Source of the DNA: Minisyncoccota bacterium
Lineage (GTDB): Bacteria > Patescibacteriota > Minisyncoccia > UBA6257 > 2-01-FULL-56-20
NCBI GenBank assembly: GCA_022843285.1
Contig: JALHNY010000003.1
Coordinates: 25,533 to 89,532 of the forward strand
DNA: 64,000 nt
Direction of reading: 5' to 3'
The notes beneath the pieces are model-generated. The model made no database searches and was not told the DNA's origin. It saw nothing but the letters and a program-made list of their open reading frames with translations. Positions 1-64,000 of the stretch are shown here, piece after piece. The position numbers and the translations under genes were made by a program. Each line of letters opens with the position of its first letter. Positions within the stretch are counted from its first letter, which is position 1.

Positions 1-299
1 TGCCCCCTGTCGATGATCTCCTGGAGCACGCGGTGGTGCGCCTGGGGCGTGAGGCGGATGTTCACGAAGCCCGGCGCGGCAACCTCTGCGTTGAGGACGA
101 TGCCCTCAAGCTCGGGATCTCCGACGAGGCTCACGGACAGCTCCGCGGCGATGCCCATCGGGTTCGCCTTCCGCTCCTTGGCGAGCTGCAGCGCGACCGG
201 CGTCGCGAAGTGCCCGTGCTCGGCGAGGTCGGGCACCGTGACGGTGGGGTTCTCGACGCCGGTGAGGCGCGAGATGGCGCGGGCTAGGAGCTCCTGCAT
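1..299 (-). CDS. argS: arginine--tRNA ligase, N-terminal fragment; the gene continues beyond the window start
   Basis: Minus-strand translation from the ATG at 299..297 reads MQELLARAISRLTGVENPTVTVPDLAEHGHFATPVALQLAKERKANPMGIAAELSVSLVGDPELEGIVLNAEVAAPGFVNIRLTPQAHH. This resembles the ArgRS N-terminal domain, including the 'GPGF(I/V)NI' motif. The frame has no stop before the window edge, so it is absent from the ORF track. Confidence 0.6.
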   Translation of the reverse strand, partial: MQELLARAISRLTGVENPTVTVPDLAEHGHFATPVALQLAKERKANPMGIAAELSVSLVGDPELEGIVLNAEVAAPGFVNIRLTPQAHHRVLQEIIDRG

Positions 300-360
300 A
301 CGGGGAATAGTAAAGGAGGGCGCGCCTGTGAGACAGGTCTGAAATTGCTAGAGTTACGGC

Positions 361-816
361 ATGCCACAGGTAACCGGCACCATCGCGGAGAACCGGCGCG
401 CCCGGTTCGACTACGAGATCCTCGAGAAGATTGAGGCCGGCGTCGTCCTGTCCGGGCACGAGGTGAAGAGCGCCAAGCTGGGCCGCCTCAACCTCTCCGG
501 CAGCTACGCCCTCGTGCGCGGCGGCGAGGCGTACCTCTTCAACGCGTCCATCCAGCCCTTCCCGGGCGCGAACGTCCCTCCCGGGTACGATCCCTCGCAG
601 AACCGGACGCTCCTGCTCGAGAAGAAGCAGATTCGTGAGCTCGAGGGAAAGCTGAAAGAAGCGCGCCACACGCTCGTTCCCCTGCGCGCGTTCGTGACGC
701 GCAACCTCATCAAAGTGGAGCTGGGCCTCGCGCGCAGCAAGAAGGGCACGGACAAGCGCGAAACAATAAAGAAGAGGGAGACGGACCGCGAGGTGCGGCG
801 CGCGTTGAAGCGGTAG
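361..816 (+). CDS. smpB: SsrA-binding protein SmpB
   Basis: The 151-aa product aligns with SmpB throughout (…FDYEILEKIEAGVVLSGHEVKS…), including the basic C-terminal tail. It is followed by a terminator and then a tmRNA gene. Confidence 0.9.
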   Translation: MPQVTGTIAENRRARFDYEILEKIEAGVVLSGHEVKSAKLGRLNLSGSYALVRGGEAYLFNASIQPFPGANVPPGYDPSQNRTLLLEKKQIRELEGKLKEARHTLVPLRAFVTRNLIKVELGLARSKKGTDKRETIKKRETDREVRRALKR

Positions 817-819
817 CAA

Positions 820-852
820 AAAGGAGGGCTCACCGGTCCCTCCTTTTGTTTA
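820..852 (+). terminator. rho-independent terminator after smpB
   Basis: Hairpin AAGGAGGG-(loop)-CCCTCCTT followed by TTTGTTT. Confidence 0.6.
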
Positions 853-1079
853 TCCTTTCCTCAAGCCTCTTGAGCAGCGGGTAGAAGAAGTAGAGCAGCA
901 ACCCACCTGCAAGAAAGATAACGAGAAACGTTTCATCGAAGCTGCGCGCGAACTCGGAGTTGGCGCTGCGCATGGATGAAATGAAGTCGCCGTCTGTAAC
1001 GAGCTTCTGAAGAAACATGTGCGCACCTCCACGCGTAACAAGATGTTGGGAGCTACGTTATGTATACCAGGAGCACGTA

Positions 1080-1108
1080 TTGCTGTAAACATAAATTCGT
1101 GGTATAAT
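1080..1108 (+). promoter_or_regulatory. sigma70-type promoter for tmRNA
   Basis: TTGCTG, a 17-nt spacer, then TATAAT ending 8 nt upstream of the tmRNA 5' GGGG. Confidence 0.55.
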
Positions 1109-1116
1109 GCTCTCGC

Positions 1117-1483
1117 GGGGATGCACGGCTTTGATGGCGGACGATCCGCAGCCTGCGCGCCGAGCGCCAACTCGTGAATCTGGCAAAAACAAATACCTGG
1201 CAACCAGCGCGTTGCAGCTCCGGCCTTCGCTTTTGCGTAAGCCCGAGCTTCCCAGCTCCTAGAGGGCTGGCATCGGAACCGATTCGCCTCTAGTCGATCT
1301 TCCGGTGTTACAAAATGAGGCTCGCCCGGTCGCCCGTTTGTGGTACATGGCGCCCGAGTTAAACCCCAGAACCGCTCCTCTACTTCTGTAGAAGAAACTT
1401 CCGTTCCAGCAATGGGACTACGCGCGTAGACGGCTGCGTTCCCGGCCGACCAGACGAGGGTTCGACTCCCTCCATCTCCACCC
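1117..1483 (+). ncRNA. ssrA: tmRNA (transfer-messenger RNA)
   Basis: The 5' end GGGGATGCACGG… pairs with the 3' end …CATCTCCACC as a tRNA-like acceptor stem. The 3' T-arm GAGGGTTCGACTCCCTC closely matches E. coli tmRNA (GCGGGTTCAACTCCCGC CAGCTCC ACCA). The length of ~367 nt is typical, and the gene lies immediately downstream of smpB. An internal short reading frame ends in …AAPAFAFA-stop and is a candidate tag. Confidence 0.8.
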
Positions 1484-1565
1484 GAAAGATATTGACGTAA
1501 CTATTAAAAGTAGTTATTAATATTTTTAGCTTTTTGCTAATACTAAAACGTGAGGAGGAAAACGG

Positions 1566-2276
1566 ATGACCATCCTGTTTTTCATTGTGCTGACCGTGTT
1601 CGTGGCGGTCGCCAACAAGCAAATCGGATTCATTTTAATGAAAGGTTCGATCTTCGAACCGCTCCGTCGCGCAATCGGGCGCAAGGCACCTGCGAGCTTC
1701 TTCGCCGGAAAACTGAAAGAGCTGTTCTCTTGCAAGCTGTGCATGTCAGCCCAAACTGGCTTGCTCTTCTTCGCAACACCGGCTGCTCTCTTCGGCACCA
1801 ACCCCCTGACCGCCATCCTGGCGGGCGAAACGACCACCCTGGTCACAGTCTCCATCGGAGCCCTGCTCTGGTTTACCACCGGAATGTACGTCTCGGCGGC
1901 GACCATGCTCGCGTGGAACGCACTGGAGTACCTGCCGGAGAGAAACCGAATTCTGCAGGAACACTACGAGGCAATCCGATCCCTGGCAGCCAAGAAGGTT
2001 GGCGCCGGAGATGGGGAAATCAGCTTGGAGCTCTTCTGCGAGCTCATCGCGCACCTCGAAAAAGAGTGCGACCCAATATTCTGGTGCGGATTCGAGCGGC
2101 TCGCGTGTCGCAAAGAAACCGCCGAAGAATTTCTGGAAGGACGCTTCGACGCGGATACCGCTCAGAGCGTTCTCGCCAGGCTGAGCCCTCGACTGCGCCA
2201 GTACTTCGCCAAGCGCGAGACCGACGATGCCCAGGAGAGGCTCGCCCTCCAGGCGGAGATATACGCACAAACATGA
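1566..2276 (+). CDS. hypothetical membrane protein with an N-terminal CxxC motif (DUF1360-like?)
   Basis: There is a strong RBS (GAGGAGG) 6 nt upstream of the ATG. The N-terminal third is hydrophobic, contains a CKLC motif, and the C-terminal half is hydrophilic. The family assignment is tentative. Confidence 0.4.
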   Translation: MTILFFIVLTVFVAVANKQIGFILMKGSIFEPLRRAIGRKAPASFFAGKLKELFSCKLCMSAQTGLLFFATPAALFGTNPLTAILAGETTTLVTVSIGALLWFTTGMYVSAATMLAWNALEYLPERNRILQEHYEAIRSLAAKKVGAGDGEISLELFCELIAHLEKECDPIFWCGFERLACRKETAEEFLEGRFDADTAQSVLARLSPRLRQYFAKRETDDAQERLALQAEIYAQT

Positions 2277-2366
2277 ATCACTCACGAAACTCTTCACACG
2301 AAACATTGGGACCGCAGCGCGGTCCCTTGTGCGTTTTGCACAGGTGCGAAGTAGTACAATGAAGTC

Positions 2367-2804
2367 ATGGCCTCATACAAAATTCTTTCCCTCACCGGCC
2401 TCCGCGTGGCCCTTGGAGGACTCTTCTTTTACGCGGGCATTACCAAGGTGGCGAATCCAGACTGGAGCGCTGCGGGGTACCTGAAAGGCGCGGAGAACTT
2501 CACCGGCTTCTTCGGCTGGCTCGCCTCTCCGCAGGTCCTGCCGCTCACGAACTTCCTCAACGAGTGGGGGCTGACGCTCCTCGGCATCTCACTGATCCTC
2601 GGCATCTTCGTCCGGCTGTCAGCACCGCTGGGGGCAGCAATGATGGTCCTGTACTACGTGGCACTCAGCTTCCCGTTCCCGAACGAACACGCCTTCATCT
2701 TTGACGAGCACATCGTGTACGCGCTCGCCCTCCTGGTGCTCGCCTCGCAGCACGCCGGGCGCCACTACGGCCTGGACGCGGTAATCAAGAGCAGGTTCAG
2801 CTAG
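2367..2804 (+). CDS. DoxX-family membrane protein
   Basis: The 145-aa product has four predicted TM helices and begins with the 'LRVALGGLFFYAGITK' pattern typical of DoxX. Confidence 0.55.
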   Translation: MASYKILSLTGLRVALGGLFFYAGITKVANPDWSAAGYLKGAENFTGFFGWLASPQVLPLTNFLNEWGLTLLGISLILGIFVRLSAPLGAAMMVLYYVALSFPFPNEHAFIFDEHIVYALALLVLASQHAGRHYGLDAVIKSRFS

Positions 2805-2899
2805 CTTGACTCGCCTCCGGGTGGGGGTATGTTCTGGGTGGTTCTAACCGTCCCGTCACAGCACGGGGCATAATCCAAACGAATAAGGAGGGACAGAAA

Positions 2900-3943
2900 A
2901 TGTCCGCAAATACAGCAAAAACGGGTGAGAAACGAGTTCACCCGCTCATTACCAAAACCGCCCATGGAATCAGGGACTGGGGAGAGTGGCTCGACCTTTG
3001 GGAAGCAGCCGAATCCTTCCAGACACTGAACGGACTGCTGCACGTCGGGTTCAGCGTGAACCTGCCGTGGCGCACAGAGGACAGGGAGAACGGCAAGGAC
3101 TGGCACGACCGCGTGCTCTTCTACCTGCAGGTTGCAGATCGCTGGAAGGAGCACGGGTGGTGCGTCACCGAGTCCGAAGCAAACGAGCGGTTTTTCATTG
3201 GTCTCAACGAGAAGGGCGAAGGCGTTCACAAGAACGCCGGAGAGCTTCGCGGAAAGCTCAGCGAGAAGGCATTCGCCATGCTGGCGGGTCACTTCTTCAA
3301 CGCCGAGCTCTGGGATTTGTACGAGCACAGGAAGTTTTTCTGGATCTGGAACGGTATCGGATCATCTGAAAGGCTCCTCGCCGAGCTCGCACACTTCTTC
3401 AGGCTGGACGGCTCAGCTGTGCTGGGTTCCCGCATGGTGAACCTGGGATGGCGGGACCAGTCACACCACGAGGTGCGCGCGGAGAAGTTTCTGAAAAACT
3501 TCGCAACGTACCTCTGGGAGTGGCAGGCAGAAGAGCTGTGGACCGGAGACGAAGAGAAAAAGCGCGCGCATCGAGAAAGGGTCGCGGCGCACCGTGCCCG
3601 TCTGGGTGCCGCGAAGCTCTGGGTCGTCGAGTCTCTCGATGCTCTGCACCAGCTCAGCTTTCTCGAGCGGTGGATGGACCGGCTTGATAAGCCAGTCCTC
3701 GGCAAGCTTCAGGAAATTGCCATGCGCACCGAACTGAAGTCGTACAGCCATACAGTCAAAGACCACCGCAAGGTGGCGACGCTCGAAGAGGCTTGCTACG
3801 CTGGATCCGATGCAGCCTGGCTCCTGGCTCGGCACAAGTTGCTGACCCGTGAGGGGAAGCGGCTACGCTCGATTCAGGAAGCCCAGGAGGAGCGAGATAA
3901 GGCTGAGCAGAAGATAAAGAAACTGTCCGCGCAGGCTACCTGA
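2900..3943 (+). CDS. hypothetical protein (347 aa, Trp-rich, coiled-coil C-terminus)
   Basis: Long ORF with a GGAGGG RBS 8 nt upstream. No family recognised. Confidence 0.5.
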   Translation: MSANTAKTGEKRVHPLITKTAHGIRDWGEWLDLWEAAESFQTLNGLLHVGFSVNLPWRTEDRENGKDWHDRVLFYLQVADRWKEHGWCVTESEANERFFIGLNEKGEGVHKNAGELRGKLSEKAFAMLAGHFFNAELWDLYEHRKFFWIWNGIGSSERLLAELAHFFRLDGSAVLGSRMVNLGWRDQSHHEVRAEKFLKNFATYLWEWQAEELWTGDEEKKRAHRERVAAHRARLGAAKLWVVESLDALHQLSFLERWMDRLDKPVLGKLQEIAMRTELKSYSHTVKDHRKVATLEEACYAGSDAAWLLARHKLLTREGKRLRSIQEAQEERDKAEQKIKKLSAQAT

Positions 3944-4029
3944 CGCGGAGCAGCCAGAGGGATCGCACTTGCGGTCCCTTTGCACGTTCCGGCACCAAAT
4001 CCACCGAGCCGGCATGGTAACATGGGCGC

Positions 4030-4575
4030 ATGAGCAGAACCCCATACGCAGCTATCACGGCACTAGCAGCCATTATTGTCATCGGAGGGGCAATCACGTT
4101 CTCCTCCAAAACCCAGCCCGGGAACGAGCCCGCTCCGAACGAGCAGGCGAGCAGCACCCAGAGCGGGGGCACCACCAGCGTTAAGGTAGCCCTGCTGGAC
4201 TACACGGGCGAGAGCGACGGCAAGCAGCGCGGCTGCGACCGGGTGGCCATGGTGGACCGCACCGTGCCCCTGACCCAGGCTCCCCTGACGGCAGCCATGA
4301 ACGAGCTCTTCAATGTGATTCCCGCGGAGCTGGACGGGTACAGCAGCTTCATGCCGAAGACCGCCGCGACGCTGAAGTTCGAGAGCGCCACGGTGGCAGA
4401 CGGCGTCGCGAAGATCTACCTCACGGGCAGCCTCTCCGGACTCGCGGGCGTCTGCGATGATCCCCGCGCAAAGATTCAAATCGAGGAGACCGCGCTCCAG
4501 TTCCCCACCGTGCAGTCCGTGAAGCTGTACCTGAACGGAACGGAAACCGAGCTGCAGCCGAACGAGCAGGGCTAG
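4030..4575 (+). CDS. secreted/lipoprotein-like GerMN-domain protein
   Basis: An N-terminal TM/signal segment is followed by a domain resembling GerMN/Gmad2 (…VKVALLDYTG…AAMNELF…VKLYLNG…). Confidence 0.45.
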   Translation: MSRTPYAAITALAAIIVIGGAITFSSKTQPGNEPAPNEQASSTQSGGTTSVKVALLDYTGESDGKQRGCDRVAMVDRTVPLTQAPLTAAMNELFNVIPAELDGYSSFMPKTAATLKFESATVADGVAKIYLTGSLSGLAGVCDDPRAKIQIEETALQFPTVQSVKLYLNGTETELQPNEQG

Positions 4576-4582
4576 GCGCGAT

Positions 4583-5959
4583 ATGGCAGAGAACAGATCT
4601 CCCTGGCTGAGCCAGCTTCGTGCGGACAGGCCCAGCCACAAGTTGGACCGGGATGGCGACGCGGACGTCGCCATCATCGGCGCGGGCATCGCCGGCATCT
4701 CGACGGCCTTTTTTATTCTCAAGAACACCGAGAAGACGGTGGCAGTTCTCGAGCGGGACAAGCTCGCGCACGGGGCAACCGGCCACAACGCGGGCCAGGT
4801 GGTCAGCTACTTCGAGATCGGCTTTGCGAAGCTGGTGGAGCTCTTCGGACAGGAGAAGGCGAAAGCTGGGCAGCTCGCCGTCGAGGACGCCTGGGGCTTA
4901 ATCGATGAGATGTACCGGGACGCGCAGATGGACATCCCCTTCGCACGCTTCATGGGGCACGCCGGCCTCATGACGCTGGATCAGGTCATGCGGCACATCA
5001 ACAATAACGCGGCACGCGCAGCAGCTGGGCTAGACGTCGAGCGCATGCGCATCGCGGACAGCGCCCCGTTCCTGGGTGAAATTCCAAAAGAGCACGCAGA
5101 CCTGTACGAGGTGGTGCCTCACGCCGAGATTCTCGATGCGCTCGAGACCAAAGTGACCGACTACCTCGCCATGCTCTCGCACCAGAAGGGTGTGATCAAC
5201 AGCGCGCTCTTCTGCCAGGAGGTCGTGGCGTACCTCCAGGGCAAGTACCCGGACCGCTTCACGCTGTACGAGCACTCGCCCGTGGCGAAGGTCATTCTCC
5301 ACGAAGAAAGTGCGGTGCTCGACGTCATCGAGCACACGCTCACCGCGAAGCACGTCGTGCTCGCCACCAATGGCTTCGAGAAGTTCACCATCATCGACCA
5401 GAACAACCTAGTCCTCGATCACAAGTTCCACCAGCTCATCGAGGGAACGGTCGGATACATGTCCGGGTACCTCGAGCCCATGGACAAGCAGCCCGTCGCG
5501 ATCAGCTACTTCGACAAGGGTGAGGAGGACGCCTCGCACAACGATGAGCTCTACTACTACCTCACCCGCCGCCCGTACGAGCAGGGCGAGGCCAGCCAGA
5601 ACCTGATCTCCATCGGCGGTCCCGACGTGGACATGCAAGACTCTCGGGCGTACCGCCGGGATCAGGACTTCCCGGATTCCCTCATAGCCAGCATCGATGC
5701 CTTCGTGAAGAAGACGTACGACCCGGACCCGAACCGGGCCATCGAGTACGTCTTCACCTGGCACGGCCTCATGGGGTACACCACCAACTGGGTCCGCTTG
5801 GTGGGCAAAGAGCCCCGGAACCCGGTCCTGCTCTACAACCTGGGCTGCAACGGGGTCGGCATCCTGCCCTCCGTGTACGGGGGAAGCCGGATTGCGGAAC
5901 TGGTAGCCGGGAAAGAGCTCGAGCCGTCCATCTTCGACGTGCCTGCCAGCCGCAGTTGA
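4583..5959 (+). CDS. FAD-dependent oxidoreductase (DAO family)
   Basis: N-terminal Rossmann dinucleotide-binding motif DVAIIGAGIAGISTA; length 458 aa. Confidence 0.65.
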   Translation: MAENRSPWLSQLRADRPSHKLDRDGDADVAIIGAGIAGISTAFFILKNTEKTVAVLERDKLAHGATGHNAGQVVSYFEIGFAKLVELFGQEKAKAGQLAVEDAWGLIDEMYRDAQMDIPFARFMGHAGLMTLDQVMRHINNNAARAAAGLDVERMRIADSAPFLGEIPKEHADLYEVVPHAEILDALETKVTDYLAMLSHQKGVINSALFCQEVVAYLQGKYPDRFTLYEHSPVAKVILHEESAVLDVIEHTLTAKHVVLATNGFEKFTIIDQNNLVLDHKFHQLIEGTVGYMSGYLEPMDKQPVAISYFDKGEEDASHNDELYYYLTRRPYEQGEASQNLISIGGPDVDMQDSRAYRRDQDFPDSLIASIDAFVKKTYDPDPNRAIEYVFTWHGLMGYTTNWVRLVGKEPRNPVLLYNLGCNGVGILPSVYGGSRIAELVAGKELEPSIFDVPASRS

Positions 5960-6029
5960 CCCGATCTGGCATTGGTGGCTCAATGCAGGCAGTTTGCGAA
6001 GCAAAACAATTCAAGAAGGGAGGAACACC

Positions 6030-6836
6030 ATGTCAAAAGACACGAGCTTTTCCCACTGGTTCGAACTGTGGGAAATTTTTGAGCAGTACCGCGGGGCACG
6101 GCGCACCGTGACAGACGAGTTCATCGCCTCGGTGAACTTCGGTGCAGTGGGGCAGCTACCTTTCCAAATTAGAAAGGTGCTGACCTACATGCAGAACATA
6201 GAGGGTGCTGTCTGGGGCGTGTACTTCAGGGAGCTCAGCAGGACTCCGACCGGGCGCAACCCCGTAATCGGAAAGTTCTTGGAGAACTGGCTGGAAGAGG
6301 AGAGGCGACACGCCGCGCTCCTGGAGCAGGTTCTCGAGGCTGCCGGGGGTGCGGTTCCGGGCAAGCTCATGCAGCCCTGGGACACCAGTTGGGTGGCGCG
6401 CATCATGGGAGAAAATCTGTTCGGCGGCGTGCACATGGCAATGGGCGCGACCAATGAACTGATGACCTCTTTTGCGTACAAGACCTTGGCAAAAATCGTC
6501 CGCCGCGAGCACCCGGAGCTGGCGCGCGTGCTCATTGCCATTGCGACTGAGGAGTCCATGCACTACGCGTTCTACTACAGAGTTGCCCGGGTGTACCTGG
6601 GGCAGTCTCGGCGAGCGCGCTGGGTAGCCGCTCCGATTCTCAACCGCTTCGCGGTTGGCGTCGGGGTGGGGGTACGGGAAGTAGAGGATGCCCACGAGGT
6701 CTTCCGCTTTCTCCTGGAAGGTCACCGCGACGATTTCATCGAAAAGGTGGCGAGGAAAATCAGGCAGCTCCCGGGGCTCGGCGCGTTTGACGCCATGGAA
6801 CGCCTGTACGACAGGGTTTTTGCGACCCAGGCATAA
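6030..6836 (+). CDS. ferritin-like diiron-fold protein (hypothetical)
   Basis: The likely start is ATG 6030, because a GGGAGG RBS sits 7 nt upstream; the ORF track starts it at 5994. It has two E-x-x-H motifs (EEERRHAALLEQ and EESMHYAFY) typical of a ferritin-like four-helix bundle. Confidence 0.45.
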   Translation: MSKDTSFSHWFELWEIFEQYRGARRTVTDEFIASVNFGAVGQLPFQIRKVLTYMQNIEGAVWGVYFRELSRTPTGRNPVIGKFLENWLEEERRHAALLEQVLEAAGGAVPGKLMQPWDTSWVARIMGENLFGGVHMAMGATNELMTSFAYKTLAKIVRREHPELARVLIAIATEESMHYAFYYRVARVYLGQSRRARWVAAPILNRFAVGVGVGVREVEDAHEVFRFLLEGHRDDFIEKVARKIRQLPGLGAFDAMERLYDRVFATQA

Positions 6837-6980
6837 CGGTGGAGCCGCCTCACGAGGTGGCTCCTTCCCATTTTGCACGCTGCCCCCCGGCACGGGCTGC
6901 CGGCGGGAACCTGGACCCATCTTTGACAGAAACCCCCTATTTCCTTACGATTCGGCGGCACCTGTAGTCATTCGACAGCC

Positions 6981-7487
6981 ATTCAGAAATTTCGCGTTAA
7001 CAGCCAGATCACTGCCCCAGAGGTGCGGGTACTTGGAGAGGATGGAGAGCCGGTAGGGGTCTTCCCGCTAAAGGAAGCCCTGGCCATGGCAAAGGACGGC
7101 ATCGACCTCATCGAGGTCGTGCCGCACGCCAAGCCACCCGTCGCGAAGCTCATGAGCTTCGACAAGTTCCGCTACCTCCAGGACAAGGAGGAGAAGCGGC
7201 AGAAGCAGGCGAGCAAGTCATCCGGGATCAAGCAGATTCAGGTGACCGCCCGCGCTGCTGAGCACGACTGGTCCACCAAGATCAAGCAGCTGGATAAGTT
7301 CCTCGAGGAGGGTCACCCCGTTGAGGTCCAGATGAAGCTGCGCGGACGCGAGAAGAGCCCTGGCATGCAGGATTGGGTCAAGGAGCGCCTCGCCACCTTC
7401 CTCGGAATGGTGTCCGTCGAGTTCAAAATCATTCTCCCAGCGCGACCCGGAGGCCGAGGGGTCATCATGCAGATCGGCAAAAAGTAA
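6981..7487 (+). CDS. infC: translation initiation factor IF-3, probably using a non-canonical AUU start
   Basis: The track ORF starting at GTG 7023 (…VRVLGEDGEPVGVF…) matches IF-3. The same frame stays open upstream to a stop at 6924 and reads IQKFRVNSQITAPEVRVL, matching the IF-3 N-terminus (…INGEIRAQEVRL…). ATT 6981 is the classical autoregulated infC start type. ATT 6939 and ATC 7008 are alternatives. Confidence 0.75.
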   Translation: MQKFRVNSQITAPEVRVLGEDGEPVGVFPLKEALAMAKDGIDLIEVVPHAKPPVAKLMSFDKFRYLQDKEEKRQKQASKSSGIKQIQVTARAAEHDWSTKIKQLDKFLEEGHPVEVQMKLRGREKSPGMQDWVKERLATFLGMVSVEFKIILPARPGGRGVIMQIGKK

Positions 7488-7506
7488 CCACACATTCACC
7501 ACCACC

Positions 7507-7680
7507 ATGTCCATGAAGAAGAGCGTCAGCTCACGTATCAGAATCACGAAGAACGGGAAGGTCATGCGTCGCACCATGGCAGTCGGTCATTTCCGCACCC
7601 GCAAGAGCGGCAAAAATTTGCTCCGGAAGCGGATGCCGGTCTCCTCAAACCTGAGTGCCCAGACCCTCAAGACCTACTAG
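7507..7680 (+). CDS. rpmI: 50S ribosomal protein L35 (57 aa; below the ORF-track cutoff)
   Basis: Manual translation gives MSMKKSVSSRIRITKNGKVMRRTMAVGHFRTRKSGKNLLRKRMPVSSNLSAQTLKTY. This is basic and L35-like, and the gene lies between infC and rplT in the conserved operon position. Confidence 0.7.
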   Translation: MSMKKSVSSRIRITKNGKVMRRTMAVGHFRTRKSGKNLLRKRMPVSSNLSAQTLKTY

Positions 7681-7715
7681 CCAAACCCGTACCCACCTTG
7701 TTACAGTAGCCACCT

Positions 7716-8069
7716 ATGCCACGAGTTAAGCGGGGAACCATAGCCCACAAGCGTCGCGAGAAGCTCCTCAAGAAGACCAAGGGCTTCAAGTGGGGCCGCA
7801 AATCCAAGGAGCGTGCCGCCAAGGAGGCCCTCATTCACGCGGGCGTCCACGCCTTCCGCGGCCGCAAGGAGAAGAAGCGCACCAACCGCGGCATCTGGAA
7901 CATCCGGATCAACGCGGCGCTCCGCGCCGGCGAGGAGCCCCTGTCGTACAGCGCTTTCATCAAGCTGCTCAAGGACAAGAACGTTGACCTCAACCGCAAG
8001 GTGCTCGCCGACATGGCGGACAAGCGCCCCGAGGCGTTCGCGGACGTGGTCGCGATGGCCCGGAAGTAA
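7716..8069 (+). CDS. rplT: 50S ribosomal protein L20
   Basis: MPRVKRGTIAHKRREKLLKKTKGFKWGRK… is a clear L20 sequence. Confidence 0.9.
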   Translation: MPRVKRGTIAHKRREKLLKKTKGFKWGRKSKERAAKEALIHAGVHAFRGRKEKKRTNRGIWNIRINAALRAGEEPLSYSAFIKLLKDKNVDLNRKVLADMADKRPEAFADVVAMARK

Positions 8070-8088
8070 GGAGGGACACGCAATAAAA

Positions 8089-8120
8089 GGGAGCCGGCGA
8101 AAGTCGGCTCCCTTTTATTT
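8089..8120 (+). terminator. rho-independent terminator of the infC-rpmI-rplT operon
   Basis: GGGAGCCG-GCGAAAGT-CGGCTCCC followed by TTTTATTT. Confidence 0.7.
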
Positions 8121-8131
8121 CGTGCGCAGGA

Positions 8132-8404
8132 TCACTGGACCAGGACCCCCTCCCCCCGAAGCAGCTGCAGCTTCCTGTCGGCACCGAAGCGGTACCCGCC
8201 GGGGGTGCCGTCACTCCTCACCACGCGGTGGCAGGGAATGCCGGTCACGTGGATGCCGTACCGGTTCATGATGGTGCCCACGGCGCGGGCGGCCTTCGGG
8301 TTGCCCGCCCGGGCGGCAACTTCGCCGTACGTCATCGTCTTCCCAGCTGGAATCTTCGCGACTACCGCGATGACGCGGTCCCTGAAGCTACTTGGCTGCT
8401 GCAC
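8132..8404 (-). CDS. methylated-DNA--protein-cysteine methyltransferase, DNA-binding domain only (MGMT/Ogt C-domain)
   Basis: The 90-aa product carries the PCHRVV active-site motif and the upstream 'NP(K)AARAVG' helix. There is no N-terminal domain. Confidence 0.65.
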   Translation of the reverse strand: MQQPSSFRDRVIAVVAKIPAGKTMTYGEVAARAGNPKAARAVGTIMNRYGIHVTGIPCHRVVRSDGTPGGYRFGADRKLQLLRGEGVLVQ

Positions 8405-9020
8405 CGGCGTGCGGCTTCGGAGCCGTTCCCGACTGGCCGCGACCGCGGCGCCCGCGTCCCCGGCGCGAGAAGCGCTTGCGCGGCTTGCGCGCGCCGCCGT
8501 GCGCCGGCTCGGCCTCGCCGGACTCTTTGCGCAGGAAGTCGTGGGCCTGCTTGAGCACCCGCTTCGTGCCGACGTACTTGGTGCCGATGATCTTCATCGC
8601 GTCCGCGTACAGGAACCACGCGTAGCCGCTGTGCTCGCGGGGTGAGATGACGACATCCGCCTTCTCCGTCTCGGCGAGGTACAGGATGACCGTGTCGTAG
8701 ATGCGCTCGTCCCCGATCTTGAAGTTGTAGCGGAGCTGGGTCTTGAACCCCGGCACGAGCTTGAGGTCTTTCTCCTGAATCCCGGTCTCCTCGCCGAGCT
8801 CGCGGAGCGCGGCGGTCAAGTCGTTCTCCCCCTCCTCGAACTTGCCCTTGGGGAAGTTCCAGTACGTCCCGCGGCGGTACAGGAGCAGGTACTTGGTGCC
8901 CTCCTCCGTCTTGCGGTACACCACAAAACCAGCGACGGTCTGCTTCTTGACCGTCGCTTTACTTGCGGGCGCAGCCGCTCTGGGGCGCTCTCGCTTTTCG
9001 AGCATGGGGACACTATACAC
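8388..9020 (-). CDS. NUDIX hydrolase
   Basis: Nudix box …GEFEEGENDLTAALRELGEETGI…; basic Arg/Gly-rich C-terminal tail. Confidence 0.7.
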   Translation of the reverse strand: MYSVPMLEKRERPRAAAPASKATVKKQTVAGFVVYRKTEEGTKYLLLYRRGTYWNFPKGKFEEGENDLTAALRELGEETGIQEKDLKLVPGFKTQLRYNFKIGDERIYDTVILYLAETEKADVVISPREHSGYAWFLYADAMKIIGTKYVGTKRVLKQAHDFLRKESGEAEPAHGGARKPRKRFSRRGRGRRGRGQSGTAPKPHAGAAAK

Positions 9021-9038
9021 CAGGCCCCCGCTCCCCGG

Positions 9039-9695
9039 CTACCGGGGCTTGATGAAGTTGCTCGTCATGAGCGTCTCCCAGGGCCGGCGGGCGCGCTTCA
9101 GGCCTCCCGGGAGGGTGAACGTGGGGGCGAAGAGGATGCCAATGGCCGCCACGAGGGAAAGGGTGCCCGCCGCCACGAAGACCGCATCGAACCCGTACGT
9201 TGCGGCCAGGACGCCCCCGGAGAGTCCCGCGGCGCCCGTCGCGATGCCCCCGATGGAGCGATCCAGTGCCCACTCGAGGGCCGTGTGCTCCGGGTCCACG
9301 TGGCGCGAGAAGATGCTGCTCCAGGCCGGAATGTAGAACGCGAACGAGACCGCGTGCACGAACTCGATGAGGTACACGTGGGTGACGGTCGTGGCGAGCG
9401 GCATCAGGAAGGCTGCGGCTGCGGCAATCATGAGGCCCATCAGGAGGGCGTGGAACTCGTCCTGCTCGCCCGGCGTGCGATCCAGGTACGACGCAATGGG
9501 AACCTGGAGGATGGAGCGCGTGAACCAGAAGATCGCCACCGCGATGCCGACGGCTGCGAGCGAGCCGCCCGCAACCTGCTCGGTGACGAAGACGCCCATG
9601 ATGGGGTTAATGAGGCCCCACCCGGCGAGGAGCGCGAGGTCCGCGAAGATGAGCGCGGAAATGATGCGTCCAATTTTAATCTTGCTGATCGTCAT
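9039..9695 (-). CDS. six-TM membrane protein resembling one half of an MFS transporter
   Basis: The 218-aa product has six hydrophobic helices and a 'YLDRTPGEQ' loop resembling MFS motif A. There is no room upstream for a second half. Confidence 0.35.
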   Translation of the reverse strand: MTISKIKIGRIISALIFADLALLAGWGLINPIMGVFVTEQVAGGSLAAVGIAVAIFWFTRSILQVPIASYLDRTPGEQDEFHALLMGLMIAAAAAFLMPLATTVTHVYLIEFVHAVSFAFYIPAWSSIFSRHVDPEHTALEWALDRSIGGIATGAAGLSGGVLAATYGFDAVFVAAGTLSLVAAIGILFAPTFTLPGGLKRARRPWETLMTSNFIKPR

Positions 9696-9701
9696 GTGCC
9701 T

Positions 9702-12146
9702 CTAGTGTACCAGGGAAAAAGCTCCGTCCTGGAACGTGAGCGCCACGCTCTTGCCGCGCTCGAGGCTGCCCGCAATGAGGAGCGGCGCGAGCACGCCGTC
9801 CAGAGCAGACTCGGCAGCGCGGCGCAGGGGCCGCGCGCCGTACTGCGGGTCGTACCCCCTCCTCACGATTTCGGCGAGGGCCACGTCATCGGCCGTGACG
9901 GTGATGCCGTACTTCTCCATGACCAGGTCGCCAATCTGGCGGAGCGTCTCTCGTGCAATGCTCTTCATGTGGTCCGGCGAGAGGTCGCGGAAGATGACCA
10001 CGCGCGTGAAGCGGTTGAGGAGCTCCGGCGAGAACACGTCCGCGAGCTTCTCGCGCACGTACCCCTCGAGGGAGGCGACGCTCTCGCCCCGGCGAAGCGC
10101 CTCGCGGAGGATGTCCGCCCGGGCGTTGCTCGTCGCGACCACCAGCGCGTCAGAGAAAGAGACCGTGCGCCCCATGCCGTCCGTGAGGCGCCCGTCCGAG
10201 GTCACCTGCAAGAGGAGCTTGAGCGCTTCGGGGCTCGCCTTCTCCACCTCATCCAGGAGCACCAGGCGGTGCGGCGAGACGCGCAGGGGTTCCGTGAGCG
10301 CTCCGGGATCCGTCGTGGTGCCAATCAGCCGCGCCACGCTGCCGCTCTCCGAGAACTCGCTCATGTCCAGGCGGGTGAACGCGTCCTTGCCGTACACCAC
10401 GTCCGCGAGCACCTTCGCGAGCTCGGTCTTGCCGACGCCCGTGGGACCCACGAACAGGAAGCTCGGCGGGGCGCTGCCGGGCGTGAGCCCCGCGCGGTAC
10501 GCCCGCACGGATTCCGCCACGGCGGACACCGCCTCATCCTGGCCGAAGACCCGCGCGCGCAGGCTGTCCTCCAGCTGCATGAGGACGCTCGCCTCCTCCG
10601 GTGCCGCAGCGCCCACCGGCACGTGCACCTGCTTGCCGATGACCCGCTCCACGTCAGAAGCAGCCACGCGGCTCTGCCCGGACGCGCGCACGGCCTGCGC
10701 CGTCTCGGCGAGGAGGTCCAGCGCGCTGCCGGGAACCGCGCGTGCGGGCGCGAGGTACTTCGCCGCGAGCGTCGCTGCGGCGCGCAGCGCGGACACGGAG
10801 ATGCTGACGCGCTCTACCCGCTCCACGTCACGGGCAGATCCCGCGAGGACGCGCACGACCTCGTCGGTGGTGAGCTCGCCGAGACGCACCACCTGGAACG
10901 TGCCCGCGACGTCGCCGCGGGTCTCGAGGATCCGCGCGTACGCTTCGGGGGTCGTGGCCGCCAGGACGGGGAACGTGTCCGCGGTCAGAATCGGGAGCAA
11001 GACGTCCGCGGCGGCAACGTACGCGCCGCTCGCCTGCGCGAGGTGGTGGAAGTCGGGCATGTAGAGAATGACGTTCCCCGCGATCACGATCTCGTCAGCC
11101 ACGCGCTTGATGAGCGCGGCGGGATCTGAGCCACCCGCGGCGAGAATCGCCGCGACGTCCACGCGGACCAGGCGGCGGTCCAGGAGCGGGGCCGGTGCGG
11201 TGCCCGCGACGATCTGCCTGGCCACCTCCCCGGCGACCGTCTCCTTGCCGCCGTTGGTCGGCGCGACCAGGAGCGCGTGCGGGTGCGTGGGCTTGGCGAG
11301 CGCCGCGAGCGCGGTGGCGAGCGCCTCCTGGTGCCCGACCAGGAGCGGGAGGGCACCGACGCGGGCTAGGTCGGTCAGGTCGCTGGACACCGAGTCCAGC
11401 GCCGGCGTCGGGCGGCTCGTCCAAGCGCGGTTCATGATGTGGTGCGGCACCACGCGCGGAACCGCCCTCACCTTGCGCGCCTCGAGGGCCGTGGCGCGGG
11501 CAGCGTAGGCGAGCTCTTCTGGCTCGAGCCTGGCCCGCGTCGCAGCGCGCGCAACGTTCTCGTCACCGGAGGCGATGAGTCCGAGGAGCAGCGCGAGCGG
11601 GGTCACGCCAACCTGGTCCAGGAGAACGGCGGCATCCGCGGCGCCTGCCACCACCGCGGCGAGCTGAGCCTGGAGGTCAACCTCGGAGGCGTCCGCGAAC
11701 TGCTCGGCTGTGGCGAGCGCGTCCACGTCAGCCTCCGTGCGGGAGAGCGCACGGGAAACCGTCTGGTCGCGGAGCAGCTGCGCCAGGAGCGCGACGGTGA
11801 ACGGCTGTCGCGTGATTCGCGCGGCATCGTAGCCTCGCTCGAGAACGCGGTACGCGGCGGGCGTCAGGGCGGGCGCCAGGTTCGGGCTGGCGGCAGCTGC
11901 CAGGGTTGCGAGCGTGCGGTCCGGGTACCCCCGGTACCAGATGCGCTCCGCAAAGAAGAGCAGCGCGAAGATGCCGAGGCCGCGGAGCGTCGGCACGTCG
12001 CTCATGACCCCGATAAGGGATCCGGCCGCGAGGAGGGCGAGCGTCGCTCCCCGCACGGTGCGCACCAGGAGGCGACCCGGCAGCGAGAGCGTCAGGCGCG
12101 GCTCCTCGTACGTGGCGCCCCTAGAGAGAAAGGACTCCTGCTGCAT
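9702..12146 (-). CDS. ClpA/B/C-family AAA+ ATPase with a degenerate first nucleotide-binding domain and N-terminal TM helices
   Basis: The second AAA module is intact: Walker A FLFVGPTGVGKTELAK, Walker B LVLLDEVEKA, sensor 2 GARPLRR. The first module has a non-canonical Walker A (APTNGGKETV) and a Walker B-like segment (NVILYMPDFHHL). Clp_N-like repeats are present, and two hydrophobic helices lie near the N-terminus. Confidence 0.7.
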   Translation of the reverse strand: MQQESFLSRGATYEEPRLTLSLPGRLLVRTVRGATLALLAAGSLIGVMSDVPTLRGLGIFALLFFAERIWYRGYPDRTLATLAAAASPNLAPALTPAAYRVLERGYDAARITRQPFTVALLAQLLRDQTVSRALSRTEADVDALATAEQFADASEVDLQAQLAAVVAGAADAAVLLDQVGVTPLALLLGLIASGDENVARAATRARLEPEELAYAARATALEARKVRAVPRVVPHHIMNRAWTSRPTPALDSVSSDLTDLARVGALPLLVGHQEALATALAALAKPTHPHALLVAPTNGGKETVAGEVARQIVAGTAPAPLLDRRLVRVDVAAILAAGGSDPAALIKRVADEIVIAGNVILYMPDFHHLAQASGAYVAAADVLLPILTADTFPVLAATTPEAYARILETRGDVAGTFQVVRLGELTTDEVVRVLAGSARDVERVERVSISVSALRAAATLAAKYLAPARAVPGSALDLLAETAQAVRASGQSRVAASDVERVIGKQVHVPVGAAAPEEASVLMQLEDSLRARVFGQDEAVSAVAESVRAYRAGLTPGSAPPSFLFVGPTGVGKTELAKVLADVVYGKDAFTRLDMSEFSESGSVARLIGTTTDPGALTEPLRVSPHRLVLLDEVEKASPEALKLLLQVTSDGRLTDGMGRTVSFSDALVVATSNARADILREALRRGESVASLEGYVREKLADVFSPELLNRFTRVVIFRDLSPDHMKSIARETLRQIGDLVMEKYGITVTADDVALAEIVRRGYDPQYGARPLRRAAESALDGVLAPLLIAGSLERGKSVALTFQDGAFSLVH

Positions 12147-12480
12147 AGAGCAAAACGGCGGGAATGAGGAGCGACCAAGCCGCGAAGGCCGCGGCGAAGC
12201 CTACCGCGAGCACGAGGTGGAGCGCCGCGCCGCCGAGCAGTCGCCCGAGGCGGAAGATGGGCCCGATGATGCGCCCGACCACCGAGTAGTCCCCGTACAG
12301 GGGGCGAAACAGGAGCTGCAGCATCGCCCTGCTGGCAACGGCATCCTCGAGGCGCCGCGAGTGCGTGCGGTACGTGCGGAGGAACGCCCTGCTCCCATCT
12401 GCGTACCAGTGCCGGAAGAAGCCAATGGTGCGGGCAATGGCGAGCTGCACGAGGTACGAGAGCGCGAACGTGCCCTGCAT
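12121..12480 (-). CDS. small hypothetical membrane protein
   Basis: The 119-aa ORF fills the gap between the UDG and Clp-like genes and overlaps the Clp start by 26 nt. Its C-terminus is hydrophobic. It may be spurious in this GC-rich DNA. Confidence 0.25.
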   Translation of the reverse strand: MQGTFALSYLVQLAIARTIGFFRHWYADGSRAFLRTYRTHSRRLEDAVASRAMLQLLFRPLYGDYSVVGRIIGPIFRLGRLLGGAALHLVLAVGFAAAFAAWSLLIPAVLLYAAGVLSL

Positions 12481-12492
12481 GGGCTCAGTATA

Positions 12493-13068
12493 TCAGGCGC
12501 CAGCCTCCTTTTTTCTCGTCTCGCACGCGGCGAGCACCGCGGGCAGGCGATCGAAGGTCAGCTCAAACTCTTTCATCACCGAGGGGTTCCGGAGCGCCGC
12601 AGCCGGGTGGAACATCGGCATCACGAACCGCCCGCCGATTTGGAACACCTTGCCCTGGTCACGGCTAATTTTCGCCTCGGGCAGGAAGTGGCTCATGGAG
12701 AAGCGCCCGAGCGGGACAATAACAGCTGGGCTCAAAACACCGAGCTGCTCCACCAGGTACGGCTGGTACGCCGCAATCTCTTCGGGGAGCGGGTCACGGT
12801 TCTCCGGCGGACGGCGCTTCACAATGTTGGTGATGTACACGTCTTCTCGCCTCCAACCGATGCGCTCCAGGTTCTTGTTGAGGAGCTGCCCGCCACGCCC
12901 AACGAACGGCCGCACCAGCTCGTCCTCTCTGGCGCCAGGCGCCTCGCCGATGAAGACGACCCGCGCGTCGGGGTCTCCCTCCCCAAAGACCAGGTTCGTG
13001 GAGAGCGGCAGCGAAGTATCTCGGGCCATGCGCTCGCGAATTGCATCCAGCTGCTGCTCCCTCGTCAT
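12493..13068 (-). CDS. uracil-DNA glycosylase, family 4
   Basis: Motifs GEAPGAREDELVRPFVGRGGQLL and HPAAALRNP are characteristic of family-4 UDG. Confidence 0.8.
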   Translation of the reverse strand: MTREQQLDAIRERMARDTSLPLSTNLVFGEGDPDARVVFIGEAPGAREDELVRPFVGRGGQLLNKNLERIGWRREDVYITNIVKRRPPENRDPLPEEIAAYQPYLVEQLGVLSPAVIVPLGRFSMSHFLPEAKISRDQGKVFQIGGRFVMPMFHPAAALRNPSVMKEFELTFDRLPAVLAACETRKKEAGA

Positions 13069-13130
13069 GCGTAGATTGTACAGAAACTAAAGCGGACCGA
13101 CTGGGAAAATCGGTCCGCTCTGGCGAGGGG

Positions 13131-13631
13131 TTAGCACGCCGAGACTTGGATCACCTCCTTGGTGGCAGGAGCCAGGGTCCCGGCGAAGGCGTTGCCGAGG
13201 AGGGCGCGCATATCGGCGAGCTGGTCATCACGAACGGGTGTTCGCGAGAAGATCGCCTTGCGCTCCAGGCGATGGCGCACGCGGTTCAGCTTGCGGAGAA
13301 CGGCGTTGCGGTCGCGCGGCGTGCAGTGGTCCCACTCCTCGACCATCGTGTAGAGGTCATTCTCGGAGAGCCCCAGGAGCGTGGCGAGCGTCACGCACGC
13401 CTCCCCCAAGTTCTCCTCATTCGAGAACCACCTCATGAAAGCTGACGGGTGCGTTCCCGTAATCGCCGCAGCAGCGACAATCGCGAGGCATCCCCTGTTA
13501 TCGGGCGTGCACCACTCCTTTTGGAGGAGGGAGCTACCCGCAGCTTGGATTGCGGAGATAGCAGCCAGGTGCTGGTTCGCTGGCAACCTCATGCCGGCTA
13601 GCAGTTTGGCAATCTTTTTGACTCGTGACAT
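13131..13631 (-). CDS. hypothetical protein (166 aa)
   Basis: ORF with two C-x-x-D-N-R-G-C / H-C-T-P-x-D-R-N repeats. No family recognised. Confidence 0.4.
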   Translation of the reverse strand: MSRVKKIAKLLAGMRLPANQHLAAISAIQAAGSSLLQKEWCTPDNRGCLAIVAAAAITGTHPSAFMRWFSNEENLGEACVTLATLLGLSENDLYTMVEEWDHCTPRDRNAVLRKLNRVRHRLERKAIFSRTPVRDDQLADMRALLGNAFAGTLAPATKEVIQVSAC

Positions 13632-13692
13632 ACGTCACCTCCAGATTGTAAAAATTTTGAAAACAGCCTTTCAGCTGGTCCCAGTATAGCAG

Positions 13693-13764
13693 TGCCCCCG
13701 GATGGACTCGAACCATCGTTACGGGTTTCGGAAACCCGCGTCCTATCCTCTGAACGACAGGGGC
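13693..13764 (-). tRNA. tRNA-Arg (anticodon CCG)
   Basis: The reverse complement, GCCCCTG…CGGGT-TTCCGAA-ACCCG…GATGGTTCGAGTCCATC-CGGGGGC-A, folds as a cloverleaf with a 7-bp acceptor, D-arm, U33-CCG-A37 anticodon loop and T-arm. Confidence 0.85.
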
Positions 13765-13777
13765 ATACGCCGAGAGC

Positions 13778-14892
13778 CTAATCCAGCCCCAGGGCAGGCG
13801 CAACGAACCGCGCCACGTGGAAAATGGCAGCCAGGGTGAAGAGCGCGGACAGCAGGTTCACCGCCAGCTGCTCTCGGCCCCGGAGGCGGAGAGCCTTGCG
13901 CGCCACCTGCAGGATGGCCACGTACTGCGTGGCGAGAAACACGCCGCCCACGAGCTCCACGCTCTGCAGGAAGCTGTTGAAGCCGGCGAGCACCAGGAGG
14001 TACGGCAGGAAGAGTGCCACGGAGAACGCCATGCTGCGCGGCCAGCCGAGGCCCCTGCGGAAGGCGCTCTTGATCTCGAGATTCATGGGCAGGTACGAGG
14101 TCACGATGGCTGCCAGGCCAAAAACCATGAGCGCGCCGACTTGCCACCCGGGGAGGTGGAGCACCCCCGAGATGGTGTCCGGGGTGACCGGATTGCTCGC
14201 CGAGCCGAGGGTCAGCGCGAAGGCCAGGTACGCGATTGCCACGGAGACGGTGCCGATGCCGATTGCCTGCCGGCGGTACCCGCGCTTCGCCCCGACCGCC
14301 GCAATGGCCGGCTCGATCGCCGTCCAGCCGGCCAGCGCGAAGAGAATCGGGCCGAACGGGAGCAGCACGTTGTCCCAGTTCACCGCAACGAACGAGGTGA
14401 ATGAATCGGAGACCGGCACGGTGAGCACGAAGAGCAGAATCATGGCGAGCATCACGGCGGTCACGAGGAGCTCAACCTGCATCAGCCTCCTGAAGCGGAA
14501 CAGGAGCGGCGCGGAGCACAGCGCCCAGAAGATGAGCATCGCCGAGTGGTCCGTGAGGTCCGTGATGCTGCTGAGGAACGTGGCGCCGAGCACCAGGTAC
14601 GCGGACAGCGTGAAGATGATGCCTAGGATGGTCGCGACGAACGTCACCTTGGCCGCGCCGTACCCCAAGTGCTCGCGCGCGAGCTCGAGCAGGTGCGTGC
14701 CGGTAGGTCGCTCGCGGAGCACGCGCCAGTACAGGATGTGCGCGTAGATGACCGCGGCCGAGAGGCCCGCCAGGAAGATGACGAACGGGAAGAGGCCGGA
14801 AGCCTTGGCGAGGTACGGGAGCGCGAAGATGCCCGCGCCGAGCGTGGTCCCGGCGAGGGTCCCCGCGGCTACGAGTCCGGGGTTACGAAGCA
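13778..14892 (-). CDS. amino-acid permease-like polytopic transporter (aromatic amino acid/Trp-Tyr permease-like)
   Basis: About 11 TM helices. The start was moved to the internal Met (MLRNPGLVAAG…) because the 55 codons upstream overlap the preceding gene and look non-coding. Confidence 0.45.
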
Positions 14893-15518
14893 TCGGACGA
14901 GGCATCCAGCCTGCCCTCTGCCACCGCATCCAGGCGGGCCCGCTCTGCATCGATAGCGGCGACCAGTGAGGCAACGAGGGCGAGCGGGTCTCGCTCGAAC
15001 ACCACCGTGCGGTTCCCGCGGTGGCTCGCCGAGAGAATGTCCGGGAGCATGTCCGCAACGCCGCCGCTGCCGAGCAGCACGCCCTGCGGGAGCCCGTCCT
15101 CGAACGAGGTGGTGAACTCGTGGAGCGTGCCCGTGCGCCCGCAGATGGTGATCACCGCATCAGCCGCGCGCGAGACGAGCAGGTCACGGCCGGCGTAATC
15201 GAAGCCGGTGTAGATGATGAGGTCGTGGTAGTCCGTCGGCAGGCGGTACGTCTTCACGTGGTGGGCGCGGCTCGCTGCCGGAGAGAGGCCGAGCACGAAA
15301 CCGCCCGCCTCCTTGGCGGCGCGCGCGGCCCAGTACGGGACGCCGCTCGTCGCGCCGGTCACGAGGATCATCCCGCGCCGGGCAATCTCCTGGGCAATCT
15401 TGACCGTGTCATCGAAAGCCGTGACGGAGCAGTGCCCGGTCTCTGCGGCTCCAGAAATCGCAATGGCGTAGGGCTGCTTGCCGCTCTGGAAGTTGGGGAG
15501 GTCTTTGAAGTCAATCAT
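14883..15518 (-). CDS. TIGR00725/LOG-like Rossmann-fold nucleotide-binding protein
   Basis: Motifs …ILVTGATSGV… and …ICGRTGTLHEF… (PGGxGTxxE-like). Confidence 0.45.
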   Translation of the reverse strand: MIDFKDLPNFQSGKQPYAIAISGAAETGHCSVTAFDDTVKIAQEIARRGMILVTGATSGVPYWAARAAKEAGGFVLGLSPAASRAHHVKTYRLPTDYHDLIIYTGFDYAGRDLLVSRAADAVITICGRTGTLHEFTTSFEDGLPQGVLLGSGGVADMLPDILSASHRGNRTVVFERDPLALVASLVAAIDAERARLDAVAEGRLDASSDAS

Positions 15519-15530
15519 GTGGTGCTTGGA

Positions 15531-16877
15531 TTATAGCGTGACGGTGTCCCCCATTTCTGGGACCACCGCGCTGAGGCCCAGCTCGGTCCGGATGGACTCG
15601 GCGAGCGCTCCCGCGCGGTCCAGCTCTCCGTGCGTCACGAACACGTGCTTGACGGTGTCCTTGGTGGCAGCAATCCACTCCAGGAGCTTGGGCTGATCGG
15701 CGTGCGCAGAGTAGGAGGTGATGTTGCGCACCTGCGCGTTCACCGGAATGAGGTCGCCGAAGATGTCCACCTCGCGCGCGCCCTCGAGGATGCGCCGGCC
15801 GAGGCTGCCGACGGCCTGGTACCCGATGAAGAGAATCGTGCTTGCCGGATCTGCGAGGTAGCGGTGCTCGTGGTGCAGGATGCGGCCGCCGTGGCTCATG
15901 CCGCTGCCCGCGATGATAATCTTCGGAGCTGCGACCTCGTTGATCGCCTTGGAGAGTTCCGACGTCAGCGTGAGGTGGAGGCCGGGGAAGTTGAAGATGT
16001 CATCACCCTCCTGGATGCTCCGCTCCGCCTCCTCGTTGTAGTACCGGCGGTACTTGTGGTAAATCGCCGTGAGCTTGATCGCGAGCGGGCTGTCCAGGAA
16101 GACCGGCACGCGGGGGATGCGCCCCTCCGCGAATAGCTCGTTGAGGTGGTAGAGCAGGTCCTGCGTGCGCTCCAGTGCGAACGCAGGAATCATGAGCACG
16201 CCGCCGCGGCTCACCGTCTCGCGAATCACCTCCTCGAGGTACTCCCGCCGCTTCTCCTGTGGGTCGTGGTTCTCGTTGCCGTACGTGGACTCCATGACGA
16301 CGTAGTCCGCCTTAGCCGGGAACACCGTGGGACGAATGATGGGCGCCGGGTAGTTGCCAATGTCGCCGGAGAAGACCACCGTCTTGCCCTCCGCGCGAAT
16401 GGCGATGCTCGAGGAGCCGAGGATGTGCCCCGCATCAAAGAAGCGCGCGAAGATCTCGCCGTGCTGGAGGTCCGTGTCGTACTCGACGCTGTGCCAGAGG
16501 CGCATGACGGACTCCACGGTGCCGATGGTGCAGAACTGGGCCTGCCCGCGCCGCTCTGCTTCCTGGCAGAGGAGCTTCTCCGAGTCGAGGAGAATCAGCT
16601 CCGCGCAGTCGCGGGTGGCTGGCGTCGAGTAGATCTTGCCGCGGAAGCCCTCGCGGTACAGCTTCGGCAGGCGGCCGACGTGGTCCAGGTGCGCGTGCGT
16701 GATGAACACCGCCTCAATCTCCTTCGGCTCGTACGGAAACGCCTTGAAGTTTTCATCTCCCGCGAAGGAGCTGCCCTGGAACAGTCCGCAGTCTACGAGC
16801 ACCTTGTGCCGTCCTGTCGTGAGCAGGTAGTTGGACCCGGTGACCTGCCCGGTTCCTCCGCAGAACGTAAGGTTCAT
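15531..16877 (-). CDS. beta-CASP family metallo-beta-lactamase ribonuclease (RNase J/CPSF-like)
   Basis: HxHxDH motif (FITHAHLDHVG) plus C-terminal beta-CASP and RNA-specificity segments. The start is set at the internal Met (MNLTFCGGTGQVTGS). Confidence 0.7.
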   Translation of the reverse strand: MNLTFCGGTGQVTGSNYLLTTGRHKVLVDCGLFQGSSFAGDENFKAFPYEPKEIEAVFITHAHLDHVGRLPKLYREGFRGKIYSTPATRDCAELILLDSEKLLCQEAERRGQAQFCTIGTVESVMRLWHSVEYDTDLQHGEIFARFFDAGHILGSSSIAIRAEGKTVVFSGDIGNYPAPIIRPTVFPAKADYVVMESTYGNENHDPQEKRREYLEEVIRETVSRGGVLMIPAFALERTQDLLYHLNELFAEGRIPRVPVFLDSPLAIKLTAIYHKYRRYYNEEAERSIQEGDDIFNFPGLHLTLTSELSKAINEVAAPKIIIAGSGMSHGGRILHHEHRYLADPASTILFIGYQAVGSLGRRILEGAREVDIFGDLIPVNAQVRNITSYSAHADQPKLLEWIAATKDTVKHVFVTHGELDRAGALAESIRTELGLSAVVPEMGDTVTL

Positions 16878-16954
16878 GCTGAGATTGTACAGGAAAGGCG
16901 TAGCGGTTTCTCGCGCGTTCCATCGCGCGGCGCGATGCGCTCCACGCCGTGCTA

Positions 16955-16983
16955 GTGACAAATGTCGCATTTCATGCTATAAT
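16955..16983 (+). promoter_or_regulatory. sigma70-type promoter upstream of the 17042 gene
   Basis: GTGACA, a 17-nt spacer, then TATAAT, followed by an AGGAGG RBS. Confidence 0.4.
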
Positions 16984-17041
16984 TGCACCAGCAAGCCTAC
17001 GGGGCTACATCTTTATCAATAATCAATAAAGGAGGTTGCCA

Positions 17042-17524
17042 ATGCAGCAACTCGTCATGGACAAGGTAGAAACCGGATCGCAGTTCGGAGTGGTGAGCGA
17101 CGACGTCCGCAAGACGGTCGAGTTCACAACGAAGGATACGTTCCTCGTCTGGGAGGAGAACGCGCAGCGTGCCTGCTACTTCGAGATCGTTCGCGATCCG
17201 ATGGGCAGAGCAGTCCTCGCGGGACACCGCGGTGACGTGAGCGTTGCAACGCATAGCTCCATTAACGTGGGGGACCGTTGCAAGACGCGCGAGAGCTACA
17301 CGGGACAGTCACCCCACAGCAAGGTGGCGGCGCTCGTCGTCAACGCGCTGCGAGAGAGACTTATTCCCCGGGTAGAGCTACCGGCTCTTCCTGAAAATCC
17401 AGCTCCTTCCGAACGTCACTCCATCAAGTCACCGCCCACCGGCGGCTGGCAGTGCCCGCACTGCGGCGCACAGAACCCCGGCGATCCGTGCTTCAACTGC
17501 GACAGGAGAGCAGATGAAGAGTGA
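17042..17524 (+). CDS. hypothetical protein with a C-terminal zinc ribbon (CPHCG…CFNC)
   Basis: The ATG is preceded by AGGAGG (7-nt spacer). The product has four Cys in a C-x2-C…C-x2-C arrangement at its C-terminus. Confidence 0.45.
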   Translation: MQQLVMDKVETGSQFGVVSDDVRKTVEFTTKDTFLVWEENAQRACYFEIVRDPMGRAVLAGHRGDVSVATHSSINVGDRCKTRESYTGQSPHSKVAALVVNALRERLIPRVELPALPENPAPSERHSIKSPPTGGWQCPHCGAQNPGDPCFNCDRRADEE

Positions 17525-17568
17525 TCTCCGCAACAAAGTACGAAGCCCCTCTGGGGCTTCAAGCTTTT

Positions 17569-18150
17569 TTATACCTTCCGCAGGAAGCGCAGTGCGGCTT
17601 TGAGCCTCTCCTCAACTCCGGACACCTCGTCTCCCACGAGCTTCAGGGCGGCGGCGACCTCGTCTCGCTTGTACCCCAGGGAGCGGAGCGCCTCCATGAT
17701 GTCCGCATCGGCTCCAATCTGGTCCGCCGAGGCGAGCCCCGTGTACTCCGCGACCTTTCCCTTGAGTTCCAGGACGATGCGCTCCGCGATCTTCTTGCCG
17801 ACACCCGGCACCTGGACCACCACGTCCGCCTTCCCCTCCTCGATGGCTGCCGCCAGGGCGGAGATGGGAACGGCGTCCACGACGGCGAGGGCCAGCTTGG
17901 ACCCGATGCCCGTCACCGAGGTCAGGAGGAGGAAGAAGTCTTTGGTTTTCTGGTCCGGAAACCCGTACAGATCCATGACCCCCTCGGCGAGGTGCAGGTG
18001 CGTGAAAATCGCCACTTCCTGGGAAATATCCAGGGAATCCGCGAACTTTCTGGGCACGGAGACCAGGTACCCAACCCCAGAAACGTCCAAAACCACCCTT
18101 CCCTCGGAGACGTCGGAAACGGTGCCAGATAGCCGGGCAATCACGCCCAA
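17569..18150 (-). CDS. ruvA: Holliday junction branch-migration protein RuvA
   Basis: Product of 193 aa with RuvA domains I-III (…LTSVTGIGSKLALAVV…, C-terminal domain III). Confidence 0.85.
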   Translation of the reverse strand: MGVIARLSGTVSDVSEGRVVLDVSGVGYLVSVPRKFADSLDISQEVAIFTHLHLAEGVMDLYGFPDQKTKDFFLLLTSVTGIGSKLALAVVDAVPISALAAAIEEGKADVVVQVPGVGKKIAERIVLELKGKVAEYTGLASADQIGADADIMEALRSLGYKRDEVAAALKLVGDEVSGVEERLKAALRFLRKV

Positions 18151-18190
18151 AAGGTACCATTACCTTGCATTTTTCCCCAATCCCCTTACG

Positions 18191-18466
18191 ATGGCTCCCA
18201 TGCCAAACACGTCATCTGCCCGCAAGGCAATGCGCCAGGCGGCCACCAACAAGGCCCGCAACGTCATCCGCAAGGAGGCGTACAAGAAGGCGGTCAAGGA
18301 TGCCCGCAAGACCATCTCCAAGGATGCCTCTGCGGCTGCCGATCCGATGAAGACCGCCTTCAAGGCGCTGGATAAAGCAGCCAAGAGGGGCGTCATCAAA
18401 CCCAACAAGGCTAGCCGCCTCAAGAGTCGCGCCGCAAAGGCTCTTGCCAAGGCGACCGCGAAGTAA
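18191..18466 (+). CDS. rpsT: 30S ribosomal protein S20
   Basis: This is the C-terminal 92 codons of the 288-aa track ORF: MAPMPNTSSARKAMRQAATNKARNVIRKEAYKKAVKD…GVIKPNKASRLKSRAAKALAKA. It is a typical S20 and is followed by a terminator. The remainder of that long ORF is antisense to ruvA and is rejected. Confidence 0.8.
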   Translation: MAPMPNTSSARKAMRQAATNKARNVIRKEAYKKAVKDARKTISKDASAAADPMKTAFKALDKAAKRGVIKPNKASRLKSRAAKALAKATAK

Positions 18467-18470
18467 GAAA

Positions 18471-18498
18471 GAGAGCTCCCGGTGGGAGCTCTCTTTCC
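18471..18498 (+). terminator. rho-independent terminator after rpsT
   Basis: GAGAGCTCCC-GGTG-GGAGCTCTC followed by TTTCC. Confidence 0.65.
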
Positions 18499-18499
18499 A

Positions 18500-18853
18500 T
18501 CAGTACTCGAACAGCACCTTCCGGAAGTTTTTTACTTTTCCGGACACAGCATCTACCTCGATGCCCTCCTGCGCGTAGAGCTCCATGCGCTCCGCGCGGT
18601 GTGACGCGTCTGCCCACACGCGCCCGTCCGCGTACACGATGCGGTGGAAGGGAATGCCGCGCTCGCCGGCATCGTGCGCCTTGCCGAGAATCGCCGTGAC
18701 GCTCTGCGATGCCATTGCGCCGCCACCTGCGGCTCGTGCGATGCGGCCGTACGTGGTCACGCGACCCGGCGGCACCATGAGTGCCTTCTTCACGACCTGC
18801 TCGCTGAACCTGCCCACCCTAGTAGATGGCGAGGGCCACGAGCGCCTCGTCAA
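18500..18853 (-). CDS. MGMT-fold alkyltransferase-like (ATL) protein lacking the catalytic cysteine
   Basis: It has the MGMT DNA-binding fold with PFHRIV in place of PCHRV. The real start may be the internal Met (MVPPGRVTTYG…). Confidence 0.5.
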   Translation of the reverse strand: MTRRSWPSPSTRVGRFSEQVVKKALMVPPGRVTTYGRIARAAGGGAMASQSVTAILGKAHDAGERGIPFHRIVYADGRVWADASHRAERMELYAQEGIEVDAVSGKVKNFRKVLFEY

Positions 18854-19607
18854 AGTCCCATCCCCCGGTCTTCACCGCGACGTCACCGCGCGCAGCGGCG
18901 AGCGGGTTCGCGCTGTACGAGGCCATCGCAAAAATCTTTGCGGGAGCGTCACCGGTGGCCTCGAGGTGAGCCAGCGTCGCGAGGCGCCCGGCGGGGTCGC
19001 CCGATCCGAGCTTGCGAAACTCTCCCCAGCTCGGCGTACCCCCGCTGGGTGCTGCGGCGATGGATCGCTCCATGCGCTCCGCGCGAAACTCCGCGGGCGT
19101 CGCGGCGAGAACGTCGAGCTCGGTTGCCACGCCCCAGCTGTCTCCCGAGAACGCCGCGGCGAGCCTCTGCACCTCGGTGCGCGTGAGCTCGCAGTTCCTG
19201 TGCTGAGCTTCTCGTGCCACGAACGTGACCCACGCGTCGCCGGCGAGCTTCGGGAAGGACTCCTGCTTCACGTCGTCTTCCGTGAGGCGCGCGTACGTCT
19301 TCGCGGGCTTGTCCGTGTCGGCAACCAGAATGAGGTGGTCCCTCTCGCTCGTCGCGGTGCGGTTCACGAGCACCTTCAGCTGGCCGGGCGTGAGCTCGAG
19401 CGCGCCGCTGAGCACCACGAGCGTGCGCGGGGAGAACAGCGACGTGCTCGAGAGCACCTCGTTCACGCGGTCTGCGGCGTCAGGTTCAGACTCGGCGTCG
19501 AAGCGGCGAATGCCGGAGCCGGGGTACTTGGAGAGGAACTGCCGGATAGCCTCTGCCAGGCGCTGCGCGCGCCGATAGCTGTCCGCGCCGTGCAGAAAAA
19601 TCGTCAC
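18819..19607 (-). CDS. holA: DNA polymerase III delta subunit-like protein
   Basis: The pattern IFLHGADSYRRAQRL…SLFSPRTLVVLSGA…LILVAD…ELDVL follows the HolA N-terminal and middle-domain consensus. Confidence 0.5.
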   Translation of the reverse strand: MTIFLHGADSYRRAQRLAEAIRQFLSKYPGSGIRRFDAESEPDAADRVNEVLSSTSLFSPRTLVVLSGALELTPGQLKVLVNRTATSERDHLILVADTDKPAKTYARLTEDDVKQESFPKLAGDAWVTFVAREAQHRNCELTRTEVQRLAAAFSGDSWGVATELDVLAATPAEFRAERMERSIAAAPSGGTPSWGEFRKLGSGDPAGRLATLAHLEATGDAPAKIFAMASYSANPLAAARGDVAVKTGGWDFDEALVALAIY

Positions 19608-20611
19608 AGGAGGGGGCCGCGATCTGGGTGAGCAATCTCGAGGTGGTCGTAGCCGGCGGGCAGGAGAACGCGCCCCCCGGAGGTGCGCTGCAGGAAGCCC
19701 ACGGACATGAGGAACGGCTCGTAGATGTCCTCGATGACGCCCCGGTCCTCGGAGAGGGCTGCGGAGAGCGTCGCAATGCCGACGGGGCCGCCCCCGTACT
19801 TCTCGGCAATGGTGCGCAGGAGCATGCGGTCCTGGGGCTCCAGGCCCCGGTGGTCTATGTCCAGGAGCTTCAGGGTGCTCTGCGCCGCCTCGAGGTCGAT
19901 GGCGTCCTTGTCCGCGACGTGCGCGTAGTCACGCGCGCGGCGCAGGAGGCGGTTGGCCACGCGCGGGGTCGCGCGGGCAGCACCCGCGAGGAACGCTGCC
20001 GCCTCGGGTGTCACCGATACGCCGAGCAGCTCAGCGTTGCGCTCGATGATCTGCTGGATCTCGCTCGGCGCGTAGTAGTCGAGGCGGAGGATCGCGCCGA
20101 AGCGGGTGCGGAGCGGGTGCGAGAGCAAATTCTCGCGCGTGGTGGCGCCGAGCAGCGTGAACGGGGGGAGGTCGAGCACGAGGCTGCGCGCGGACGGACC
20201 CTTGCCTACAATGATGGGCAGCTTGCGGGACTCCATCGCCGGGTACAGCACCTCCTCGATGGCGCGGTTCATCCGGTGAATCTCGTCGATGAAGAGAACG
20301 TCGTTCGGCTCGAGGTTCGTGAGGAGTGCGGCGAGGTCACCCGCGCGCTCGAGCGCGGGGCCGGACGTGAGGCGGAGCTGCGAGCCGAAGGCTTTCGCGG
20401 TGAGGAGCGCGAGCGTGGTTTTGCCGAGACCGGCGGGACCCGCGAAGAGGAGGTGGTCCATTGGCTCGCCGCGTTTCGCGGCTGCATCAATCATGACGCG
20501 CAGATTGCGCTTCACCGTAGATTGCCCGACGTACTCCTCCCAGGCACCAGGCCGGAGAGCCTGATCTACTGATGTTTCCTCAGCTGAACCGGAGGGTACT
20601 GGTTGGTCCAT
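19604..20611 (-). CDS. ruvB: Holliday junction ATP-dependent DNA helicase RuvB
   Basis: Walker A GPAGLGKTTLA, Walker B VLFIDEIHR, and the winged-helix C-terminus. The start is set at the internal Met (MDQPVPS…), 4 nt from the holA-like stop. Confidence 0.9.
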   Translation of the reverse strand: MDQPVPSGSAEETSVDQALRPGAWEEYVGQSTVKRNLRVMIDAAAKRGEPMDHLLFAGPAGLGKTTLALLTAKAFGSQLRLTSGPALERAGDLAALLTNLEPNDVLFIDEIHRMNRAIEEVLYPAMESRKLPIIVGKGPSARSLVLDLPPFTLLGATTRENLLSHPLRTRFGAILRLDYYAPSEIQQIIERNAELLGVSVTPEAAAFLAGAARATPRVANRLLRRARDYAHVADKDAIDLEAAQSTLKLLDIDHRGLEPQDRMLLRTIAEKYGGGPVGIATLSAALSEDRGVIEDIYEPFLMSVGFLQRTSGGRVLLPAGYDHLEIAHPDRGPLL

Positions 20612-20652
20612 ACGGGCTAAAAGTACCAATTTCAGGGCAGCTGGCACCATAT

Positions 20653-20681
20653 TGACAAATGGGTGTAACTGTATTAGTATA
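20653..20681 (+). promoter_or_regulatory. strong sigma70-type promoter with no annotated downstream gene
   Basis: TTGACA, a 17-nt spacer, then TAGTAT on the plus strand. The next plus-strand gene is 2.5 kb away. Confidence 0.45.
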
Positions 20682-20975
20682 CCCACGTTAGCTCATGGAG
20701 CACCGTTCTTTCTGATCTGGGGGCAGGATGTTGATCTTAGTCTCAGGATGGTCCGGTTTCGGCGGGATCTCTCCTCGGATTGCATCCATTTCTCCCAACC
20801 TGCTTGGGAGTTACCACTCTTTCGCGTGTCCCCAGATCAGAGGGAATGTCATTAAGACAATGAACGTACGCTCGGTGCTACGTAGCACGAGCCCAAGAAA
20901 ATTTAAGACATAAACCTGAACTCAATTGAGAAGAGCCCCGCTGTGAAGCGGGGCTCTTGCACTGCCCGTGTTCGT

Positions 20976-21446
20976 TTAGCTGATCATCTTCTCCGCGCGG
21001 AGCGCGCTGACAATCTTCTGCGTGATGTCGGAGAGCGGAACCTGCCGGTACGGAGCGGGAGAGAGCCACCTGGAGTCGGTGATCTCTGCGCCGTACCTGC
21101 CGACGTTGCCGACGTACGTGCTGCCAGGATTGAGCACGTACGTTCGCACGACAATCTCGCGGTGGCTGTGCGGCGTGATGCCGGTGAACACCCTCCAGAA
21201 CGACGCATCGTCGAAGCTCCACTGGAAGCTGGGGAGCTCTTCGCGGAGCTCTCTCTCGAGGCACTGGCGGTCTGACTCTCCCGCTTCCGGCTTGCCCCCG
21301 GGGAGAATCCAAATGTCCCGCTTCTGCAGGAGCAAAAGCTCGCGGTACTGGTCGGTGACTATCAGGTTAATGCAGTCCCCGATACCCGCGTGCACCTTTT
21401 CTAAAACCCCCAGCTCCTGGGAGCTGCCCTCTACCGTATGAACCAT
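20976..21446 (-). CDS. NUDIX hydrolase
   Basis: Nudix box ILPGGKPEAGESDRQCLERELREELP. Confidence 0.7.
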   Translation of the reverse strand: MVHTVEGSSQELGVLEKVHAGIGDCINLIVTDQYRELLLLQKRDIWILPGGKPEAGESDRQCLERELREELPSFQWSFDDASFWRVFTGITPHSHREIVVRTYVLNPGSTYVGNVGRYGAEITDSRWLSPAPYRQVPLSDITQKIVSALRAEKMIS

Positions 21447-21511
21447 ATTTCACCTCACTGTTTTCTAGTATCTGCGGCTAGAAAACAGAAAATGTGGGCT
21501 TCCGTCAACCG

Positions 21512-23173
21512 CTAGGCAATCGGGCCCGTGACCTCCTCAACCTCTCGGAGCGTGGTCACGCCGAGAATCGCCTTGAGCACGCCGTCGTGCTGCATCGGAA
21601 TCATGCCCTGCGCGGCGGCGGCCTGGCGCAGGGAGACCTCGGACGTCTCGCGCCCAATCTCAGCCTGGATGGCATCGGTGACCTGCAGGAACTCGAAGAT
21701 GCCGATGCGCCCCTTGTAGCCGAAGTTGTTGCAGATGTCGCACGCACCCGGGATGTACTCGACACCCTTCGCGAGCGCGGCCTCGTACGGGGTGCGGTCC
21801 ACGCGCGCGGGCAGCGCGTCGAGCGTCGCGCGCAGCTTCTCGAGTAGGGACGGATCCATGGGCTGCTCCTTCTTGCAGGTGCAGAGCTTCCTCACGAGGC
21901 GCTGCGCAATGACGACGTTCAGCGCCGGGGCAATCGTCGCCGGGCGCACGCCGAGGTCGATGAGGCGCGGCACCGCTCCGAGCGCGGAGTTGGTGTGGAG
22001 CGTCGAGAACACGAGGTGACCCGTGAGCGCAGCCTGCAGCGCAGTCTCGGCCGTCTCCCCGTCACGAATCTCACCGACGAGAATCACGTCGGGGTCCTGG
22101 CGGAGAATGGAGCGTAGTCCGGAGGCGAACGTGTACCCGCCCTCCGGGTCGACCTGCGTCTGGTCGATGCCCTCGAGCTTGTACTCGATCGGGTCTTCAA
22201 TGGTGATGACCTTCACCTCGGGGGTCGAGATGTGGCGCAGGAAGCTGTACAGCGTCGTCGTCTTACCGGATCCGGTCGGACCCGTGTTGAGAATGATGCC
22301 GTTCGGGCGCGCGAGCTCCTTCAGGATGAGGTCCTGGTCATCGGGGCGCAGGCCGAGCGCCGTGACGTCGACCGCGAGGGACCGCGGATCGAGAATGCGC
22401 ATGACGATGACCTCGCCCGAGTCCGCGGGAATGATGGAAACGCGCACCTCTGCCGATGCTCCATCCGCGAGCTTGATGGTGAAGCGGCCATCCTGCGCCT
22501 CGGACCGCACGTTGAGCTTCAGGCGGCTGAGCAGCTTGATGCGGTTATCGAGCCCCACGAACGCGTGGCGCGAGAGGTGGAAGACGTCGTGGAGCAGGCC
22601 GTCGACGCGCAGGCGCAGCAGCGCGCCGTCATCCTTGGCTTCAAGGTGAATGTCGGAGGCGCCGCTCGCGAGGGCACCCGAGGCCACCCAGTTGAAGAGG
22701 TCCGTCGTCTGCACGTCATTGAAGTCGGCGGTCTCGAGCTTCTCCTTGAGCTCCTGGAATGATTTCGGCTGCCCCTCTCCCCCGACCTTCACCTCGCCGG
22801 TAATCTCTTCGGTGGGCTTAGCCGTGTACTGGTAGAAGGCGTGCGCCTCGTCGATGCCGGAGCCGGACGTCACGAAGACTTTCAGGTGGTACCCGCGCTC
22901 TTCGAGCTTCTTGAGCATCTCCTGCACGGCGGGGTCGGTGGGGTGCTCCGCGGCAACCGCGACGTTGCGGTCCCGCATCTCCACGGTGGCCATTCGCAGC
23001 TTCTTCGCCTCGTCCTCGGAAACGAGCTGGAGCGCGTTGATGGACACGGGCGCGCGCCTGATGTCGACGTACGGCACGTGCATGGCCTCGGCGCGGTGGG
23101 CCGCGTCACGCTCCTCTGCCTCCCTCCGGATGGAGGAGACTTTGGCGGCAACGTCTTCGGGAAGGTCGGTCAT
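21512..23173 (-). CDS. pilB: type IV pilus/type II secretion assembly ATPase (PilB/GspE family)
   Basis: Walker A GPTGSGKTTTLY, Asp and His boxes, and an N-terminal GSPII_E_N-like domain; 553 aa. Confidence 0.85.
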   Translation of the reverse strand: MTDLPEDVAAKVSSIRREAEERDAAHRAEAMHVPYVDIRRAPVSINALQLVSEDEAKKLRMATVEMRDRNVAVAAEHPTDPAVQEMLKKLEERGYHLKVFVTSGSGIDEAHAFYQYTAKPTEEITGEVKVGGEGQPKSFQELKEKLETADFNDVQTTDLFNWVASGALASGASDIHLEAKDDGALLRLRVDGLLHDVFHLSRHAFVGLDNRIKLLSRLKLNVRSEAQDGRFTIKLADGASAEVRVSIIPADSGEVIVMRILDPRSLAVDVTALGLRPDDQDLILKELARPNGIILNTGPTGSGKTTTLYSFLRHISTPEVKVITIEDPIEYKLEGIDQTQVDPEGGYTFASGLRSILRQDPDVILVGEIRDGETAETALQAALTGHLVFSTLHTNSALGAVPRLIDLGVRPATIAPALNVVIAQRLVRKLCTCKKEQPMDPSLLEKLRATLDALPARVDRTPYEAALAKGVEYIPGACDICNNFGYKGRIGIFEFLQVTDAIQAEIGRETSEVSLRQAAAAQGMIPMQHDGVLKAILGVTTLREVEEVTGPIA

Positions 23174-23217
23174 GGTGCGTGTTGCTGGCGCAGGTCGTAC
23201 GTGGATAGTATACGGCT

Positions 23218-23748
23218 GTGGCAGGACACTCGCACTGGGCAGGCATTAAGCACAAAAAAGCGCTCACGGACGCAGCCAGGGCGAAGTCGTTCTCGAAGCT
23301 CTTGCGCGCCATCTCGGCAGCGGCTCGCACTGAGCCCAACGTGGATTTCAACCCGCGCCTGCGGACCGCGGTGTCCAAAGCGCGCGAGGCGCAGGTGCCC
23401 GCGGACACCATCCAGCGTGCCGTGGATCGCGCTGCCGCAGCAGCAGAAAATCTCGAGGAGCTGCTCTTCGAGGCGTACGGGCCGGGTGGCATCGCCCTCA
23501 TCATCGAAGTCACGACGGACAACAGGAACCGCGCCATTGCCGAAGTGAAGAGCACGCTCAGCAAGAACGAGGGCAAGTGGGCTGCGCAGGGAGCCGTGCA
23601 GTGGGCATTCCAGAAAACGGAAGCCGGAGACTGGGAGGCGCAGTTCCCGCAAGAGGTTGGGCAGGGTGACGCGAAGCTGCTCGGCAAGCTCGTGGATGCC
23701 CTCGAGCAGCTGGAAGACGTGCAGGCCGTGACCACCAACGCCTCATGA
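23218..23748 (+). CDS. YebC/PmpR-family protein, short form lacking the central domain
   Basis: MAGHSHWAGIKHKKA…DFNPRLRTAV…YEAYGPGGIALIIEVTTDNRNRAIAEV… It is 176 aa against ~245 aa for typical YebC. Its stop overlaps the ruvC start (ATGA). Confidence 0.6.
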   Translation: MAGHSHWAGIKHKKALTDAARAKSFSKLLRAISAAARTEPNVDFNPRLRTAVSKAREAQVPADTIQRAVDRAAAAAENLEELLFEAYGPGGIALIIEVTTDNRNRAIAEVKSTLSKNEGKWAAQGAVQWAFQKTEAGDWEAQFPQEVGQGDAKLLGKLVDALEQLEDVQAVTTNAS

Positions 23749-24218
23749 TCGTCCTCGGCGTGGACCCCGGATCGCGCAGGATCGGGTACGGCGTTATCGA
23801 GCAGGGCGCCAGGCCCAGGCTGCTGGGAGCCGGCCTCGTACCCGTGACCGCGGGAAAAGACGCGCCGGCCCTGGTCGAGCTCCGGAAGAACCTGCTCGCC
23901 ATTATTGAGCAGCACCAGCCCGATCTGGTTGCCGTGGAGAAGCTCTTCTTCACAAAAAATCGCACCACCGGCATCGCCGTGGGGCAGGCGCGCGGCGTGA
24001 TCATCGAGTGCGTCGAGCAGCGGAGCATTCCCATTGCCGAGCTCACGCCCAACGAGGTGAAGCAGGGCGTGACGGGCTCAGGAAACGCGGACAAGCGTGC
24101 AGTTGCAAAAATGGTGCAGCTCATCGTGGACTGCGGAAACCTCAAGCTCATCGATGACGCGACCGATGCAATTGCGATTGCGCTCGTTGCGGCGCAGCGC
24201 GCGCGGACGGGGAATTGA
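23745..24218 (+). CDS. ruvC: crossover junction endodeoxyribonuclease RuvC
   Basis: MIVLGVDPGSRRIGYGV… with catalytic Asp/Glu residues in conserved positions. Confidence 0.85.
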   Translation: MIVLGVDPGSRRIGYGVIEQGARPRLLGAGLVPVTAGKDAPALVELRKNLLAIIEQHQPDLVAVEKLFFTKNRTTGIAVGQARGVIIECVEQRSIPIAELTPNEVKQGVTGSGNADKRAVAKMVQLIVDCGNLKLIDDATDAIAIALVAAQRARTGN

Positions 24219-24272
24219 CAACAGCTGGGCGTGACTTAAGGTACTATCCGTTTACTAATTTTTACCTAACAC

Positions 24273-24506
24273 ATGGGACCACGTTCAACAGGATTTGATG
24301 AGCTGGAAGCCGGGTACCCGGCAATCACCGACGACGAACCCGGAGAGCCGGCATTCGCCGCGGAAGATGACGAGGACGGCGACGAAGCTCCCGCATCTGG
24401 CAAGGGCGAAGTCGAAATGGATGAGCTAGAAATGGCGGAGCAGGATTACCTCAGGGAAATTCACTCCGGAATGGTGGTCTCAGAGGAAGAGGATCTCGCG
24501 GTGTAA
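24273..24506 (+). CDS. small acidic hypothetical protein (77 aa)
   Basis: The ORF is followed immediately by a strong terminator. It is very acidic (D/E-rich) and there is no clear RBS. Confidence 0.3.
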   Translation: MGPRSTGFDELEAGYPAITDDEPGEPAFAAEDDEDGDEAPASGKGEVEMDELEMAEQDYLREIHSGMVVSEEEDLAV

Positions 24507-24515
24507 CCCGGCAAA

Positions 24516-24555
24516 AGAGCCGCGGAGCCATAGACAGGCTCCGCGGCTCTTTTTA
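24516..24555 (+). terminator. rho-independent terminator
   Basis: AGAGCCGCGGAGCC-atagacag-GGCTCCGCGGCTCT followed by TTTT. Confidence 0.7.
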
Positions 24556-24557
24556 CT

Positions 24558-27044
24558 ATGAGTCTCATGCACCATCCGCACGAAAAGCCCCACGAGAAGG
24601 GCTTGCTGGGAAAAATTCACATCAGCAAAGAGTTCTCTGGAAAGAGTCGCACGCACAAAATTCTGGTGGGAGTCGGCCTCCTCGCCGGCATCGGCGTCGT
24701 GCTCGGTGGCATTCTCGTGCTCGCGGTCGCGGCGACGCTCCCGTCCGACAGCGAAATTGCGAACCTCAAGATTCCGGAATCAACCAAGATCTTCGACCGC
24801 ACCGGGGAGGTGCTCCTGTACGACATGAGCGAGAACCAGCAGCGCGTGGTGGTTCCCCTCTCCGAGTTTCCGCAGCAGCTGAAGGACGCGACCATCGCGA
24901 TTGAGGATCCCCGATTCTACTCCACGCCGGGCATCGACCTGCTCGGCATCGGGCGCGCCATGATCAAGAACATCCTCGCGGGTGAAATTGTCGAGGGTGG
25001 ATCCACGATTACCCAGCAGCTCGCGAAAAAAGTTTTCCTCACCGATGACCGCACCTTCACGCGAAAGGCGAAGGAGGCGCTCCTGGCCATCAAGCTGTCC
25101 AGGTACTACACCAAAGATGAGATCCTGGAGCTGTACCTGAACCAGATTCCGTACGGCCCCACCATCAACGGCGCGGAGACGGCGGCGCAGATGTACTTCA
25201 ACAAGCCGGTCCGGGAGATCTCACTCGCGCAGGCAGCGCTGCTGGCTGCGCTCCCGCAGTCTCCGGTGCGCTACTCGCCGTGGGGCAAGAACACCGACCA
25301 GCTCTTCGCGCGCCAGAAGCGCGTGCTCAAAGCGATGCTCGACCAGGACAAAATCACGCAAGAGCAGTACGACCAGGCGGTCGCGGAAGAGATCACGTTC
25401 AAGGAGCGCTTCAACAGCATCAAGGCTCCGCACCTCTCCCTGATGGTGCAGGACTACGTGGTCGAGAAGTACGGCGAAGAGGCGGTGGGTCGCGGCGGGC
25501 TGCGCATCACGACCACGCTGGATTGGAAGATGCAGGAAGCTGCCGAGAAGGCGGTCCTCGAGGGAGCCAAGCGCAACGAGAGCCTGTACGGGGGAACCAA
25601 CGCGGCGCTCATGGCCATTGACCCCAAGACGGGACAGGTGCTCGCGCTCGCCGGCAGCCGCGACTACTTTGACGAGTCCATAGACGGCAACTACAACGTG
25701 CCCTTCCAGGCACTCAGGCAGCCCGGATCGACCCTGAAGCCGCTCGTGTACATGGCGGCGTTCATGAAGGGCTACACGCCCAGCACGCAGGTGTACGACG
25801 TGCCCACCGAGTTCGTGTCCGGAGACCCCAACTGCCCGGCAATCCCGAACTTCGCGAGCGGCGAGGGGAGCTGCTTCCACCCCCAGAACTTTGACGGCGC
25901 GTTCCCGGGTCCGGTGTCCCTCCGCTCCGCGCTCGCCCAGTCTCGCAACGTGCCCGCCGTGAAGGCCCTCTACCTCGTGGGGCTGCGGGACATGCTCGGT
26001 CTCGCGGAGCAGCTCGGGCTCACCACGCTCGGGTCAGCGGAGCGTCTCGGCCTCTCGCTCGTCCTCGGTGGCGGCGAGGTGCACCTCGCAGACCTCGTGC
26101 GCGCGTACAGTGTCTTCCCGGGAGACGGGTCCATCCATGACCGCGCCGTGATCTTGGAAATCAAAGACGAGCAGGGTGAGGTGCTCGAGAAGTTTGAGGA
26201 CAAAGTCACGAAAGTTGTGGATCCCGAGTACCCGCGGATGATCAACAGCATTCTCACGGACGTGAACGAGCGCGGCCGCCTGCTCGGATCCAGCTTGAGT
26301 TCCACCATTTTCGACGGGTACGACGTGGCCCTGAAAACCGGCACCACGAACGACTACCGGGACGCGTGGGCAATCGGGTACACGCCGTCCATCGTGGTCG
26401 GCGTCTGGGCGGGCAACAACAACAACCGCCCCATGGTCTCGCAGGGATCGAGCCTCGTTGCGGCAATCCCGATTTGGTCCCAGTTCCTCCGAGAGGCGCT
26501 CCCACTCTTCCCGCAGGGAGAGGCGCTCGCAAAGTCGAACGGGCCGACCACGGGCAAGCCAATTCTCGACGGCAACCCGATGCCGGACGGCACGGCGCAC
26601 AGCATCTTGCACTGGGTAGATCGCTCTAACCCGACCGGCCCCCCTCCGAGTAATCCCGGATCAGACCCCCAGTACAGCAACTGGGAGACGGCGGTGCAGG
26701 TCTGGGCCGGCAACATGTCAAGCTCGTCTACCTCCACCACTCCCGGATCTGCGGCAATCTCAATCTCCCTCCGTGAACCCTCCGGACCCATTTCTGGACG
26801 TGAGGTTGAGTTCTCGGGAACGGCGAACCTCACCCAGGAAGCGGGAGACGACGAGATTGATGAGGTCGTCATTCTCTGGAACGGCAGCCAGGTGCGCCGC
26901 TTCCGTGGAAACTTCGGCAGCAGCTATGATTTCTCTGGAAGCTTCCGGAATAACGATGGCGAGGGGAGCCACACGTTCGTCGTCCTGGTGCGCACCAAAA
27001 CGGGAGCGGAGAACTCCCGGAGCATCGAGGTCACAGCCGAGTAG
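24558..27044 (+). CDS. class A penicillin-binding protein (bifunctional glycosyltransferase/transpeptidase) with an extra C-terminal domain
   Basis: GT51 motif IAIEDPRFYSTPGID; transpeptidase motifs STLKP, SRN and KTGTT; single N-terminal TM helix; 828 aa. Confidence 0.85.
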   Translation: MSLMHHPHEKPHEKGLLGKIHISKEFSGKSRTHKILVGVGLLAGIGVVLGGILVLAVAATLPSDSEIANLKIPESTKIFDRTGEVLLYDMSENQQRVVVPLSEFPQQLKDATIAIEDPRFYSTPGIDLLGIGRAMIKNILAGEIVEGGSTITQQLAKKVFLTDDRTFTRKAKEALLAIKLSRYYTKDEILELYLNQIPYGPTINGAETAAQMYFNKPVREISLAQAALLAALPQSPVRYSPWGKNTDQLFARQKRVLKAMLDQDKITQEQYDQAVAEEITFKERFNSIKAPHLSLMVQDYVVEKYGEEAVGRGGLRITTTLDWKMQEAAEKAVLEGAKRNESLYGGTNAALMAIDPKTGQVLALAGSRDYFDESIDGNYNVPFQALRQPGSTLKPLVYMAAFMKGYTPSTQVYDVPTEFVSGDPNCPAIPNFASGEGSCFHPQNFDGAFPGPVSLRSALAQSRNVPAVKALYLVGLRDMLGLAEQLGLTTLGSAERLGLSLVLGGGEVHLADLVRAYSVFPGDGSIHDRAVILEIKDEQGEVLEKFEDKVTKVVDPEYPRMINSILTDVNERGRLLGSSLSSTIFDGYDVALKTGTTNDYRDAWAIGYTPSIVVGVWAGNNNNRPMVSQGSSLVAAIPIWSQFLREALPLFPQGEALAKSNGPTTGKPILDGNPMPDGTAHSILHWVDRSNPTGPPPSNPGSDPQYSNWETAVQVWAGNMSSSSTSTTPGSAAISISLREPSGPISGREVEFSGTANLTQEAGDDEIDEVVILWNGSQVRRFRGNFGSSYDFSGSFRNNDGEGSHTFVVLVRTKTGAENSRSIEVTAE

Positions 27045-27046
27045 TT

Positions 27047-28153
27047 CTAGGAAACCAGGGGGGCGAGCACGTAGCGGTACGTCCCCTCTCCAGACCCGCG
27101 CAGCAGCGCGGGTTTGTCGACGTTGATGCCCATGGTCACGCGCTCGGCGGAAATAGCGCGCAGGCCGTCACTGAGCTGGCGCCAGTTGAAGGTCACGGCT
27201 GGGAAGGAACTCGTCACGTGGGCCTCCACGGATGTCGAGTGCGATCCGACCGCGTCACTGCCCGCAGAAATCGTCAGGGAAGCGTTTTCCCCCTCGCCGC
27301 TGGGCTCAATGGTGATCTCGCTGCCCTTAGCCGCGAACACGCTCGCGAGCTTGAGCGCTGCGGCGAGAGCTTCTCTGTTCACCGTGAACTCGGCAATGAA
27401 GCTGGGCGGGATGATCTGCTCGTAATCCGGGAACTGCGCCGAGATGAGGCGGGTGGTCACCTGCCAGCGCGGAGTCTCGAACGTAGCCTGGTGCGTCTCG
27501 AAGTAGCACGCGACGTCCTCGTCATCGTGTATGACGCGGGAGAGCTCTGAGGCTACCTTGGCGGGTATGAGCGCGCGGACGGATTTTTCTGGTAGCACCG
27601 CTCCGTCCACGGATGCCTCCGCGAGGCGGAAGCTGTCTGTTGCCACAAAACGCAGCATCCCTGCCTCTGTGGTGACGAGAACGGCAGCTAGCTCGGGTGA
27701 GAAGTCCGCGGCTCCCTGAGCGGCAAATGAGACCCGTGAGAGGGCCTCCCTGAACAGGGCACCCGGAATGGAGATCTGCAGCGCATCTGCGCCGCGAGTG
27801 GGGATGCTCGGAAAGTCATCTACGGGAGCACCCGCGAGCGTGCCGTTGTAGTGGTCCGTGGTGATGCCCAAGCCTGAACCCTGGGCCTCCAGTGTGACCC
27901 TCTCATCCGTGAGGGCACCCACGAGGCTGCCGAGGAGTGCGGTGGGTACGGATACCTTCCCGTGATCTACAACCTTGGCGGCCACGGTGGCGCGTACCGC
28001 GAGCTCGAGGTTGGTGGCGGTCAGTACGAGCTGGTCCCCCTCAGTCTCGAGGAGCACGTTGCGGAGCGCCGGGAGCTGGGCTCCCGAGCCGCTCGCACGC
28101 TCCACCAATCCCAGGGCTGCCGACAGGGTGTCGCGCAAAGTCACAGCTTTCAT
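27047..28153 (-). CDS. dnaN: DNA polymerase III beta subunit (sliding clamp)
   Basis: 368 aa, MKAVTLRDTLSAAL…, in the conserved position downstream of dnaA. Confidence 0.85.
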   Translation of the reverse strand: MKAVTLRDTLSAALGLVERASGSGAQLPALRNVLLETEGDQLVLTATNLELAVRATVAAKVVDHGKVSVPTALLGSLVGALTDERVTLEAQGSGLGITTDHYNGTLAGAPVDDFPSIPTRGADALQISIPGALFREALSRVSFAAQGAADFSPELAAVLVTTEAGMLRFVATDSFRLAEASVDGAVLPEKSVRALIPAKVASELSRVIHDDEDVACYFETHQATFETPRWQVTTRLISAQFPDYEQIIPPSFIAEFTVNREALAAALKLASVFAAKGSEITIEPSGEGENASLTISAGSDAVGSHSTSVEAHVTSSFPAVTFNWRQLSDGLRAISAERVTMGINVDKPALLRGSGEGTYRYVLAPLVS

Positions 28154-28278
28154 GCCGTAACTATAGTAGTAATAAATATATTGTTGTAGTTGTTAGTCCT
28201 GGGGATTCTGTGTACAAAATCCGTTGCCGATTTTAGGGGTAGGCGGGGGCTGGGAGTGCCGGTTTTTTGCCGTGTGGA
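28154..28278. other. dnaA-dnaN intergenic region with an AT-rich tract (candidate oriC DNA-unwinding element)
   Basis: The ~40-nt stretch ACTATAGTAGTAATAAATATATTGTTGTAGTTGTTAG is unusually AT-rich for this GC-rich genome. A DnaA-box-like TGTGGACTA lies at its dnaA-proximal end. Confidence 0.35.
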
Positions 28279-29622
28279 CTAGTGCTTGGAGAGCAGCTCA
28301 CGCACCCTGAATATCTTTTGGTTGAGGATTGCGTTCTGATCAGCTTCGCGTGCAATCTTCTCGTAAGAGTGGATAGCTGTGGTGTGGTCCCTCCCCAGCT
28401 TTTCCCCGATGGTCGGGTACGAGAGGTCAAGCATGTCGCGCAGGAGGAACATGGCAACCTGCCTCGGCTCCACAATTTCCTTGCGCCGCGAGCGGCCCAC
28501 CAGATCTTCCGTTGCGATGTTGTACACCTCAGCTACGGCGCTGATGACCTGCGTGTCGGTGACGGGCTTGGTGAGCGCGCGCATCGTTTTTTCAATGATT
28601 TCCTCGGCAATGGCAGCCGTGACCTCGCGGCCCCGCTTCTCCTGGAAGAACAGGAGCTTGGTGAGGATGCCCTCGAGCTCGCGGACGGACTTCTTCATCT
28701 TGCGGGCAATGACCTCCACCACGTCGTCCCCGAGGTGGCTAGATCGCTCGTCGAGCTTGCTGCGGATGATGGCTACCCTCGTCTCGAAATCGTACGCGGT
28801 AATGTCCGCGATCAGTCCGCCCTCAAATCGGCTGCGGAGGCGCTCCTCGAGGGTCGGGATGGCGTACGGGGGCCTATCGGACGAGATGATGATCTGCTTG
28901 TTCATCTCGTGGAGGGCGTTGAAGGTGTGGAAGAACTCCTCTTCGGTTTTGTCCTTTCCGCCGATGAACTGAATGTCGTCAATGATGAGGACGTCAGCTT
29001 CGCGGTACTTTTTTCGCATATCATCGGTGCGGCGGTTGCGGATGGACCACACGACGTCGTGCGTGAACTTCTCGCTCGTCATGTACTGCGGCCTCAGTGC
29101 CGGGTTCCGCTTCCTTATTTCGTTGCCGATTGCCTGAATGAGGTGAGTCTTGCCGAGACCCACTCCGCCGTACACGAAGAACGGGTTGTACTTGGTGCCG
29201 ACGTCATCGACGATGGCGAGCGCAGCAGCGTGGGCCAGCTCGTTCGATTGGCCCACGATGAATGAGTCGAGCGTGTAGCGCGTGTTGAGGCCAGTTGCCG
29301 CGTCAATCTTGAGATCGAGCTGCATTGAAGAAACCGGAACGTTAGCCTTTGCCGGACGCTTCGGAGCGGGAGCCGTGGAGCTGTTGATGACCACCTCGAT
29401 GTGCTTCACCTCGGGGTTCAGGGTGCGGACGATCCCCAATATGTCCTTCTCGTACTTGTCCTCAACCCATGACTTCGCGAAGGCGTTGTCCACCGCAACG
29501 CCGAGGGTGTCCCCAGAGAGGTGAGCCACGGTGGTGCTCTTCAGCCACATGCTGAAGTTGGTCCTTGAGATGCGCTTCTCCATCTCCTTGAGGACAGAAG
29601 ACCAGAGCTCGTTATGTTCCAT
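28279..29622 (-). CDS. dnaA: chromosomal replication initiator protein DnaA
   Basis: 447 aa with AAA+ Walker [11 protein letters not shown], Walker B, sensor motifs, and a C-terminal DNA-binding domain. Confidence 0.9.
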
Positions 29623-29768
29623 TTCGTGTGTTCAAGAGTGTCTGGGTGGTGGAGCGTGTTGGGACTATTGTATGGCCCGCAGGCCCCGCGTCAAAGTTTT
29701 CCACAGCCCCGAAATGTGGTCTGAATCGTCCATTTACAGCCAAATATGCCTCGTGTATGCTCTGCCCC

Positions 29769-29903
29769 ATGTCTCAGACCTACCAGCCCAAGAAGCGCAA
29801 GCGGGCGAGGACCCACGGGTTCCTCGTCAGGAGCGCCACGCCTGGTGGTCGTCGCGTCCTGGCGCGCCGCCGCCGCAAGGGTCGCGCAAAGCTCTCCGTC
29901 TAA
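29769..29903 (+). CDS. rpmH: 50S ribosomal protein L34
   Basis: [44 protein letters not shown], which is the in-frame tail of track ORF 29628..29903. Confidence 0.9.
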
Positions 29904-29924
29904 GGGCTCTGGTAACCTTTACCC

Positions 29925-30245
29925 ATGGTTCCCCGCTCCCTGCGGGCTGATCCCCGCGCGCTGCTCGCCGGGCAGGCCCAAGTAATCAGGCTCCCATGGG
30001 GTGTAGCCCGGTTCTCGCCCGGAAACACGGGTCTGGCGGTGGTAGTTCCGAAGAAAGCTGCAAAGCTATCCGTCGTGAGGCACCTGGCCAAGCGTCGCGT
30101 CGCGGGTGCGCTGCTGGGAAGCTTGCCGAATGGCTTCCAGGTCATGGTGACCCTCAACGCCGCGGGGGTATCCGCACGGGGAGAGAAGCTCCGGGCGTGG
30201 TGCCACGAGCTCGGGGAACGTATACTCCAATCCACCCATGCTTAG
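29925..30245 (+). CDS. rnpA: ribonuclease P protein component
   Basis: …GLAVVVPKKAAKLSVVRHLAKRRVAGAL… resembles the RnpA core. It sits in the conserved rpmH-rnpA-yidC order. Confidence 0.65.
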   Translation: MVPRSLRADPRALLAGQAQVIRLPWGVARFSPGNTGLAVVVPKKAAKLSVVRHLAKRRVAGALLGSLPNGFQVMVTLNAAGVSARGEKLRAWCHELGERILQSTHA

Positions 30246-30945
30246 CATCTACCACACGCTCATCGCGAACCCGCTCCTCAACATTCTCGTCGGTTTGTAC
30301 GAGACTGTTGCACTGGAAGACCTGGGGGTCGCCATTATCATTCTCACCATTCTGGTGCGCCTCGCCTTCTACCCGCTCTTCCAGAAAGGGCTGGAGCAGC
30401 AGGCGAAGATGCAGGAGCTGCAGCCAAAAATTAAAGAGCTCCAGGCGAAGCACAAGGGAGACCACGCGGCGCACTCGCGCGCACTCCTCGATCTCTACAA
30501 GGAGCACAAATTCAATCCGTTCTCGAGCGTGCTGATGCTCCTGATTCAGATTCCGATTCTCATTGCTCTGTACCACCTGTTCCTGAGCATCTTCTCTCCG
30601 GACGTCCTATCGCGCCTGTACGCGTTCGTCCCGAACCCCGGTGCTCTCAACCAGACGGCATTCGGGTTTCTCAACCTGACCGAGTCCTACTTCACGCTCG
30701 TCGCGGTAACCGCGCTCCTCCAGTTCGTGCAGGCGCGGATGGCAATGCGCGGCGTGAAGTTCAACGACAAGGCGCAGCAGATGACGAGTCAGGTGCTCGT
30801 CTTCGTGGCGCCGGTCATTACGCTGGTGATCTTCGCGACGCTTCCCGCCGCGGTGACCCTGTACTGGCTGGTCTCATCGCTGCTGTCCGTGGGGCAGCAG
30901 TACCTCGTCTCGTACCGTCGCGCCAATGCAGAAGCTACCTCCTGA
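30238..30945 (+). CDS. yidC: membrane protein insertase YidC (short, Gram-positive type)
   Basis: 235 aa with five TM helices and a coiled-coil loop (…QAKMQELQPKIKELQAKHK…). Confidence 0.85.
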   Translation: MLSIYHTLIANPLLNILVGLYETVALEDLGVAIIILTILVRLAFYPLFQKGLEQQAKMQELQPKIKELQAKHKGDHAAHSRALLDLYKEHKFNPFSSVLMLLIQIPILIALYHLFLSIFSPDVLSRLYAFVPNPGALNQTAFGFLNLTESYFTLVAVTALLQFVQARMAMRGVKFNDKAQQMTSQVLVFVAPVITLVIFATLPAAVTLYWLVSSLLSVGQQYLVSYRRANAEATS

Positions 30946-31357
30946 GCAGTTCGTAGAAAAAACCCTGAAGTTGCTGGGTTTTGAGGACGTTAAGGTCTCG
31001 GTAGACGAGGACGGGCGCCGGGGCGCGCTGGTTATCGAGGGGCTGGATGGCGAGCACCTGCAGGACATGATCATGGCCACGAACGCCCTGGTTGCCAGGC
31101 ACGCAGAGAAGCACAAAGAGAAGGCCCCCTTCTTCGATATCAACGGGTACCGCGCCCAGCGCGAGGAGCTCATCTCTTCAATTGCGGCAGCGGCGGCGGA
31201 GAGGGTTCTCCAAAAAATGGAGGCCATCAGTCTCCCTCCCATGAACTCGTACGAGCGCAGGCTCATCCACGAGCACGCCTCTCAGGTTCCCGGAGTCAGC
31301 AGTGAGAGCGCCGGCGAGGGCAAGGAGCGCCACGTGGTTATTTCCCCCGAGGCCTAG
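30926..31357 (+). CDS. jag: Jag/KhpB-like R3H-domain RNA-binding protein
   Basis: C-terminal R3H-like segment …YERRLIHEHASQVPGV…; conserved position after yidC. Confidence 0.7.
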   Translation: MQKLPPEQFVEKTLKLLGFEDVKVSVDEDGRRGALVIEGLDGEHLQDMIMATNALVARHAEKHKEKAPFFDINGYRAQREELISSIAAAAAERVLQKMEAISLPPMNSYERRLIHEHASQVPGVSSESAGEGKERHVVISPEA

Positions 31358-32496
31358 ATTGCAGATTTGTACAGTGCGCCGGTGATGCGGTCTAGGTAGT
31401 AGACGGTGCTGCCAACCACCTGCAGGTCGGTGGCATCAACGGGAGCTGGCGTTGCAATGGTGAAATCTACGGAACGGGTTTCCAGGTTCACGCCCACGAG
31501 GACGTCATCGCTGAAGAACTCCTTGCGGTAGTAGGCGTCCGGGAGTGTTTTTCTCTGCAGGTCATCTTGGTCACGAGGTGCGCCGCAAACAACGTAGGGC
31601 GTCTCCTCATCCTCACCCGTGGGCATGCCAAAGAATGTGCACTTGTCTGGGATGGTGGTGAAAGAGAGCACCGCCTGCTCGATGCCGCCCACGATGAGCT
31701 TGGTGCGTCCGCCAGATCGGTACTGGTTAGCCTGGAAGGCCAGTGCGGTCTGCGCCGCGTCGTCCCACTTCGCTGCGTAGCCGAGCTTGCCCCGTGCAGC
31801 AATGGTCACGCGACCAGACGCCACGTCTACCGCCCAGGTAGAGCCGGCGCTCTGGTAGTTGGGCTTATCGGTCACGAGGATGGTCTGGGCATTGGGCCAG
31901 TCAATGGCTACGTCGCCCAGGGCGAGAGCCACCACCGTCCGAACGGTGCGGCCGAGTGCCGTGTCGTAGATGCCGATGGCAGTCTTTCCGGTAGCTGTGT
32001 CAGGCGTGAGCGTGGCGAGCTGGCTTCCCGAGGGCGCCCACGTCGCATCGCGGAAGGTGCCGGGGACAACGCGCCAGGTTGCGGAGGCAACCTCAAAAAT
32101 GTTGACCTGAGTGCGAGGCTGGTTACCCGTGAGCACCAGAATGCGGCTCCCATCGCCCGAGAAAGATGCGGATGCAAAATTCTCAACCGGCTTGTTGGAC
32201 AGGCTGGTGACCGTGGTGCTGGCAACGCGATCTATCGTGCCGTCCCTGTGCACTGCGACCACGCTCTCATCCGCGTACACGTAGTAAGCAGCAATGTCAG
32301 AAACGGGGATGGTCGCCTCGGCTAGGAACTCTCCGTTGCCCGGGTCTGCGGGGTTAAACTCCCCTCCAATTTCGGGGAGGTTACCGGCTGCGTCCCCCGC
32401 CCCGCTTGAGCCGCCGAGGAGCCAGTACCCCGCCAGGCCGATGAGGGCCAGCACGAGCAGCAAGACCAGAATGATGATTATTCGACGTCGGTTCAT
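31354..32496 (-). CDS. membrane-anchored hypothetical protein, possibly a beta-propeller
   Basis: N-terminal TM helix (IIIILVLLLVLALIGLAGYWLL) and a Thr/Ser/Gly-rich repeat-like extracytoplasmic region. Confidence 0.4.
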   Translation of the reverse strand: MNRRRIIIILVLLLVLALIGLAGYWLLGGSSGAGDAAGNLPEIGGEFNPADPGNGEFLAEATIPVSDIAAYYVYADESVVAVHRDGTIDRVASTTVTSLSNKPVENFASASFSGDGSRILVLTGNQPRTQVNIFEVASATWRVVPGTFRDATWAPSGSQLATLTPDTATGKTAIGIYDTALGRTVRTVVALALGDVAIDWPNAQTILVTDKPNYQSAGSTWAVDVASGRVTIAARGKLGYAAKWDDAAQTALAFQANQYRSGGRTKLIVGGIEQAVLSFTTIPDKCTFFGMPTGEDEETPYVVCGAPRDQDDLQRKTLPDAYYRKEFFSDDVLVGVNLETRSVDFTIATPAPVDATDLQVVGSTVYYLDRITGALYKSAI

Positions 32497-32517
32497 GCTA
32501 AGTGCCCAAATTATAGC

Positions 32518-33447
32518 TTACTTTTTCTTGCAAGCAGGCTGACTTTGGATGCGGGTGATCTGCTCCTGGGTCAGACCGCCCCAGGTGCCCGAGGGGCACC
32601 CCTCGACGTGGAAGTGGTTGCCCGTCGAGCGCCCAGAAGCTTTGAAGCCGCACCCCGCGAATTCGTTCTTGTAGTACTCGTTGAGTGCAAAAACCCCGCA
32701 CGCGGTGAGGGCGTCGTAGAAGTTCTTCACCGCTTCGCAGTTCCTGGCGTAGCTCGCGGGTAGGACGAAGTCAGCAGAGCAGCCCGTGTAGTGCATGACG
32801 GAGCAGTGCTTGAGGCCGCTCACGGGGTAGGCTTCGGTGAAAATGATGCCGCTCGTGGGGACACCCAGCCTGTCAGCTGCGCACTTCACGCCGTTCACGA
32901 TGACCTTGTGGGCCGTGCACTCAGTGGAGACCTGGCACTTGAAGCCAGCCGCTGCAAGGTTTGAGCACCCCTGCGGGTTGCTTATGCAGGTGTCGGTTGC
33001 GGGCGGCACGACGCCGTTGCCCCTGGTGGTTCCTCCCGTTGTCGGCTGCTCCTGGTCCTGCTCAACCACAATCTGGTAGTTCGTGTCCCACCCCTCCCCC
33101 CGCTTGCCCTCGAGGGGCGCGAGGTACGGCAGCTGCAGCGTCGTGAGCCCCGGGTTCACGACGGCGAGGATGGCCCCGGCGCCGACGAGCAGGAGCGCCC
33201 CCACGAGGGCCTGCACGATGCGGTCCCACGCGTCCGCGAGCGCCGCGGGGTTGCCCCGGGAGAGCGTGTACTGGACCGCCCCGTACGCGATGCTCCCCAG
33301 GGCGAGGAGCCCCGCGACGGCGAGCGCGAGCAGGTACGCGTTCTGCACGAACGCGAGGACGCCCCCGTCCTGGCTCGGGTCCAGGGGGCCGGGGAGGCCG
33401 GGGGTGATCTTGGTTGCAGCTGCCCGCGCCGCCTCAATTAGCATCAC
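32518..33447 (-). CDS. double-TM (VirB2/TrbC pilin-like) N-terminus fused to a Cys-rich LAS/M15-type zinc-peptidase-like domain; putative cell-wall hydrolase
   Basis: Two long hydrophobic helices are separated by a short loop within residues ~30-100. The C-terminal domain carries H-x6-D (HYTGCSAD) and H-x-H (NHFHVEG), the zinc-ligand signature of LAS enzymes (M15/VanY-like). It also has many paired Cys. Confidence 0.45.
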   Translation of the reverse strand: MMLIEAARAAATKITPGLPGPLDPSQDGGVLAFVQNAYLLALAVAGLLALGSIAYGAVQYTLSRGNPAALADAWDRIVQALVGALLLVGAGAILAVVNPGLTTLQLPYLAPLEGKRGEGWDTNYQIVVEQDQEQPTTGGTTRGNGVVPPATDTCISNPQGCSNLAAAGFKCQVSTECTAHKVIVNGVKCAADRLGVPTSGIIFTEAYPVSGLKHCSVMHYTGCSADFVLPASYARNCEAVKNFYDALTACGVFALNEYYKNEFAGCGFKASGRSTGNHFHVEGCPSGTWGGLTQEQITRIQSQPACKKK

Positions 33448-34118
33448 TGAACCGGATCCAGGCTCACGCTGGCCTCAGCTCCCTCGCTCTCGGAGAGTGC
33501 ATTCTCCACGGACACGCCCACGTCCGCACCCTGCGTCGGGATTCCATCAACGGTGATGCTCAGTTCTCGCGGATCTCCGCTCGCCTCGGGAACCATCCCG
33601 TTGATGGTCCACGTGTAGAGCAGGTCATCAGCCGATGCCACGTTGAACGAGTACGGTGTTGCCTTGAAGTAGTTCTCCCCGGACCTCAGGAAAGACCCCC
33701 CGGGTGCCTCGATGACCACGCTGGGTTCAGCAAAAGGGACCACCATTGTTGCCTCGGTCGCGCTGAACGGTGCGCCGACAATCTGGACCCGGACATCGAT
33801 GTAGTCATCAGAAAACTCGGAGACGCGGAAGGTCGTCGAGAAGAGCCCCGGGCCACTCTGGTAGAGGTCGTCGTTGATGAACCAGCGAACCTCGTAGTTT
33901 CTCAGGTCTGCGGGGCGGCCATTCACCAGGGCTTCAACCAGCAGCAGGACGCTGCCACCCACCGGCGATGCCACCTTGCCCGCGTACCCCTCGGGGCTCA
34001 GAGCGTTGCTCCTCCAGGAGACCATGAGATCGCTGCTGGGAGTTGCGGGTGCCTGGGCGAACGCCGGATTCGCCACCGCAAAAGCAAGTGCGACACCTGC
34101 GGTGAGAAACTTGAGCAT
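33444..34118 (-). CDS. secreted hypothetical protein (signal peptide, 224 aa)
   Basis: N-terminal signal peptide MLKFLTAGVALAFAVANPAFA-QA; the start overlaps the upstream stop by 4 nt. Confidence 0.4.
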   Translation of the reverse strand: MLKFLTAGVALAFAVANPAFAQAPATPSSDLMVSWRSNALSPEGYAGKVASPVGGSVLLLVEALVNGRPADLRNYEVRWFINDDLYQSGPGLFSTTFRVSEFSDDYIDVRVQIVGAPFSATEATMVVPFAEPSVVIEAPGGSFLRSGENYFKATPYSFNVASADDLLYTWTINGMVPEASGDPRELSITVDGIPTQGADVGVSVENALSESEGAEASVSLDPVQ

Positions 34119-34157
34119 GATGCTAATTGTACCTTTTCCCGCTACCGGCTCCCAGCC

Positions 34158-34946
34158 CTACCCTGCTGGCTTGGGTGGTTGGCTGCGGCTGGTCGTTTTT
34201 GCTCCCGTGACGTCAACGTCAATGACGTCGGTGAGCTCTGGGAGGTTGTCCCGCTCGAGTTCCTCGTACGGGGCGAAGAACGGGTTGCCCGCTTCTTTAG
34301 AATCGGGGTTGCGGCTTTCAGAAATACCGGTTCTGGCCATCTCGTACGCCTGCTTCATCTTAGATTTCTTCGGCAGGTACCCATCTCCGGCACCCCGGTT
34401 GCCGCTCTCGGGGATAGAGCGCAGGGGTCCGGGCAGGCGCTGGCGGAGGTCGCTGACCTTCTTCTTGTACTGCTCAGCTTTTTTCTCAACCTGCTCGAGC
34501 TTCTGCATGCGCGCCGCCACCCGCTCTCCGGCAGCTGCCGCCTTGGCGCCGGCCATGTTTTTCGAGGGAATGTACTGGACCACCGTAGAGGCAATCTTGC
34601 TCTGGTCTGTTGCGATCACGAGAATTGCGCCAACCAGGTAGAGGGGCAGGTAGTCCACGATGGGGATGTACTCCGCGAAGTACATCACGAGGAACCGCAC
34701 CATGGGGCGCATGGAGGGAATCCCCTTGTAGATCAGGTAGATGAGCAGGATGACCGCCATGGCGGTCGCCAGAATATCCGCAATCGGGATTTCAAATGCG
34801 AGCGTGTCGGCAATGCTCAGGATGTCGAGGATGAGCGAGACAATGATGAGCAGGGCTGCGCCCACTTTGCCTATCTTGTGCGCGTTCCCAGTGTCCTCTC
34901 CCGCATCTGGATTGCCACCGGCGGCCATGGTTTGGTACCGGTCCAT
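34158..34946 (-). CDS. hypothetical membrane protein (3 TM plus coiled-coil/basic tail)
   Basis: Lies immediately downstream of the VirB4-like gene; has hydrophobic helices and a Lys-rich coiled-coil. Confidence 0.4.
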   Translation of the reverse strand: MDRYQTMAAGGNPDAGEDTGNAHKIGKVGAALLIIVSLILDILSIADTLAFEIPIADILATAMAVILLIYLIYKGIPSMRPMVRFLVMYFAEYIPIVDYLPLYLVGAILVIATDQSKIASTVVQYIPSKNMAGAKAAAAGERVAARMQKLEQVEKKAEQYKKKVSDLRQRLPGPLRSIPESGNRGAGDGYLPKKSKMKQAYEMARTGISESRNPDSKEAGNPFFAPYEELERDNLPELTDVIDVDVTGAKTTSRSQPPKPAG

Positions 34947-34949
34947 CGT

Positions 34950-36671
34950 CTACACGAGCCCCGTTTCCTCGAGGAGCTGCTGGGGATTTGTGGTGATGAG
35001 CTTGTCCTCAAAGAAGGACGGAATGATCTGGAGGGCGATGTGGCGCTGCCCGGCGAAGAACAGGCCGGTGCCCACCTCCGCGGTCAGGAGGAGGTTCTTC
35101 TCGGTCTCGGTTAGGTTGAAGGCTTTGCCCACAATGTCGATGGTTGCGGGAGCCTGCTTGAGCAGGAGCTGCACGGACGAGTTCGTGATAATCGGGCGGC
35201 CGTACGGGGAGCGGAGGAAGTCCTCCACGTCCTGCGTGATGGTGGAGACGCCGAGGTAGTACTTGCGGGCGCGCTTCACCAGGCCGAAGAGGAAGTTAGC
35301 ACTGTCCTCGTTCTTCATCATGATCCAGGCCTCATCGATGAAGAGCAGGCGCTTCTGGAACCGGGCGCGGATGAGGTTCCAGATGAAGTTGAGGATGACG
35401 TACATGGCCACGGGGCGGAGCTGCTCCTCGAGGTCACGAATCGAGAACACAATGAGGCGGTTGTTGAGGTCAATGTTCGTGGGCTTGTTCACGAATCCGG
35501 AGAAGCTGCCCTGCGTGTACTTGTACAGGCGCTCGGCAAGGGAGCGGCCGCCGTCGATGCTGCGCAGGACCGTCTCGAGGTCCTCCAGAATCGGAGGCTG
35601 AGCCTTGGAAAAATCCTCTCCGGCAACAATTTCACGGCTGGCGTACGTCTCCGTGATGGCGCGGTCCAGGAGGGCGTCCTCTTCGCTCGTCATCTCGCCG
35701 AGCATGAGGCGCGCGAGGCCGGCGACCGAAACGATGTGGGACCGCAGAACGTCCGAGGCAGACTCGTTGGGTGGGACGATGGGAATGTCGAACGGGTTAA
35801 TCGTGTTGTTGCTGGTCAGCGAGATGTTGAAGAAGCTTCCCCCGAAAGCCTCGGTGAGCTTCTGGTACTCGTTCTCGGGGTCGATGACGATGATGTTGGT
35901 GCCCATCATCAGCGAGCGGATAATTTCCAGTTTCGTCGCGTAGCTCTTTCCAGAGCCGGACTTTGCGAACACCACCTGGTTGGCGTTCTCCAGGCTGAAG
36001 CGATCGAAGATGACCAGGCTGTTGTTGTGCCGGTTGATGCCGTACATGATGCCCTCCTCGCTCATGAGGTCCTCTGCCACGAACGGGAAGAACGAGGAGA
36101 GCGGCCCCGAGTTCATGGGGGTTGTGACGTTGATTTTGTCCTGGGAGAGAGGAATCGTGGATAGGAGGCCCTGGAGCTGCTGGAATAGAGCCGGCTTGAG
36201 GTACACGAGCTTGGCTTCGAGCATGGACGTAATCTTGGATTCGAGCTTGGACAGTGCGACCTCTGAATCAGCGTAGATAGTGATGTACACGCCCACCGTG
36301 AAGAGCTTCTCCTGCGCCTGCTGGAGGGTGTCGCGGAGGCCCTCGACGTCATCGAGGGCAGTCTCGAGCTGCGGGTCGCGCACGAGACCCTTGTCAGCGG
36401 CCGTGTTCATCTGGGCTTCCACCTGGGCTGCCTTCTTGCGGAGCTGCTTGAGTGCCAGGCCCGTGTCGAACGGGTTCACGAACATGGCAATGTCCAACAG
36501 CTCAGGCAGGTTCACGATGGGCTCGAACCAGCCGGTGGTCAGGAACCTCGGGTAGCCGAAGAAGAAGAGAGTCTTCGCGTACTTGGTGCCGATTTTGACG
36601 CTCGACGATCCCACCTCTACGCCTGCGGGTGAGATGATCTGCTTCGCGGACTGGAATGCTGAGTCTGGCAT
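34950..36671 (-). CDS. VirB4/TrbE/CagE-family T4SS ATPase, ATPase portion
   Basis: Walker A VVFAKSGSGKSYATK, Walker B LLFIDEAWIMM, and a 'GYPRFL' segment typical of Gram-positive VirB4 homologues. Its start ATG lies 2 nt after the stop of the upstream ORF encoding the VirB4 N-domain. Confidence 0.8.
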   Translation of the reverse strand: MPDSAFQSAKQIISPAGVEVGSSSVKIGTKYAKTLFFFGYPRFLTTGWFEPIVNLPELLDIAMFVNPFDTGLALKQLRKKAAQVEAQMNTAADKGLVRDPQLETALDDVEGLRDTLQQAQEKLFTVGVYITIYADSEVALSKLESKITSMLEAKLVYLKPALFQQLQGLLSTIPLSQDKINVTTPMNSGPLSSFFPFVAEDLMSEEGIMYGINRHNNSLVIFDRFSLENANQVVFAKSGSGKSYATKLEIIRSLMMGTNIIVIDPENEYQKLTEAFGGSFFNISLTSNNTINPFDIPIVPPNESASDVLRSHIVSVAGLARLMLGEMTSEEDALLDRAITETYASREIVAGEDFSKAQPPILEDLETVLRSIDGGRSLAERLYKYTQGSFSGFVNKPTNIDLNNRLIVFSIRDLEEQLRPVAMYVILNFIWNLIRARFQKRLLFIDEAWIMMKNEDSANFLFGLVKRARKYYLGVSTITQDVEDFLRSPYGRPIITNSSVQLLLKQAPATIDIVGKAFNLTETEKNLLLTAEVGTGLFFAGQRHIALQIIPSFFEDKLITTNPQQLLEETGLV

Positions 36672-36673
36672 GG

Positions 36674-37339
36674 CTACGCGGCGGGGGCGGTTGGCATGGG
36701 AACGTCGGTGCGCTCAATCGTGTCGGGGTTGTAGAAGTTGTAGTACAGCTCTACCAGCTCCTGGTTGTTGAGAATGGTAGCCTCGAGGCCAATCTGGCGG
36801 ATGCCGTCTATGACCGACTCGACCCTCTGCTGGAGCTGCCCCGCGTTCTCCTTGAAGGTGCTCTCGGTGGAAGCTTTCATTTCCTCCTCGTTCTTCTTTT
36901 TTCCGAAGAAGGGCAGCGAGCTCGTCACGCTGCTCGCGGACGGAAGGTTCATCGGGTAGTACGGGACCACCACGATGAACATCTTGCGCATGATGGCGAA
37001 CTGGGAGACGAAGCCGCGAATGAACTCCTGGTACTCGTTCATCTGGTTGCGGAGGAGGCCGCTCGGCTCGTCGGAGCGGCGCTTCTCCAGGAGCGAGAGG
37101 TACTTCTCGATGTTGATCTTGCGAGAGTGAATGACAATCTGGACCTGGTAGTCCAGTGCGTTGAGAAAGTTCTGGTACGCGCGGACGATCACGTTCTGCT
37201 CCTCCTCAGACTTGAGGGCGAAGTTGGTGCCGCCAACCATGACGAGCTGGCACATGCCTCCGCCGCGCAGCATGACGATGTTGTCCCTGATGTCAGAGAT
37301 CTCAACCAGGTCCTGGGAGTTCGCCGCGTTTGAAGCCAT
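36674..37339 (-). CDS. VirB4 N-terminal domain (CagE_TrbE_VirB-like) encoded as a separate ORF
   Basis: …ISDIRDNIVMLRGGG…FALKSEEEQNVIVRAYQNFLNALDYQVQIVIHS… follows the pattern at the start of Gram-positive VirB4 proteins. It ends in TAG and is in a different frame from the downstream ATPase ORF. Confidence 0.6.
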   Translation of the reverse strand: MASNAANSQDLVEISDIRDNIVMLRGGGMCQLVMVGGTNFALKSEEEQNVIVRAYQNFLNALDYQVQIVIHSRKINIEKYLSLLEKRRSDEPSGLLRNQMNEYQEFIRGFVSQFAIMRKMFIVVVPYYPMNLPSASSVTSSLPFFGKKKNEEEMKASTESTFKENAGQLQQRVESVIDGIRQIGLEATILNNQELVELYYNFYNPDTIERTDVPMPTAPAA

Positions 37340-37371
37340 GGAGGTATTATCTGCGATGGAACTGCTGGATG

Positions 37372-37878
37372 CTAGCCGGTGAAATCGACGCGCTTGGCTG
37401 CCCGGAGCTCGCCGGTGACCTGGCGGAACACCTCGAACGTGCTCTCCGCGGCGGGGTCGCGGACGTCTTTCTGCTCGGCTTTGCTGCCGGTTTGGACGTA
37501 CTGCCAGGTCTTTTTGAGGCTGGTGCCCGAGATGATGCTCTCGAGGTTCAAGCTGCCGCTGACCTGGTGCATGGTCTCGGTGTTCTTGGGCATCTGGGGC
37601 TTATCCGGCTGCCAGAGGTAGAGCTGGGGGTTCCAGTAGAAGAGGAAGCCGAGGATGACGAGCTTTGAGAGCTTCTGCCCGTTCACTTTGACGAACGCGA
37701 GGCTGATGCCAGCTCCGCCAACCACCAGGGCGAAGAGGATGAAAAGGAAGCTCTGGAAGAAGAAGTACAGAACGAAGATCAGGGCTGCCGTGATGCAGAC
37801 GTAGATAAACTGGCGAATCGTGAAGGGACCCGCGATTTTATCCTCGGTATCGATGAACTGTGGGATCTGGTACTGCAT
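37372..37878 (-). CDS. PrgI-family / VirB3-like small membrane protein
   Basis: N-terminus MQYQIPQFIDTEDKIAGPFTIRQFIYV followed by two TM helices matches, from memory, the PrgI family found upstream of VirB4 in Gram-positive T4SS loci. Confidence 0.55.
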   Translation of the reverse strand: MQYQIPQFIDTEDKIAGPFTIRQFIYVCITAALIFVLYFFFQSFLFILFALVVGGAGISLAFVKVNGQKLSKLVILGFLFYWNPQLYLWQPDKPQMPKNTETMHQVSGSLNLESIISGTSLKKTWQYVQTGSKAEQKDVRDPAAESTFEVFRQVTGELRAAKRVDFTG

Positions 37879-37908
37879 GGCGCCTCCTGGGCGCTAGTCT
37901 ACCACGCT

Positions 37909-39000
37909 TTACGCCTTCGGAGGTGCCGGAAGGTCGTCTATGGGGGTCGGAGCTCCAGCGTGGGTCGGCGCGGGCGCAGTCGGAGTTTCCGAGTAGTCCA
38001 CGTTCTTTGCGTCCGCTGGAATCGGAGCTTCGAGGACGTCAGTCGCGTGCTTGCGGTTGGCCCCAAACTTTGCGGAGTGCCACGGGGCAATCTTGCTGAT
38101 AATGCTGTCCACGAAGCCGGAAGGGGCTGCGTCAGGCTCTGGCTGCATCGGAACGGAGACCACCTCTGGAGAGGGCGTGACGGGCAGGTCCATTGCCGGC
38201 ATTGGGGTGGTCGCGAGCGGCACCGGGGCGGTCATCGAGAACGCCGGAGGGGCGACGTTCTGCGCGGAGTAGTCGATCTCCTGCAGCTGCGGCGTCTTCT
38301 TCTCCACGAAAATGGACTGGAACTTCGAGTCCAGGCTGGCCGCCGTGCCGAGGTCGATGCGGGCCGCCCTGCGGGGAGGGGCGGATGGCGTAACGCCAGG
38401 CGCAATGTTGCCGCTGCCCATGGGGCCGCCAATGCTCGCCGTTGCAGCAGATACCTGCTGCTGGTTTGCGAGGGCATCGCTGTGGAGCGGCAGGGGGGCC
38501 GGGGCAGCAGAGGTCGGCACGAACGCTGGCACCGAAGCCGTGCCGGCCACCGGGGCGGGCACGACCCGCTGCGGTGCCACGGGGGTGGAGCTCGGCATGC
38601 TCGCGGGTGCGCCGGAGATTGCAGATCCGCGAAGGTCGAGCTGGGGGCCGATGGGAACGGGCACCGTTTTCTTGGTTGCAGCGCCCAGCTCCTCTTCTCC
38701 GATGCCGAAGCGGACCAGGTCGTTGGCAATGGGGAGGAGAATTTTTAGCTTCACCTCTTCGTAGACAGAGCGAGCGAGGGCCGGCGTAATGCCGAGCTCA
38801 GTAGCGAGCCTGCCCTCAAATTCGGAGAGCTTGATGTCGCGCACCTCGAGAGCGAAGAGGAGCCTCGGGAGGGCAGTTTCAGTTTCCGGCAGTGAGAACT
38901 TCTGCTCGATGTCGACGATAGCCTGGTCAACGGCATCGCTCCAGAACCAATCCTGGATTGGCTGCGGTACTGCTCTCAGTTTTTCTTGTGCGGTGGCCAT
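37909..39000 (-). CDS. hypothetical protein with a Pro/Ala-rich low-complexity C-terminal two-thirds
   Basis: 363 aa, a ~110-aa N-terminal globular region then a P/A/S/T-rich repeat region; no TM helix. Confidence 0.4.
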   Translation of the reverse strand: MATAQEKLRAVPQPIQDWFWSDAVDQAIVDIEQKFSLPETETALPRLLFALEVRDIKLSEFEGRLATELGITPALARSVYEEVKLKILLPIANDLVRFGIGEEELGAATKKTVPVPIGPQLDLRGSAISGAPASMPSSTPVAPQRVVPAPVAGTASVPAFVPTSAAPAPLPLHSDALANQQQVSAATASIGGPMGSGNIAPGVTPSAPPRRAARIDLGTAASLDSKFQSIFVEKKTPQLQEIDYSAQNVAPPAFSMTAPVPLATTPMPAMDLPVTPSPEVVSVPMQPEPDAAPSGFVDSIISKIAPWHSAKFGANRKHATDVLEAPIPADAKNVDYSETPTAPAPTHAGAPTPIDDLPAPPKA

Positions 39001-39009
39001 GGTTGCAGT

Positions 39010-41274
39010 TTAGCTAGTTCCCCAGAGCTGGTTAATCGCGTCCTGCTTCGTCTTCACCTCGCCCTTCGAGTCCACCGTCGACTGGAGCTTGGCGCGCGCC
39101 CTCTCGCGGCGGGTCTCGAAGTTGACGCTCTTCTCCAGCGTGTTGAGCATCGCCTTGATCTTCGTTTCGGTGGTGCGCTTGTGGTTCTTGAGGCCCTCAG
39201 CGTCGAGTTTGAGATCCTTGAAGTACGCTTCCCACTTCTTGTCGTCCCCGTTTGCCTTGTCCTCCTCAATCATCTTGCTGAGGAAGTCGAGCGTGCTGTC
39301 GATGTGGTCAATGGTGAGCGGGTTGATGTCACCAATTTTCTTGAGGGTGCCGGTGTTGATGGCGAGCGTGTTGAGCGCCTGCCCGAGCTGGACGCCGCCA
39401 TCGTCATCTTCCTTGGGGCCGAACATGGTGACCTCGTTGGCGATGTTGATGACGTTGTCTGGCTTGATGGCGCCGACGTAGCCCGCGATGGCTTCCTCCT
39501 TGGTGATGACGTCGCTGTCGTCTTTGGCGTCCTTGCGCTTCTTGAGCGGAGCAAACTCTGCCAGGCGAGGATCTGCCTCGAGGACGTCCTTGAGGTTGCC
39601 GGCGTCAGCCTGCCTCTTGAAGAGCTTCTCGAGCTTCTCCTTTTCGACCTGCTCAGCTTTTTTCTTCTTTTCAGGGTCTTCGGTCTCCCCCATCTCGCCC
39701 TTGCTGCGGGTCTTGGCTGCGGTTGAGATGCGCTCATCCATCTGCTTCTTGATGTCCCCGAGGCCCTTCTTGTCTTTGAGGAGCTCGAGAATGGCCGCCT
39801 CGCGGTCCGGGTTCGCAGCGAGCGAGCCACTGCTGAGGCGATCCAGCTCCTTGAGGAGGGCGTCCTTGGTGAGGCCGCCGAGGTCAGTCTTGTACCCCTT
39901 GATGCGCTCCTCGGGACCCTTGCGATCTACGACACCCGCTTTGGCAATGGCAGAGCCGGCCGCGCCCAGGCCGACCATGCGAGCGGCGCGGTTCCCCGAG
40001 GCGAGGGTGGAGAGTCGTGATCCGAAGCGCTGGAGCCTCGAGTTGCCGTCCGCATCCTTGCCCGAGCTGCGGGCACGATCGAGCGCGCGCAGGCCAGCGT
40101 TCTTGGAGCGTGTCGTGACCTGTCGCTTCACGGAGTTGCCCGCGGATTCCATTATTTTCACACCGGTGCCCGCTACGCCGATGCCCATTTTGTGCGCGAG
40201 GTAGAGGCCTCCCCACAGTGCGCCGCCGATGATGCCAGCGGTCATGATTTGATCCACCATCGGCTGCAGGAAGCTGCCCAGAATTCCAGAGAACGCGTTG
40301 AGCACGCCCTTGTTAGCAGATGCCGCTGTTCCCAGTCCGCCTGATGCGTTGATGCCACCAGAAGCGGCGAACACGTCGGCAATGCGGAGACCCAGGTACA
40401 GGAAGAACAGGGCTACCGGGCCGAAGAAGGTCCACTTGATGAACAGGTTCATCCACTTGGATACGTACGACTGGGAGAACGGGAAGATCCAAGCGACCCA
40501 GACACCGGGGAGCATGACCAGCAGCAGTCCTAACCAGATGTACCTCAAGAAGAAAGCTACGATCATCACCCCGAGGAACAGGAGCACCTGGAAAATGAGG
40601 GCAACCGTGATGAAGACGCTGACAATCATCGCGTACATCTGGCCAGCGTTGGCAGCGGCATCGCCAAACTGCTTAGCCCACTCGTCCTTCGGGTCACCCT
40701 TGATGAAACCCTGCTGCGGCTGCGTTGCCGTTGCGAGCCTGTCGGCAAACTCAAAGAACTGGGTGTTGCCGTCTCCGGTGGGCACGGACGCGTTCAGGAA
40801 GAACATGGATAGCTGATCTGAGAACGACAGGGCGGTACCAGCGAGAACCAAGCTGAAGTTCACGCCAACCGCGGCGATGACAATCTTGAGGAGCAGCTGC
40901 CTGACGCCGTACGTGTTCCAGCGGACAATCGTGGCAACAGCCATCGTGATGACGGCAGCGACGAAGAGGATGTTGGCGAATGCCAGGACAATAGAGAAGC
41001 CAACCGATACCGTCGGTGAGTTAACAATGTCGAGGTTGAGCCGCATGACGACGCCCAGGAAGAAAGCCTCGATTGCAATGAAGAGCGCTCCAATTGAAGC
41101 AATGGCCCACGAAATTGCGTACGTCGCGTAGAGGAAGGCACTGAAGATGCCACCCTTGACCGACTCGAAGAGGTCAAAGATGGACCAAGCAGCGTGAGCC
41201 TGCTCGGGAACGAGCAGGAGCAGCGCGCCCAGTGCCGCAGCAGTGCCGAAGCCAAGGATCCTCGCTCTATTCAT
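39010..41274 (-). CDS. VirB6/TrbL-like polytopic T4SS membrane protein with a long charged C-terminal extension
   Basis: Signal-like N-terminus, at least seven TM helices with a conserved-looking GxxxW region, then a ~380-aa Lys/Glu/Asp-rich tail. The start is set at the internal Met (MNRARILGF…), 4 nt from the upstream stop. Confidence 0.5.
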   Translation of the reverse strand: MNRARILGFGTAAALGALLLLVPEQAHAAWSIFDLFESVKGGIFSAFLYATYAISWAIASIGALFIAIEAFFLGVVMRLNLDIVNSPTVSVGFSIVLAFANILFVAAVITMAVATIVRWNTYGVRQLLLKIVIAAVGVNFSLVLAGTALSFSDQLSMFFLNASVPTGDGNTQFFEFADRLATATQPQQGFIKGDPKDEWAKQFGDAAANAGQMYAMIVSVFITVALIFQVLLFLGVMIVAFFLRYIWLGLLLVMLPGVWVAWIFPFSQSYVSKWMNLFIKWTFFGPVALFFLYLGLRIADVFAASGGINASGGLGTAASANKGVLNAFSGILGSFLQPMVDQIMTAGIIGGALWGGLYLAHKMGIGVAGTGVKIMESAGNSVKRQVTTRSKNAGLRALDRARSSGKDADGNSRLQRFGSRLSTLASGNRAARMVGLGAAGSAIAKAGVVDRKGPEERIKGYKTDLGGLTKDALLKELDRLSSGSLAANPDREAAILELLKDKKGLGDIKKQMDERISTAAKTRSKGEMGETEDPEKKKKAEQVEKEKLEKLFKRQADAGNLKDVLEADPRLAEFAPLKKRKDAKDDSDVITKEEAIAGYVGAIKPDNVINIANEVTMFGPKEDDDGGVQLGQALNTLAINTGTLKKIGDINPLTIDHIDSTLDFLSKMIEEDKANGDDKKWEAYFKDLKLDAEGLKNHKRTTETKIKAMLNTLEKSVNFETRRERARAKLQSTVDSKGEVKTKQDAINQLWGTS

Positions 41275-43639
41275 CGAGGGTGGGCAGCGGGATGTTGCAG
41301 GCTCGGTCGCGCAGGTTCTCCTGTGCGGCATCGCGGAGGCCATCAATCTGAGCGACGCGAATGGCAACGCGTGTCAGTACCGAGGCCATGCTCGAGTTGA
41401 TGACGTCCGCCTCGTTCATGTACGTGGCAATGCCCATGGCGGATGTGGAGCTGGCGACGTTGGAGCGGAGTGTGGCCAGCGTCCTCCCCGTGCGGGAGAG
41501 CTCAGTGCGGTCAGTTTCGTTGGTCGGTGCGATCCGATCAATTGCGCCAATGCGCTGGTTCGCGTCCGAGGCGTAGGCGGTGCAGGTGAGGGCCACCGAG
41601 CGCAGCACCGGAACGGTCGAAGACGCCGTGGTGGGCCAGGTTGCCGCAGAGCTCGATGCTTGGTTGATGCGGCTTTCGAGGCTGCCAATGAGCTGGAGAG
41701 CCTGGCTCCTCAGTCCATCGATGTCGGGGTCAGGGTCCCCGCTGCCCGGGAGCGTGCTGGTGCCCGTCGTGCTCGTCGTGCTGGGACCCGGGCCACCGCC
41801 GTCTCCGTTGAACAGGCCCAAGATGCCACGCTCGGCCATGCCGACCAGGCGGGTGATGGCGGCATCAATGAGGACGCCAATGAGCCCCGCCAGATCTTCT
41901 GCGTTGACGATGTTGTCGAGGGAAGCGCCGAGAGCTTTCTCGACCTGGCCAGCCACAGCGCCACCTGGAGTGGTCTGCTGCATGCCACCGGGGCGACAGA
42001 CTTTCACCTCGCAGTACCTGCCCGGTGGCAGTGAAGAGGGAACCGTAGTCGTGCCGCGCGTGATGGTGCTGACCGAGAAGCAGCCGCGTGGACCTATGCC
42101 GACGACGCCCGAACTGCTGGATTGGTTCATGGTTTGGTACTGACCCTCCGTCATGATCTCGAGGTCGTAGCTCACGCACCGCTCCATCCCCTTGTACCCC
42201 TGGTTGGCGGCAGCATTTTGGCTCGCGGCCTCAGCGCTAGCCTGGGACTGTCGGGCAATTTGCTCGTTGGCTAGGATGACAGCTCCGAAGACGTTGTTCT
42301 CGGGGAGGACGGAGCTCAGGAAGCCTGCCCAGCCGCCCGCGCGGAAATCGTCATAGAAGGCGCGGATGTTCTGCACAACCTGATCTAGGGTGCAGGTAAT
42401 CGGGGTTTGGCGCGTTTCGGGTATGAAGGCGCGAGCTCCTCCCGAGGCGAACGTTGAGAAGTTGGTACACAATTGGGGCGCAATCATGGTGAGGGCTTGG
42501 TTGGCAGCCCCCACGCCAGCATCCGTCAGGAACTTCTTCCAGTTCGTGATGAACTGGGGCTTGCCGCCGCCCTGGACCCACTTGATGGTCTGCTGAATCA
42601 TGCGGCCCACAATCTGGTTCTTGAGGATTTGGGTCGCAATTTTTCTGGCCCACTCCACGAGCGTCTGCGTCCAGGTACCGGCAATGCCAACGCCGTTGAA
42701 GATGCTGACGATGATGTGCTTGATGTCCGTGAAAACGAACGCGTGAGCGGAGGAAACGCCGAGCATCGACGCAATCATGAAAGGCTCGCGCGCTTGCGCG
42801 AACATCTCGGGAGCCTTCTCCTCGAACTGCGTTACCGCAAGGTGTACCCGAGCTTCCTCCTGTGCCCGCAGCTCGGGGAACTTTGCGGTGAAGACCACCG
42901 CCTTGAGCGGATCGGTCGCGTAGTTGATGTCGCTGAGCTGCCGGTTGAGCTCGAGGTACGTGAGGAGTGAGCGGTGCATGTCCGCTGCTGGCTCCGGGAC
43001 GGTCGCATTGTAGAGTGCCTCCTGCGCATCGGAAAAGATGAAGTTCGAAGCTTGCATGGAGGCTTCGGTCGGCTCTCCGTAGGAAGCGCGAGCCATCAGG
43101 CCGGAGATGCCGCGATCGCTGTTGATCTTCGACATGGTTTGGTCGAGGGTCGTGAAGTACTCGTCGACCTGCGTCGTCGTGTAGTTGCGCACCACTTTCA
43201 CCCTGCCCTCATCGATGGCGTACGTCGTGGGGGCCATCGCCGCGTCGGTGACGTACTCGTCAACGAATGACTCGATGTCGATCGGGGGTGCGATGCCGTA
43301 CCCCTCTTCCGGCCCGTTCGGGTTCTGCTTCACGAACTCGTACGCCAGGCCCTTGGCGAGAGTATCCGTGTAGTTCTCCCGGGTTGTGATGGTCGGGGAG
43401 AACTCTTTCGCTAGGTCGTAGCCTTCCACGACGCGCCCGCCGGGGATTTCTTCAATGAGCGCCGTGTCTCCAATCTTGGGGACCTGCGACTCGGCATTTT
43501 TTTGCACCGTGCGCGCGATGAGGGCGTCCCCCTCGCTGCGCTGGCGTGCGAGGCTCGTGACAGCGAGCGTTGCAGAGCCAGCCAGAAGGGCGAGGACCAA
43601 GAAGGTCGTTACGAGCCGCCGGAGATCGTGACTCTGCAT
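41267..43639 (-). CDS. large (790 aa) N-terminally membrane-anchored extracytoplasmic protein, hypothetical (first gene of the T4SS-like cluster)
   Basis: Single N-terminal TM helix (LVTTFLVLALLAGSATLAV) and a long Ser/Thr/Gly-containing ectodomain. No family recognised. Confidence 0.45.
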   Translation of the reverse strand: MQSHDLRRLVTTFLVLALLAGSATLAVTSLARQRSEGDALIARTVQKNAESQVPKIGDTALIEEIPGGRVVEGYDLAKEFSPTITTRENYTDTLAKGLAYEFVKQNPNGPEEGYGIAPPIDIESFVDEYVTDAAMAPTTYAIDEGRVKVVRNYTTTQVDEYFTTLDQTMSKINSDRGISGLMARASYGEPTEASMQASNFIFSDAQEALYNATVPEPAADMHRSLLTYLELNRQLSDINYATDPLKAVVFTAKFPELRAQEEARVHLAVTQFEEKAPEMFAQAREPFMIASMLGVSSAHAFVFTDIKHIIVSIFNGVGIAGTWTQTLVEWARKIATQILKNQIVGRMIQQTIKWVQGGGKPQFITNWKKFLTDAGVGAANQALTMIAPQLCTNFSTFASGGARAFIPETRQTPITCTLDQVVQNIRAFYDDFRAGGWAGFLSSVLPENNVFGAVILANEQIARQSQASAEAASQNAAANQGYKGMERCVSYDLEIMTEGQYQTMNQSSSSGVVGIGPRGCFSVSTITRGTTTVPSSLPPGRYCEVKVCRPGGMQQTTPGGAVAGQVEKALGASLDNIVNAEDLAGLIGVLIDAAITRLVGMAERGILGLFNGDGGGPGPSTTSTTGTSTLPGSGDPDPDIDGLRSQALQLIGSLESRINQASSSAATWPTTASSTVPVLRSVALTCTAYASDANQRIGAIDRIAPTNETDRTELSRTGRTLATLRSNVASSTSAMGIATYMNEADVINSSMASVLTRVAIRVAQIDGLRDAAQENLRDRACNIPLPTLDE

Positions 43640-43679
43640 AATCTGCTTAATTGTACGGCAGTGAGCTCTGCCAGCACAA

Positions 43680-44474
43680 TCAAGCTTTTCCAGAGTAGGT
43701 CAGAATTGCCGCGAGCTTCGCAATCAATTCCACCGAGAGGTCCTGCGGCCTGGCGTTAGTGGGGAGGCCCACCTGTTCGAGCGCAGCAGTGACGGCAGCT
43801 TTCTCGGTGCCGTCCCCCGTCAGGTTGTTGGCTAGCACTTTCCGGGGCTGCGTGAAGGCGCGGCGCGCCAAATCTTCGTAGGCGGCTCTGTTCTCCACCG
43901 GATGTTCTCTCCTTATAAAGGAGAGAACAGCAGAATCTACCCTGGGAGGAGGGCTGAAAGCCGTTTTGGGGACCAGGGTCACGATCTCGGGCGTCGCCCA
44001 GGCGCCCACAAAAGCGGCGAGCTTGGTGAAAGATCCAGGACCAGCTGCAATGCGCTCGGCGACTTCCTTCTGCATGAGCAGGGCTGCCCGTCGGGGCGGG
44101 TTAGCCAGTTCTCCCATCTGGCGCACCAGAAAGCTCGTCAGGTAGTACGGAATGTTGCCGGCCAGCTTCCAGTCCCCTTCGAGGGAGTCCGCCACCGATC
44201 CCAGGACCTCGCGGATGTCCCCGTGCACCACCTCGAGGCTGGGGTTCTTCTCCTTATTATTGTGAACCAAACCCGCGGCGAGCTTCACGTCACGTTCAAT
44301 CGCGATAATGCGATGGTGAGGCTCGGCGAGGATGTGGCGCGTGAGCTCGCCGTGGCCAGGTCCGACTTCGACGACCGTGTCGCTCTCACCGAGCTGGAGC
44401 GCACGAACGAGAGCCCGCGCGGGGCCCGGGGTTTTCAGGAAGTGCTGTCCCAGGGGTTGCCTCATGGTTACCAC
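43680..44474 (-). CDS. rsmA: 16S rRNA (adenine1518/1519-N6)-dimethyltransferase RsmA/KsgA
   Basis: …QHFL… SAM-binding VVEVGPGHGELT and NIPYY motifs. Confidence 0.85.
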   Translation of the reverse strand: MVTMRQPLGQHFLKTPGPARALVRALQLGESDTVVEVGPGHGELTRHILAEPHHRIIAIERDVKLAAGLVHNNKEKNPSLEVVHGDIREVLGSVADSLEGDWKLAGNIPYYLTSFLVRQMGELANPPRRAALLMQKEVAERIAAGPGSFTKLAAFVGAWATPEIVTLVPKTAFSPPPRVDSAVLSFIRREHPVENRAAYEDLARRAFTQPRKVLANNLTGDGTEKAAVTAALEQVGLPTNARPQDLSVELIAKLAAILTYSGKA

Positions 44475-46246
44475 AATACGTCTATGTACCGCTCTTCGTC
44501 ATCCAGGTCGAGCCTGCGGCTCCCCCGCTGCCCCGCGGTGACCGTGTACTGTTCGGGAATTTCCAGAATGAATCTGCTCGGAACGTGCACGAAGCTGATG
44601 GATAGGTCCTGGCGCGCCCGGGTCATTGCCACGTAGAAGAGGCGGCGCTCCTCTTCAAGCTCCGCCTCAGATCCCAGAGAGCGGCTGTGCGGCATGGTCC
44701 CCTCGCTCGCTCCGGCAATGTGGACGCGATCAAATTCCAGACCCTTAGCCATGTGCGCGGTCATCAGGGTAATGCCGGCAGCCGAGTTGCCTCCCGATCG
44801 GGTGTCCGTGGACTGCACCAGTGAGACGTGCTCGAGAAAGTCCGTGATGGTCTCAAAGGTTGCTGCGAAGTTGCGCAGCTCAGAGACGTTTGCGATGCGG
44901 TCCTCGGCGTTGTCGAACGTGTCCTCCAGGTGCGCCGCGTAGTGGCTCGCCGAGAGGAACACGTCGATGGCCCTCGTGGGCGTGGGGCTATCGAGCTCGA
45001 GCAGCGCTTCGAGGATGGGCGTACCCCGCTTCTTTTTGAACGTTTTCAGAATGCGCTCCGCGCCGAGAGCGTCATGGTGGTTGGCGGCCAGGCGCACGGC
45101 AGCGAGCACGTCCCGAATTTCTAGGCGGTCGTAGAACTGGACGCCGCCGTAGACGTGGTACGGAACCCGTGCCCGCACGAGGGCGTGCTCGAGGGCGCGA
45201 GCCTGCGCGTTGGTCCTGTAGAGAATAGCCGCTGAGCCTTTGCCAGATTGCACGTACGCTCCCAGCTGCTGTGCAATCCAGGCAGCCTCGTCGAGCTCCG
45301 TGTAGAACTCCGCAACGGTGATGGGGTTCCCCTCCTCCTTGTTGGCGCTCAGCTTTTTCTCTATCTGGTTCCGGTTGTTGGCAATGACGGCGTTGCTGGC
45401 CTCAATGATCGTTTTCGTGGAGCGGTAGTTTTCTTCGAGGCGGATGACGCGAGCCTGGGGCCAGTCCTTCTCGAACGCGAGGAAGATGTCGATGTTGGAT
45501 CCCCGCCAGCTGTAGATGGTCTGGTGGTCGTCTCCCACGACGGTGAGGTGGCTGCGCTCACCGACCAGCGCTCTCACCAGGCGGTACTGAGCCGCGTTGA
45601 TGTCCTGGTACTCATCGATGAGCACGTACCCAATCTCGTTCTGGTAGCGCTCGCGCAGCTGCGGGTGCTCTTCGAGCAGCTGCGCCGGTTTGATGATGAG
45701 GTCGTCAAAGTCGAAAGCGTTGTTCGTCGCGAGTGCCTCTTCGTACGCGCCGAAAGCAGAGACAGTCGCCGCAGCGAGCGGAGACGGATTGCCCGCGAGG
45801 TTCTCAAGTTGCTCCATGCCATTTTTGATGGCGCTGATTTTGTTTCGTAGCGTCGCAGCGGTGACCTTGCCCGGGAGCGTTTTAGCGATGCGACGCAGGA
45901 GCGTCATCGTGTCACCGTCGTCGTAGATGGTGAAGTCACGGGTGCGCGTGCCGAGCAGCGGTGCGTGCTTGCGGAGAAAGCGGGCTCCGAAACTGTGAAA
46001 CGTCCCAATCCAGGGAGCGACTTCCCCGCCAGCGTGCACCGTGCGCTCGCGCATTTCTTTTGCGGCCTTGTTCGTGAAGGTGACGGCAAGGATGCTCCGA
46101 GGATCGACGCCGAGGTCAATGAGGTGGCGGATGCGTTCCGTGAGGGTGCGAGTTTTTCCGGTTCCTGCGCCCGCGACGATGAGCAGCGGTTCAGCTCCTG
46201 CTTCTACTGCGGAGCGCTGCGCGGGGTTGAGGGGTGCTGGTGTCAT
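44468..46246 (-). CDS. UvrD/PcrA/Rep-family ATP-dependent DNA helicase
   Basis: Walker A AGAGTGKTRTL, motif II VLIDEYQD, and later SF1 motifs; 592 aa. Confidence 0.85.
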   Translation of the reverse strand: MTPAPLNPAQRSAVEAGAEPLLIVAGAGTGKTRTLTERIRHLIDLGVDPRSILAVTFTNKAAKEMRERTVHAGGEVAPWIGTFHSFGARFLRKHAPLLGTRTRDFTIYDDGDTMTLLRRIAKTLPGKVTAATLRNKISAIKNGMEQLENLAGNPSPLAAATVSAFGAYEEALATNNAFDFDDLIIKPAQLLEEHPQLRERYQNEIGYVLIDEYQDINAAQYRLVRALVGERSHLTVVGDDHQTIYSWRGSNIDIFLAFEKDWPQARVIRLEENYRSTKTIIEASNAVIANNRNQIEKKLSANKEEGNPITVAEFYTELDEAAWIAQQLGAYVQSGKGSAAILYRTNAQARALEHALVRARVPYHVYGGVQFYDRLEIRDVLAAVRLAANHHDALGAERILKTFKKKRGTPILEALLELDSPTPTRAIDVFLSASHYAAHLEDTFDNAEDRIANVSELRNFAATFETITDFLEHVSLVQSTDTRSGGNSAAGITLMTAHMAKGLEFDRVHIAGASEGTMPHSRSLGSEAELEEERRLFYVAMTRARQDLSISFVHVPSRFILEIPEQYTVTAGQRGSRRLDLDDEERYIDVLW

Positions 46247-46285
46247 GCTTGCACTCAGGCTTGGTGCTGGTAACCTTAAATTCTC

Positions 46286-46873
46286 GTGCTGACCCAGACT
46301 AGCACCCCGGTTCCGATACGCCTAGCAAGGCGAATCATTCTAGGAACGACAATTGCGGGCTTTGTGTACGCCGCGGCCGCCTCTATATATACCGGTATCG
46401 AATTTGGGGTGCAGCAGGGCGTGGACACGGCTCTCTGGCGCCTTGCCAGTGTGGCCGTGCCGCCAAAGGTGCAGGCGCTCGAGCCCACCCCTAAAAAGCT
46501 AGCGTCAAAAGAACCCGTGGCTCCGGCCCCGAGCACTGCCCTCATCAGGCCCGCGAAGGGCATCGATTGGGGCATCATCCACGGAAACAATGGCGTGGAT
46601 ATCGCCAACAAGTGTGGCACCCCCATCGTCGCCGCCGCGAGCGGGACGGTTACTGAGGTGGGATCAGGTTGGAACGGGGGCTACGGAAACGCAATCCGAA
46701 TCAAGCACAAGAAGACGAGCACGTACTACGCCCACCTCTCAGAGATGCACGTGTCCGTGGGGGACGTCGTGGAGCAGGGCGAGGTCATCGGCCTCATGGG
46801 TATTACCGGCAAATCCACTGGATGCCACCTGCATTTCGAGGTACGCGGAGGCAGCAATCCATTCGGCAACTAG
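46286..46873 (+). CDS. M23-family (LytM-type) peptidoglycan endopeptidase
   Basis: …GIDI…GTPIVAAASGTV… and the HLHFEV zinc-binding motifs; N-terminal TM helix. Confidence 0.8.
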   Translation: MLTQTSTPVPIRLARRIILGTTIAGFVYAAAASIYTGIEFGVQQGVDTALWRLASVAVPPKVQALEPTPKKLASKEPVAPAPSTALIRPAKGIDWGIIHGNNGVDIANKCGTPIVAAASGTVTEVGSGWNGGYGNAIRIKHKKTSTYYAHLSEMHVSVGDVVEQGEVIGLMGITGKSTGCHLHFEVRGGSNPFGN

Positions 46874-46886
46874 TTTTTATTTTTTC

Positions 46887-47220
46887 TTAATATGTCGCAA
46901 AATATTGATAAACATGTTTATCAGAGGGTAAATGTTTGTCGACAAACATTTATGTGCAATTTGGTAAAAAGTGTTTAGCGCTAAACACTTTTGTTTCTAA
47001 AATCCGGTAATTTTTGATAAAACACCCTGACAAACATGTTTGTCAGGGTGTTCGATGTTTAGCGCTAAACAAAAATGCTGTTTTTAGATCTAAATTAGGG
47101 AAAAATGTTTAGCGCTAAACAAAATTTCGCAAACAAAGTGTTTAGCGCTAAACAAGTATTTACTGATAAACATGTTTGTCAGGGATTAATAATATGTCGC
47201 GAAATATTGTTTATCAGGGA
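46887..47220. repeat. AT-rich island with an array of 16-30 bp palindromes built on TGTTT/AAACA half-sites
   Basis: TGTTTAGCGCTAAACA occurs four times (~46973, 47055, 47106, 47139). TGATAAACATGTTTATCA / ACACCCTGACAAACATGTTTGTCAGGGTGT / TGATAAACATGTTTGTCA occur at ~46906, 47027 and 47165. AAATGTTTGTCGACAAACATTT is at ~46935. The flanks share a similar sequence (AATATGTCGC[A/G]AAATATTG…TTATCAG[A]GG at 46889 and 47190). Confidence 0.75.
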
Positions 47221-47358
47221 AAATGAAATATTTACAGCTGAATTGCCGTAATAAAGGTACCTAGAGAGGGTTTGCCGGATTGCCAAGGTGTCCGCCCCTT
47301 GGCAATAATTCGTGCGTACAAAACTAAATAGGTACAACTCAATAACAACTTAATAGAC

Positions 47359-48693
47359 ATGCTAAATATCAAAGATATCGGTAAGGCTCTGAAGCAGATT
47401 GCTGATGAGAAGGGCCTCCCCCAAGACAAGGTCCTAGAGGCCATCGAATACGCCATCGCCACCGCGTACAAAAAGGAGTACGGCGGCAAGAGCGAGATCA
47501 TCAAAGCGAACCTGGACATCAACTCCGGGGCTCTGACCTTTTGGAAGGAAAAGACCGTCGTGGACGAGACCATCGTTCGCTTCGTCACCCCCGAAGAGGA
47601 GGCCGCAGAGGAAGAGGCGCGCACGCTCGCACTTCAGCAGGGACTTCGCCCCGCTTCACCTGATGCAGAGGTTGATGAGGATGGGCAGCCCAAGCTCCCG
47701 CGGTACAACCCGGAGCGCCACATGCTCCTCGATGAGGCGAAGGCCATCAAGCCAGACGCAAGCATCGGAGACGTGCTGACCTTCCCGCTTGAAGCTCGTG
47801 AGGACTTCGGGCGCATCGCTGCGCAGGCAGCCAAGCAGGTTGTCATGCAGCGCCTCCGTGAGTCTGAGCGCTCACTCATCCTGGATGAGTGGCGCGGCAA
47901 GGAGGGGCAGATTGTTTCGGGCACCGTCCAGCGCTACGAGCGTGGCCACGTGTACATCGACTTCGGTCGAGCGACGGGCGTCATGTTCTACAACGAGTCG
48001 ATTCCGGGTGAGCACTACCGCACCGGAGATCGTCTGCGCTTCTACGTGCTCGCCGTGCAGGAGGACACCCGCATGCCGGGCATCATCCTGTCCCGCTCGC
48101 ACCCGATGTTCGTGCAGAAGCTCTTTGAACTCGAGGTGCCGGAACTCGCAGAGGGCGCCGTCGAGATTAAGGGCATCGCACGTGAGGCGGGGAGCCGCAC
48201 GAAGGTTGCCGCGCAGTCTCACGCGCCAGGTGTGGATCCGATCGGCTCCTTCGTCGGTCAGCGCGGCACGCGCGTCATGGCTGTGACCAACGAGCTCGGA
48301 CAGGAGAAGATCGACATCATCGAGTGGTCTGAGGAGCCGGAGGTGTTCATCGCCAACTCGCTGTCACCGGCGAAGGTGAACGTGGTGGAAACCATGGATC
48401 GCCGCGAGGCGCGCGTCTTCGTTCCGGAAGATCAGCTCTCACTGGCAATCGGTAAGGGCGGGCAGAACGTGCGCCTCGCCGCGAAGCTCACCGGATGGAA
48501 GATCGACGTTCGTTCGAGCTCTGATCCGGATGCAACTCAGGAGGGTGGCGTCGCCACCAGCGAGGGGGAGACGCTCGCTGACGACGTGGACGAGGCGGTA
48601 GACATTACCTCGGCAGATCCTGAAGAGCTCGCAGAGGAGGGAGCAGAGATTGCCGCAGAGGAGGAGGTGGTCGAAGAAGAGAAGCAGGCCTAA
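47359..48693 (+). CDS. nusA: transcription termination/antitermination factor NusA
   Basis: N-terminal domain, S1 domain and two KH domains (…GKGGQNVRLAAKLTGWKIDV…); acidic C-terminus. Confidence 0.9.
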   Translation: MLNIKDIGKALKQIADEKGLPQDKVLEAIEYAIATAYKKEYGGKSEIIKANLDINSGALTFWKEKTVVDETIVRFVTPEEEAAEEEARTLALQQGLRPASPDAEVDEDGQPKLPRYNPERHMLLDEAKAIKPDASIGDVLTFPLEAREDFGRIAAQAAKQVVMQRLRESERSLILDEWRGKEGQIVSGTVQRYERGHVYIDFGRATGVMFYNESIPGEHYRTGDRLRFYVLAVQEDTRMPGIILSRSHPMFVQKLFELEVPELAEGAVEIKGIAREAGSRTKVAAQSHAPGVDPIGSFVGQRGTRVMAVTNELGQEKIDIIEWSEEPEVFIANSLSPAKVNVVETMDRREARVFVPEDQLSLAIGKGGQNVRLAAKLTGWKIDVRSSSDPDATQEGGVATSEGETLADDVDEAVDITSADPEELAEEGAEIAAEEEVVEEEKQA

Positions 48694-48699
48694 CGAGCA

Positions 48700-49236
48700 A
48701 TGAACGTCATCCACGGCCTAGGAGCAGGGGAAAAGGCTCCAGAGATTGTCACCGGAGTCATTGAGATTCCGAAGGGCAGCCAGAACAAGTACGAGTACGA
48801 TGAGGAGAGGGGAGTTTTCACTCTCGATCGCGTGCTCTACTCGCCGATGCACTACCCGCTAGACTACGGTTTCATCCCGGGTACGCGATCGGAAGACGGG
48901 GATCACCTCGACGTGATGGTCATCGGCTCTGATCCGGTGTTCACGGGGTGCGTCGTTGACGTGCGGCCGGTCGGCCTCCTCGAGATGATCGACAGCGGCG
49001 AGAAGGACTACAAGATTCTCGCGGTCCAGGTGCAGAACCCTCGCCTGGCGCACCTGAGAGACATCCAAGACGTTGAAGCATGGAACGGGCACCTCCTGAA
49101 AGAAATTGCCCACTTCATGGAGTCCTACAAGCACCTCGAGGGCAAGAAGGCGGAAGTCGCAGAATGGCTCGATGCCAAGGCAGCCCAGAAGGAAATTGTG
49201 GACGCCATGGCAGCATTTGCAGCAGAATCAAAGTAA
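48700..49236 (+). CDS. ppa: inorganic pyrophosphatase
   Basis: …[22 protein letters not shown]… family I PPase motifs. Confidence 0.9.
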
Positions 49237-49240
49237 AGTA

Positions 49241-49825
49241 ATGAACCTCATCCCAACAGTTATCGAGAAATCCCAGTTCGGAGAGCGGGCGTACGACATC
49301 TACTCGCGCCTGCTCAACGAGCGCATCATTTTCCTGGGCGGCCCCATCTACGATGATGTAGCCAACACGATCATCGCGCAGCTCCTGTTCCTGGACTACG
49401 CGGATTCTAAGAAGGACATTCACCTGTACATCAACAGCCCCGGTGGTTCGGTGGTGTCCGGCATGGCCATCTATGACGTGATGCAGTACGTGAAGGCAGA
49501 TGTCTCAACCATCTGCGTCGGCATCGCCGCTTCAATGGGGGCGACGCTCCTGGCCGCCGGTGCGAAGGGCAAGCGGCACGCTCTCCCTAACGCGGAGGTG
49601 ATGATCCACCAGGTCATGAGTGGCGGCATCGAGGGGCAGGCTACGGACATTGAAATTGCGGCGAAGCACATCCTGCACACCAAGGAGCGCATGAACGAGA
49701 TTCTCGCGAAGCACACGGGGCAGACTGTCGCGCGCATTGCCAAGGACACCGACCGTGACAACTACATGTCCGCCGAGGAGGCGAAAAAGTACGGAATGAT
49801 CGACTCGGTTATCAAGACGCACTAG
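49241..49825 (+). CDS. clpP: ATP-dependent Clp protease proteolytic subunit
   Basis: [25 protein letters not shown]…GAASMG… with the Ser-His-Asp triad context. The true start is the internal ATG of track ORF 49106..49825. Confidence 0.9.
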
Positions 49826-49839
49826 CGCCCGCACGAGGG

Positions 49840-49872
49840 CAAGAGCCGGCCCCGGGGCCGGCTCTTGTTTTT
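49840..49872. terminator. bidirectional rho-independent terminator
   Basis: CAAGAGCCGGCCCC-GG-GGCCGGCTCTTG followed by TTTTT; it sits between convergent clpP and the HAD gene. Confidence 0.7.
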
Positions 49873-50539
49873 ACCGAGATGCCCGCAGCGCGCTCGCGAT
49901 GTCATCCCACGTCCGGTACCGCTCCGCTTCCCCGTACCCCTTGCTGGTTTTGCCGTTGTCGTAGAGGTAGACGGTGCCGCGGTAGCCGAGATCGGCTAGC
50001 TGCCCGGGGAGTTCCGGGTGATCATCCACGATGCCGATGACGTGCGGGTAGAGCCTCACGAGGAGGCGAGCCTTCCAGCTGTTCTTCTCCTCAAAGGAGG
50101 TCTGCTTGCTGCGCATGATGAGCGGGGCATCCGGAAAGCCGTGCTCGGCGAGCCAGCGCTGCGTGCCCTCGAGCACTGACTCGGGGCGGGCGGTAATGTA
50201 CGCGGCAATCTCGTGCGTATCGCCGAGACCGGCTACAGCTTCCCTAGCTTCTGGGATGACGGGCATGCTCGCGTTGAAGTCATTGGAGTGCACCAGCTCC
50301 TGCAAACGCGCGAGGGCCTCGTCGCTCTTCCAGTACGGGACGTTATCGAACCAGCCGTACTTCGCCACAACTTCTTCCCGCGTCAGTGACTCAGGGTTTG
50401 CGAAAGAATCGAGCATTTCCTGCACCCAGCGTGAGTCCGTGTACGAGAGCGTGTCGTCGATATCCAGGGCTAGTCCCGGCTTCGCGAGCTTCGAGCAGTG
50501 CTCAATGAGCTCATCTTCAGAGAGCGGCGCGTACGGCAT
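49871..50539 (-). CDS. HAD-superfamily hydrolase (5'(3')-deoxyribonucleotidase-like)
   Basis: HAD motif I LALDIDDTL near the N-terminus; 222 aa. Confidence 0.5.
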   Translation of the reverse strand: MPYAPLSEDELIEHCSKLAKPGLALDIDDTLSYTDSRWVQEMLDSFANPESLTREEVVAKYGWFDNVPYWKSDEALARLQELVHSNDFNASMPVIPEAREAVAGLGDTHEIAAYITARPESVLEGTQRWLAEHGFPDAPLIMRSKQTSFEEKNSWKARLLVRLYPHVIGIVDDHPELPGQLADLGYRGTVYLYDNGKTSKGYGEAERYRTWDDIASALRASR

Positions 50540-50541
50540 GG

Positions 50542-51759
50542 CTACGAGACCCTGAAGTGCACGAACCGGTGCTTGCCCACTTTGAGGCGCAGGTCTGCCT
50601 CAATGGGGAGCAGGGCGTCTCCAATCTTTCCTCCGGCATCGAGGTCTGAGATAGCCCCGTTTTCGATGAGGCGGCGGACATCAGTCTTGGAAGAGGCGAG
50701 CCCCGCATCGACGAGGGCTTCGATGAGCGGCGTGCCGGATTTCACGGAGTGCTCGGGGATCTCATCCGGCGTGCCGCCCTCGCTGAATGTGGCGATCCAG
50801 GACTCGCGCGCGGCTTTCGCGGCGCTGTCATCGTGGTACGTGCGCACGATTTCTTCAGCGAGTTCGAGCTTGAGGTTTTTGGGGTTTTCCCCTCCGTTGA
50901 GCCGCTCGTACTTCTCCTCCACCTCGGGGAGGGGGAGGCGGGTGCAGTCCACGAAGACCTGGATGATGCCCTCGTCGGGGAGCGCCATGACTTTGCCGAA
51001 CATCTGGTCCGGAGTCTCGTTGAGCCCGATGCCCGTCCCCGCGCTCTTGCTCATCATTTTCTCTCCGGTCGCGGGGTTCTCGAGCAGGGTCGTGGTGATC
51101 ACAAACTTCTCGCGGCCGAGGTACCGCTTCACGAGCGTCCTGCCGGCCAGCATGTTGAACGTCTGGTCCGTGCCGCCCACCTCGAGGTCAACGTCGAGTG
51201 CCACGGAGTCGTACCCCTGCATGAGCGGGTAGAAGAACTCGTGCACGTACAGGGGCTTCTGCTCCTTGATGCGCTTCTCGAACATGTCGCGCTCGAGCAT
51301 CTGCTGCACGGTGAAGCTGCTCGCGAGATCGGCGAGCTTCTCAAAGTTGAGATCCTTGAGCCACGCGCTGTTGAACTTGAACTCAATCGGGTTGCGCTTG
51401 TCCTCGAAGGGGAGAATTTTGCCAATCTGCTCTTTGAAGGTCGCGAGGTTCTTTTCTATCTCCTCGCGGGTGAGGCGGACGCGCGCTGACATCTTGTCCG
51501 TCGGATCGCCGATCATGGCGGTGAAGTCACCGACCAGCACGACAATCTTGTGGCCGAGGTTGTGTAGCCTTTCGAGCAGGAGGTAGTTGGTCGCGTGGCC
51601 CAGGTGGACGTAGTCAGCCGTCGGGTCGATGCCGACGTACACCTTGAGCTGCTTGCCGGAGCTGAGCGCCTCGCGGAGCTGGTCCGCGTCCGGGTACACC
51701 GTGTCGACGGAGCGCGAGAGGATTTCCTCGATCAGGGTCGGGTCGGTGTTTATCTGCAT
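50542..51759 (-). CDS. tyrS: tyrosine--tRNA ligase
   Basis: HLGH (HIGH) and KMSKS motifs; C-terminal S4-like domain. Confidence 0.9.
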   Translation of the reverse strand: MQINTDPTLIEEILSRSVDTVYPDADQLREALSSGKQLKVYVGIDPTADYVHLGHATNYLLLERLHNLGHKIVVLVGDFTAMIGDPTDKMSARVRLTREEIEKNLATFKEQIGKILPFEDKRNPIEFKFNSAWLKDLNFEKLADLASSFTVQQMLERDMFEKRIKEQKPLYVHEFFYPLMQGYDSVALDVDLEVGGTDQTFNMLAGRTLVKRYLGREKFVITTTLLENPATGEKMMSKSAGTGIGLNETPDQMFGKVMALPDEGIIQVFVDCTRLPLPEVEEKYERLNGGENPKNLKLELAEEIVRTYHDDSAAKAARESWIATFSEGGTPDEIPEHSVKSGTPLIEALVDAGLASSKTDVRRLIENGAISDLDAGGKIGDALLPIEADLRLKVGKHRFVHFRVS

Positions 51760-51790
51760 ACGTGCGATTTTAGCACGCCAGAACGTTCGG

Positions 51791-51861
51791 AGCGGGTAAG
51801 GGGAATCGAACCCCTATCTTCACCTTGGAAGGGTGACGTACTACCACTATACGATACCCGC
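51791..51861 (-). tRNA. tRNA-Gly (anticodon UCC)
   Basis: The reverse complement GCGGGTA…TCACC-CTTCCAA-GGTGA…AGGGG-TTCGATT-CCCCT-TACCCGC-T folds as a cloverleaf. Confidence 0.85.
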
Positions 51862-51950
51862 GTGGTGCCGTAATACTACGAAAACCGAGAAAAAAGGCTA
51901 GGTTACGTTCCCTTACCACCCCGGGCTTTCAGCCGTACAATGCCCTCGAA

Positions 51951-52023
51951 GCACCCATAGCTCAACGGTTAGAGCAGTCGTCTTATACACGACCGGTTCC
52001 TGGTTCGAGTCCAGGTGGGTGCA
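51951..52023 (+). tRNA. tRNA-Ile with a UAU anticodon (AUA-decoding)
   Basis: GCACCCA-TA-GCTC-AACGGTTA-GAGC-A-GTCGT-CTTATAC-ACGAC-CGGTT-CCTGG-TTCGAGT-CCAGG-TGGGTGC-A. All stems pair perfectly, with U33 and A37 flanking anticodon TAT. Confidence 0.75.
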
Positions 52024-52027
52024 CCCG

Positions 52028-52759
52028 CTACGGATTGGTCGCCGGGGTCGAGGTGGTCGGCTCTCCCTCGAGCTCTAGATCAACGGTCGTGGTCGCCGTT
52101 TCGGTGGTACTGGTGCTCGTGGTTGCCATGGGAGCCTCAAAGAAAATTCTGCGCGAGGTGCTGCGGCTGCGCCCGAGGAGCTTGGATGCCTCCACGGTGA
52201 AATCGTTAGGGGTGCCGGGCTGGAGGTTCACCTCCTTCTCCCACGTGCCCGCTTCGGTGAGCGGAACCGCCTCGCCGTTAATCGTCACGCGACTGCCGGG
52301 CGTTGCGGTGCCAGCAATCTTTGCCGGGCTCTCCGTATACACGATGCCATCGCGGTCCGGATCGGTGATGGCAACGTCTGGCAAGCCGAGAATGGCCGCG
52401 AAGCGGAATCCGACGAACGTGAGCAGGAGCAAAATGACGGGCACGCCCCAGAGGAGCCAGCGTGGCGCGCGGTTGCGGGAGAAGCGGTTGCGGGGGAGGA
52501 GGTCTCCGGTGCCGGAGCTCTTCACGGGTTCGGCGCGCTTGATCTGCTGCCACCAGGCCTCGCCATCGAAATCGAGCAGGGTGCCGAGCTTGACGAGGTA
52601 GCCGTGCAGGTAGGGGGCGGCGGGGAGGTTCGAGTGGTCACCCTGGGCGAGCTGCTCGAGGACGGCGATGGGCACGCCAGTGGAATCGGCGGCCTGCTGG
52701 AGGGAGAGCTTGCGTTCGCGGAGCTTGGTGAGGAGGAGTGTGGAGAGGTCTTCGTGCAT
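52028..52759 (-). CDS. RodZ-like protein (N-terminal XRE-type HTH, single TM, extracytoplasmic domain, Thr-rich tail)
   Basis: HTH segment …LSLQQAADSTGVPIAVLEQLAQGD…, a TM helix WLLWGVPVILLLLTFVGF, then a C-terminal domain. Confidence 0.5.
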   Translation of the reverse strand: MHEDLSTLLLTKLRERKLSLQQAADSTGVPIAVLEQLAQGDHSNLPAAPYLHGYLVKLGTLLDFDGEAWWQQIKRAEPVKSSGTGDLLPRNRFSRNRAPRWLLWGVPVILLLLTFVGFRFAAILGLPDVAITDPDRDGIVYTESPAKIAGTATPGSRVTINGEAVPLTEAGTWEKEVNLQPGTPNDFTVEASKLLGRSRSTSRRIFFEAPMATTSTSTTETATTTVDLELEGEPTTSTPATNP

Positions 52760-54922
52760 TTAGGCTTCCAGGAAATCCTCGATCTTATCCATGAAAACCT
52801 CACGGGGTTTCGCGCCGTCTCCGGGGCCGATGAGGTCCCTGGCCTCCATGATGTCCAGGAGGCGGGCAGCACGGGCGTACCCGACCTTCAGGCGGCGCTG
52901 GAGCAGAGAAGCTGAGGCTTTCTGGGCCATCCCGACGGTCGTGACCGCTTCGTGGAGAAGATCGTCTTCTTCCTCATCTTCCATGAAGGTGTCGAGGTTG
53001 TCGAGGGAGTTGGCGGCGGGGCGCTCCTCGCCGTCCTCCACCTCTGTTTCGGGCTGCACCACGTTGTTGTGCTGCTTCACGAAGTCGGTGACCTTGGTGA
53101 TTTCGTCTTCGGTCAGGTAGGCGCCCTGGATGCGCTTCGGCTGCGTGTGCTGCGGGGAAAGGAAGAGGAGGTCTCCGCCGCCGAGGAGCTTCTCGGCGCC
53201 AGAGCCATCGAGGATCGTGCGCGAGTCGATCTGGCTCGCCACCTGCAGCGCGATGCGGTTCGTGATATTCGCCTTGATGAGGCCGGTGATGACCTCAACG
53301 GACGGGCGCTGCGTGGCGAGGATGAGGTGGATGCCGGTCGCGCGCGCCATCTGCGCGAGGCGGATGATGTATCCCTCGACCTCGCGTCCGAAGGTAGCCA
53401 TGAGGTCCGCCATCTCGTCGATGACGATGACGATGTACGGCATGGCGCTGTCCTTGTGCTTGGCGTTGTAGCTGGCGATGTCACGGCTGCCCACCTGGGC
53501 GAAGAGCTCGTAGCGCTGCTCCATTTCCTGGATAGCCCAGCGGAGGACGGCGAGCGCTTTCTTGTTCTCCGTCACCACGGGGAGCGCGAGGTGGGGGAGC
53601 GAGGCGTACATGGAGAGCTCCACGCGCTTGGGATCCACGAGCGCGAGGCGGAGCGTCGCTGGGGAGTTCTTGAACAGCAGCGAGGTGATGAGGGAGTGCA
53701 CGAAGATGGACTTTCCAGATCCGGTCGCGCCGGCAACGAGGAGGTGGGGCATCTTGGCGATGCTCGCAAAAATGGGGTCGCCGGATACGTCGCGCCCGAG
53801 CGGGATGCCGAGCGGGCCGGAAGCCATGAACTCGGGGTACTGCAGCAGGCTGCCGAGGCGCACCATGGCCGCCTGCTTGTTGGGCACCTCGATGCCCACG
53901 AGGCTCTTGCCCGGAATGGGAGCCTCGATGCGGATGGGGTGCGCGGCTAGCGCGAGCGAGAGATCCTGGCCGAGGTTGGTGATGCGCGTGAGCTTCACGC
54001 CCTCTGCTGGCTTGAGCGAGTAGCGCGTGACCTTGGGGCCGACCGTGATCTCGCCCATGTCCACGGCGATGCCGAAGCTCTCGAGCGTGCGCTTGATGAT
54101 GTTCGCGTTCGCGCGCAGGTCACCGGTGGTGGGCTTATCCGCACCCGAGTTGAGGAGATCGAGAGGCGGCGGGGTGTAGTCCGCGGGGAGCCCCTGCAGC
54201 ACCTCACCCTTGCGCTTCTTGGGTGCGGCAGCTTCCTTCCTGCTCGAAGAGGGCGAGGGTTCGTCGTCGAGCTCCTCTCCATCGGCGGCAACCTCGACCT
54301 CCTCTTCAATGACTTCTTCCTCGTACTCCTCCTCCTCGGGTTCTTCCTCGTAAGCCTCTTCGTACTCCTCCTCGTCCACGCTCTCAGCTTCGGTCTTCGT
54401 GAAGAGCGCCGCGATGCGAGACCTCAAATTGAGCGGGCGGTTGGTGGCGATGAGCACACCCGCAAAGAGGATGAGCACGTTGATGACGCCCGCGGCGAGC
54501 CTCCCGAAGGGGATGGTGAGGAAGCCGAAAATCATGCCGAGGTAGCCACCGGCGAGGTGCGCGTACACCTCGAGGAGCGCGAGGCTGGCGAGGCCAGCGA
54601 GGCTCGCGCCGAGCAGGACGGTCTTGAGGATGTTGCGGCGCTCGGAGAACAGGAGGATGGCCGCTGATCCGAGGAGCAGGACGGGCAGCACGAGGTACCC
54701 GAAGCCGAAGAGGGCCGTGACGACATCAGAGATGAACGCTCCGGCGGGGCCAGCCTGCTGCCACTTTGCGAGGAGCAGGAGGGCGGCGACGCCGATGAGG
54801 CAGATTGCCACGACGCTCGCGCGGGTGTCCGGGTGCAGGTCCTCGTACACCTCCTTGATGGGTCTGATGGCGTGCTTGCGCAGGCGAGAGGGTGAGGATT
54901 CCGTGTCCTTCTTTTTAGCCAT
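52760..54922 (-). CDS. ftsK: DNA translocase FtsK
   Basis: N-terminal four TM helices, an acidic linker, a RecA-like motor with Walker A GATGSGKS, and a C-terminal gamma winged-helix (…LLDIMEARDLIGP…). Confidence 0.85.
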   Translation of the reverse strand: MAKKKDTESSPSRLRKHAIRPIKEVYEDLHPDTRASVVAICLIGVAALLLLAKWQQAGPAGAFISDVVTALFGFGYLVLPVLLLGSAAILLFSERRNILKTVLLGASLAGLASLALLEVYAHLAGGYLGMIFGFLTIPFGRLAAGVINVLILFAGVLIATNRPLNLRSRIAALFTKTEAESVDEEEYEEAYEEEPEEEEYEEEVIEEEVEVAADGEELDDEPSPSSSRKEAAAPKKRKGEVLQGLPADYTPPPLDLLNSGADKPTTGDLRANANIIKRTLESFGIAVDMGEITVGPKVTRYSLKPAEGVKLTRITNLGQDLSLALAAHPIRIEAPIPGKSLVGIEVPNKQAAMVRLGSLLQYPEFMASGPLGIPLGRDVSGDPIFASIAKMPHLLVAGATGSGKSIFVHSLITSLLFKNSPATLRLALVDPKRVELSMYASLPHLALPVVTENKKALAVLRWAIQEMEQRYELFAQVGSRDIASYNAKHKDSAMPYIVIVIDEMADLMATFGREVEGYIIRLAQMARATGIHLILATQRPSVEVITGLIKANITNRIALQVASQIDSRTILDGSGAEKLLGGGDLLFLSPQHTQPKRIQGAYLTEDEITKVTDFVKQHNNVVQPETEVEDGEERPAANSLDNLDTFMEDEEEDDLLHEAVTTVGMAQKASASLLQRRLKVGYARAARLLDIMEARDLIGPGDGAKPREVFMDKIEDFLEA

Positions 54923-54991
54923 GTATGAGGCAATTAAATAGGAAAAAGGCGCTCACGGAAAGCGCCCTCCTCATTTTTGGTCTGATTGAAC

Positions 54992-55675
54992 CTACGCGGA
55001 TGCCCCGCGCGAGCTGGGCATCCAGAACTGCCCGGCGTGGCTCTCGAGCCTCTCCAACAGCGACGCTGCCGTCGCGGCAACGCCCGCTTCGAGCGTGCCG
55101 AGCGTGATGCTCGGGACGAACTCTTCAGGCGTGAAGATGCGCGCCGCAGCCTTTCGTTCCGCAGAGGCGTTCGCCAAGCGGAGAGCGATCTGCTCGTCGG
55201 TCTCGTTGCTGGTTGCCTGGCGAGCCCTGAGCCGCTTCCTGAGCACACCTGGCGGCGTGTCCAGAAAGAAGAAGCACCCCAGCGGGAGAGACGGGCGGAT
55301 TGCTTCGATGCCCTGGACGTCAATTTCCAGGAACACGAACTTGCCCGAAAGGATTGCCTCGTGCAGCGGCTCGGCGGACGTGCCGTACCAGTTGCCGTGC
55401 ACCTCCTTGCACTCGAGGAACGCGTTCGCTTCGCGGAGCTCCTCGAACGCCTTTTGGGTCACGAAGTGGTAGTCCACCCCGTCACGCTCGCCGGTGCGCG
55501 GATGGCGCGTGGTGTGCGAGACGCTGAAGTGGATGTGCTGCCCGTATTGCTTGCGGATGTGCTTCACGAGCTCCCCCTTGCCAGCCCCGGACGGGCCAGA
55601 CAGAGAGAAGAGCTTGGTGCCATCAAAAGATACAAACCCGTATTGGCACAGGTTTGCCAAGTTCACGTACGTCAT
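54992..55675 (-). CDS. gmk: guanylate kinase
   Basis: P-loop LSGPSGAGKGEL and GMP-binding motifs. Confidence 0.85.
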   Translation of the reverse strand: MTYVNLANLCQYGFVSFDGTKLFSLSGPSGAGKGELVKHIRKQYGQHIHFSVSHTTRHPRTGERDGVDYHFVTQKAFEELREANAFLECKEVHGNWYGTSAEPLHEAILSGKFVFLEIDVQGIEAIRPSLPLGCFFFLDTPPGVLRKRLRARQATSNETDEQIALRLANASAERKAAARIFTPEEFVPSITLGTLEAGVAATAASLLERLESHAGQFWMPSSRGASA

Positions 55676-55784
55676 AAGTTACCTCTCTTGTATTCAGTTT
55701 TGAAAAATCGTGGGAATACGTAACCACAATTCACGTAGTATGTCCACCCTTCCCCTCGGGGAGTCGTGCCCCTAGAGTGTCCCC

Positions 55785-56375
55785 ATGACCCAGGGGGACA
55801 CTCTCGTGTTCGACATCGAGACGAGCAACTTCTTCACCGATTCCAGCGTGGGGTGGGGCAACTTTGAGGCCATCAGCATATCGGTGGTGGGCGTGTACTC
55901 GTACCAGAGAGATGAGTACGCCTGCTTCGAGGCGCACGAGGAGGGCGCTCTCAGGGAGTGGTTCTCCGGTGCCTCCAAGCTGGTCGGGTTCGCCAGCAAC
56001 CGGTACGACACGCCCGTCCTGAATTTGTACTTCAAGCGGAGCGGTGCGGGAGAACACTTGGACCTCTGGAAGAAGCAGCGGGTGGACCTGCTCGAGGAGA
56101 TAGAGCTCACCACGGGTAACCGCATCAGCCTGTCGCGCCTGGCAGAGGCGAACCTCGGCGTGGCGAAGAGCCAGCACGGCAGCGAGGCAATCACGATGTT
56201 CCGCGAGGGGAGAATTGATGAGCTGAAGGAGTACTGCCTCAAGGACGTGCGCCTCACCCGGGAGCTGTACGATATTTTTGTGTCTAAGAGAGAGCTCATC
56301 ATTCCGGATCGTGAGACCGGCAAGCCGACCACCATCAAGTTCGATGCACCTTCCATCCAGCTACCGCTATTTTGA
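55785..56375 (+). CDS. DEDD-family 3'-5' exonuclease-like protein (RNase H-like fold)
   Basis: Exo I motif LVFDIETSNF, Exo II-like YDTPVL, Exo III-like Y-x3-D (CLKDVRLTRELYD). Confidence 0.5.
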   Translation: MTQGDTLVFDIETSNFFTDSSVGWGNFEAISISVVGVYSYQRDEYACFEAHEEGALREWFSGASKLVGFASNRYDTPVLNLYFKRSGAGEHLDLWKKQRVDLLEEIELTTGNRISLSRLAEANLGVAKSQHGSEAITMFREGRIDELKEYCLKDVRLTRELYDIFVSKRELIIPDRETGKPTTIKFDAPSIQLPLF

Positions 56376-57507
56376 TTACGCGGCCGGTTGGCCGGTGCGC
56401 CCCGAGGCTCTGGAGGCGTACGTCGCCGCGGCGCGCGAGGTGGGAAACCCCGGCTCGGTGCACCGCGCGGGCCAGCTGGCGCTCGAGCGCCTCGACGTTG
56501 CGCGCGATGAGCTGGCGGGCGTCCTGGGTGTCGCTGCCCACGATTTAGTCTTCACCGCATCTGCAACCGAGGCGAACAACCTCGCCATCGCCGGTACCGT
56601 TGAAGCTTTTCGCACGTCGCACCCCGGCGTGCTGCCGCGGGTCGTCATCTCATCTCTGGAGCACGATGCCGTGCGCGTGCCGGTGGAGCGCCTCGCATCG
56701 CTCGGGCTCGCCGAGGCCTCTGTCATCCCCGTGACGCACGAGGGAGGTTTCGATTTTGCGGCGTTCGAAGAGGCGCTGGATGAGCGGGCCGCGCTGGTAT
56801 CGGTGATGCACGTGAGCAACGAGCTGGGAGGCGTGCTGCCGCTCTACGAGATTGCGCGCAAGGTTCGCGCTGCGCGCGGAGGTGGCGCGTGGCCACGGCT
56901 GCACAGTGACGCGGTGCAGGCGCTCCCGTACGTTGCAGACCTGGCGCCGGCACTGGGCGCAGACCTTGCGACGTACGCCGCGCACAAGGTGGGTGGCGTT
57001 GCGGGTGCCGCGGTCCTCGTGGCGCGCGGCGGGCGTGAGCTGCTCGTCCCGCAGGTGAGAGGCGGCGGGCAGGAGCGTGGGGTGCGCTCTGGCACCGAGG
57101 ACGTTCCCGCGATTGTGGCGTTCGCACGGTCTGCCGCGATGGCCAGGGCAGAGTCAGCCGCGGAGGCAGGCCGCCTGCGCGCGATCCGGGAAGTGCTCCT
57201 CTCGCAGCTGGCCAAGCTCGCGCCCGAGGTGCAGGAAAACCTTTCGGGTCTGCGCGAACAGTCCCCGCACATCGTGAGCCTGCACGTCCCGCACGGCCAC
57301 GCGCAGGAGACGGTGGCGCGCATGGATCTGTCCGGCTTTGCCATTGCGGCTGGGCCGGCGTGCTCTGCGAGGTCTGTTGAGGCTTCGCGTGCGGTGCAGG
57401 CTCTCGGGTACGGCAGGCAGCGCGCGGAGCAGACCGTGCGCGTCAGCCTCGGCTCGCAGACGTCAGCGGATGACGTTCGCGCGCTGGCTACGTTCCTCGC
57501 GGGCTAG
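56344..57507 (+). CDS. cysteine desulfurase (class V aminotransferase, IscS/NifS-like)
   Basis: PLP-lysine motif …YAAHKVGG…; the N-terminus YFDYAAGWPVRPE resembles NifS 'IYLDYAATTP'. The start is set at the first in-frame ATG (MHLPSS…) and overlaps the upstream exonuclease gene by ~30 nt. An alternative downstream start cannot be excluded. Confidence 0.7.
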   Translation: MHLPSSYRYFDYAAGWPVRPEALEAYVAAAREVGNPGSVHRAGQLALERLDVARDELAGVLGVAAHDLVFTASATEANNLAIAGTVEAFRTSHPGVLPRVVISSLEHDAVRVPVERLASLGLAEASVIPVTHEGGFDFAAFEEALDERAALVSVMHVSNELGGVLPLYEIARKVRAARGGGAWPRLHSDAVQALPYVADLAPALGADLATYAAHKVGGVAGAAVLVARGGRELLVPQVRGGGQERGVRSGTEDVPAIVAFARSAAMARAESAAEAGRLRAIREVLLSQLAKLAPEVQENLSGLREQSPHIVSLHVPHGHAQETVARMDLSGFAIAAGPACSARSVEASRAVQALGYGRQRAEQTVRVSLGSQTSADDVRALATFLAG

Positions 57508-58835
57508 ATGTCCGCGCCAACCTCGCGCTGCGGCACGCGGCGCGCGTCCGTGGCGACGGTGAAGGAGAACGTGGTGCCGCGGCCGAGCTCAGAGGCGACG
57601 CGCATCTGGCCGCCGTGGGCGCGGACAATGTTGCTCGCGATGTAGAGGCCGAGGCCGGTACCTCCCGCGACCGCTTTGATTGCGTTCTCGGCACGGAAGA
57701 ATTTGGTGAACAGCTTCTCGACGTCACCGGCTGCAATGCCGATGCCGGTGTCTCGCACGCTCACCTGCACGAAGGCGGGGTCTTCGGTCTGCTCTGCCTT
57801 CACCAGAATCTCGCCGTTTTTGACGTTGTAGCGGAGTGCGTTCTCGATCAGGTTGTTGATGACCATGACAATCTTCTCGCGATCTACGATGACCGGGGCG
57901 AGCGCAACGTTGGGGCGCTCGAAGAACAGCTTGATGCCGGCAGCCTCCACGATGGGGAGAGCCTTGGCGAGCTCGGCGTCGAGAATTTGCACCATGTCGG
58001 TCGCCTCGAAGCGGTACCCGAAGCGGCCCTCCTCAATCTTCGCGACGCCGAGCAGGTCTTCGGCGGTGCGCGTCAGCGTCCTCACGGACTCGAGCGTCTG
58101 CGTGACCAGGGCCTTGTCGTCGGGGCCGATGGTGGCGCTCGCCGCGAGCGTCTCGAGCGCCCAGCTGACTTCGGTGAGCGGGGTGCGGAGCTGGTGGCTC
58201 GCGACGGTCACGAACTCACCCTTGCTCCGCAAAATGGCAATGGTGCGGGTGCGGTCGCGAATGACCTTGAGGAAGCCCTTGTGCTCGGGCAGCTCGGTGG
58301 TGCTCACGCGGAGGTTCAGCTCTGGGTCGCTGAACGCGAGGTCGACCACCTGGAGCCGGCCGTCTCCGCTGGACCTCGGAATGACTACCGGGGCGAGCGA
58401 GGGGTACACGACCTGGACGAGGCGGGTGTAGCGGGGATCGGTCTGCGCGAGCTGCGGCGTGATGACGAACTGGGCGAGCTCTTCGCGGCTCAAGCCGAAG
58501 AGCTGCGTCGCGGCGTCGTTGGCGAACACGATGCGGAATAGGCCATCGTACGCGATGACGGGGTCACCCAGGAGCGAGAGTACCGTGGCGGCGTCGCCGA
58601 GGTTCACGGGTGGCACCCCCTTCGGGGCAATGAGCGCCGGTGACGAGGAGTCGCTGCCCGAGAGCCCGGGCAGGACGTCGGTCGCGAAGGCGGTGACGAG
58701 CAGCGCGATGGTGGCGAGCAGCCCCAGGCTCGCGCTCAGTGCGCTCGGGCTGGCGGCCACCAGTGCCCAGGTTGCTCCGATGGCAACCGCAGCAGCGGCG
58801 ATGCGGATTTTTTGAGAGCGGGAGAGTGGGTTCAT
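57504..58835 (-). CDS. sensor histidine kinase (2 TM, PAS, HisKA, HATPase_c)
   Basis: H-box VASHQLRTPLT, G-boxes …DTGIGI… and GGTGLGLYIASNIV. No response-regulator gene is adjacent. Confidence 0.8.
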   Translation of the reverse strand: MNPLSRSQKIRIAAAAVAIGATWALVAASPSALSASLGLLATIALLVTAFATDVLPGLSGSDSSSPALIAPKGVPPVNLGDAATVLSLLGDPVIAYDGLFRIVFANDAATQLFGLSREELAQFVITPQLAQTDPRYTRLVQVVYPSLAPVVIPRSSGDGRLQVVDLAFSDPELNLRVSTTELPEHKGFLKVIRDRTRTIAILRSKGEFVTVASHQLRTPLTEVSWALETLAASATIGPDDKALVTQTLESVRTLTRTAEDLLGVAKIEEGRFGYRFEATDMVQILDAELAKALPIVEAAGIKLFFERPNVALAPVIVDREKIVMVINNLIENALRYNVKNGEILVKAEQTEDPAFVQVSVRDTGIGIAAGDVEKLFTKFFRAENAIKAVAGGTGLGLYIASNIVRAHGGQMRVASELGRGTTFSFTVATDARRVPQREVGADI

Positions 58836-61300
58836 GCGGAGAACGGCTCGAGTGAGCCCCAGCGGCGCCCGGTGCGCACGTCCACGACCAGGGGTACGCC
58901 CAGCTCGGGCATTGCAGCCTCCATGGTCTGACGAATGTGGGGCACGAGTGCCTTAATGCTACTCGTGGGCAGCTCTAGCAGCAATTCATCGTGAATGGTG
59001 AGGAGAATGTGTCCCCGGCCGCCGCTCGCGAGCAGCTCGCGCACGTTGATCATGGCGCGCTTGGCAATGTCAGCGTCGAGGCCCTGGACGGGCTGGTTGA
59101 TCGCGGCGCGCTCGACCTCGGCGGTGCGCCAGCTCGGCGCCCCGCTCGCGAGCTCGGGGAAGTAGCGCCTCCGCCCGGTCAGCGTCTCGGTGTACCCGGA
59201 CTTGCGGGCGTTCTCGAGCACCTGCTCCTGCCACGCTTTCACGGCCCCGAAGCGCTCGAAGTAGCGGGCGATGAAGTCCTGGGCTTGGGCCTTCTTGAGG
59301 CCGCTAGCCTTGGCGAACGCCGTGACGCCCATGCCGTACACGAGGCCAAAGTTGAGGGTCTTGGCGATGCGGCGCTCCTCCTTAGTAATGGTGCCAGCGT
59401 CCTTGCCGAGCACGACCGCGGCGGTAGCGGAGTGAACGTCCTCGCCGTTTTTGAAGGCGCGCGTGAGTTCTGGATCGTGGGACAGGGCTGCGACGATGCG
59501 CAGCTCCAGCTGCGAGTAGTCGAAGCTGGCGAGCACGTGGCCCTCGCGCGCGACGAAGGTGTCGCGGAGCGCGTGGCTCCACCGGCTCTCCTGGGGAATG
59601 TTCTGGAGGTTCGGGTTGCGGGAGGACAGGCGGCCGGTCGCGGCGCCGGTCTGCACGTACTCGGTGCGGAGCGTCCCGCTCGCGTCGAGGCGCGCGAGGA
59701 TTGGTTCCACGAAAGAGCTCCGCACCTTGAAGTGCTCTCGGTACTCGAGGAGCATGCCCACGATGGGGTGGGCATCGCGGAGCTCGTCCAGAATCTCAGC
59801 GCGCGTGGACTCCTTCTTCTTGCCGGGCATGGAGAGGTTGAGCTTGCGGAACAGGACGTCAGCAACCTGCTTGGGCGAGTTGAGGTTGAACGGCGCGCCC
59901 GCGAGTTCGTGAATCTCCTTCTCGAGGGAGTCGCAGGTTACCGCCACCTGGTCTGCGAGAGATTCGAGCGCCTCTCGGTCCACCTGGATGCCGCGGCTCT
60001 CCACCTCGGCGAGCAGGCGGATGGCGGGCAGCTCGAGGCTCTGGTACACCCCGAGCATGTTTTCCTTCGCGAGCGCCGCCAGGAGCTTCTGCCGGAGCTC
60101 GGCGAGAGTCGCGGTGTCACCACCGGCGACGACGCTGCGCACGGCCTGGTCCTCGTACGCTTTGAGGTCTGGGTAGAGCAGCCACGCCGCGATGCCCAGG
60201 TCGTCGTACGGGGCCTCGAGGTCGCGGCTCTCAGACCAGAGCACCTGGAGCGCTTCCTTGAGCCCGTACCCAGCCACAATGTCACCTGGTTTGCGGGCGG
60301 AGGGGTCCTCCATGAAGTCTTCCAGGTTGACCACGGGTTCAGCCGCGCCGCTGACCGGCACGTCCGTGCGGGCAAACGTTGACGGGGCGGCGGGCGCCTT
60401 GCGCGCGACCCGCTTCTTGGGTTGCGCGGCGAGCGGATCTCGGGGTGCGAGCGCGTTCGCCAGGCTCAGGAAGCCGACTTCGTGGAAGTAGTCGCGCAGC
60501 TCGCGGCGGTTGAGCTCGGGCCGCGCGAGTGAGGCCAGGCTCGGTACGTCCACGGGCACGTCGCGGCGGAGCGTGGTCAGGTACAGGGACGCGCGGAGTT
60601 GGGTGCCATCGTCTGGAAGCTTCGCGGCAAACTTCGGGAGGGCTGTGAGGTTGGCCAAGATGTCATCGATGGTTGGGTAGTCTTTGAGAATCTGTGCAGC
60701 AGTCTTGGGTCCCACGCCCGGGACGCCCGGGACGTTGTCCGAGGTATCACCGACGAGCGCCTTGTACGCGGGAACCTGCTCCGGCGTGATGCCGTACTTT
60801 TCAAAGACCGCGTCGCGATCGAGGACAGTCGTGTCCGTGATGCCCTTCTTTAAGGAGCGGGTCACGACGCGCCCGTCATCCACGAGCTGGAGCAGGTCAG
60901 AGTCACTGCTGAGAATTTCGATGCTGAGGTCAGCCTCATCCTGGAACTTGTCCACGATGGTGGCGATGACGTCGTCCGCTTCGAACCCCGCGAGCTCTAT
61001 GAGGGGAATGCCGAACTTTGCGAACAGCTCTTTGGCCTCATCGATTTGCGCGGCGAGGTCGTCCTCCATGGGCGCGCGGTGCGCCTTGTAGTTGGCATCC
61101 AGCTCTTTGCGGAAGGTCACGCCGCGCGCGTCACCCGCCACGATGACGTAGTCGGGCAGGCTGCGGAGCATTGCCAGAATGAGGCGCGCCAGGCCGTACA
61201 CCGCTTGGATCGGGCGACCGTCTGGCGTGGAGAGGGGCGGGAGCGCGTGGTACGCCCGGTGAATGATGGAGTGCGCGTCTATGATGAGGAGCTTCTTCAT
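58832..61300 (-). CDS. polA: DNA polymerase I
   Basis: 5'-3' exonuclease domain (MKKLLIIDAHSIIHRAY…), polymerase motifs A (…DYSQLELRI…) and C (…HDEL…); 822 aa from the internal Met start. Confidence 0.9.
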   Translation of the reverse strand: MKKLLIIDAHSIIHRAYHALPPLSTPDGRPIQAVYGLARLILAMLRSLPDYVIVAGDARGVTFRKELDANYKAHRAPMEDDLAAQIDEAKELFAKFGIPLIELAGFEADDVIATIVDKFQDEADLSIEILSSDSDLLQLVDDGRVVTRSLKKGITDTTVLDRDAVFEKYGITPEQVPAYKALVGDTSDNVPGVPGVGPKTAAQILKDYPTIDDILANLTALPKFAAKLPDDGTQLRASLYLTTLRRDVPVDVPSLASLARPELNRRELRDYFHEVGFLSLANALAPRDPLAAQPKKRVARKAPAAPSTFARTDVPVSGAAEPVVNLEDFMEDPSARKPGDIVAGYGLKEALQVLWSESRDLEAPYDDLGIAAWLLYPDLKAYEDQAVRSVVAGGDTATLAELRQKLLAALAKENMLGVYQSLELPAIRLLAEVESRGIQVDREALESLADQVAVTCDSLEKEIHELAGAPFNLNSPKQVADVLFRKLNLSMPGKKKESTRAEILDELRDAHPIVGMLLEYREHFKVRSSFVEPILARLDASGTLRTEYVQTGAATGRLSSRNPNLQNIPQESRWSHALRDTFVAREGHVLASFDYSQLELRIVAALSHDPELTRAFKNGEDVHSATAAVVLGKDAGTITKEERRIAKTLNFGLVYGMGVTAFAKASGLKKAQAQDFIARYFERFGAVKAWQEQVLENARKSGYTETLTGRRRYFPELASGAPSWRTAEVERAAINQPVQGLDADIAKRAMINVRELLASGGRGHILLTIHDELLLELPTSSIKALVPHIRQTMEAAMPELGVPLVVDVRTGRRWGSLEPFSA

Positions 61301-61749
61301 GCGTGCCAGGTGACGGTGATGGTGCGCTCCTCTGGTGTAGAGCCGTGAGCAAACGAGACGTCGACGGTGGGGGAGAACAGTGCCCCACCGACCTCGGGCC
61401 ACTCGACGACGATGACGTTAGCGGGATCAGCTGCGGCGCCCGTGAGGTCCAGCGCACCCAGATCTTCTGCGGACGTGAGGCGGTACGCGTCCACGTGGTA
61501 CGCGTTTTTGAGGTGCGCTACCTCGAGCGGGTAGCGCTGCACGAGCACGAAGGTGGGGCTCGTGACGGTGTCCGCGATGCCGAGCGCCCGGAGGAAGCCC
61601 TGCGTGAAGGTGGTCTTGCCCGCGCCGAGGTCGCCGCGGAGGGTCACGATGGTGGCGCGTTTGCCGGGTGCAGATTTGACGCGTTCGGCAACCTGCCCGG
61701 CGAGGTGCTGGGTTTCACTGGCTGAGTGCGTGGTGACGGTCTCGGGCAT
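61297..61749 (-). CDS. tsaE: tRNA threonylcarbamoyladenosine biosynthesis protein TsaE (YjeE)
   Basis: P-loop LRGDLGAGKTTFTQG; 150 aa; overlaps the polA start by 4 nt. Confidence 0.8.
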   Translation of the reverse strand: MPETVTTHSASETQHLAGQVAERVKSAPGKRATIVTLRGDLGAGKTTFTQGFLRALGIADTVTSPTFVLVQRYPLEVAHLKNAYHVDAYRLTSAEDLGALDLTGAAADPANVIVVEWPEVGGALFSPTVDVSFAHGSTPEERTITVTWHA

Positions 61750-62209
61750 ACCGGAAAGCTGCCGTGGCTAGCGCAGTCAGGATACCAGCCGTGCAGGTCG
61801 CTGTCCCCAAGATTGCGGGCAGGGGAGATTCCGGGCTGAGGTTCGCAATGGCGGGGACGGGGGCAGCCGCAAAAGCAGCTTGCCCGGGCGTCGAGCTTGC
61901 CCACGTGCCTCCGGCCACGTGAAACCCGTGACCCTCGGGAGCGCTCCCGGGTGCGGAGACGTCCTGCCGAAAACCGGGCAGGGTCAGGGACGCTGTCGCC
62001 TCCCGGTTGCGGATGGCTGCCGTCCCGGTTCGCACGATGCTGCAGCTGCCGGGCGGTAGCGCGCCCGTGAGGTACAGCGACCGCTTGCCAATCTCGAGGG
62101 TAGCACGACTGAGGTTTCCCCCAGCTTCGTCTGCGCAGATTTCCACCCACTCGTTGCCCCGATCTGCGCCAGCGGGGTTGGCGAAAAGCTCTGTGATTCG
62201 GACTGCCAT
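61715..62209 (-). CDS. lamin-tail-domain (LTD) protein with a C-terminal hydrophobic anchor
   Basis: MAVRITELFANPAGADRGNEWVEI… matches the LTD N-terminal signature (I-x-E-x-x-x-N-P…EWIEL). The start is set at the internal Met, and the gene overlaps tsaE by 35 nt. Confidence 0.45.
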   Translation of the reverse strand: MAVRITELFANPAGADRGNEWVEICADEAGGNLSRATLEIGKRSLYLTGALPPGSCSIVRTGTAAIRNREATASLTLPGFRQDVSAPGSAPEGHGFHVAGGTWASSTPGQAAFAAAPVPAIANLSPESPLPAILGTATCTAGILTALATAAFRYARDRHHALSQ

Positions 62210-62253
62210 GTGCCCAGTGTGACCGCGCGGGGAAAGGAGCGTATCCTTGAGGC

Positions 62254-62472
62254 ATGAACGAAATGCAGGAGGTCCTCGCCCGGCTCGAGAAGGTAGAGGC
62301 AAAAATTGATGCCGTGTACTACTCCGCGGAGAAGACCCGGAAGTACTTTCTCTGGACGCTGATTATCACGGCGGTGACCATCGTGCTGCCGCTCCTCGCG
62401 ATGGTGGTGCTCATCCCGTACTACGTGAGCACGCTCGATCTCAGCGGCATCGACGGCCTGATGCTGCAGTGA
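62254..62472 (+). CDS. small hypothetical membrane protein (72 aa)
   Basis: GAGG 3 nt upstream of the ATG, one or two TM helices, and a downstream hairpin. Confidence 0.3.
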   Translation: MNEMQEVLARLEKVEAKIDAVYYSAEKTRKYFLWTLIITAVTIVLPLLAMVVLIPYYVSTLDLSGIDGLMLQ

Positions 62473-62476
62473 TAGC

Positions 62477-62512
62477 CGAGAGAAGGGGGAGCGCGTCTGC
62501 ACTCCCCCTTCT
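62477..62512. terminator. stable GC hairpin (possible terminator)
   Basis: GAGAAGGGGGAG-(12 nt)-CTCCCCCTTCTC with a weak T-tract. Confidence 0.35.
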
Positions 62513-62517
62513 CTAAC

Positions 62518-62594
62518 TTGGGTGTCCGACCGGACTTGAACCGGCAACCGCCAGATCCACAATCTGGAGCTCTAACCAATTGAGCTACGGACAC
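62518..62594 (-). tRNA. tRNA-His (anticodon GUG), with encoded G-1 and CCA
   Basis: The reverse complement G-GTGTCCG-TA-GCTC-AATTGGTTA-GAGC-T-CCAGA-TTGTGGA-TCTGG-CGGTT-GCCGG-TTCAAGT-CCGGT-CGGACAC-C-CA has the extra 5' G pairing with C73 that is diagnostic of tRNA-His. Confidence 0.85.
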
Positions 62595-62627
62595 CACGCC
62601 GCGGTACTGTAGCACGGGTCCTCGTTA

Positions 62628-63173
62628 GTGACAAAGTGCCATTTCCGTGTTATAAAGACCTCCGTGGAAGCTTACGCAGCGAGTGTCCTCGCGCAGGTGC
62701 AGCTGGCTGGAGAAGCCGCGCCCTCAATCGCTTACGTGCTCATCGCCTTCGGGACGGCGGTTTTTGGCAACCTCATCGCGCTGCCAGCCATCTTGCTGGC
62801 GCTCGGCGGAGCGTTCGGGCCGGGAGGCGTGATCCTGGCGATTCTTGCCGCCCTGGCCGGGCAGCTCTTCGGTGATGCGACGTGGTACACGCTCGGACGG
62901 CTCTCGGTGGGCACGCGCTTCGGCGCGTGGGTGCAGAAGAAGCTCCCCCTGCACGAGCGCATCGCGCGCTTCTTTGAGACGGGCAGCGTGTACGTGCTCA
63001 TCACGTCGAAGCTCCTGACGACGCCCACCATCCCGATTCTCTTTTTGCTCGGGTGGCACCAGGTCCCCCTGCAGCGCTACGTGCGCCTCTCGCTCATTTC
63101 TGCTCTGGCGTGGCTGGTGGGCATGGTGCTCATGAGCGCCGTGGTGTACTCGGGCATCCGGCTCGTTTTCTAG
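62628..63173 (+). CDS. DedA/VTT-like membrane protein (hypothetical)
   Basis: 181 aa, 4-5 TM helices, Gly-rich re-entrant-like segment. The family call is tentative. Confidence 0.35.
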   Translation: MTKCHFRVIKTSVEAYAASVLAQVQLAGEAAPSIAYVLIAFGTAVFGNLIALPAILLALGGAFGPGGVILAILAALAGQLFGDATWYTLGRLSVGTRFGAWVQKKLPLHERIARFFETGSVYVLITSKLLTTPTIPILFLLGWHQVPLQRYVRLSLISALAWLVGMVLMSAVVYSGIRLVF

Positions 63174-63188
63174 TGGTATACTGCACGC

Positions 63189-63356
63189 ATGCCGGCAGTT
63201 CTCAACCAGCAGCGTGTAGATGAGATTCTCGCTGAGCTTGATGCGCGCCTCGCGCAGATCAAGCTCAGCCACCGCGCCGCTCTCGAGAAGATGCTCGAGG
63301 ACCTGCGCTCCAAAAAGCTCGAGGACCTGCGCAAGGCGTTTCCCACTGCCCAGTAA
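63189..63356 (+). CDS. small hypothetical protein (55 aa; not in the ORF track)
   Basis: ATG…TAA frame encoding MPAVLNQQRVDEILAELDARLAQIKLSHRAALEKMLEDLRSKKLEDLRKAFPTAQ, helical and coiled-coil-like. Confidence 0.25.
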   Translation: MPAVLNQQRVDEILAELDARLAQIKLSHRAALEKMLEDLRSKKLEDLRKAFPTAQ

Positions 63357-63359
63357 AAC

Positions 63360-64000
63360 ATGCCCACACCAAACGAAGATCTCGAGAAGGTAGGTTCCAC
63401 AGAGACCGTCCCCGTCCCCGCATCACCTGAAAAGGCGGAAGGCGGCGCTGAGAGTCAGATTGCCACGAGGGTAGAGAGCAGCGCGCGCGAGGCGGACGCC
63501 GTCTCCGAGGATTTCAAGCAGTCTGCAGCTGAGGTGGCGGAGGGCGATCCGGAAGCGGTCGCGGGTGCCGAGCAGCAGGTAGCGGCAATCACGGAAAGCA
63601 CGAAGGCACAGATTGAAGAGGCGCGGCAGAAAGCGGCGGATGATCTCCAGGCGGAAATCCACTCGATGCGCGAGGACATCGCGATGGTGACGCGCGAGGA
63701 TGACTTCGGGCAGGAGAACAGCATGTCAGACCGCGTGTATGACCGCCTCAGTCAGGACCTGAAGGGCAAGGAGGCGGAGCTCGGGCAAATTGTCATGGAG
63801 GGCGATGTCCCGGGCATGAGCAAGTTTGATGCGGAAAGTGCGCTCTCTGCTCTGCAGAGCAAGACCCTCGAGGAGGGTCTGGTTGCCGTGAACGAGGCTG
63901 CGGACGAAGACAGGATGGATGTGAAGGAGAGCGTGCTGCAGAAGAGCAACGAGATCAGCGCCCGCCGCGAGGAGGTAGCCGCGGCGCTGGAGAAAGTTTC
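63360..64000 (+). CDS. acidic coiled-coil hypothetical protein, 5' portion; runs off the window end
   Basis: The frame is open from the ATG at 63360 to the window end (MPTPNEDLEKVGSTETVPVP…). It is absent from the ORF track because no stop falls inside the window. Confidence 0.4.
   Translation, partial: MPTPNEDLEKVGSTETVPVPASPEKAEGGAESQIATRVESSAREADAVSEDFKQSAAEVAEGDPEAVAGAEQQVAAITESTKAQIEEARQKAADDLQAEIHSMREDIAMVTREDDFGQENSMSDRVYDRLSQDLKGKEAELGQIVMEGDVPGMSKFDAESALSALQSKTLEEGLVAVNEAADEDRMDVKESVLQKSNEISARREEVAAALEKV

Follow-up and report, generated by a model that had tools for sequence, protein, structure and literature searches.

The 64-kb window, by which is meant the whole stretch of DNA analysed here, contains a cluster of ten minus-strand genes, numbered g1 to g10 in the order in which they are read (Table 1) and separated by intergenic distances of -8 to +40 nt. 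A preliminary description of this DNA had listed nine of these genes, from 43639 down to 32518, and every one of them is present; the extent it gave to the block did not stand, as g10 had been missed and the co-directional block begins upstream, at uvrD/rsmA. The flanking genes it had named, i.e., rsmA, uvrD, yidC, and jag (R3H domain), were all recovered. Its statement that the composition resembles the surroundings agrees with the GC content, which is 0.612 for the cluster and 0.624 and 0.631 for the flanks, and with a GC3 like that of the housekeeping genes. Among related loci, which have a median GC content of 0.42, the window (0.61-0.63) lies at the upper extreme.

Table 1. Genes of the T4SS cluster, with positions in the window
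Gene	Position	Strand	Description
g1	41267..43639	-	790 aa; N-terminal membrane anchor, heptad-rich C-terminal part, no known family
g2	39010..41274	-	754-aa polytopic membrane protein in VirB6/PrgH position
g3	37909..39000	-	363 aa; conserved ~100-aa N-terminal domain, then variable Pro/Ala-rich region
g4	37372..37878	-	PrgI/VirB3-like small membrane protein; PF12666
g5	36674..37339	-	TrsD-like; VirB4 N-terminal-domain equivalent as separate gene
g6	34950..36671	-	VirB4-type ATPase, MPF_FATA / CD1110 family, without N-terminal domain
g7	34158..34946	-	Small membrane protein, 3 hydrophobic segments and charged ~130-aa tail
g8	33444..34118	-	Exported; two tandem Ig/FnIII-like beta-sandwich domains (AF2 and Foldseek)
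g9	32518..33447	-	VirB2-like pilin hairpin (~12-120) and Cys-rich Hedgehog-N/LAS-fold zinc-peptidase-like domain (~150-285)
g10	31354..32496	-	Membrane-anchored TolB-like beta-propeller; last gene of the co-directional block

At the level of sequence, the core T4SS families are confirmed in the cluster, namely PrgI, a VirB4 of the CD1110 family, a split TrsD-like N-domain, and a pilin. The product of g4, previously described as PrgI/VirB3-like, scores 38.3 bits with PF12666 (PrgI, cutoff 27) and has a weak TraL match as well, whereas g6, already taken for the VirB4 ATPase, reaches 386 bits with NCBIfam conju_CD1110 (cutoff 325), the match extending over positions 185-733 of the 752 in this profile. 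In addition, g6 matches P-loop_TraG (96.5 bits), AAA_10, and DUF87, and its translation displays Walker A (GSGKS) and Walker B (LLFIDEAW) motifs. The reading of g5 as the VirB4 N-domain is borne out by matches that are all below their cutoffs, i.e., to positions 99-210 of VirB4_plasma (E 1e-12), to positions 5-98 of CD1110, and to TrsD NF041427 (E 9e-7), and among the VirB4 models these matches are confined to N-terminal positions.

The same HMM searches that detected PrgI and VirB4 gave no match between g2 and the VirB6/TrbL models; one of 15 orthologues matches TrbL_4 (E 0.0099), and a PDB profile search with g2 returned no match. The polytopic character and the charged tail given to g2 in the earlier VirB6/TrbL-like call were confirmed, and no HMM supports the VirB6 identity. 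Its ORF spans 39010-41367, with a likely ATG start at 41274, and encodes a signal peptide, about six or more hydrophobic/TM segments, and a 334-aa charged tail (62 K+R, 60 D+E); this topology, together with a position upstream of the PrgI and VirB4 genes, suggests a VirB6-like protein. The product of g1 has a single N-terminal hydrophobic segment and 8 Cys in total, several of them conserved, with a conserved core at about residues 330-620 in which C391 and C488 are invariant. The gene is split into two, of ~260 aa and ~500 aa, in 10 of the 14 fully syntenic loci described below; neither g1 nor its orthologues match any Pfam or NCBIfam family, and a PDB profile search found weak matches of coiled-coil type only. 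Similarly, g3 and g7 have no family match in the HMM searches. The first is indeed Pro/Ala-rich (Ala 15%, Pro 14%) and lacks a TM segment, and the second has the three hydrophobic segments previously ascribed to it, its conserved part being a membrane core of ~100-130 aa followed by a lineage-specific tail.

For g9, which has a likely ATG start at 33444, the preliminary description had proposed a pilin-like/LAS-peptidase fusion, and both halves find support. The N-terminus alone scores 15.9 bits with T4SS_pilin, below the cutoff, and PF18895 is matched by 5 of 10 positional orthologues and by 23 of 24 members of the family defined by the C-terminal domain. The C-terminal domain has a LAS/Hedgehog-N fold with metal ligands; the model of g9, built from a 4-sequence alignment, is of moderate quality, with a mean pLDDT of 59 and 70-89 in the core of this domain. 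The sequence similarity of this domain to Hedgehog-N/LAS proteins is marginal (E 0.03-0.4), and that to VanY/M15 peptidases is much weaker (rank 46, E 3.4). The domain probably cuts peptidoglycan peptides. It differs from the known representatives of this fold, i.e., lysostaphin, D-Ala-D-Ala carboxypeptidase, and the N-terminal signalling domain of Sonic hedgehog, in being Cys-rich (g9 has 12 Cys) and fused to a pilin. So far, this domain is known from only about 24 representative proteins.

Further extracellular candidates are g8 and g10. The AF2 model of g8 (mean pLDDT 78.6) is all-beta with two domains, and its best Foldseek matches in the PDB, at E ~1e-5, are two-domain Ig/FnIII proteins, namely Fc-gamma receptors, the CbhA Fn3 modules, and RbmA; what had been called a secreted protein is thus an exported tandem Ig-like protein. 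A possible identity of g8 as VirB8 was rejected because the fold is Ig-like and no NTF2/VirB8-like structural match was obtained, and no VirB8-like component was found in the cluster. The product of g10 has one N-terminal TM segment, and its orthologue profile matches TolB beta-propellers in the PDB (E 1.2e-7); by synteny, it would belong to the apparatus.

At least 14 MAG loci of the Paceibacteria type share the order uvrD-rsmA-g1...g10-(jag/yidC/rnpA)-dnaA-dnaN. By jackhmmer, all ten genes have homologues in the 14 fully syntenic loci, with g1 recovered in 14, g3 in 13, g7 in 12, and g10, at the same position, in 13, the contig of the fourteenth ending there. Relatives of the VirB4 were found in at least 588 loci, and the best 80 of them, which are 56-76% identical to g6, were kept; all 80 are from uncultured MAGs, labeled Paceibacterota, Parcubacteria, Patescibacteria, or Saccharibacteria, or bearing no label. 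Within these best 80 of at least 588 loci, orthologues were found for g4 in 75, g5 (directly upstream of virB4) in 78, g2 in 32, g1 in 25 and g10 in 18 (both by tblastn), and g8 in 24.

It could be argued that the cluster is what remains of an integrated conjugative element that is decaying and has lost its mobilisation genes, since the CD1110 family of VirB4 is typical of ICEs of Firmicutes and the VirB4 seems to be split in two genes. However, TrsD and VirB4 are encoded separately throughout the related loci (78 of the best 80 out of at least 588), the ten genes are all intact and tightly packed, GC3 is host-like, and neither an integrase among the tested ORFs nor flanking att-like repeats were found. 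Moreover, the gene order is kept even where dnaA shares only 36-59% identity with that of the window, and this synteny effectively refutes a remnant. The conserved order from uvrD to dnaN and the VirB4 relatives in MAGs therefore indicate a core locus inherited vertically rather than an integrated element.

Regarding mobilisation, Pfam searches found no relaxase, T4CP, or integrase among the tested ORFs of the 64-kb window, in line with the preliminary description, which had seen none of these and no VirD4/TraG. The single FtsK of the window is of the chromosomal type because it carries the alpha and gamma domains. A system that still moves DNA by conjugation, with coupling protein and relaxase encoded elsewhere, is conceivable inasmuch as the 64 kb examined belong to a genome of ~1 Mb, and PMC12102498 reports that most Patescibacteria genomes have VirD4-like genes, located far from virB4, and that a few carry relaxases. 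We regard it as very improbable, given that the same paper counts only 109 relaxases in 3,035 genomes and describes the t4cp homologue of S. epibionticum as not essential, unlike its T4SS genes, and that the locus keeps strict synteny with housekeeping genes.

Plasmids of the pGO1/pIP501 type carry TrsC-TrsD-TrsE-TrsF-TrsG, i.e., a VirB3-like protein, TrsD, VirB4, a small membrane protein, and a membrane-anchored wall hydrolase. A relaxase, a T4CP, oriT, and VirB8-like proteins are also found on these plasmids, which are not known to encode a pilin. The Trs order parallels g4-g5-g6-g7-(g8)-g9, and the TrsD model matches g5; in contrast, in the window a pilin is present, and no relaxase, T4CP, oriT, or VirB8-like protein was found. 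Closer still is the Paceibacteria arrangement of Quinonero-Coronel 2025 (Microb Genom, PMC12102498), which, as far as the sections describing it go, shows no essential difference from the window: a chromosomal virB4 nested in MPF_FATA and directly preceded by TrsD, abundant in Patescibacteria T4SS loci, and by PrgI, with a VirB2-like pilin and a wall hydrolase encoded close to virB4, no nearby relaxase, and dnaA, dnaN, ksgA (rsmA), rnpA, and yidC as neighbours. In the window the hydrolase is Hedgehog-N/LAS-type and pilin-fused, whereas these sections mention no pilin-hydrolase fusions, nor do they name g1, g3, g7, g8, or g10 as components.

The T4SS of Southlakia epibionticum ML1, SEML1_0004-0019 (Wang 2023, Cell, PMC10633639), likewise adjoins replication-origin genes, includes pilins, lacks any recognisable T4CP or relaxase, and encodes on the minus strand, in this order, a VirB6-like long-tailed protein, PrgI, a TrsD-like protein, VirB4, a hydrolase, and SEML1_0005, which resembles g8 in being exported with two Ig-like domains and is essential there. 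ML1 differs in its array of six small pilins, its lysozyme-like hydrolases, and the NTF2-like SEML1_0012, whereas in the window only one ORF has a pilin domain, which is fused to a LAS-type domain, and no NTF2-like protein was detected; the ML1 table shows no obvious counterpart of g1 or g10. T4SS essentiality has been demonstrated in ML1 only (PMC10633639).

The cluster is the origin-proximal, relaxase-less T4SS locus carried by most ultra-small Patescibacteria (CPR). With a probability of roughly 90%, we read the region as the Paceibacteria version of the Patescibacteria-clade T4SS, a vertically inherited chromosomal machine adjoining the replication origin, of MPF_FATA (monoderm) conjugation ancestry and with relaxase coupling lost; membership of g6 and its locus in that clade is suggested by best hits and synteny. 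The earlier view of the cluster as a T4SS of the monoderm type that resides in the chromosome, with no relaxase or coupling protein in the window, is supported by synteny, host-like composition, and the literature. The T4SS, its site, and the missing relaxase were all published previously (PMC10633639, PMC12102498, and the 2025 FEMS review PMC12857230), and these papers describe a T4SS of the monoderm type that lies near dnaA/ksgA, includes TrsD, PrgI, and pilins, usually lacks a relaxase, and is essential for epibiotic growth in Saccharibacteria. The locus is therefore real and ordinary for its lineage.

As to what the machine does, contact-dependent exchange with a host cell, either protein export or acquisition of host material, appears most likely by analogy with cultivated Saccharibacteria, and conjugation less likely. 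The preliminary description had also offered DNA uptake, by which DNA or nucleotides would be imported from the environment or the host, as in the Helicobacter ComB T4SS or the archaeal Ced system. De novo nucleotide synthesis is absent in CPR bacteria, T4SS loci of the class ABY1 co-localise with comF, recG, and radA (PMC12102498), g6 has a weak, sub-threshold similarity to the CedB and CedD models, and the window yielded no relaxase or T4CP among its tested ORFs. Nevertheless, uptake seems unlikely: the CedB model scores just 42 bits with g6 (cutoff 700), a PilB-type ATPase is separately encoded in the window, and competence in S. epibionticum needs type IV pili and ComEC. Cells deleted for comEC lose competence yet remain viable, whereas the T4SS is still essential (PMC12857230). 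The homologous T4SS of cultivated Saccharibacteria is essential for epibiotic growth, independently of ComEC-mediated competence (PMC12857230), and the host/episymbiont interaction that had been suggested as the other option agrees with this and with the data presented here.

In a working model of such exchange, g4, g5, and g6, identified by homology, would assemble into an energising centre at the cytoplasmic membrane, and g2 with its long charged tail may form the membrane channel as a VirB6-like platform, to which g7 could be an accessory subunit. The VirB2-like pilin and wall hydrolase of g9 would serve in VirB1-type wall opening or in attack on the host wall, and g1, g8, and g10 may build an extracellular scaffold spanning the wall; about half of this model derives from gene position because no family could be assigned to g1, g3, or g7. 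What is added here to the published system is the tenth conserved gene, the tandem Ig-like rather than VirB8 identity of g8, and the hypervariability of the C-terminal domains of the pilin gene across relatives.

The nine minus-strand ORFs that the preliminary description had assigned to a T4SS-like cluster, here named g1 to g9 in order of transcription, were all found where it had placed them, and the co-directional run is longer than it had supposed, with uvrD and rsmA upstream and a tenth gene, g10, at its end (see Table). The genes of the cluster are spaced by −8 to +40 nt. The most likely start codons of g2 and g9 are both ATG, the former giving a protein of 754 aa with a signal-peptide-like N-terminus, and the latter agreeing with a database protein of 308 aa (P0001). 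The named flanks, i.e., rsmA and uvrD on one side and jag/yidC on the other, are present, together with dnaA, dnaN, and rnpA. The window is made of compact housekeeping genes and has an overall GC content of about 62% (0.625); as had been claimed, the cluster resembles its surroundings, with a GC of 0.612 vs 0.62−0.63 in the flanks, and a GC3 in line with that of the housekeeping genes.

Table. Coordinates of the T4SS-containing block and of other features in the window
Feature	Coordinates	Strand	Remarks
uvrD	44468-46246	-	first gene of the co-directional run
rsmA	43680-44474	-	second gene of the run
g1	41267-43639	-	single fused gene, 790 aa
g2, start codon	41274	-
g9, start codon	33444	-
g10	31354-32496	-	tenth gene of the cluster and end of the run; converges on jag/yidC
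Divergent intergenic region	46906-47181		between the minus-strand block (116-aa ORF, uvrD, rsmA, T4SS genes) and nusA
Sigma70-like matches	47155-47217	-	only minus-strand matches found
FtsK	52760-54922		alpha and gamma domains
PilB/T2SSE-type ATPase	21512-23173	-	with MshEN domain
tRNA-Ile	51951-52025	+	anticodon UAU; adjoins tRNA-Gly(UCC) and tyrS
ClpB-like ORF	9702-12146	-	814 aa; in a stretch of 69-72% GC vs window mean of 62%
tmRNA	1117-1483	+	Rfam RF00023, 104.5 bits

Regarding the conserved T4SS components, the PrgI call for g4 is borne out by a match to PF12666 (38.3 bits, cutoff 27), and g6 matches the NCBIfam model conju_CD1110 with 386 bits (cutoff 325), covering positions 185−733 of its 752. 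In addition, g6 matches P-loop_TraG, AAA_10, and DUF87 and contains both the Walker A and the Walker B motifs; it is a monoderm-type (MPF_FATA) VirB4 ATPase. The adjacent g5 matches the TrsD model and, in several VirB4 models, the N-terminal positions, every score being below cutoff, and it supplies the N-terminal part that is missing from g6, so that the earlier division into a VirB4 N-domain and a VirB4 ATPase was correct and corresponds, by the NCBIfam and Pfam matches of the two proteins, to a TrsD/VirB4 pair. Genes for a PrgI/VirB3-like protein and, at these sub-cutoff scores, for a TrsD-like protein therefore adjoin virB4.

The g2 product combines a signal peptide with about six or more hydrophobic segments and a highly charged tail of 334 aa. 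Its description as VirB6/TrbL-like stands as far as the polytopic topology, the charged tail, and the gene position are concerned, and lacks HMM support: neither g2 nor its ∼14−15 orthologues gave a significant TrbL/VirB6 HMM match (Pfam; NCBIfam on g2) or PDB-profile match. For this reason, g2 is presumed to be a VirB6-like subunit from topology and position alone. Three further genes, g1, g3, and g7, belong to no consistent family, as judged by a Pfam comparison of 46 of their orthologues. In the g3 protein, a conserved N-terminal domain of ∼100 aa precedes a variable, Pro/Ala-rich remainder; in g7, the conserved part is a membrane core with three hydrophobic segments, and the charged tail is specific to the lineage. 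The g1 protein has an N-terminal anchor, a conserved core at about residues 330−620 with invariant cysteines, and a heptad-rich C-terminal part, for which the PDB profile gave only weak matches of the coiled-coil type (haemagglutinin HA2, spike HR1). A single fused g1 occurs in the window and in its three closest relatives (loci L001, L004, and L006), and ten syntenic loci (L007, L008, L011, L012, L015, L017, L018, L021, L022, and L023) have two adjacent genes of ∼260 and ∼500 aa instead, so that the gene has undergone fusion or fission within the cluster.

A VirB8-like identity for g8, i.e., an NTF2 fold after an N-terminal anchor, was considered and is ruled out by its AF2 model (mean pLDDT 78.6), which consists of two beta-sandwich domains and finds its best structural matches among tandem Ig/FnIII proteins. 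This tandem Ig-like protein resembles SEML1_0005, an essential exported two-Ig-domain protein of the T4SS locus of the Saccharibacteria. The g10 protein has one N-terminal TM segment, and the profile of its orthologues matches 12 TolB sequences in PDB across the propeller (E 1.2e-7 to 1.3e-6), which points to a predicted six-bladed beta-propeller of the PD40/TolB type.

Relatives of the cluster were collected by a VirB4 scan of one genome per species, which gave at least 588 encoding loci, and the best 80 were kept. These 80 all come from uncultured MAGs, mostly labeled Paceibacterota, Parcubacteria, Patescibacteria or, by automated naming, Saccharibacteria, and their VirB4 proteins have full-length identities of 56−76% to g6. 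By tblastn in these best 80 of at least 588 loci, TrsD was found in 78, PrgI in 75, yidC in 55, dnaA in 52, dnaN in 47, rsmA in 41, g2 in 32, uvrD in 31, g1 in 25, g8 in 24, and g10 in 18. The whole order uvrD-rsmA-g1-g2-g3-PrgI-TrsD-VirB4-g7-g8-g9-g10-(yidC)-dnaA-dnaN is kept in 14 of the 80, and iterative HMM searches found that the equivalents of the fast-evolving g3, g7, and g9 in these 14 loci are homologous too. The GC content of the window (0.625) exceeds that of every one of the best 80 of at least 588 loci (median 0.42, maximum 0.60); in a group that is mostly AT-rich, the window stands out as unusually rich in GC.

As the preliminary description had it, the tested ORFs of the 64-kb window yielded no relaxase, VirD4/TcpA-type coupling protein, or integrase, and no att-like repeats flank the cluster. 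The FtsK encoded in the window has alpha and gamma domains and is thus of the chromosomal translocase type. Within these 64 kb, the features expected of a conjugative T4SS or an integrated conjugative element (ICE), i.e., a relaxase, a coupling protein, and an integrase or att sites accompanying the cluster, were not found, and the cluster is chromosomal, near dnaA, dnaN, ksgA, and rnpA, with no relaxase nearby and with conserved synteny. The less likely reading that it is the relic of an ICE is ruled out by that synteny, by its host-like composition, and by the fact that neither integrase nor att repeats were found. The cluster is a vertically inherited core locus and not an integrated element, and its first interpretation as a resident, non-conjugative T4SS-like apparatus holds on the grounds of synteny, composition, and the lack of mobilisation genes in the window, and agrees with a system already in the literature.

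This system is described in three papers. Wang et al. (2023) reported that the T4SS of Saccharibacteria is essential for epibiotic growth, by Tn-seq in S. epibionticum ML1 only, that it resembles Gram-positive conjugative T4SSs and includes pilins, and that it is without recognisable coupling or relaxase proteins (PMC10633639). Quinonero-Coronel et al. (2025) surveyed 3,035 Patescibacteria genomes and found VirB4 in 2,417, as a clade nested in MPF_FATA, with TrsD ranking first in abundance among the associated components, PrgI, VirB6, and VirB2-like pilins near virB4, and relaxases almost absent; in Paceibacteria, VirB1-like hydrolases are associated with virB4, and the T4SS cluster lies close to dnaA, dnaN, ksgA, and rnpA (PMC12102498). 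The findings of both groups are summarised in a 2025 FEMS review (PMC12857230). As a result, the preliminary observation and its interpretation reproduce published knowledge, and the locus adds one more example of the already known Patescibacteria T4SS rather than a new kind of system. Its value is that of a clean ten-gene Paceibacteria reference to which structural annotation has been added for three proteins: g8 as tandem-Ig, g10 as a TolB-like propeller, and g9 as a pilin with a fused, predicted zinc peptidase of the Hedgehog-like kind.

If S. epibionticum is taken as a guide, the cluster would most likely mediate exchange with a host cell upon contact, and not conjugation. Conjugation that makes use of distant T4CP and relaxase genes is less likely, and so is a DNA-uptake machine, against which the review states that T4SS essentiality can be separated from competence that depends on ComEC (PMC12857230). 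In the exchange apparatus that we infer, with its assembly, substrate, transport direction, and peptidase target, PrgI, TrsD, and VirB4 would form the membrane energising complex, g2 a VirB6-like channel subunit, and g7 a small accessory membrane protein; g1, g8, and g10 would be extracellular scaffold proteins, and g9 a pilin whose predicted zinc peptidase may open peptidoglycan, either that of its own cell or that of the host. The Patescibacteria T4SS is among the few candidate machines for host exploitation by ultra-small episymbionts, and that of Saccharibacteria provided the first demonstration that a T4SS is essential to the bacterium carrying it.

The g9 protein had been described as a pilin-like, double-TM protein fused to a LAS peptidase. 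Its N-terminal part alone scores 15.9 bits against T4SS_pilin, below the cutoff of 26.6, and 5 of its 10 positional orthologues score above it; among the relatives of its C-domain, 23 of 24 match PF18895 and 4 match TrbC/VirB2. A VirB2-like pilin gene is thus present near virB4. The C-domain is rare, with 26 proteins at E ≤ 0.001, including the query's own, among the 1.8 billion representatives that were searched exhaustively with HMMER, and once the query's own and three repetitive Cys-rich proteins are set apart, nearly all of them have the pilin-plus-domain architecture. The profile of the domain matches Hedgehog N-terminal domains in all of its 22 PDB matches (E 0.027−0.4), and in a Foldseek search of PDB these domains occupy ranks 1−34, VanY first appearing at rank 46; the g9 model was built on 4 sequences, because the homologue search with the C-domain profile gave two proteins. 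Moreover, all of 24 family members have H218-x6-D225 and H279, within HxNGCAVD and GxHxH; these residues follow the zinc-ligand pattern H-x(3-6)-D with a downstream H and are placed by HMM alignments on the HYEGRAVD motif of Shh. Together, the Hedgehog-N matches and the zinc ligands support the described fusion, with a C-domain of the LAS-type (Hedgehog-N/DD-peptidase) fold and intact ligands.

The module that the pilin carries in this window is a predicted Hedgehog-N/LAS-type zinc peptidase, and other loci carry other modules. Among the best 80 of at least 588 loci, 67 have a pilin-domain gene downstream of virB4, 50 of 70 virB4-linked pilin ORFs have C-terminal extensions of at least 100 aa, and the 54 extensions that reach 80 aa or more form 37 unrelated BLAST clusters, so that hypervariable C-termini are joined to a conserved pilin core. 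The closest database relative of g9, P0003, is 100% identical to it across residues 12−120 and unrelated beyond. Its metagenomic contig (LNFM01104986.1, 1358 bp; L085) matches the window only at positions 774−1117, corresponding to window positions 33069−33412, i.e., a stretch of 344 bp in the pilin core of g9 with 98.3% nucleotide identity, and both its leader/upstream sequence and its C-terminal domain are unrelated to those of g9. Such a pattern suggests pilin paralogues, alleles, or the shuffling of modules around a homogenised core. The alternative C-domain of P0003 and three further database proteins (P0004−P0006) has a VCxxES...GLFQIN motif, which we take to resemble SLT (lytic transglycosylase); neither a PDB profile match nor a precomputed Pfam domain was found for it.

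On two further relatives' contigs, pilin-plus-domain genes head, or lie inside, arrays of 4−8 small T4SS_pilin genes (L082, 302−3991; L081, 9270−14094). No second pilin-like ORF or pilin array is present in the 64-kb window, and such an array, if this genome has one, must be outside it.

That the T4SS pilin of this lineage is a carrier of interchangeable C-terminal enzymatic or effector modules is a tentative proposal, which we consider rather unlikely. If the T4SS pilus displayed or released these modules and they cut the host wall, episymbiotic CPR would have in them a polymorphic weapon that determines host range, and the modular, fast-changing C-termini give a starting point for tests of host specificity and of how the host wall is breached. 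The excerpts of the Patescibacteria T4SS papers contain no mention of such a weapon, of pilin-domain fusion, or of pilin modularity, and we regard the fusion and the modularity as modestly new, a lead and not a finding.

Upstream of the block, the divergent intergenic region contains four exact copies of a 16-bp palindrome, TGTTTAGCGCTAAACA, and three copies of an 18-bp palindrome, TGAYAAACATGTTTRTCA; both are absent from the rest of the window, with 0 copies expected by chance. These palindromes may form a putative operator array controlling the T4SS-containing block. The sigma70-like matches on the minus strand lie in the same region, and a promoter and terminator scan, uninformative for CPR promoters, found no sigma70-like sites inside the cluster.

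Among other genes of the window, the PilB/T2SSE-type ATPase shows that type IV pilus machinery is encoded some 10 kb away from the T4SS, which is also the case in other Patescibacteria. The UAU anticodon of the tRNA-Ile is an uncommon bacterial way to read AUA. Finally, the Pfam matches of the ClpB-like ORF are limited to the second AAA module, the lid, and D2-small, and include neither a first AAA domain nor Clp_N.

Follow-up and report, generated by a model that had tools for sequence, protein, structure and literature searches.

A Patescibacterial type IV secretion gene cluster encodes a pilin-like module fused to a putative zinc peptidase of the Hedgehog/DD-peptidase fold

Why should a gene of a type IV secretion system (T4SS) cluster in a Minisyncoccota bacterium encode a protein that begins like a conjugative pilin and ends like a cell wall peptidase? 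The question is raised by an ORF on the minus strand of the analysed window (a stretch of 64,000 nt, to which all positions refer), for which the original prediction had proposed a fusion of a two-helix, pilin-like N-terminus with a LAS/M15-type zinc-peptidase domain. The ORF comprises 309 aa when read from GTG and 308 aa when read from the adjacent ATG, the latter being the start of the corresponding NCBI protein (P0001). These codons (GTGATG) overlap the stop of the upstream gene, which suggests translational coupling. The layout of the protein and of the surrounding cluster is given in Table 1.

Table 1. Features of the fusion gene, its product and the neighbouring T4SS genes (positions in the window)
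Feature	Position	Strand	Evidence
Pilin-Hedgehog/DD-peptidase fusion gene, including stop codon	32518..33447	-	ORF and translation, NCBI protein P0001, homologues, kept synteny
Residues 1-28, short N-terminal tail/leader	33364..33447	-	Alignments; pLDDT <50
Residues 29-108, VirB2/TrbC-type T4SS pilin module (predicted)	33124..33363	-	PF18895, hhalign, hydropathy, model helices, Foldseek
Residues 109-149, flexible linker	33001..33123	-	pLDDT <50 for 99-141; varies among homologues
Residues 150-290, Cys-rich Hedgehog/DD-peptidase (LAS) zinc-peptidase domain (predicted)	32578..33000	-	Profile against PDB, AlphaFold, Foldseek, weak Pfam matches
H219-YTGCSA-D226, H-x2-G-x3-D motif, predicted zinc ligands 1 and 2	32770..32793	-	Conservation, HMMER against Shh
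H278-F-H280; H280 = predicted zinc ligand 3 (= Shh H183)	32608..32616	-	Conservation, hhalign
E257 in invariant N-E-Y motif, candidate general base	32677..32679	-	Invariant in 25/25
H214, putative second-shell His, aligned with Shh H135	32806..32808	-	At least 90% conserved; HMMER
Near-identical DNA block common with the SLT-like-headed pilin gene on LNFM01104986.1	33069..33412	-	blastn
380-aa N-terminally anchored protein, downstream after a 21-nt gap	31354..32496	-	Conserved neighbour
224-aa secreted protein with signal peptide, overlaps fusion start	33444..34118	-	Translation
262-aa membrane protein of the cluster	34158..34946	-	Translation
VirB4-like T4SS ATPase, same operon, three genes upstream	34950..36671	-	PF19044 TraG P-loop 1.7e-27, AAA_10, DUF87
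PrgI (VirB3-like) T4SS protein	37372..37878	-	PF12666, E 2e-9
785-aa polytopic membrane protein, likely VirB6/TrbL-like channel	39010..41367	-	Many hydrophobic segments; L001 counterpart

The N-terminal tail contains an Ala-rich, AxA-like site (AARAAA/TKITPGLPGP, the slash marking the putative cut) and a conserved PG(L/V)PGP(L/V)D motif. The tail may be cleaved at this site. However, the leader has only ~12 residues ahead of it, which makes the export route uncertain; in homologues further removed, a complete signal peptide of the classical type precedes the hairpin.

The tail is followed by two long hydrophobic helices, as foreseen: Kyte-Doolittle peaks fall at about residues 28-58 and 76-100, and the AlphaFold model places helices at 30-62 and 67-97, separated by the loop SRGNP and followed by an NPGL..LxLP motif. 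Such a pair of hydrophobic helices with a short loop, approx. 70 aa in total, is the architecture of VirB2/TrbC-type pilins, and this part of the original prediction was upheld by profile and structure comparisons. The Pfam model PF18895 (T4SS_pilin) matched the protein alone with an E-value of 0.014 (15.9 bits, under the curated cut-off of 26.6) and 24 of the 25 family members, with a best E-value of 1.4e-11. A profile of the N-terminal modules of the fusions aligned with genuine pilins of pilin arrays (hhalign probability 95.6%, E 1.3e-8), and the modelled hairpin resembled the conjugative pilus subunit of Aeropyrum (8dfu; Foldseek probability 0.85, TM 0.69, rmsd 2.0), a likeness consistent with a module that may polymerise into a pilus. 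Judging from the sequence comparisons, the N-terminal module is homologous to the VirB2-like T4SS pilins of Patescibacteria. A holin was also considered for the hairpin and rejected, the match to Phage_holin_3_6 reaching an E-value of only 2.9.

Pilins of the VirB2/TrbC/PF18895 type share with the protein the two-helix hairpin, the short polar loop (S-x-G-[ND]-P-x-K/L) and the association with virB4 and pilin arrays. Ordinary pilins, however, are approx. 110-140 aa long and stop just past the second helix, whereas the protein described here continues with 200 aa of linker and enzyme; its leader is also unusually short by comparison. The linker (about 45 aa) is disordered and of low complexity (rich in Gly, Thr, Gln, Glu and Pro), and both its sequence and its length differ across homologues.

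Single-sequence searches with the protein (Pfam, PHROGs, PDB) gave nothing for the C-terminal domain, and Hedgehog proteins were reached only with profiles built from an exhaustive search of cluster representatives. All 22 PDB matches of the 25-sequence profile of this domain were Hedgehog N-domains, with marginal E-values (0.01-0.2), and HMMER aligned the profile stretch VTEaYPPt..H....HxnGCAVD with a stretch of Shh (24 protein letters). The AlphaFold model of the domain, which rests on just 9 sequences, has a pLDDT of 83-94 over residues 150-260; its top 31 Foldseek matches in the PDB were again all Hedgehog N-domains (probability 0.94-1.00, TM 0.50-0.58; E 0.013 with the full-length query). 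These results support a LAS-type fold, more exactly the Hedgehog/DD-peptidase fold. The LAS part of the earlier assignment was thus recovered by structure prediction, whereas no Pfam M15 model passed its threshold and the closest structures are of Hedgehog type, not VanY or lysostaphin. With both halves supported by homology and by structure comparison, the proposed pilin-peptidase fusion stands.

The protein itself matched none of the curated models sought (the Pfam Peptidase_M15 models, HH_signal, VanY), and single family members gave sub-threshold Pfam values (HH_signal 0.059, Peptidase_M15_3 0.071, Peptidase_M15_4 0.16). Since no curated family model passes its cut-off, the head represents a new sequence family within the Hedgehog/DD-peptidase fold, and with it a bacterial branch of that fold that is both new and highly divergent. 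Kinship with phage M15 endolysins was rejected, as a fold search of viral structures (BFVD) gave no meaningful match.

The putative zinc site was compared with that of the Shh N-domain (1VHH, 3D1M). Both predicted motifs, HYTGCSAD and HFH, are present. In the HMMER alignment H219 and D226 equal Shh H141 and D148, and hhalign pairs the HIH of the head profile with the HIH of Shh. The 25 homologues, whose mean column identity is 26%, all have D226, H280, G222, C223, E257 and Y258, and 24 of them have H219 (P0028 has Gln there); conservation at such a low mean identity argues that the H-x6-D and third-His motifs are not due to chance. Conservation of the H/D/H triad, in 24-25 of the 25 homologues, was therefore confirmed for H219, D226 and H280, whereas H278, the first His of H-x-H, is not conserved (Asn in 6/25). 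The equivalence of E257 and Shh E177 is only provisional, because the two residues are paired by the HMMER local alignment but not by the hhalign global alignment. The Ser and Arg of the classical VanY context ('SxHxxGxAxD' / 'SGYR') are absent from the 25-homologue alignment. We infer that H219, D226 and H280 bind zinc and act in catalysis, with help from E257 and H214; the roles of the zinc-site residues of Shh as ligands have been described (PMC6027127).

The fold is common to the head, the Hedgehog N-domain and the bacterial Hh/DD-peptidases (LAS, MEROPS M15A-like; BacHh of Roelink 2018). Hedgehog-type domains and the head also have in common a VTE(G/A)(W/Y) motif, the H-x2-G-x-A-x-D and H-x-H ligands, a conserved Glu in the strand preceding H-x-H, and a His 5-6 residues ahead of the first ligand. 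The head differs in having Pro-Pro/Thr where Shh has the acids of its Ca2+ site (D130, D132), an insertion with Cys (15-25 aa) between the Glu and H-x-H, a variable first His in H-x-H, and a pilin as its fusion partner; its sequence similarity lies below the reach of any Pfam model. A further difference is the 10-12 conserved cysteines of the family; the protein itself contains 12, and not the approx. 14 first reported. The head is presumably rich in disulphides, C223-C284 being one conceivable pair.

The T4SS setting assumed for the gene was borne out by the virB4, prgI and virB6-like genes of the cluster. The 785-aa protein gave no Pfam match in its window copy, and its positional counterpart in L001 matches PF19590 (TrbL_3). 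The position of the 262-aa protein is occupied by proteins of 271 aa in L001 and 263 aa in L004. The 224-aa protein shares 43% identity with its L004 counterpart and 71% with that of L012; on sequence grounds, its gene accompanies the fusion gene as a conserved partner irrespective of the type of head. On the other side, the 380-aa protein (no Pfam match) is 48% identical to the L004 neighbour and 31% identical to that of L013, and it adjoins both Hedgehog-type and CHAP-type fusions. The T4SS operon adjoins yidC, dnaA and dnaN, and the same gene order was found in L001, L004 and L013. No other recognisable wall hydrolase is encoded in the T4SS cluster of the window. A PBP1A gene is located nearby (24558-27044).

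The explanation that we favour, with modest confidence, is that the gene product is a peptidoglycan peptidase which a pilin module anchors in the service of the Saccharibacteria-type T4SS; it would be analogous in function to VirB1 and PrgK, the fusion playing the lytic role. As the sequence shows, the gene shares an operon with virB4, prgI and the virB6-like gene and would be expressed together with them, its translation apparently being coupled to that of the gene upstream. The hairpin would be inserted with both ends outside the membrane, like VirB2 pilins, and this topology would place the Cys-rich domain in the cell wall compartment; a location outside the cytoplasm is also indicated by the signal peptides of distant homologues and by the conserved cysteines. 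There the head, with Zn2+ bound by the predicted triad, would cut a peptide bond in the stem peptides or cross-links of peptidoglycan, E257 and H214 assisting. By directing the enzyme to the site of T4SS assembly, the pilin module would permit local cutting of the wall, either that of the bacterium or that of its host, which might thus be opened for the channel or pilus, the job of VirB1, PrgK, TraG and TcpG elsewhere.

The VirB1-type hydrolases of monoderms (PrgK of pCF10, TraG of pIP501, TcpG, CD419) are likewise encoded in T4SS clusters and, as predicted for the protein described here, are membrane-anchored with an extracytoplasmic wall-hydrolase domain. They are defined, however, by an SLT/lysozyme-like domain, with or without CHAP, and the protein carries neither; for an SLT/lysozyme-like catalytic domain we found neither a Pfam match nor the fold (Foldseek), so the protein may be at most a functional analogue of the VirB1 family. 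Moreover, their anchor is an ordinary transmembrane helix, not a pilin module, and several domains are combined in one polypeptide, whereas here each pilin paralogue bears one head. PrgK carries a LytM-type (LAS) domain. SLT and CHAP domains occur in the VirB1 analogues of Gram-positive T4SSs (PMC12102498), and the three types of head found on the stalk mirror this repertoire.

A related case is provided by Ca. Southlakia epibionticum ML1, the T4SS cluster of which is essential for epibiotic growth (PMC10633639). SEML1_0007 was annotated with a Hedgehog/DD-peptidase domain and SEML1_0006 with lysozyme-like and cysteine proteinase domains (Table S2, PMC10633639); both genes, located just downstream of virB4, were reported as essential and proposed as VirB1 replacements (PMC12102498). 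SEML1_0007 resembles the window gene in its position just downstream of virB4, in its origin from Saccharibacteria or Saccharibacteria-like bacteria, and in its Hedgehog/DD-peptidase-fold domain as assigned by structure-based annotation, the comparison being one of annotation. It differs in its size (>1100 aa, with the domain at 951-1105) and is not described as a pilin fusion.

Among monoderm systems, the T4SSs of Patescibacteria stand out by their VirB2-like pilins. They are also the first T4SSs shown to be essential for the growth of their owners (PMC10633639; PMC12857230). A pilin with a wall-peptidase C-terminus would link these two puzzles, and sister genes with CHAP-like and SLT-like heads strengthen the link between pilins and wall hydrolases. 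The fusions offer a testable route through a thick Gram-positive wall, own or host's, for the machine or its pilus.

Of 1.84 billion cluster representatives, 26 belong to the family, which is a rare one; the pilin module is present in every true member, and synteny with virB4 or pilin arrays recurs across distant lineages. What is new is that the stalk, in the gene at this position or in a paralogue, also occurs with a head of CHAP/NlpC-like or SLT-like type, which brings the types of head to three, the Hedgehog/DD-peptidase type included. In L004, the positional orthologue of the window gene carries a CHAP/NlpC-P60-like head, with a candidate Cys motif in its sequence and a His motif that was aligned with CwlO. 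In L012, P0005 has an SLT-like head and lies behind the same 224-aa neighbour. The assignment of such heads to SLT rests on the motif E-S...GL(F/M)QIN, found in paralogues P0003-P0006 and in L003 and invariant among the SLT-like heads, together with sub-threshold Pfam matches (SLT E 0.016, SLT_3 0.05); profile searches of the PDB with the SLT-like head gave no match, and the structure model of P0003 has a pLDDT of 40.6.

DNA comparison revealed 98.3% identity across the 344 nt of the block shared with LNFM01104986.1; a single mismatch falls within the first 328 nt, and the block is bordered by unrelated flanks. The same pattern of shared stalks was observed in two other genomes (for P0003, the comparison used L009). 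Between paralogues of one genome the stalk DNA is 94-99.7% identical, whereas the stalk proteins of different genomes are only 56-79% identical, and the array pilins share only ~25% identity with the fusion stalk. The near-identity within genomes, as against 56-79% between them, suggests gene conversion or an exchange of heads. A gene-converted stalk with swapped heads would be a clear case of modular protein evolution.

Similar stalks with different heads also bear on another explanation, which we regard as possible and rather doubtful, namely that the protein is an enzyme-headed minor pilin, incorporated in the pilus of the T4SS in low numbers or at its tip, the heads of which cut the host wall at contact. 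The homology of the N-terminal module to array pilins is genuine, fusion genes lead or lie within pilin arrays in L002, L005, L007 and L012, the flexible linker would let the head project from the filament, and near-identical stalks of paralogues are to be expected if differently headed subunits fit one assembly site. F-pilin tolerates C-terminal extensions, which are displayed on the pilus, and the modular minor pilins of type IV pili (CofB, TcpB) bear an additional C-terminal domain at the tip of the pilus. These have the same order of pilin module, linker and functional head domain, although their filament, a type IV pilus, is unrelated to the T4SS and VirB2, and their heads bind rather than hydrolyse. 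Patescibacterial T4SSs are thought to be able to build pili (PMC12857230) and are essential for epibiotic growth (PMC10633639). However, such a subunit is known from no pilus, heads of 200 aa would, for steric reasons, hardly find room if each subunit bore one, and the fusion is the only pilin-like gene of the window, in which no second pilin gene or pilin array was found, and lies among ATPase genes. The data in favour also fit plain recruitment to the base of the T4SS.

A wider picture, which we put forward as a tentative idea, is that in Saccharibacteria and other Patescibacteria a VirB2-type pilus consists of array pilins and a few 'tool-bearing' pilins with swappable wall-cutting heads, namely a Hedgehog/DD-peptidase, a CHAP/NlpC-like amidase or peptidase and an SLT-like transglycosylase, the stalk being kept identical by gene conversion and the filament acting as a drill through the host wall. 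If true, this drill would open the host wall for the essential, T4SS-dependent epibiotic interaction. The fusion and its swapped heads suggest how ultrasmall epibionts may breach cell walls.

The combination of a constant N-terminus, swapped C-terminal enzymes and sharp recombination breakpoints is also what would be seen in a polymorphic effector or toxin, in which the pilin-like part serves as an export or trafficking module, the hydrolase, released perhaps by a cut in the linker, harms the walls of hosts or competitors, and cognate immunity genes lie alongside. The CHAP-like fusion of L004 is followed by an extra membrane-anchored ORF of 145 aa that is absent from the window, and behind the SLT-like fusions a conserved anchored protein is encoded (169-186 aa). 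Nevertheless, we consider this improbable: the window gene is followed by no extra gene, the gap leading directly to the 380-aa gene, there is no sign of cleavage or release, and only three types of head were found, all of them wall hydrolases of the kind usual in T4SS assembly factors. Both flanking genes are orthologous regardless of the type of head, and an immunity-gene model was therefore rejected for the window gene.

Quite improbable, too, is a non-catalytic adhesin, in which a Hedgehog-like pseudo-peptidase would bind peptidoglycan or a host ligand and the fusion would serve as an attachment factor. Hedgehog N-domains are mainly ligands, and Drosophila Hh lacks the motif and has lost catalysis (PMC6027127); the variable H278, the Gln of P0028 and the failure of every Pfam peptidase model to exceed its threshold would agree with this. 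Pseudo-enzymes, however, usually lose the very residues (zinc triad, E257, H214) that are conserved here across phylum-level divergence, and the SLT-like and CHAP-like heads retain catalytic motifs.

A housekeeping DD-/LD-carboxypeptidase or endopeptidase of the cell's own wall, with a generic hairpin and near the T4SS by chance, is very improbable: wall remodelling by LAS/M15 enzymes, VanY and MepK among them, is common and the PBP1A gene is close at hand, but the rarity of the family, the pilin module in all its true members, the synteny kept across distant lineages and the specific homology of the hairpin to T4SS pilins all speak against it. Elsewhere in the window, an 814-aa ORF considered as gyrA was found to encode a Clp-like ATPase.

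The target gene, whose predicted open reading frame proved to be real, lies on the minus strand and encodes 309 aa when counted from a GTG codon (in the identical NCBI protein, P0001, the start is placed one codon further on). The stop codon of the gene upstream overlaps with the target's start (GTGATG). It is the ninth of ten genes in a minus-strand type IV secretion system (T4SS) cluster followed by yidC, dnaA and dnaN (see Table), a position that agrees with the origin-proximal Patescibacterial T4SS of Quiñonero-Coronel et al. The same gene order was found around homologues in loci L001 (357-698 kb contig), L004 (a Saccharibacteria MAG) and L013. Neither a second pilin gene nor any other wall hydrolase was detectable in the window's cluster. 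The PilB-type ATPase and the penicillin-binding protein (PBP) located nearby fit a Saccharibacteria-like envelope toolkit around the replication origin.

Table. Features of the window and of related loci, with DNA matches between pilin modules (stalks)
Feature	Locus	Position	Strand	Remarks
Clp-like ATPase, 814 aa	window	9702-12146	-	
PilB-type T2SS/T4P ATPase	window	21512-23173	-	T2SSE, E 7e-111; <10 kb from T4SS cluster
Class A PBP	window	24558-27044	+	transglycosylase + transpeptidase; <10 kb from T4SS cluster
T4SS cluster	window	31354-43639	-	ten genes
Gene 1, 790-aa anchored protein	window		-	
Gene 2, 785-aa polytopic protein	window		-	L001 counterpart in same position matches TrbL_3 (VirB6-like)
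Gene 3, 363-aa protein	window		-	
Gene 4, PrgI (VirB3-like)	window		-	
Gene 5, 221-aa TraC-like protein	window		-	
Gene 6, VirB4-like ATPase	window		-	
Gene 7, 262-aa membrane protein	window		-	
Gene 8, 224-aa secreted protein	window		-	
Gene 9, target	window	32518-33447	-	
Gene 10, 380-aa anchored accessory protein	window	31354-32496	-	M-x-R-R N-terminus, then TM helix; G-x-LPEI(G/P)
Positional orthologue of target	L004	9998-10831		CHAP/NlpC-P60-like head
Accessory protein, 145 aa	L004	10839-11276		M-x-R-R N-terminus, then TM helix; G-x-LPEI(G/P)
Accessory protein	L003	10988-11548		M-x-R-R N-terminus, then TM helix; G-x-LPEI(G/P)
Accessory protein	L002	11015-11554		M-x-R-R N-terminus, then TM helix
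Pilin array	L002	9270-14094		
Pilin array	L003	8698-13853		
Pilin array	L005	10001-12119		
Pilin array	L012	976-3991		
Stalk match	window vs L009	33069-33412 vs 242-585	- (window)	98.3% nucleotide identity over 344 nt, 1 mismatch in first 328; L009 is a short metagenome contig and may not come from the window's own genome
Stalk match	L008 vs L010 (same contig)			95.8% nucleotide identity over 330 nt
Stalk match	L003 vs L004 (same contig)			93.6% nucleotide identity over 389 nt

A word-indexed search yielded few relatives of the target. In an exhaustive HMMER search of residues 140-309 against 1.84 billion cluster representatives (cut-off E 1e-3), 26 matches were obtained at E ≤1e-3, three of which were unrelated Cys-rich repeat proteins. 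The true members (223-336 aa) all share one architecture, i.e. hairpin, linker and C-terminal domain. The nearest genome matches come from Candidatus Saccharibacteria and one more distant member from Candidatus Liptonbacteria.

The VirB2/TrbC-type pilin N-terminus of the original prediction was borne out, as were its two hydrophobic segments (hydropathy ~28-58 and 76-100; AlphaFold helices 30-62 and 67-97). The T4SS_pilin profile PF18895 matched the target only below threshold (E 0.014), and it matched 24 of 25 family members (best E 1.4e-11), eight members also being matched by TrbC/VirB2. Comparison by hhalign of eight fusion N-modules with 13 genuine pilin-array pilins gave a probability of 95.6% (E 1.3e-8), the match including the loop motif S-x-G-(N/D)-P, and the modelled hairpin resembled a subunit of the conjugative pilus of Aeropyrum (8dfu; probability 0.85, TM 0.69, rmsd 2.0). 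Classical signal peptides precede the hairpin in more distant members; the leader of the target is just ~12 residues long and has an AxA-like site at its end. These signal peptides, together with the conserved cysteines, argue for VirB2 topology with both termini outside, which would place the C-terminal domain (head) in the wall compartment.

The head had been predicted to be a LAS/M15-type zinc peptidase. No match was found for it in Pfam, PHROG or a single-sequence PDB search, and the fold assignment was upheld by profile and model, which led to Hedgehog N-terminal signalling domains. These accounted for all 22 PDB matches of a profile built from 25 C-domains (E 0.01-0.2) and, in a Foldseek search of the PDB with the AlphaFold2 model (9-sequence alignment; pLDDT 83-94 over residues 150-260), for the top 31 (probability 0.94-1.00, target-normalised TM 0.50-0.58). 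Single family members gave sub-threshold matches to HH_signal, Peptidase_M15_3 and Peptidase_M15_4. Phage M15 endolysins are not close; a fold search of viral structures (BFVD) gave no meaningful match.

In the profile alignment, 'VTEaYPPt..H....HxnGCAVDit' pairs with a stretch of Sonic hedgehog (Shh) given as 26 letters. Target E206 thereby corresponds to Shh E127, a Ca2+-site acid, and H214 to H135, a conserved neighbour. H219 and D226 correspond to H141 and D148, whose zinc-ligand roles in Shh are documented (PMC6027127), and hhalign pairs H278-x-H280 with Shh H181-x-H183. Both predicted motifs, HYTGCSAD (H219-D226) and HFH (H278-H280), are present in the target, which has 12 cysteines instead of the ~14 claimed. 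Across the 25-sequence alignments (mean column identity 26%), P208, G222, C223, D226, E257, Y258, C266, H280 and C284 are invariant, and H214, H219 and four Cys are conserved at ≥90%. The proposed zinc triad H219/D226/H280 is thus retained, in contrast to the first His of H-x-H, since H278 is variable (Asn in six members). E257 corresponds to Shh catalytic E177 in the HMMER local alignment and does not do so in the hhalign global alignment; because the two disagree, we regard this residue only as the probable general base. Unlike Hedgehog and bacterial Hedgehog (BacHh) domains, the head has other residues in place of the Ca2+-site residues D130 and D132, carries an extra 15-25 aa loop with C266 between E257 and H280, and is Cys-rich. 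It constitutes a new, divergent sequence family that falls within the Hedgehog/DD-peptidase (LAS) fold and whose catalytic set looks intact.

Beyond the original prediction, the analysis revealed interchangeable heads on a homogenised stalk. Proteins P0003-P0006 and those of L003 and L011 join the same pilin module to a different Cys-rich head, with invariant E-S and GL(F/M)QIN motifs and sub-threshold SLT and SLT_3 matches. The positional orthologue in L004, whose two neighbouring genes show 48% and 43% identity to their equivalents in the window, has a CHAP/NlpC-P60-like head (CHAP E 0.031, CwlO E 0.028, GD-V...H-G-I motif). Between differently headed paralogues of one genome or near-identical strain, pilin-module DNA is ~94-99.7% identical with sharp breakpoints, and the flanks were unrelated in all three comparisons. 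Stalks of different genomes share 56-79% protein identity, so stalks cluster according to genome rather than head; ordinary array pilins are ~20-27% identical to the stalk. This pattern suggests gene conversion or repeated, cassette-like head swapping.

The best explanation of the observed domain architecture, catalytic-type residue conservation, T4SS operon membership and modular heads is, with moderate confidence, a T4SS-targeted, pilin-anchored peptidoglycan peptidase opening the wall locally. The hairpin would insert with both of its ends outside, the linker would tether a Zn2+ peptidase (H219, D226 and H280, with E257 and H214) predicted to cut peptidoglycan peptides, and the pilin module would bring the enzyme to the T4SS; local wall opening is the role of VirB1, PrgK, TraG or TcpG in other systems. 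This mechanism fits the structure-based annotation of Southlakia epibionticum (PMC10633639), in which two genes close downstream of virB4 encode SEML1_0007, with a Hedgehog/DD-peptidase domain, and SEML1_0006, annotated as lysozyme-like plus cysteine proteinase; the two proteins are reported to be essential and were proposed as VirB1 substitutes (PMC12102498).

The main rival, in which the fusion would be a genuine minor pilin and the pilus would convey the head to the wall of the host, is possible although rather doubtful. The homogenised stalk speaks for it, as does the location of fusion genes in arrays: the gene for P0005 (SLT-like head) immediately follows a 224-aa gene with 71% identity to its equivalent in the window and precedes a pilin array, an SLT-like fusion lies within the L002 array (which comes after gyrA and an SBP gene), and the Liptonbacteria Hedgehog-type fusion heads that of L005. 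It is less likely that the target is the effector of an effector-immunity pair, since the genes on either side of the fusion are orthologous irrespective of its head; L004, however, has an extra 145-aa ORF. A pseudo-enzyme or adhesin, or a housekeeping enzyme, is unlikely.

Patescibacterial T4SSs, VirB2-like pilin arrays and a virB4-adjacent Hedgehog/DD-peptidase protein have been described previously (PMC10633639, PMC12102498, PMC12857230). In the literature searched, we found no description of a pilin-hydrolase fusion or of head swapping on a conserved stalk.

The L004 ORF, membrane-anchored, located behind the CHAP/NlpC-P60-like fusion and missing from the window, could be an inhibitor/immunity protein or an accessory factor. 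The L002 (179 aa) and L003 (186 aa) ORFs that come after SLT-like fusions have a common TDAY...LYP motif. In the accessory proteins carrying it, the G-x-LPEI(G/P) motif follows the TM helix. The pilin arrays contain 2-8 PF18895 genes and retain their context across Patescibacterial lineages (gyrA, SBP gene, array, integrase, rpsO, pnp), the first genes being long pilins with Cys-rich C-terminal extensions, e.g. a 415-aa L003 pilin with repeated Cys motifs. The Clp-like ATPase is recognisable only in its C-terminal AAA_2/ClpB_D2 half; its Ala-rich N-half (~420 aa, with a hydrophobic segment and no Clp_N or D1 match) coincides with a GC spike (72.5% locally vs ~60-66% elsewhere).

Follow-up and report, generated by a model that had tools for sequence, protein, structure and literature searches.

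VirB4 encoded as two adjacent, conserved genes in a chromosomal type IV secretion operon of a Minisyncoccota bacterium

In the 64,000-nt stretch of the Minisyncoccota bacterium contig JALHNY010000003.1 analyzed here (the window), a VirB4 of normal total length is encoded by two tail-to-head open reading frames (ORFs), which raises the question of whether these are two genuine genes or a single gene that has been broken in nature or in the assembly. A first-pass annotation of the letters had described the pair and left four readings side by side, namely a naturally split gene with tight translational coupling, a frameshift or nonsense pseudogene, a programmed frameshift, and an assembly error. 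On the minus strand the junction reads ...CCC GCC GCG TAG cc ATG CCA GAC..., in which the segment TAG-CC-ATG (36669..36676) comprises the stop codon of the first ORF (TAG, 36676-36674), a 2-nt spacer (CC, 36673-36672) and the start codon of the second (ATG, 36671-36669). The upstream ORF (N ORF; 221 aa, 36674-37339, minus strand) ends in ...PMPTAPAA, and the downstream ORF (ATPase ORF; 573 aa, 34950-36671, minus strand) begins with MPDSAFQ. Since the ATG lies 5 nt past the first base of the stop codon, the two ORFs are in different frames, and upstream of the ATG the ATPase frame is open for 15 codons only. No promoter-like or terminator-like site was found when the junction was scanned for promoters and terminators. 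The description of the pair was confirmed in its junction, coordinates, lengths and frames, and so was the remark that the sum (221+573 = 794 aa) is a normal VirB4 length, given that fused homologues have 775-804 aa.

The 573-aa ORF encodes a VirB4 ATPase that lacks the first N-terminal subdomain and consists of the second half of the N-terminal domain and the P-loop C-terminal ATPase domain, the latter being a hallmark of the VirB4 family. It matches the NCBIfam model conju_CD1110 with 386 bits (cut-off 325 bits) over profile positions 185-733 of 752. In Pfam, it matches P-loop_TraG, AAA_10, DUF87 and the last quarter of TraC_F_IV (positions 277-374 of 375). Its residues 206-559 align with PDB 4ag5, a solved VirB4 C-terminal domain (E 2.4e-41), residues 1-205 precede this region, and residue 231 is aligned to residue 446 of TrwK. 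A complete VirB4 N-terminal domain on one chain of ~800 aa is absent here, as the CD1110 match begins at position 185 of 752. Membership of the family is also indicated by the gene cluster, which contains a PrgI/VirB3-like gene and, as judged by synteny, a VirB6/TrbL-like gene.

The N ORF matches three VirB4 profiles, each of them partially: NCBIfam VirB4_plasma at profile positions 99-210 of 894 (E 1.1e-12), NCBIfam CD1110 VirB4 at positions 5-98 of 752, and TIGR00929. Searching it against a Pfam set that lacks PF26593 gave no family at E<=0.01 and faint matches at E<=1, and a precomputed annotation assigns PF26593 ('TraC-like') to a protein that is 100% identical to it (P0001). A total of 760 homologues of the N ORF were found, and the best 120 of these 760 are all stand-alone proteins of 205-243 aa that all carry PF26593. 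In the homologue alignment, the start Met and ~50 columns are invariant, and all homologues terminate at one point past a YNFYNPxTIE motif. A profile search of PDB sequences with this alignment gave no match at E<=1, so a comparison of folds was needed. Using an AlphaFold model of medium quality (pLDDT 67), Foldseek returned TrwK/VirB4 chains for all of the top 14 PDB matches (probability up to 0.98, TM ~0.32), and no other kind of chain was matched with a probability >0.5. The N ORF belongs to VirB4. Its first-pass description as the VirB4 N-terminal domain holds for the family and has to be narrowed in extent, because the protein represents the detached first half of that domain.

A name for such a protein is available from the literature. 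TrsD has been described as a remote homologue of the VirB4 N-terminus (PMC12102498), and Quinonero-Coronel et al. 2025 counted 2,272 homologues of TrsD in Patescibacteria and found 1,664 of them beside virB4 (PMC12102498); TrsD is not mentioned by name in the main text of Guglielmini et al. 2014. Residues 12-89 of the N ORF match positions 19-101 of 201 in the TrsD/TraD model NF041427 with E 8.8e-7 and 28.9 bits, a score below the curated cut-off of 200 bits. Comparison of the N-ORF alignment with pSK41 TrsD by hhalign gave a probability of 13% over 68 columns. Two traits of TrsD are found in the N ORF, which is a 221-aa protein encoded directly upstream of a short ATPase and has homology to the VirB4 N-terminus. 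Judged by these sequence comparisons, it is a TrsD homologue that falls outside the narrow staphylococcal subfamily.

The relationship between the two proteins becomes clear from VirB4 proteins that consist of a single chain. A fused VirB4 gene is present in two Colwellbacteria loci, and one of its products (L079, 790 aa) is collinear with the N ORF followed by the ATPase ORF: the junction of the window maps to a short linker of variable sequence without any loss of residues, which settles the point on which an alignment to full-length homologues had been suggested. A database search with the fused protein yielded >110 fused clusters of 775-804 aa having PF26593 in the N-terminal part together with the ATPase domains; fused and split forms of VirB4 are both abundant. 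In the AF2 model of the fused homologue (pLDDT 73), residues 209-220 form a low-confidence coil flanked by helices 192-203 and 224-228, and this coil coincides exactly with the gene break of the window. The entire fused model is matched to full-length TrwK/VirB4 with E 1.6e-28 and a TM of 0.65. The N-terminal domain of TrwK spans residues 15-400 (PMC9259494), so the cut is located in the middle of this domain and does not separate it from the C-terminal domain. As predicted by these models, the break occupies a variable, disordered linker within the VirB4 N-terminal domain.

These data also bear on the alternative in which the 221-aa protein has a role of its own as an accessory factor, being a diverged paralogue of the VirB4 N-terminus, and is not a fragment that complements the ATPase. 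TrsD has indeed been treated as a separate component with no function assigned, and Gracilibacteria possess TrsD homologues that are not associated with virB4 (PMC12102498); moreover, the N ORF has the higher rate of evolution of the two. However, the ATPase is devoid of exactly the segment that the N ORF provides, the CD1110 profile being tiled without overlap by the N ORF (5-98) and the ATPase (185-733). Together with the collinearity of the fused homologue, the match of its model to full-length TrwK, and the adjacency and constant order of the two genes in 77 of 79 loci, this makes an independent accessory factor improbable.

We then consider the readings in which the split is accidental. 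The same 221-aa gene, 2-nt spacer and 573-aa gene, with identical junction DNA, are present in the independent assemblies from SRR15359043 and SRR33155350. Both ORFs are also intact in relatives with 86%, 84% and 68% identity, where they are separated by a 3-nt gap, overlap by 4 nt (ATGA) and overlap by 8 nt (ATGCCTGA), respectively. Among 80 species-representative Patescibacteria genomes, 79 loci were evaluable, and 77 of them have the N and ATPase genes as separate neighbors in unchanged order; the proposal to look for the same split at orthologous loci was thereby answered positively. Across the 77 split loci, the spacers range from -8 to +163 nt (median 8) and exceed 30 nt in 16 loci, and relative frames 0, 1 and 2 occur in 17, 34 and 26 loci. 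The junction thus drifts freely between relatives. The own ATG of the ATPase is conserved, usually as Met-Pro.

If the split were an assembly or sequencing artefact, a single 794-aa gene would have been broken up falsely by a 1-base indel within a GC-rich run (CCGCCCCCGCCGCG). A C-rich, indel-prone run does adjoin the junction, and fused VirB4 genes of ~790 aa are known in other Patescibacteria. Nevertheless, two independent read sets agree on the junction, the relatives are split with junctions different from that of the window, and the ATPase begins with the conserved Met-Pro that is also seen in relatives with long spacers. An error of this kind is therefore exceedingly improbable.

To place the split in evolution, a neighbor-joining (NJ) tree of the ATPase part was built (189 taxa, 568 columns) and rooted with pSK41 TrsE. 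In this tree, the 73 ATPases of the split type group into a single clade (98% of NJ bootstraps), and the fused forms are paraphyletic. This topology fits a single old fission. The direction of the change, fission rather than fusion, rests on an NJ tree with a weak root, since pSK41 TrsE is a very distant outgroup and comes from a split pair as well.

The fixation of the split across this clade is difficult to reconcile with a recent frameshift or nonsense mutation in a formerly fused VirB4. What speaks for such a pseudogene is the presence of two ORFs in different frames whose sum equals the normal VirB4 length. Nevertheless, in comparisons with three relatives, the N ORF has a dN/dS of 0.14-0.33 and the ATPase one of 0.03-0.11 (0.03-0.33 over both), which shows that both halves are under purifying selection. 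Neither of two hallmarks of pseudogenes, a dN/dS near 1 and scattered extra stops in the relatives, was seen. In addition, the break occurs at the same linker throughout, with independent start and stop codons, and the TrsD homologue of Ca. Southlakia epibionticum is reported to be essential (PMC12102498). The probability of a recent pseudogene is accordingly negligible.

The close spacing in different frames could also reflect a programmed -1 ribosomal frameshift or readthrough that yields a fused VirB4 besides the short N protein. If ribosomes shifted by -1 within the final 15 codons of the N ORF, they would indeed read through GTA GCC ATG into the ATPase frame. However, no slippery heptamer of the form X XXY YYZ was found within these 15 codons, and neither the relative frame nor a short spacer has been kept among the relatives, which makes this mechanism very improbable as well. 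Taken together, the identical junctions, the split relatives, the dN/dS values and the drifting frames exclude three of the four initial readings, and the comparative data support the natural split with tight spacing.

Two conserved, selected and adjacent genes jointly tile one VirB4. We consider the most probable explanation (probability of roughly 0.92) to be a natural and ancient fission, owing to which a chromosomal type IV secretion system (T4SS) operon close to oriC encodes VirB4 as two polypeptides.

Further examination of the operon, which extends from 41367 down to 31354 on the minus strand, revealed the order 785-aa membrane protein, 363-aa ORF, PrgI/VirB3-like gene, N ORF, ATPase and four further ORFs. 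The PrgI/VirB3-like gene (37372..37878, minus strand) encodes a 168-aa membrane protein with a match to Pfam PF12666 PrgI (E 2e-9). It is located directly upstream of the N ORF with a 32-nt gap, a position that is kept in the relatives L081-L086, and its product is likely the membrane anchor for the N subunit. The polytopic 785-aa protein (39010..41367, minus strand) has no match in local Pfam; it is syntenic with a TrbL_3/VirB6-like gene of relatives, including a 797-aa gene of L083 that carries PF19590 TrbL_3, and through this synteny it may be likened to TrbL_3/VirB6. The four downstream ORFs (262, 224, 309 and 380 aa; 31354..34946, minus strand) belong to the same tightly packed operon and have no Pfam match, and a syntenic 293-aa gene of L083 has a weak T4SS_pilin match. 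Intergenic gaps are short across the operon, such as the 3 nt between the ATPase and the 262-aa ORF. The operon adjoins jag(R3H)/yidC and dnaA/dnaN. With regard to translation signals, a clear AGGAGG is present upstream of the PrgI/VirB3-like gene only, and a Shine-Dalgarno sequence is missing from most genes of the operon. The lack of one in front of the ATPase ATG is therefore uninformative, and it was rejected as evidence of translational coupling for the same reason.

How the fission products might work can be outlined as follows. The N ORF and the ATPase are probably co-transcribed, and translation of the ATPase would begin at its own ATG; with a spacer of 2 nt, termination-reinitiation is the probable mode. 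Coupling of ATPase translation to that of the N ORF is plausible as judged from the spacing only, and it is not obligatory, since spacers are longer than 30 nt in the 16 loci mentioned above. A VirB4-like protomer is most likely restored by non-covalent association of the two chains. In R388, VirB3 is wrapped round the N-terminal domain of VirB4, and this domain is also responsible for the dimer interface (PMC9259494). By comparison with TrwK of R388, the N subunit would give a membrane-proximal surface that contacts the PrgI/VirB3-like protein and neighboring protomers. The most likely role of the 221-aa subunit would thus be that of a membrane-proximal adaptor linking the motor to the PrgI/VirB3-like protein.

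Comparison with known systems shows that the split is real, natural, conserved and already known. The closest counterpart is the pair of TrsD and VirB4 reported in Patescibacteria (PMC12102498), which the first-pass annotation had not recognized in the two ORFs. This pair shares with the window the order PrgI/VirB3-like, TrsD-like and VirB4 as well as a chromosomal location beside dnaA/dnaN/yidC, and the same protein family occurs in hundreds of Patescibacteria genomes. A location of the Patescibacteria T4SS near dnaA has likewise been reported (PMC12102498). Nothing substantive differs between this pair and that of the window; given the published TrsD-virB4 pairs and their dnaA context, the window locus is one more instance of the published arrangement.

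A more distant comparison is provided by the TrsD/TraD and TrsE/TraE proteins of the staphylococcal conjugative plasmids pGO1/pSK41 (MPF_FATA, pGO1 subclass). In pSK41, trsD (227 aa) is followed after a 14-nt gap by a 672-aa DUF87 ATPase, so that here too a protein of ~227 aa is encoded just upstream of a VirB4-like ATPase that is short at its N-terminus. In an alignment of the two ATPases, residue 1 of the window protein is matched by residue 18 of its pSK41 counterpart, which indicates an equivalent break point. However, sequence similarity is very low, at 24% for the ATPase and with a score of 28.9 bits for TrsD, where the cut-off is 200, and the pSK41 system is plasmid-borne and conjugative with a relaxase, whereas that of the window is chromosomal and near oriC. 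TrwK of R388 and the fused VirB4 proteins of Patescibacteria (Colwellbacteria and others) share the overall fold and domain order with the window pair and differ in that the first ~215 residues of the window VirB4 reside on a separate polypeptide. The VirB3-VirB4 fusions of some conjugative systems (PMC12102498) indicate that the boundaries between parts of the inner-membrane complex are evolutionarily plastic there as well, although they represent the opposite change: the window has a separate VirB3/PrgI, and VirB4 itself is split.

A speculative idea, which we regard as unlikely, is that the same inter-subdomain linker of VirB4 has been cut independently at least two times, once in the pGO1/pSK41 plasmids of Firmicutes and once inside Patescibacteria. 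If such recurrent cuts were true, a free N subunit would give a selectable property and fission would not be neutral; for example, the N subunit could have a stoichiometry or an assembly order unlike that of the ATPase, in a T4SS that epibionts need for survival.

Beyond what has been published (PMC12102498), the present analysis adds the collinear fused homologues, a break in a predicted disordered linker inside the N-terminal domain, a single clade of split forms, and a drifting junction. The practical value of the result lies in annotation: both genes of the locus are to be treated as genuine, one encoding the VirB4 ATPase and the other a TrsD-like N-terminal subunit of VirB4, and the pair should neither be flagged as a frameshifted pseudogene nor be 'corrected' to one ORF. 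The T4SS of Patescibacteria has been reported as essential to their epibiotic lifestyle, and the coexistence of split and fused VirB4 offers a natural experiment on how VirB4 docks to VirB3.

The replication-origin gene set immediately adjoins the T4SS operon (31354-41367, minus strand), occupying positions 27047-31357 of the window. It comprises dnaN (27047-28153, minus), dnaA (28279-29622, minus), yidC (30238-30945, plus), and an R3H/Jag-like gene (30926-31357, plus), and dnaN is neighboured by a gene for an 828-aa class A penicillin-binding protein with transglycosylase and transpeptidase domains (24558-27044, plus). A T4SS likewise close to oriC has been described previously (PMC12102498).

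Among the genes of the T4SS operon, a clear AGGAGG motif was found upstream of the PrgI-like gene only, and no Shine-Dalgarno sequence was detected within the 20 nt preceding the start codons of the remaining operon genes, dnaA, and dnaN. This scarcity suggests that translation initiation in this genome is largely Shine-Dalgarno-independent. Regarding start sites, the mechanically called ORF of the 785-aa polytopic membrane protein (39010-41367, minus) begins with TTG, and its initial ~30 residues appear non-native. Translation more likely starts at an internal Met (MNRARILGF...), behind which lies a signal-peptide-like stretch ending in AHA.

In a Colwellbacteria locus with a fused, single-gene VirB4 (L076; JACOTQ010000019.1, 188-2158 and downstream), this gene is interrupted past approximately residue 640, and the conserved C-terminal part (GRPIITNSSLQLLLKQ...) continues in a different frame. 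Either a frameshift, a deletion, or an error in assembling this record accounts for the interruption.

The GC content of the window is 62.5%, and that of its closest relatives (L001, L081, and L083) is 57-64%, compared with a median of 51% (range 25-61%) across 80 related Patescibacteria loci. The window and these relatives represent a high-GC sublineage within a usually lower-GC group.

With regard to RNA genes, a full-length tmRNA gene (1117-1483, plus) was matched by Rfam (RF00023, 104.5 bits), although it was absent from the ARAGORN output. Both ARAGORN and the Rfam tRNA model identified a tRNA-Ile with the anticodon UAU (51951-52025, plus). In most bacteria, AUA is read by a TilS-modified CAU tRNA, which makes UAU tRNA-Ile uncommon. 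This gene may be informative about AUA decoding in this lineage.
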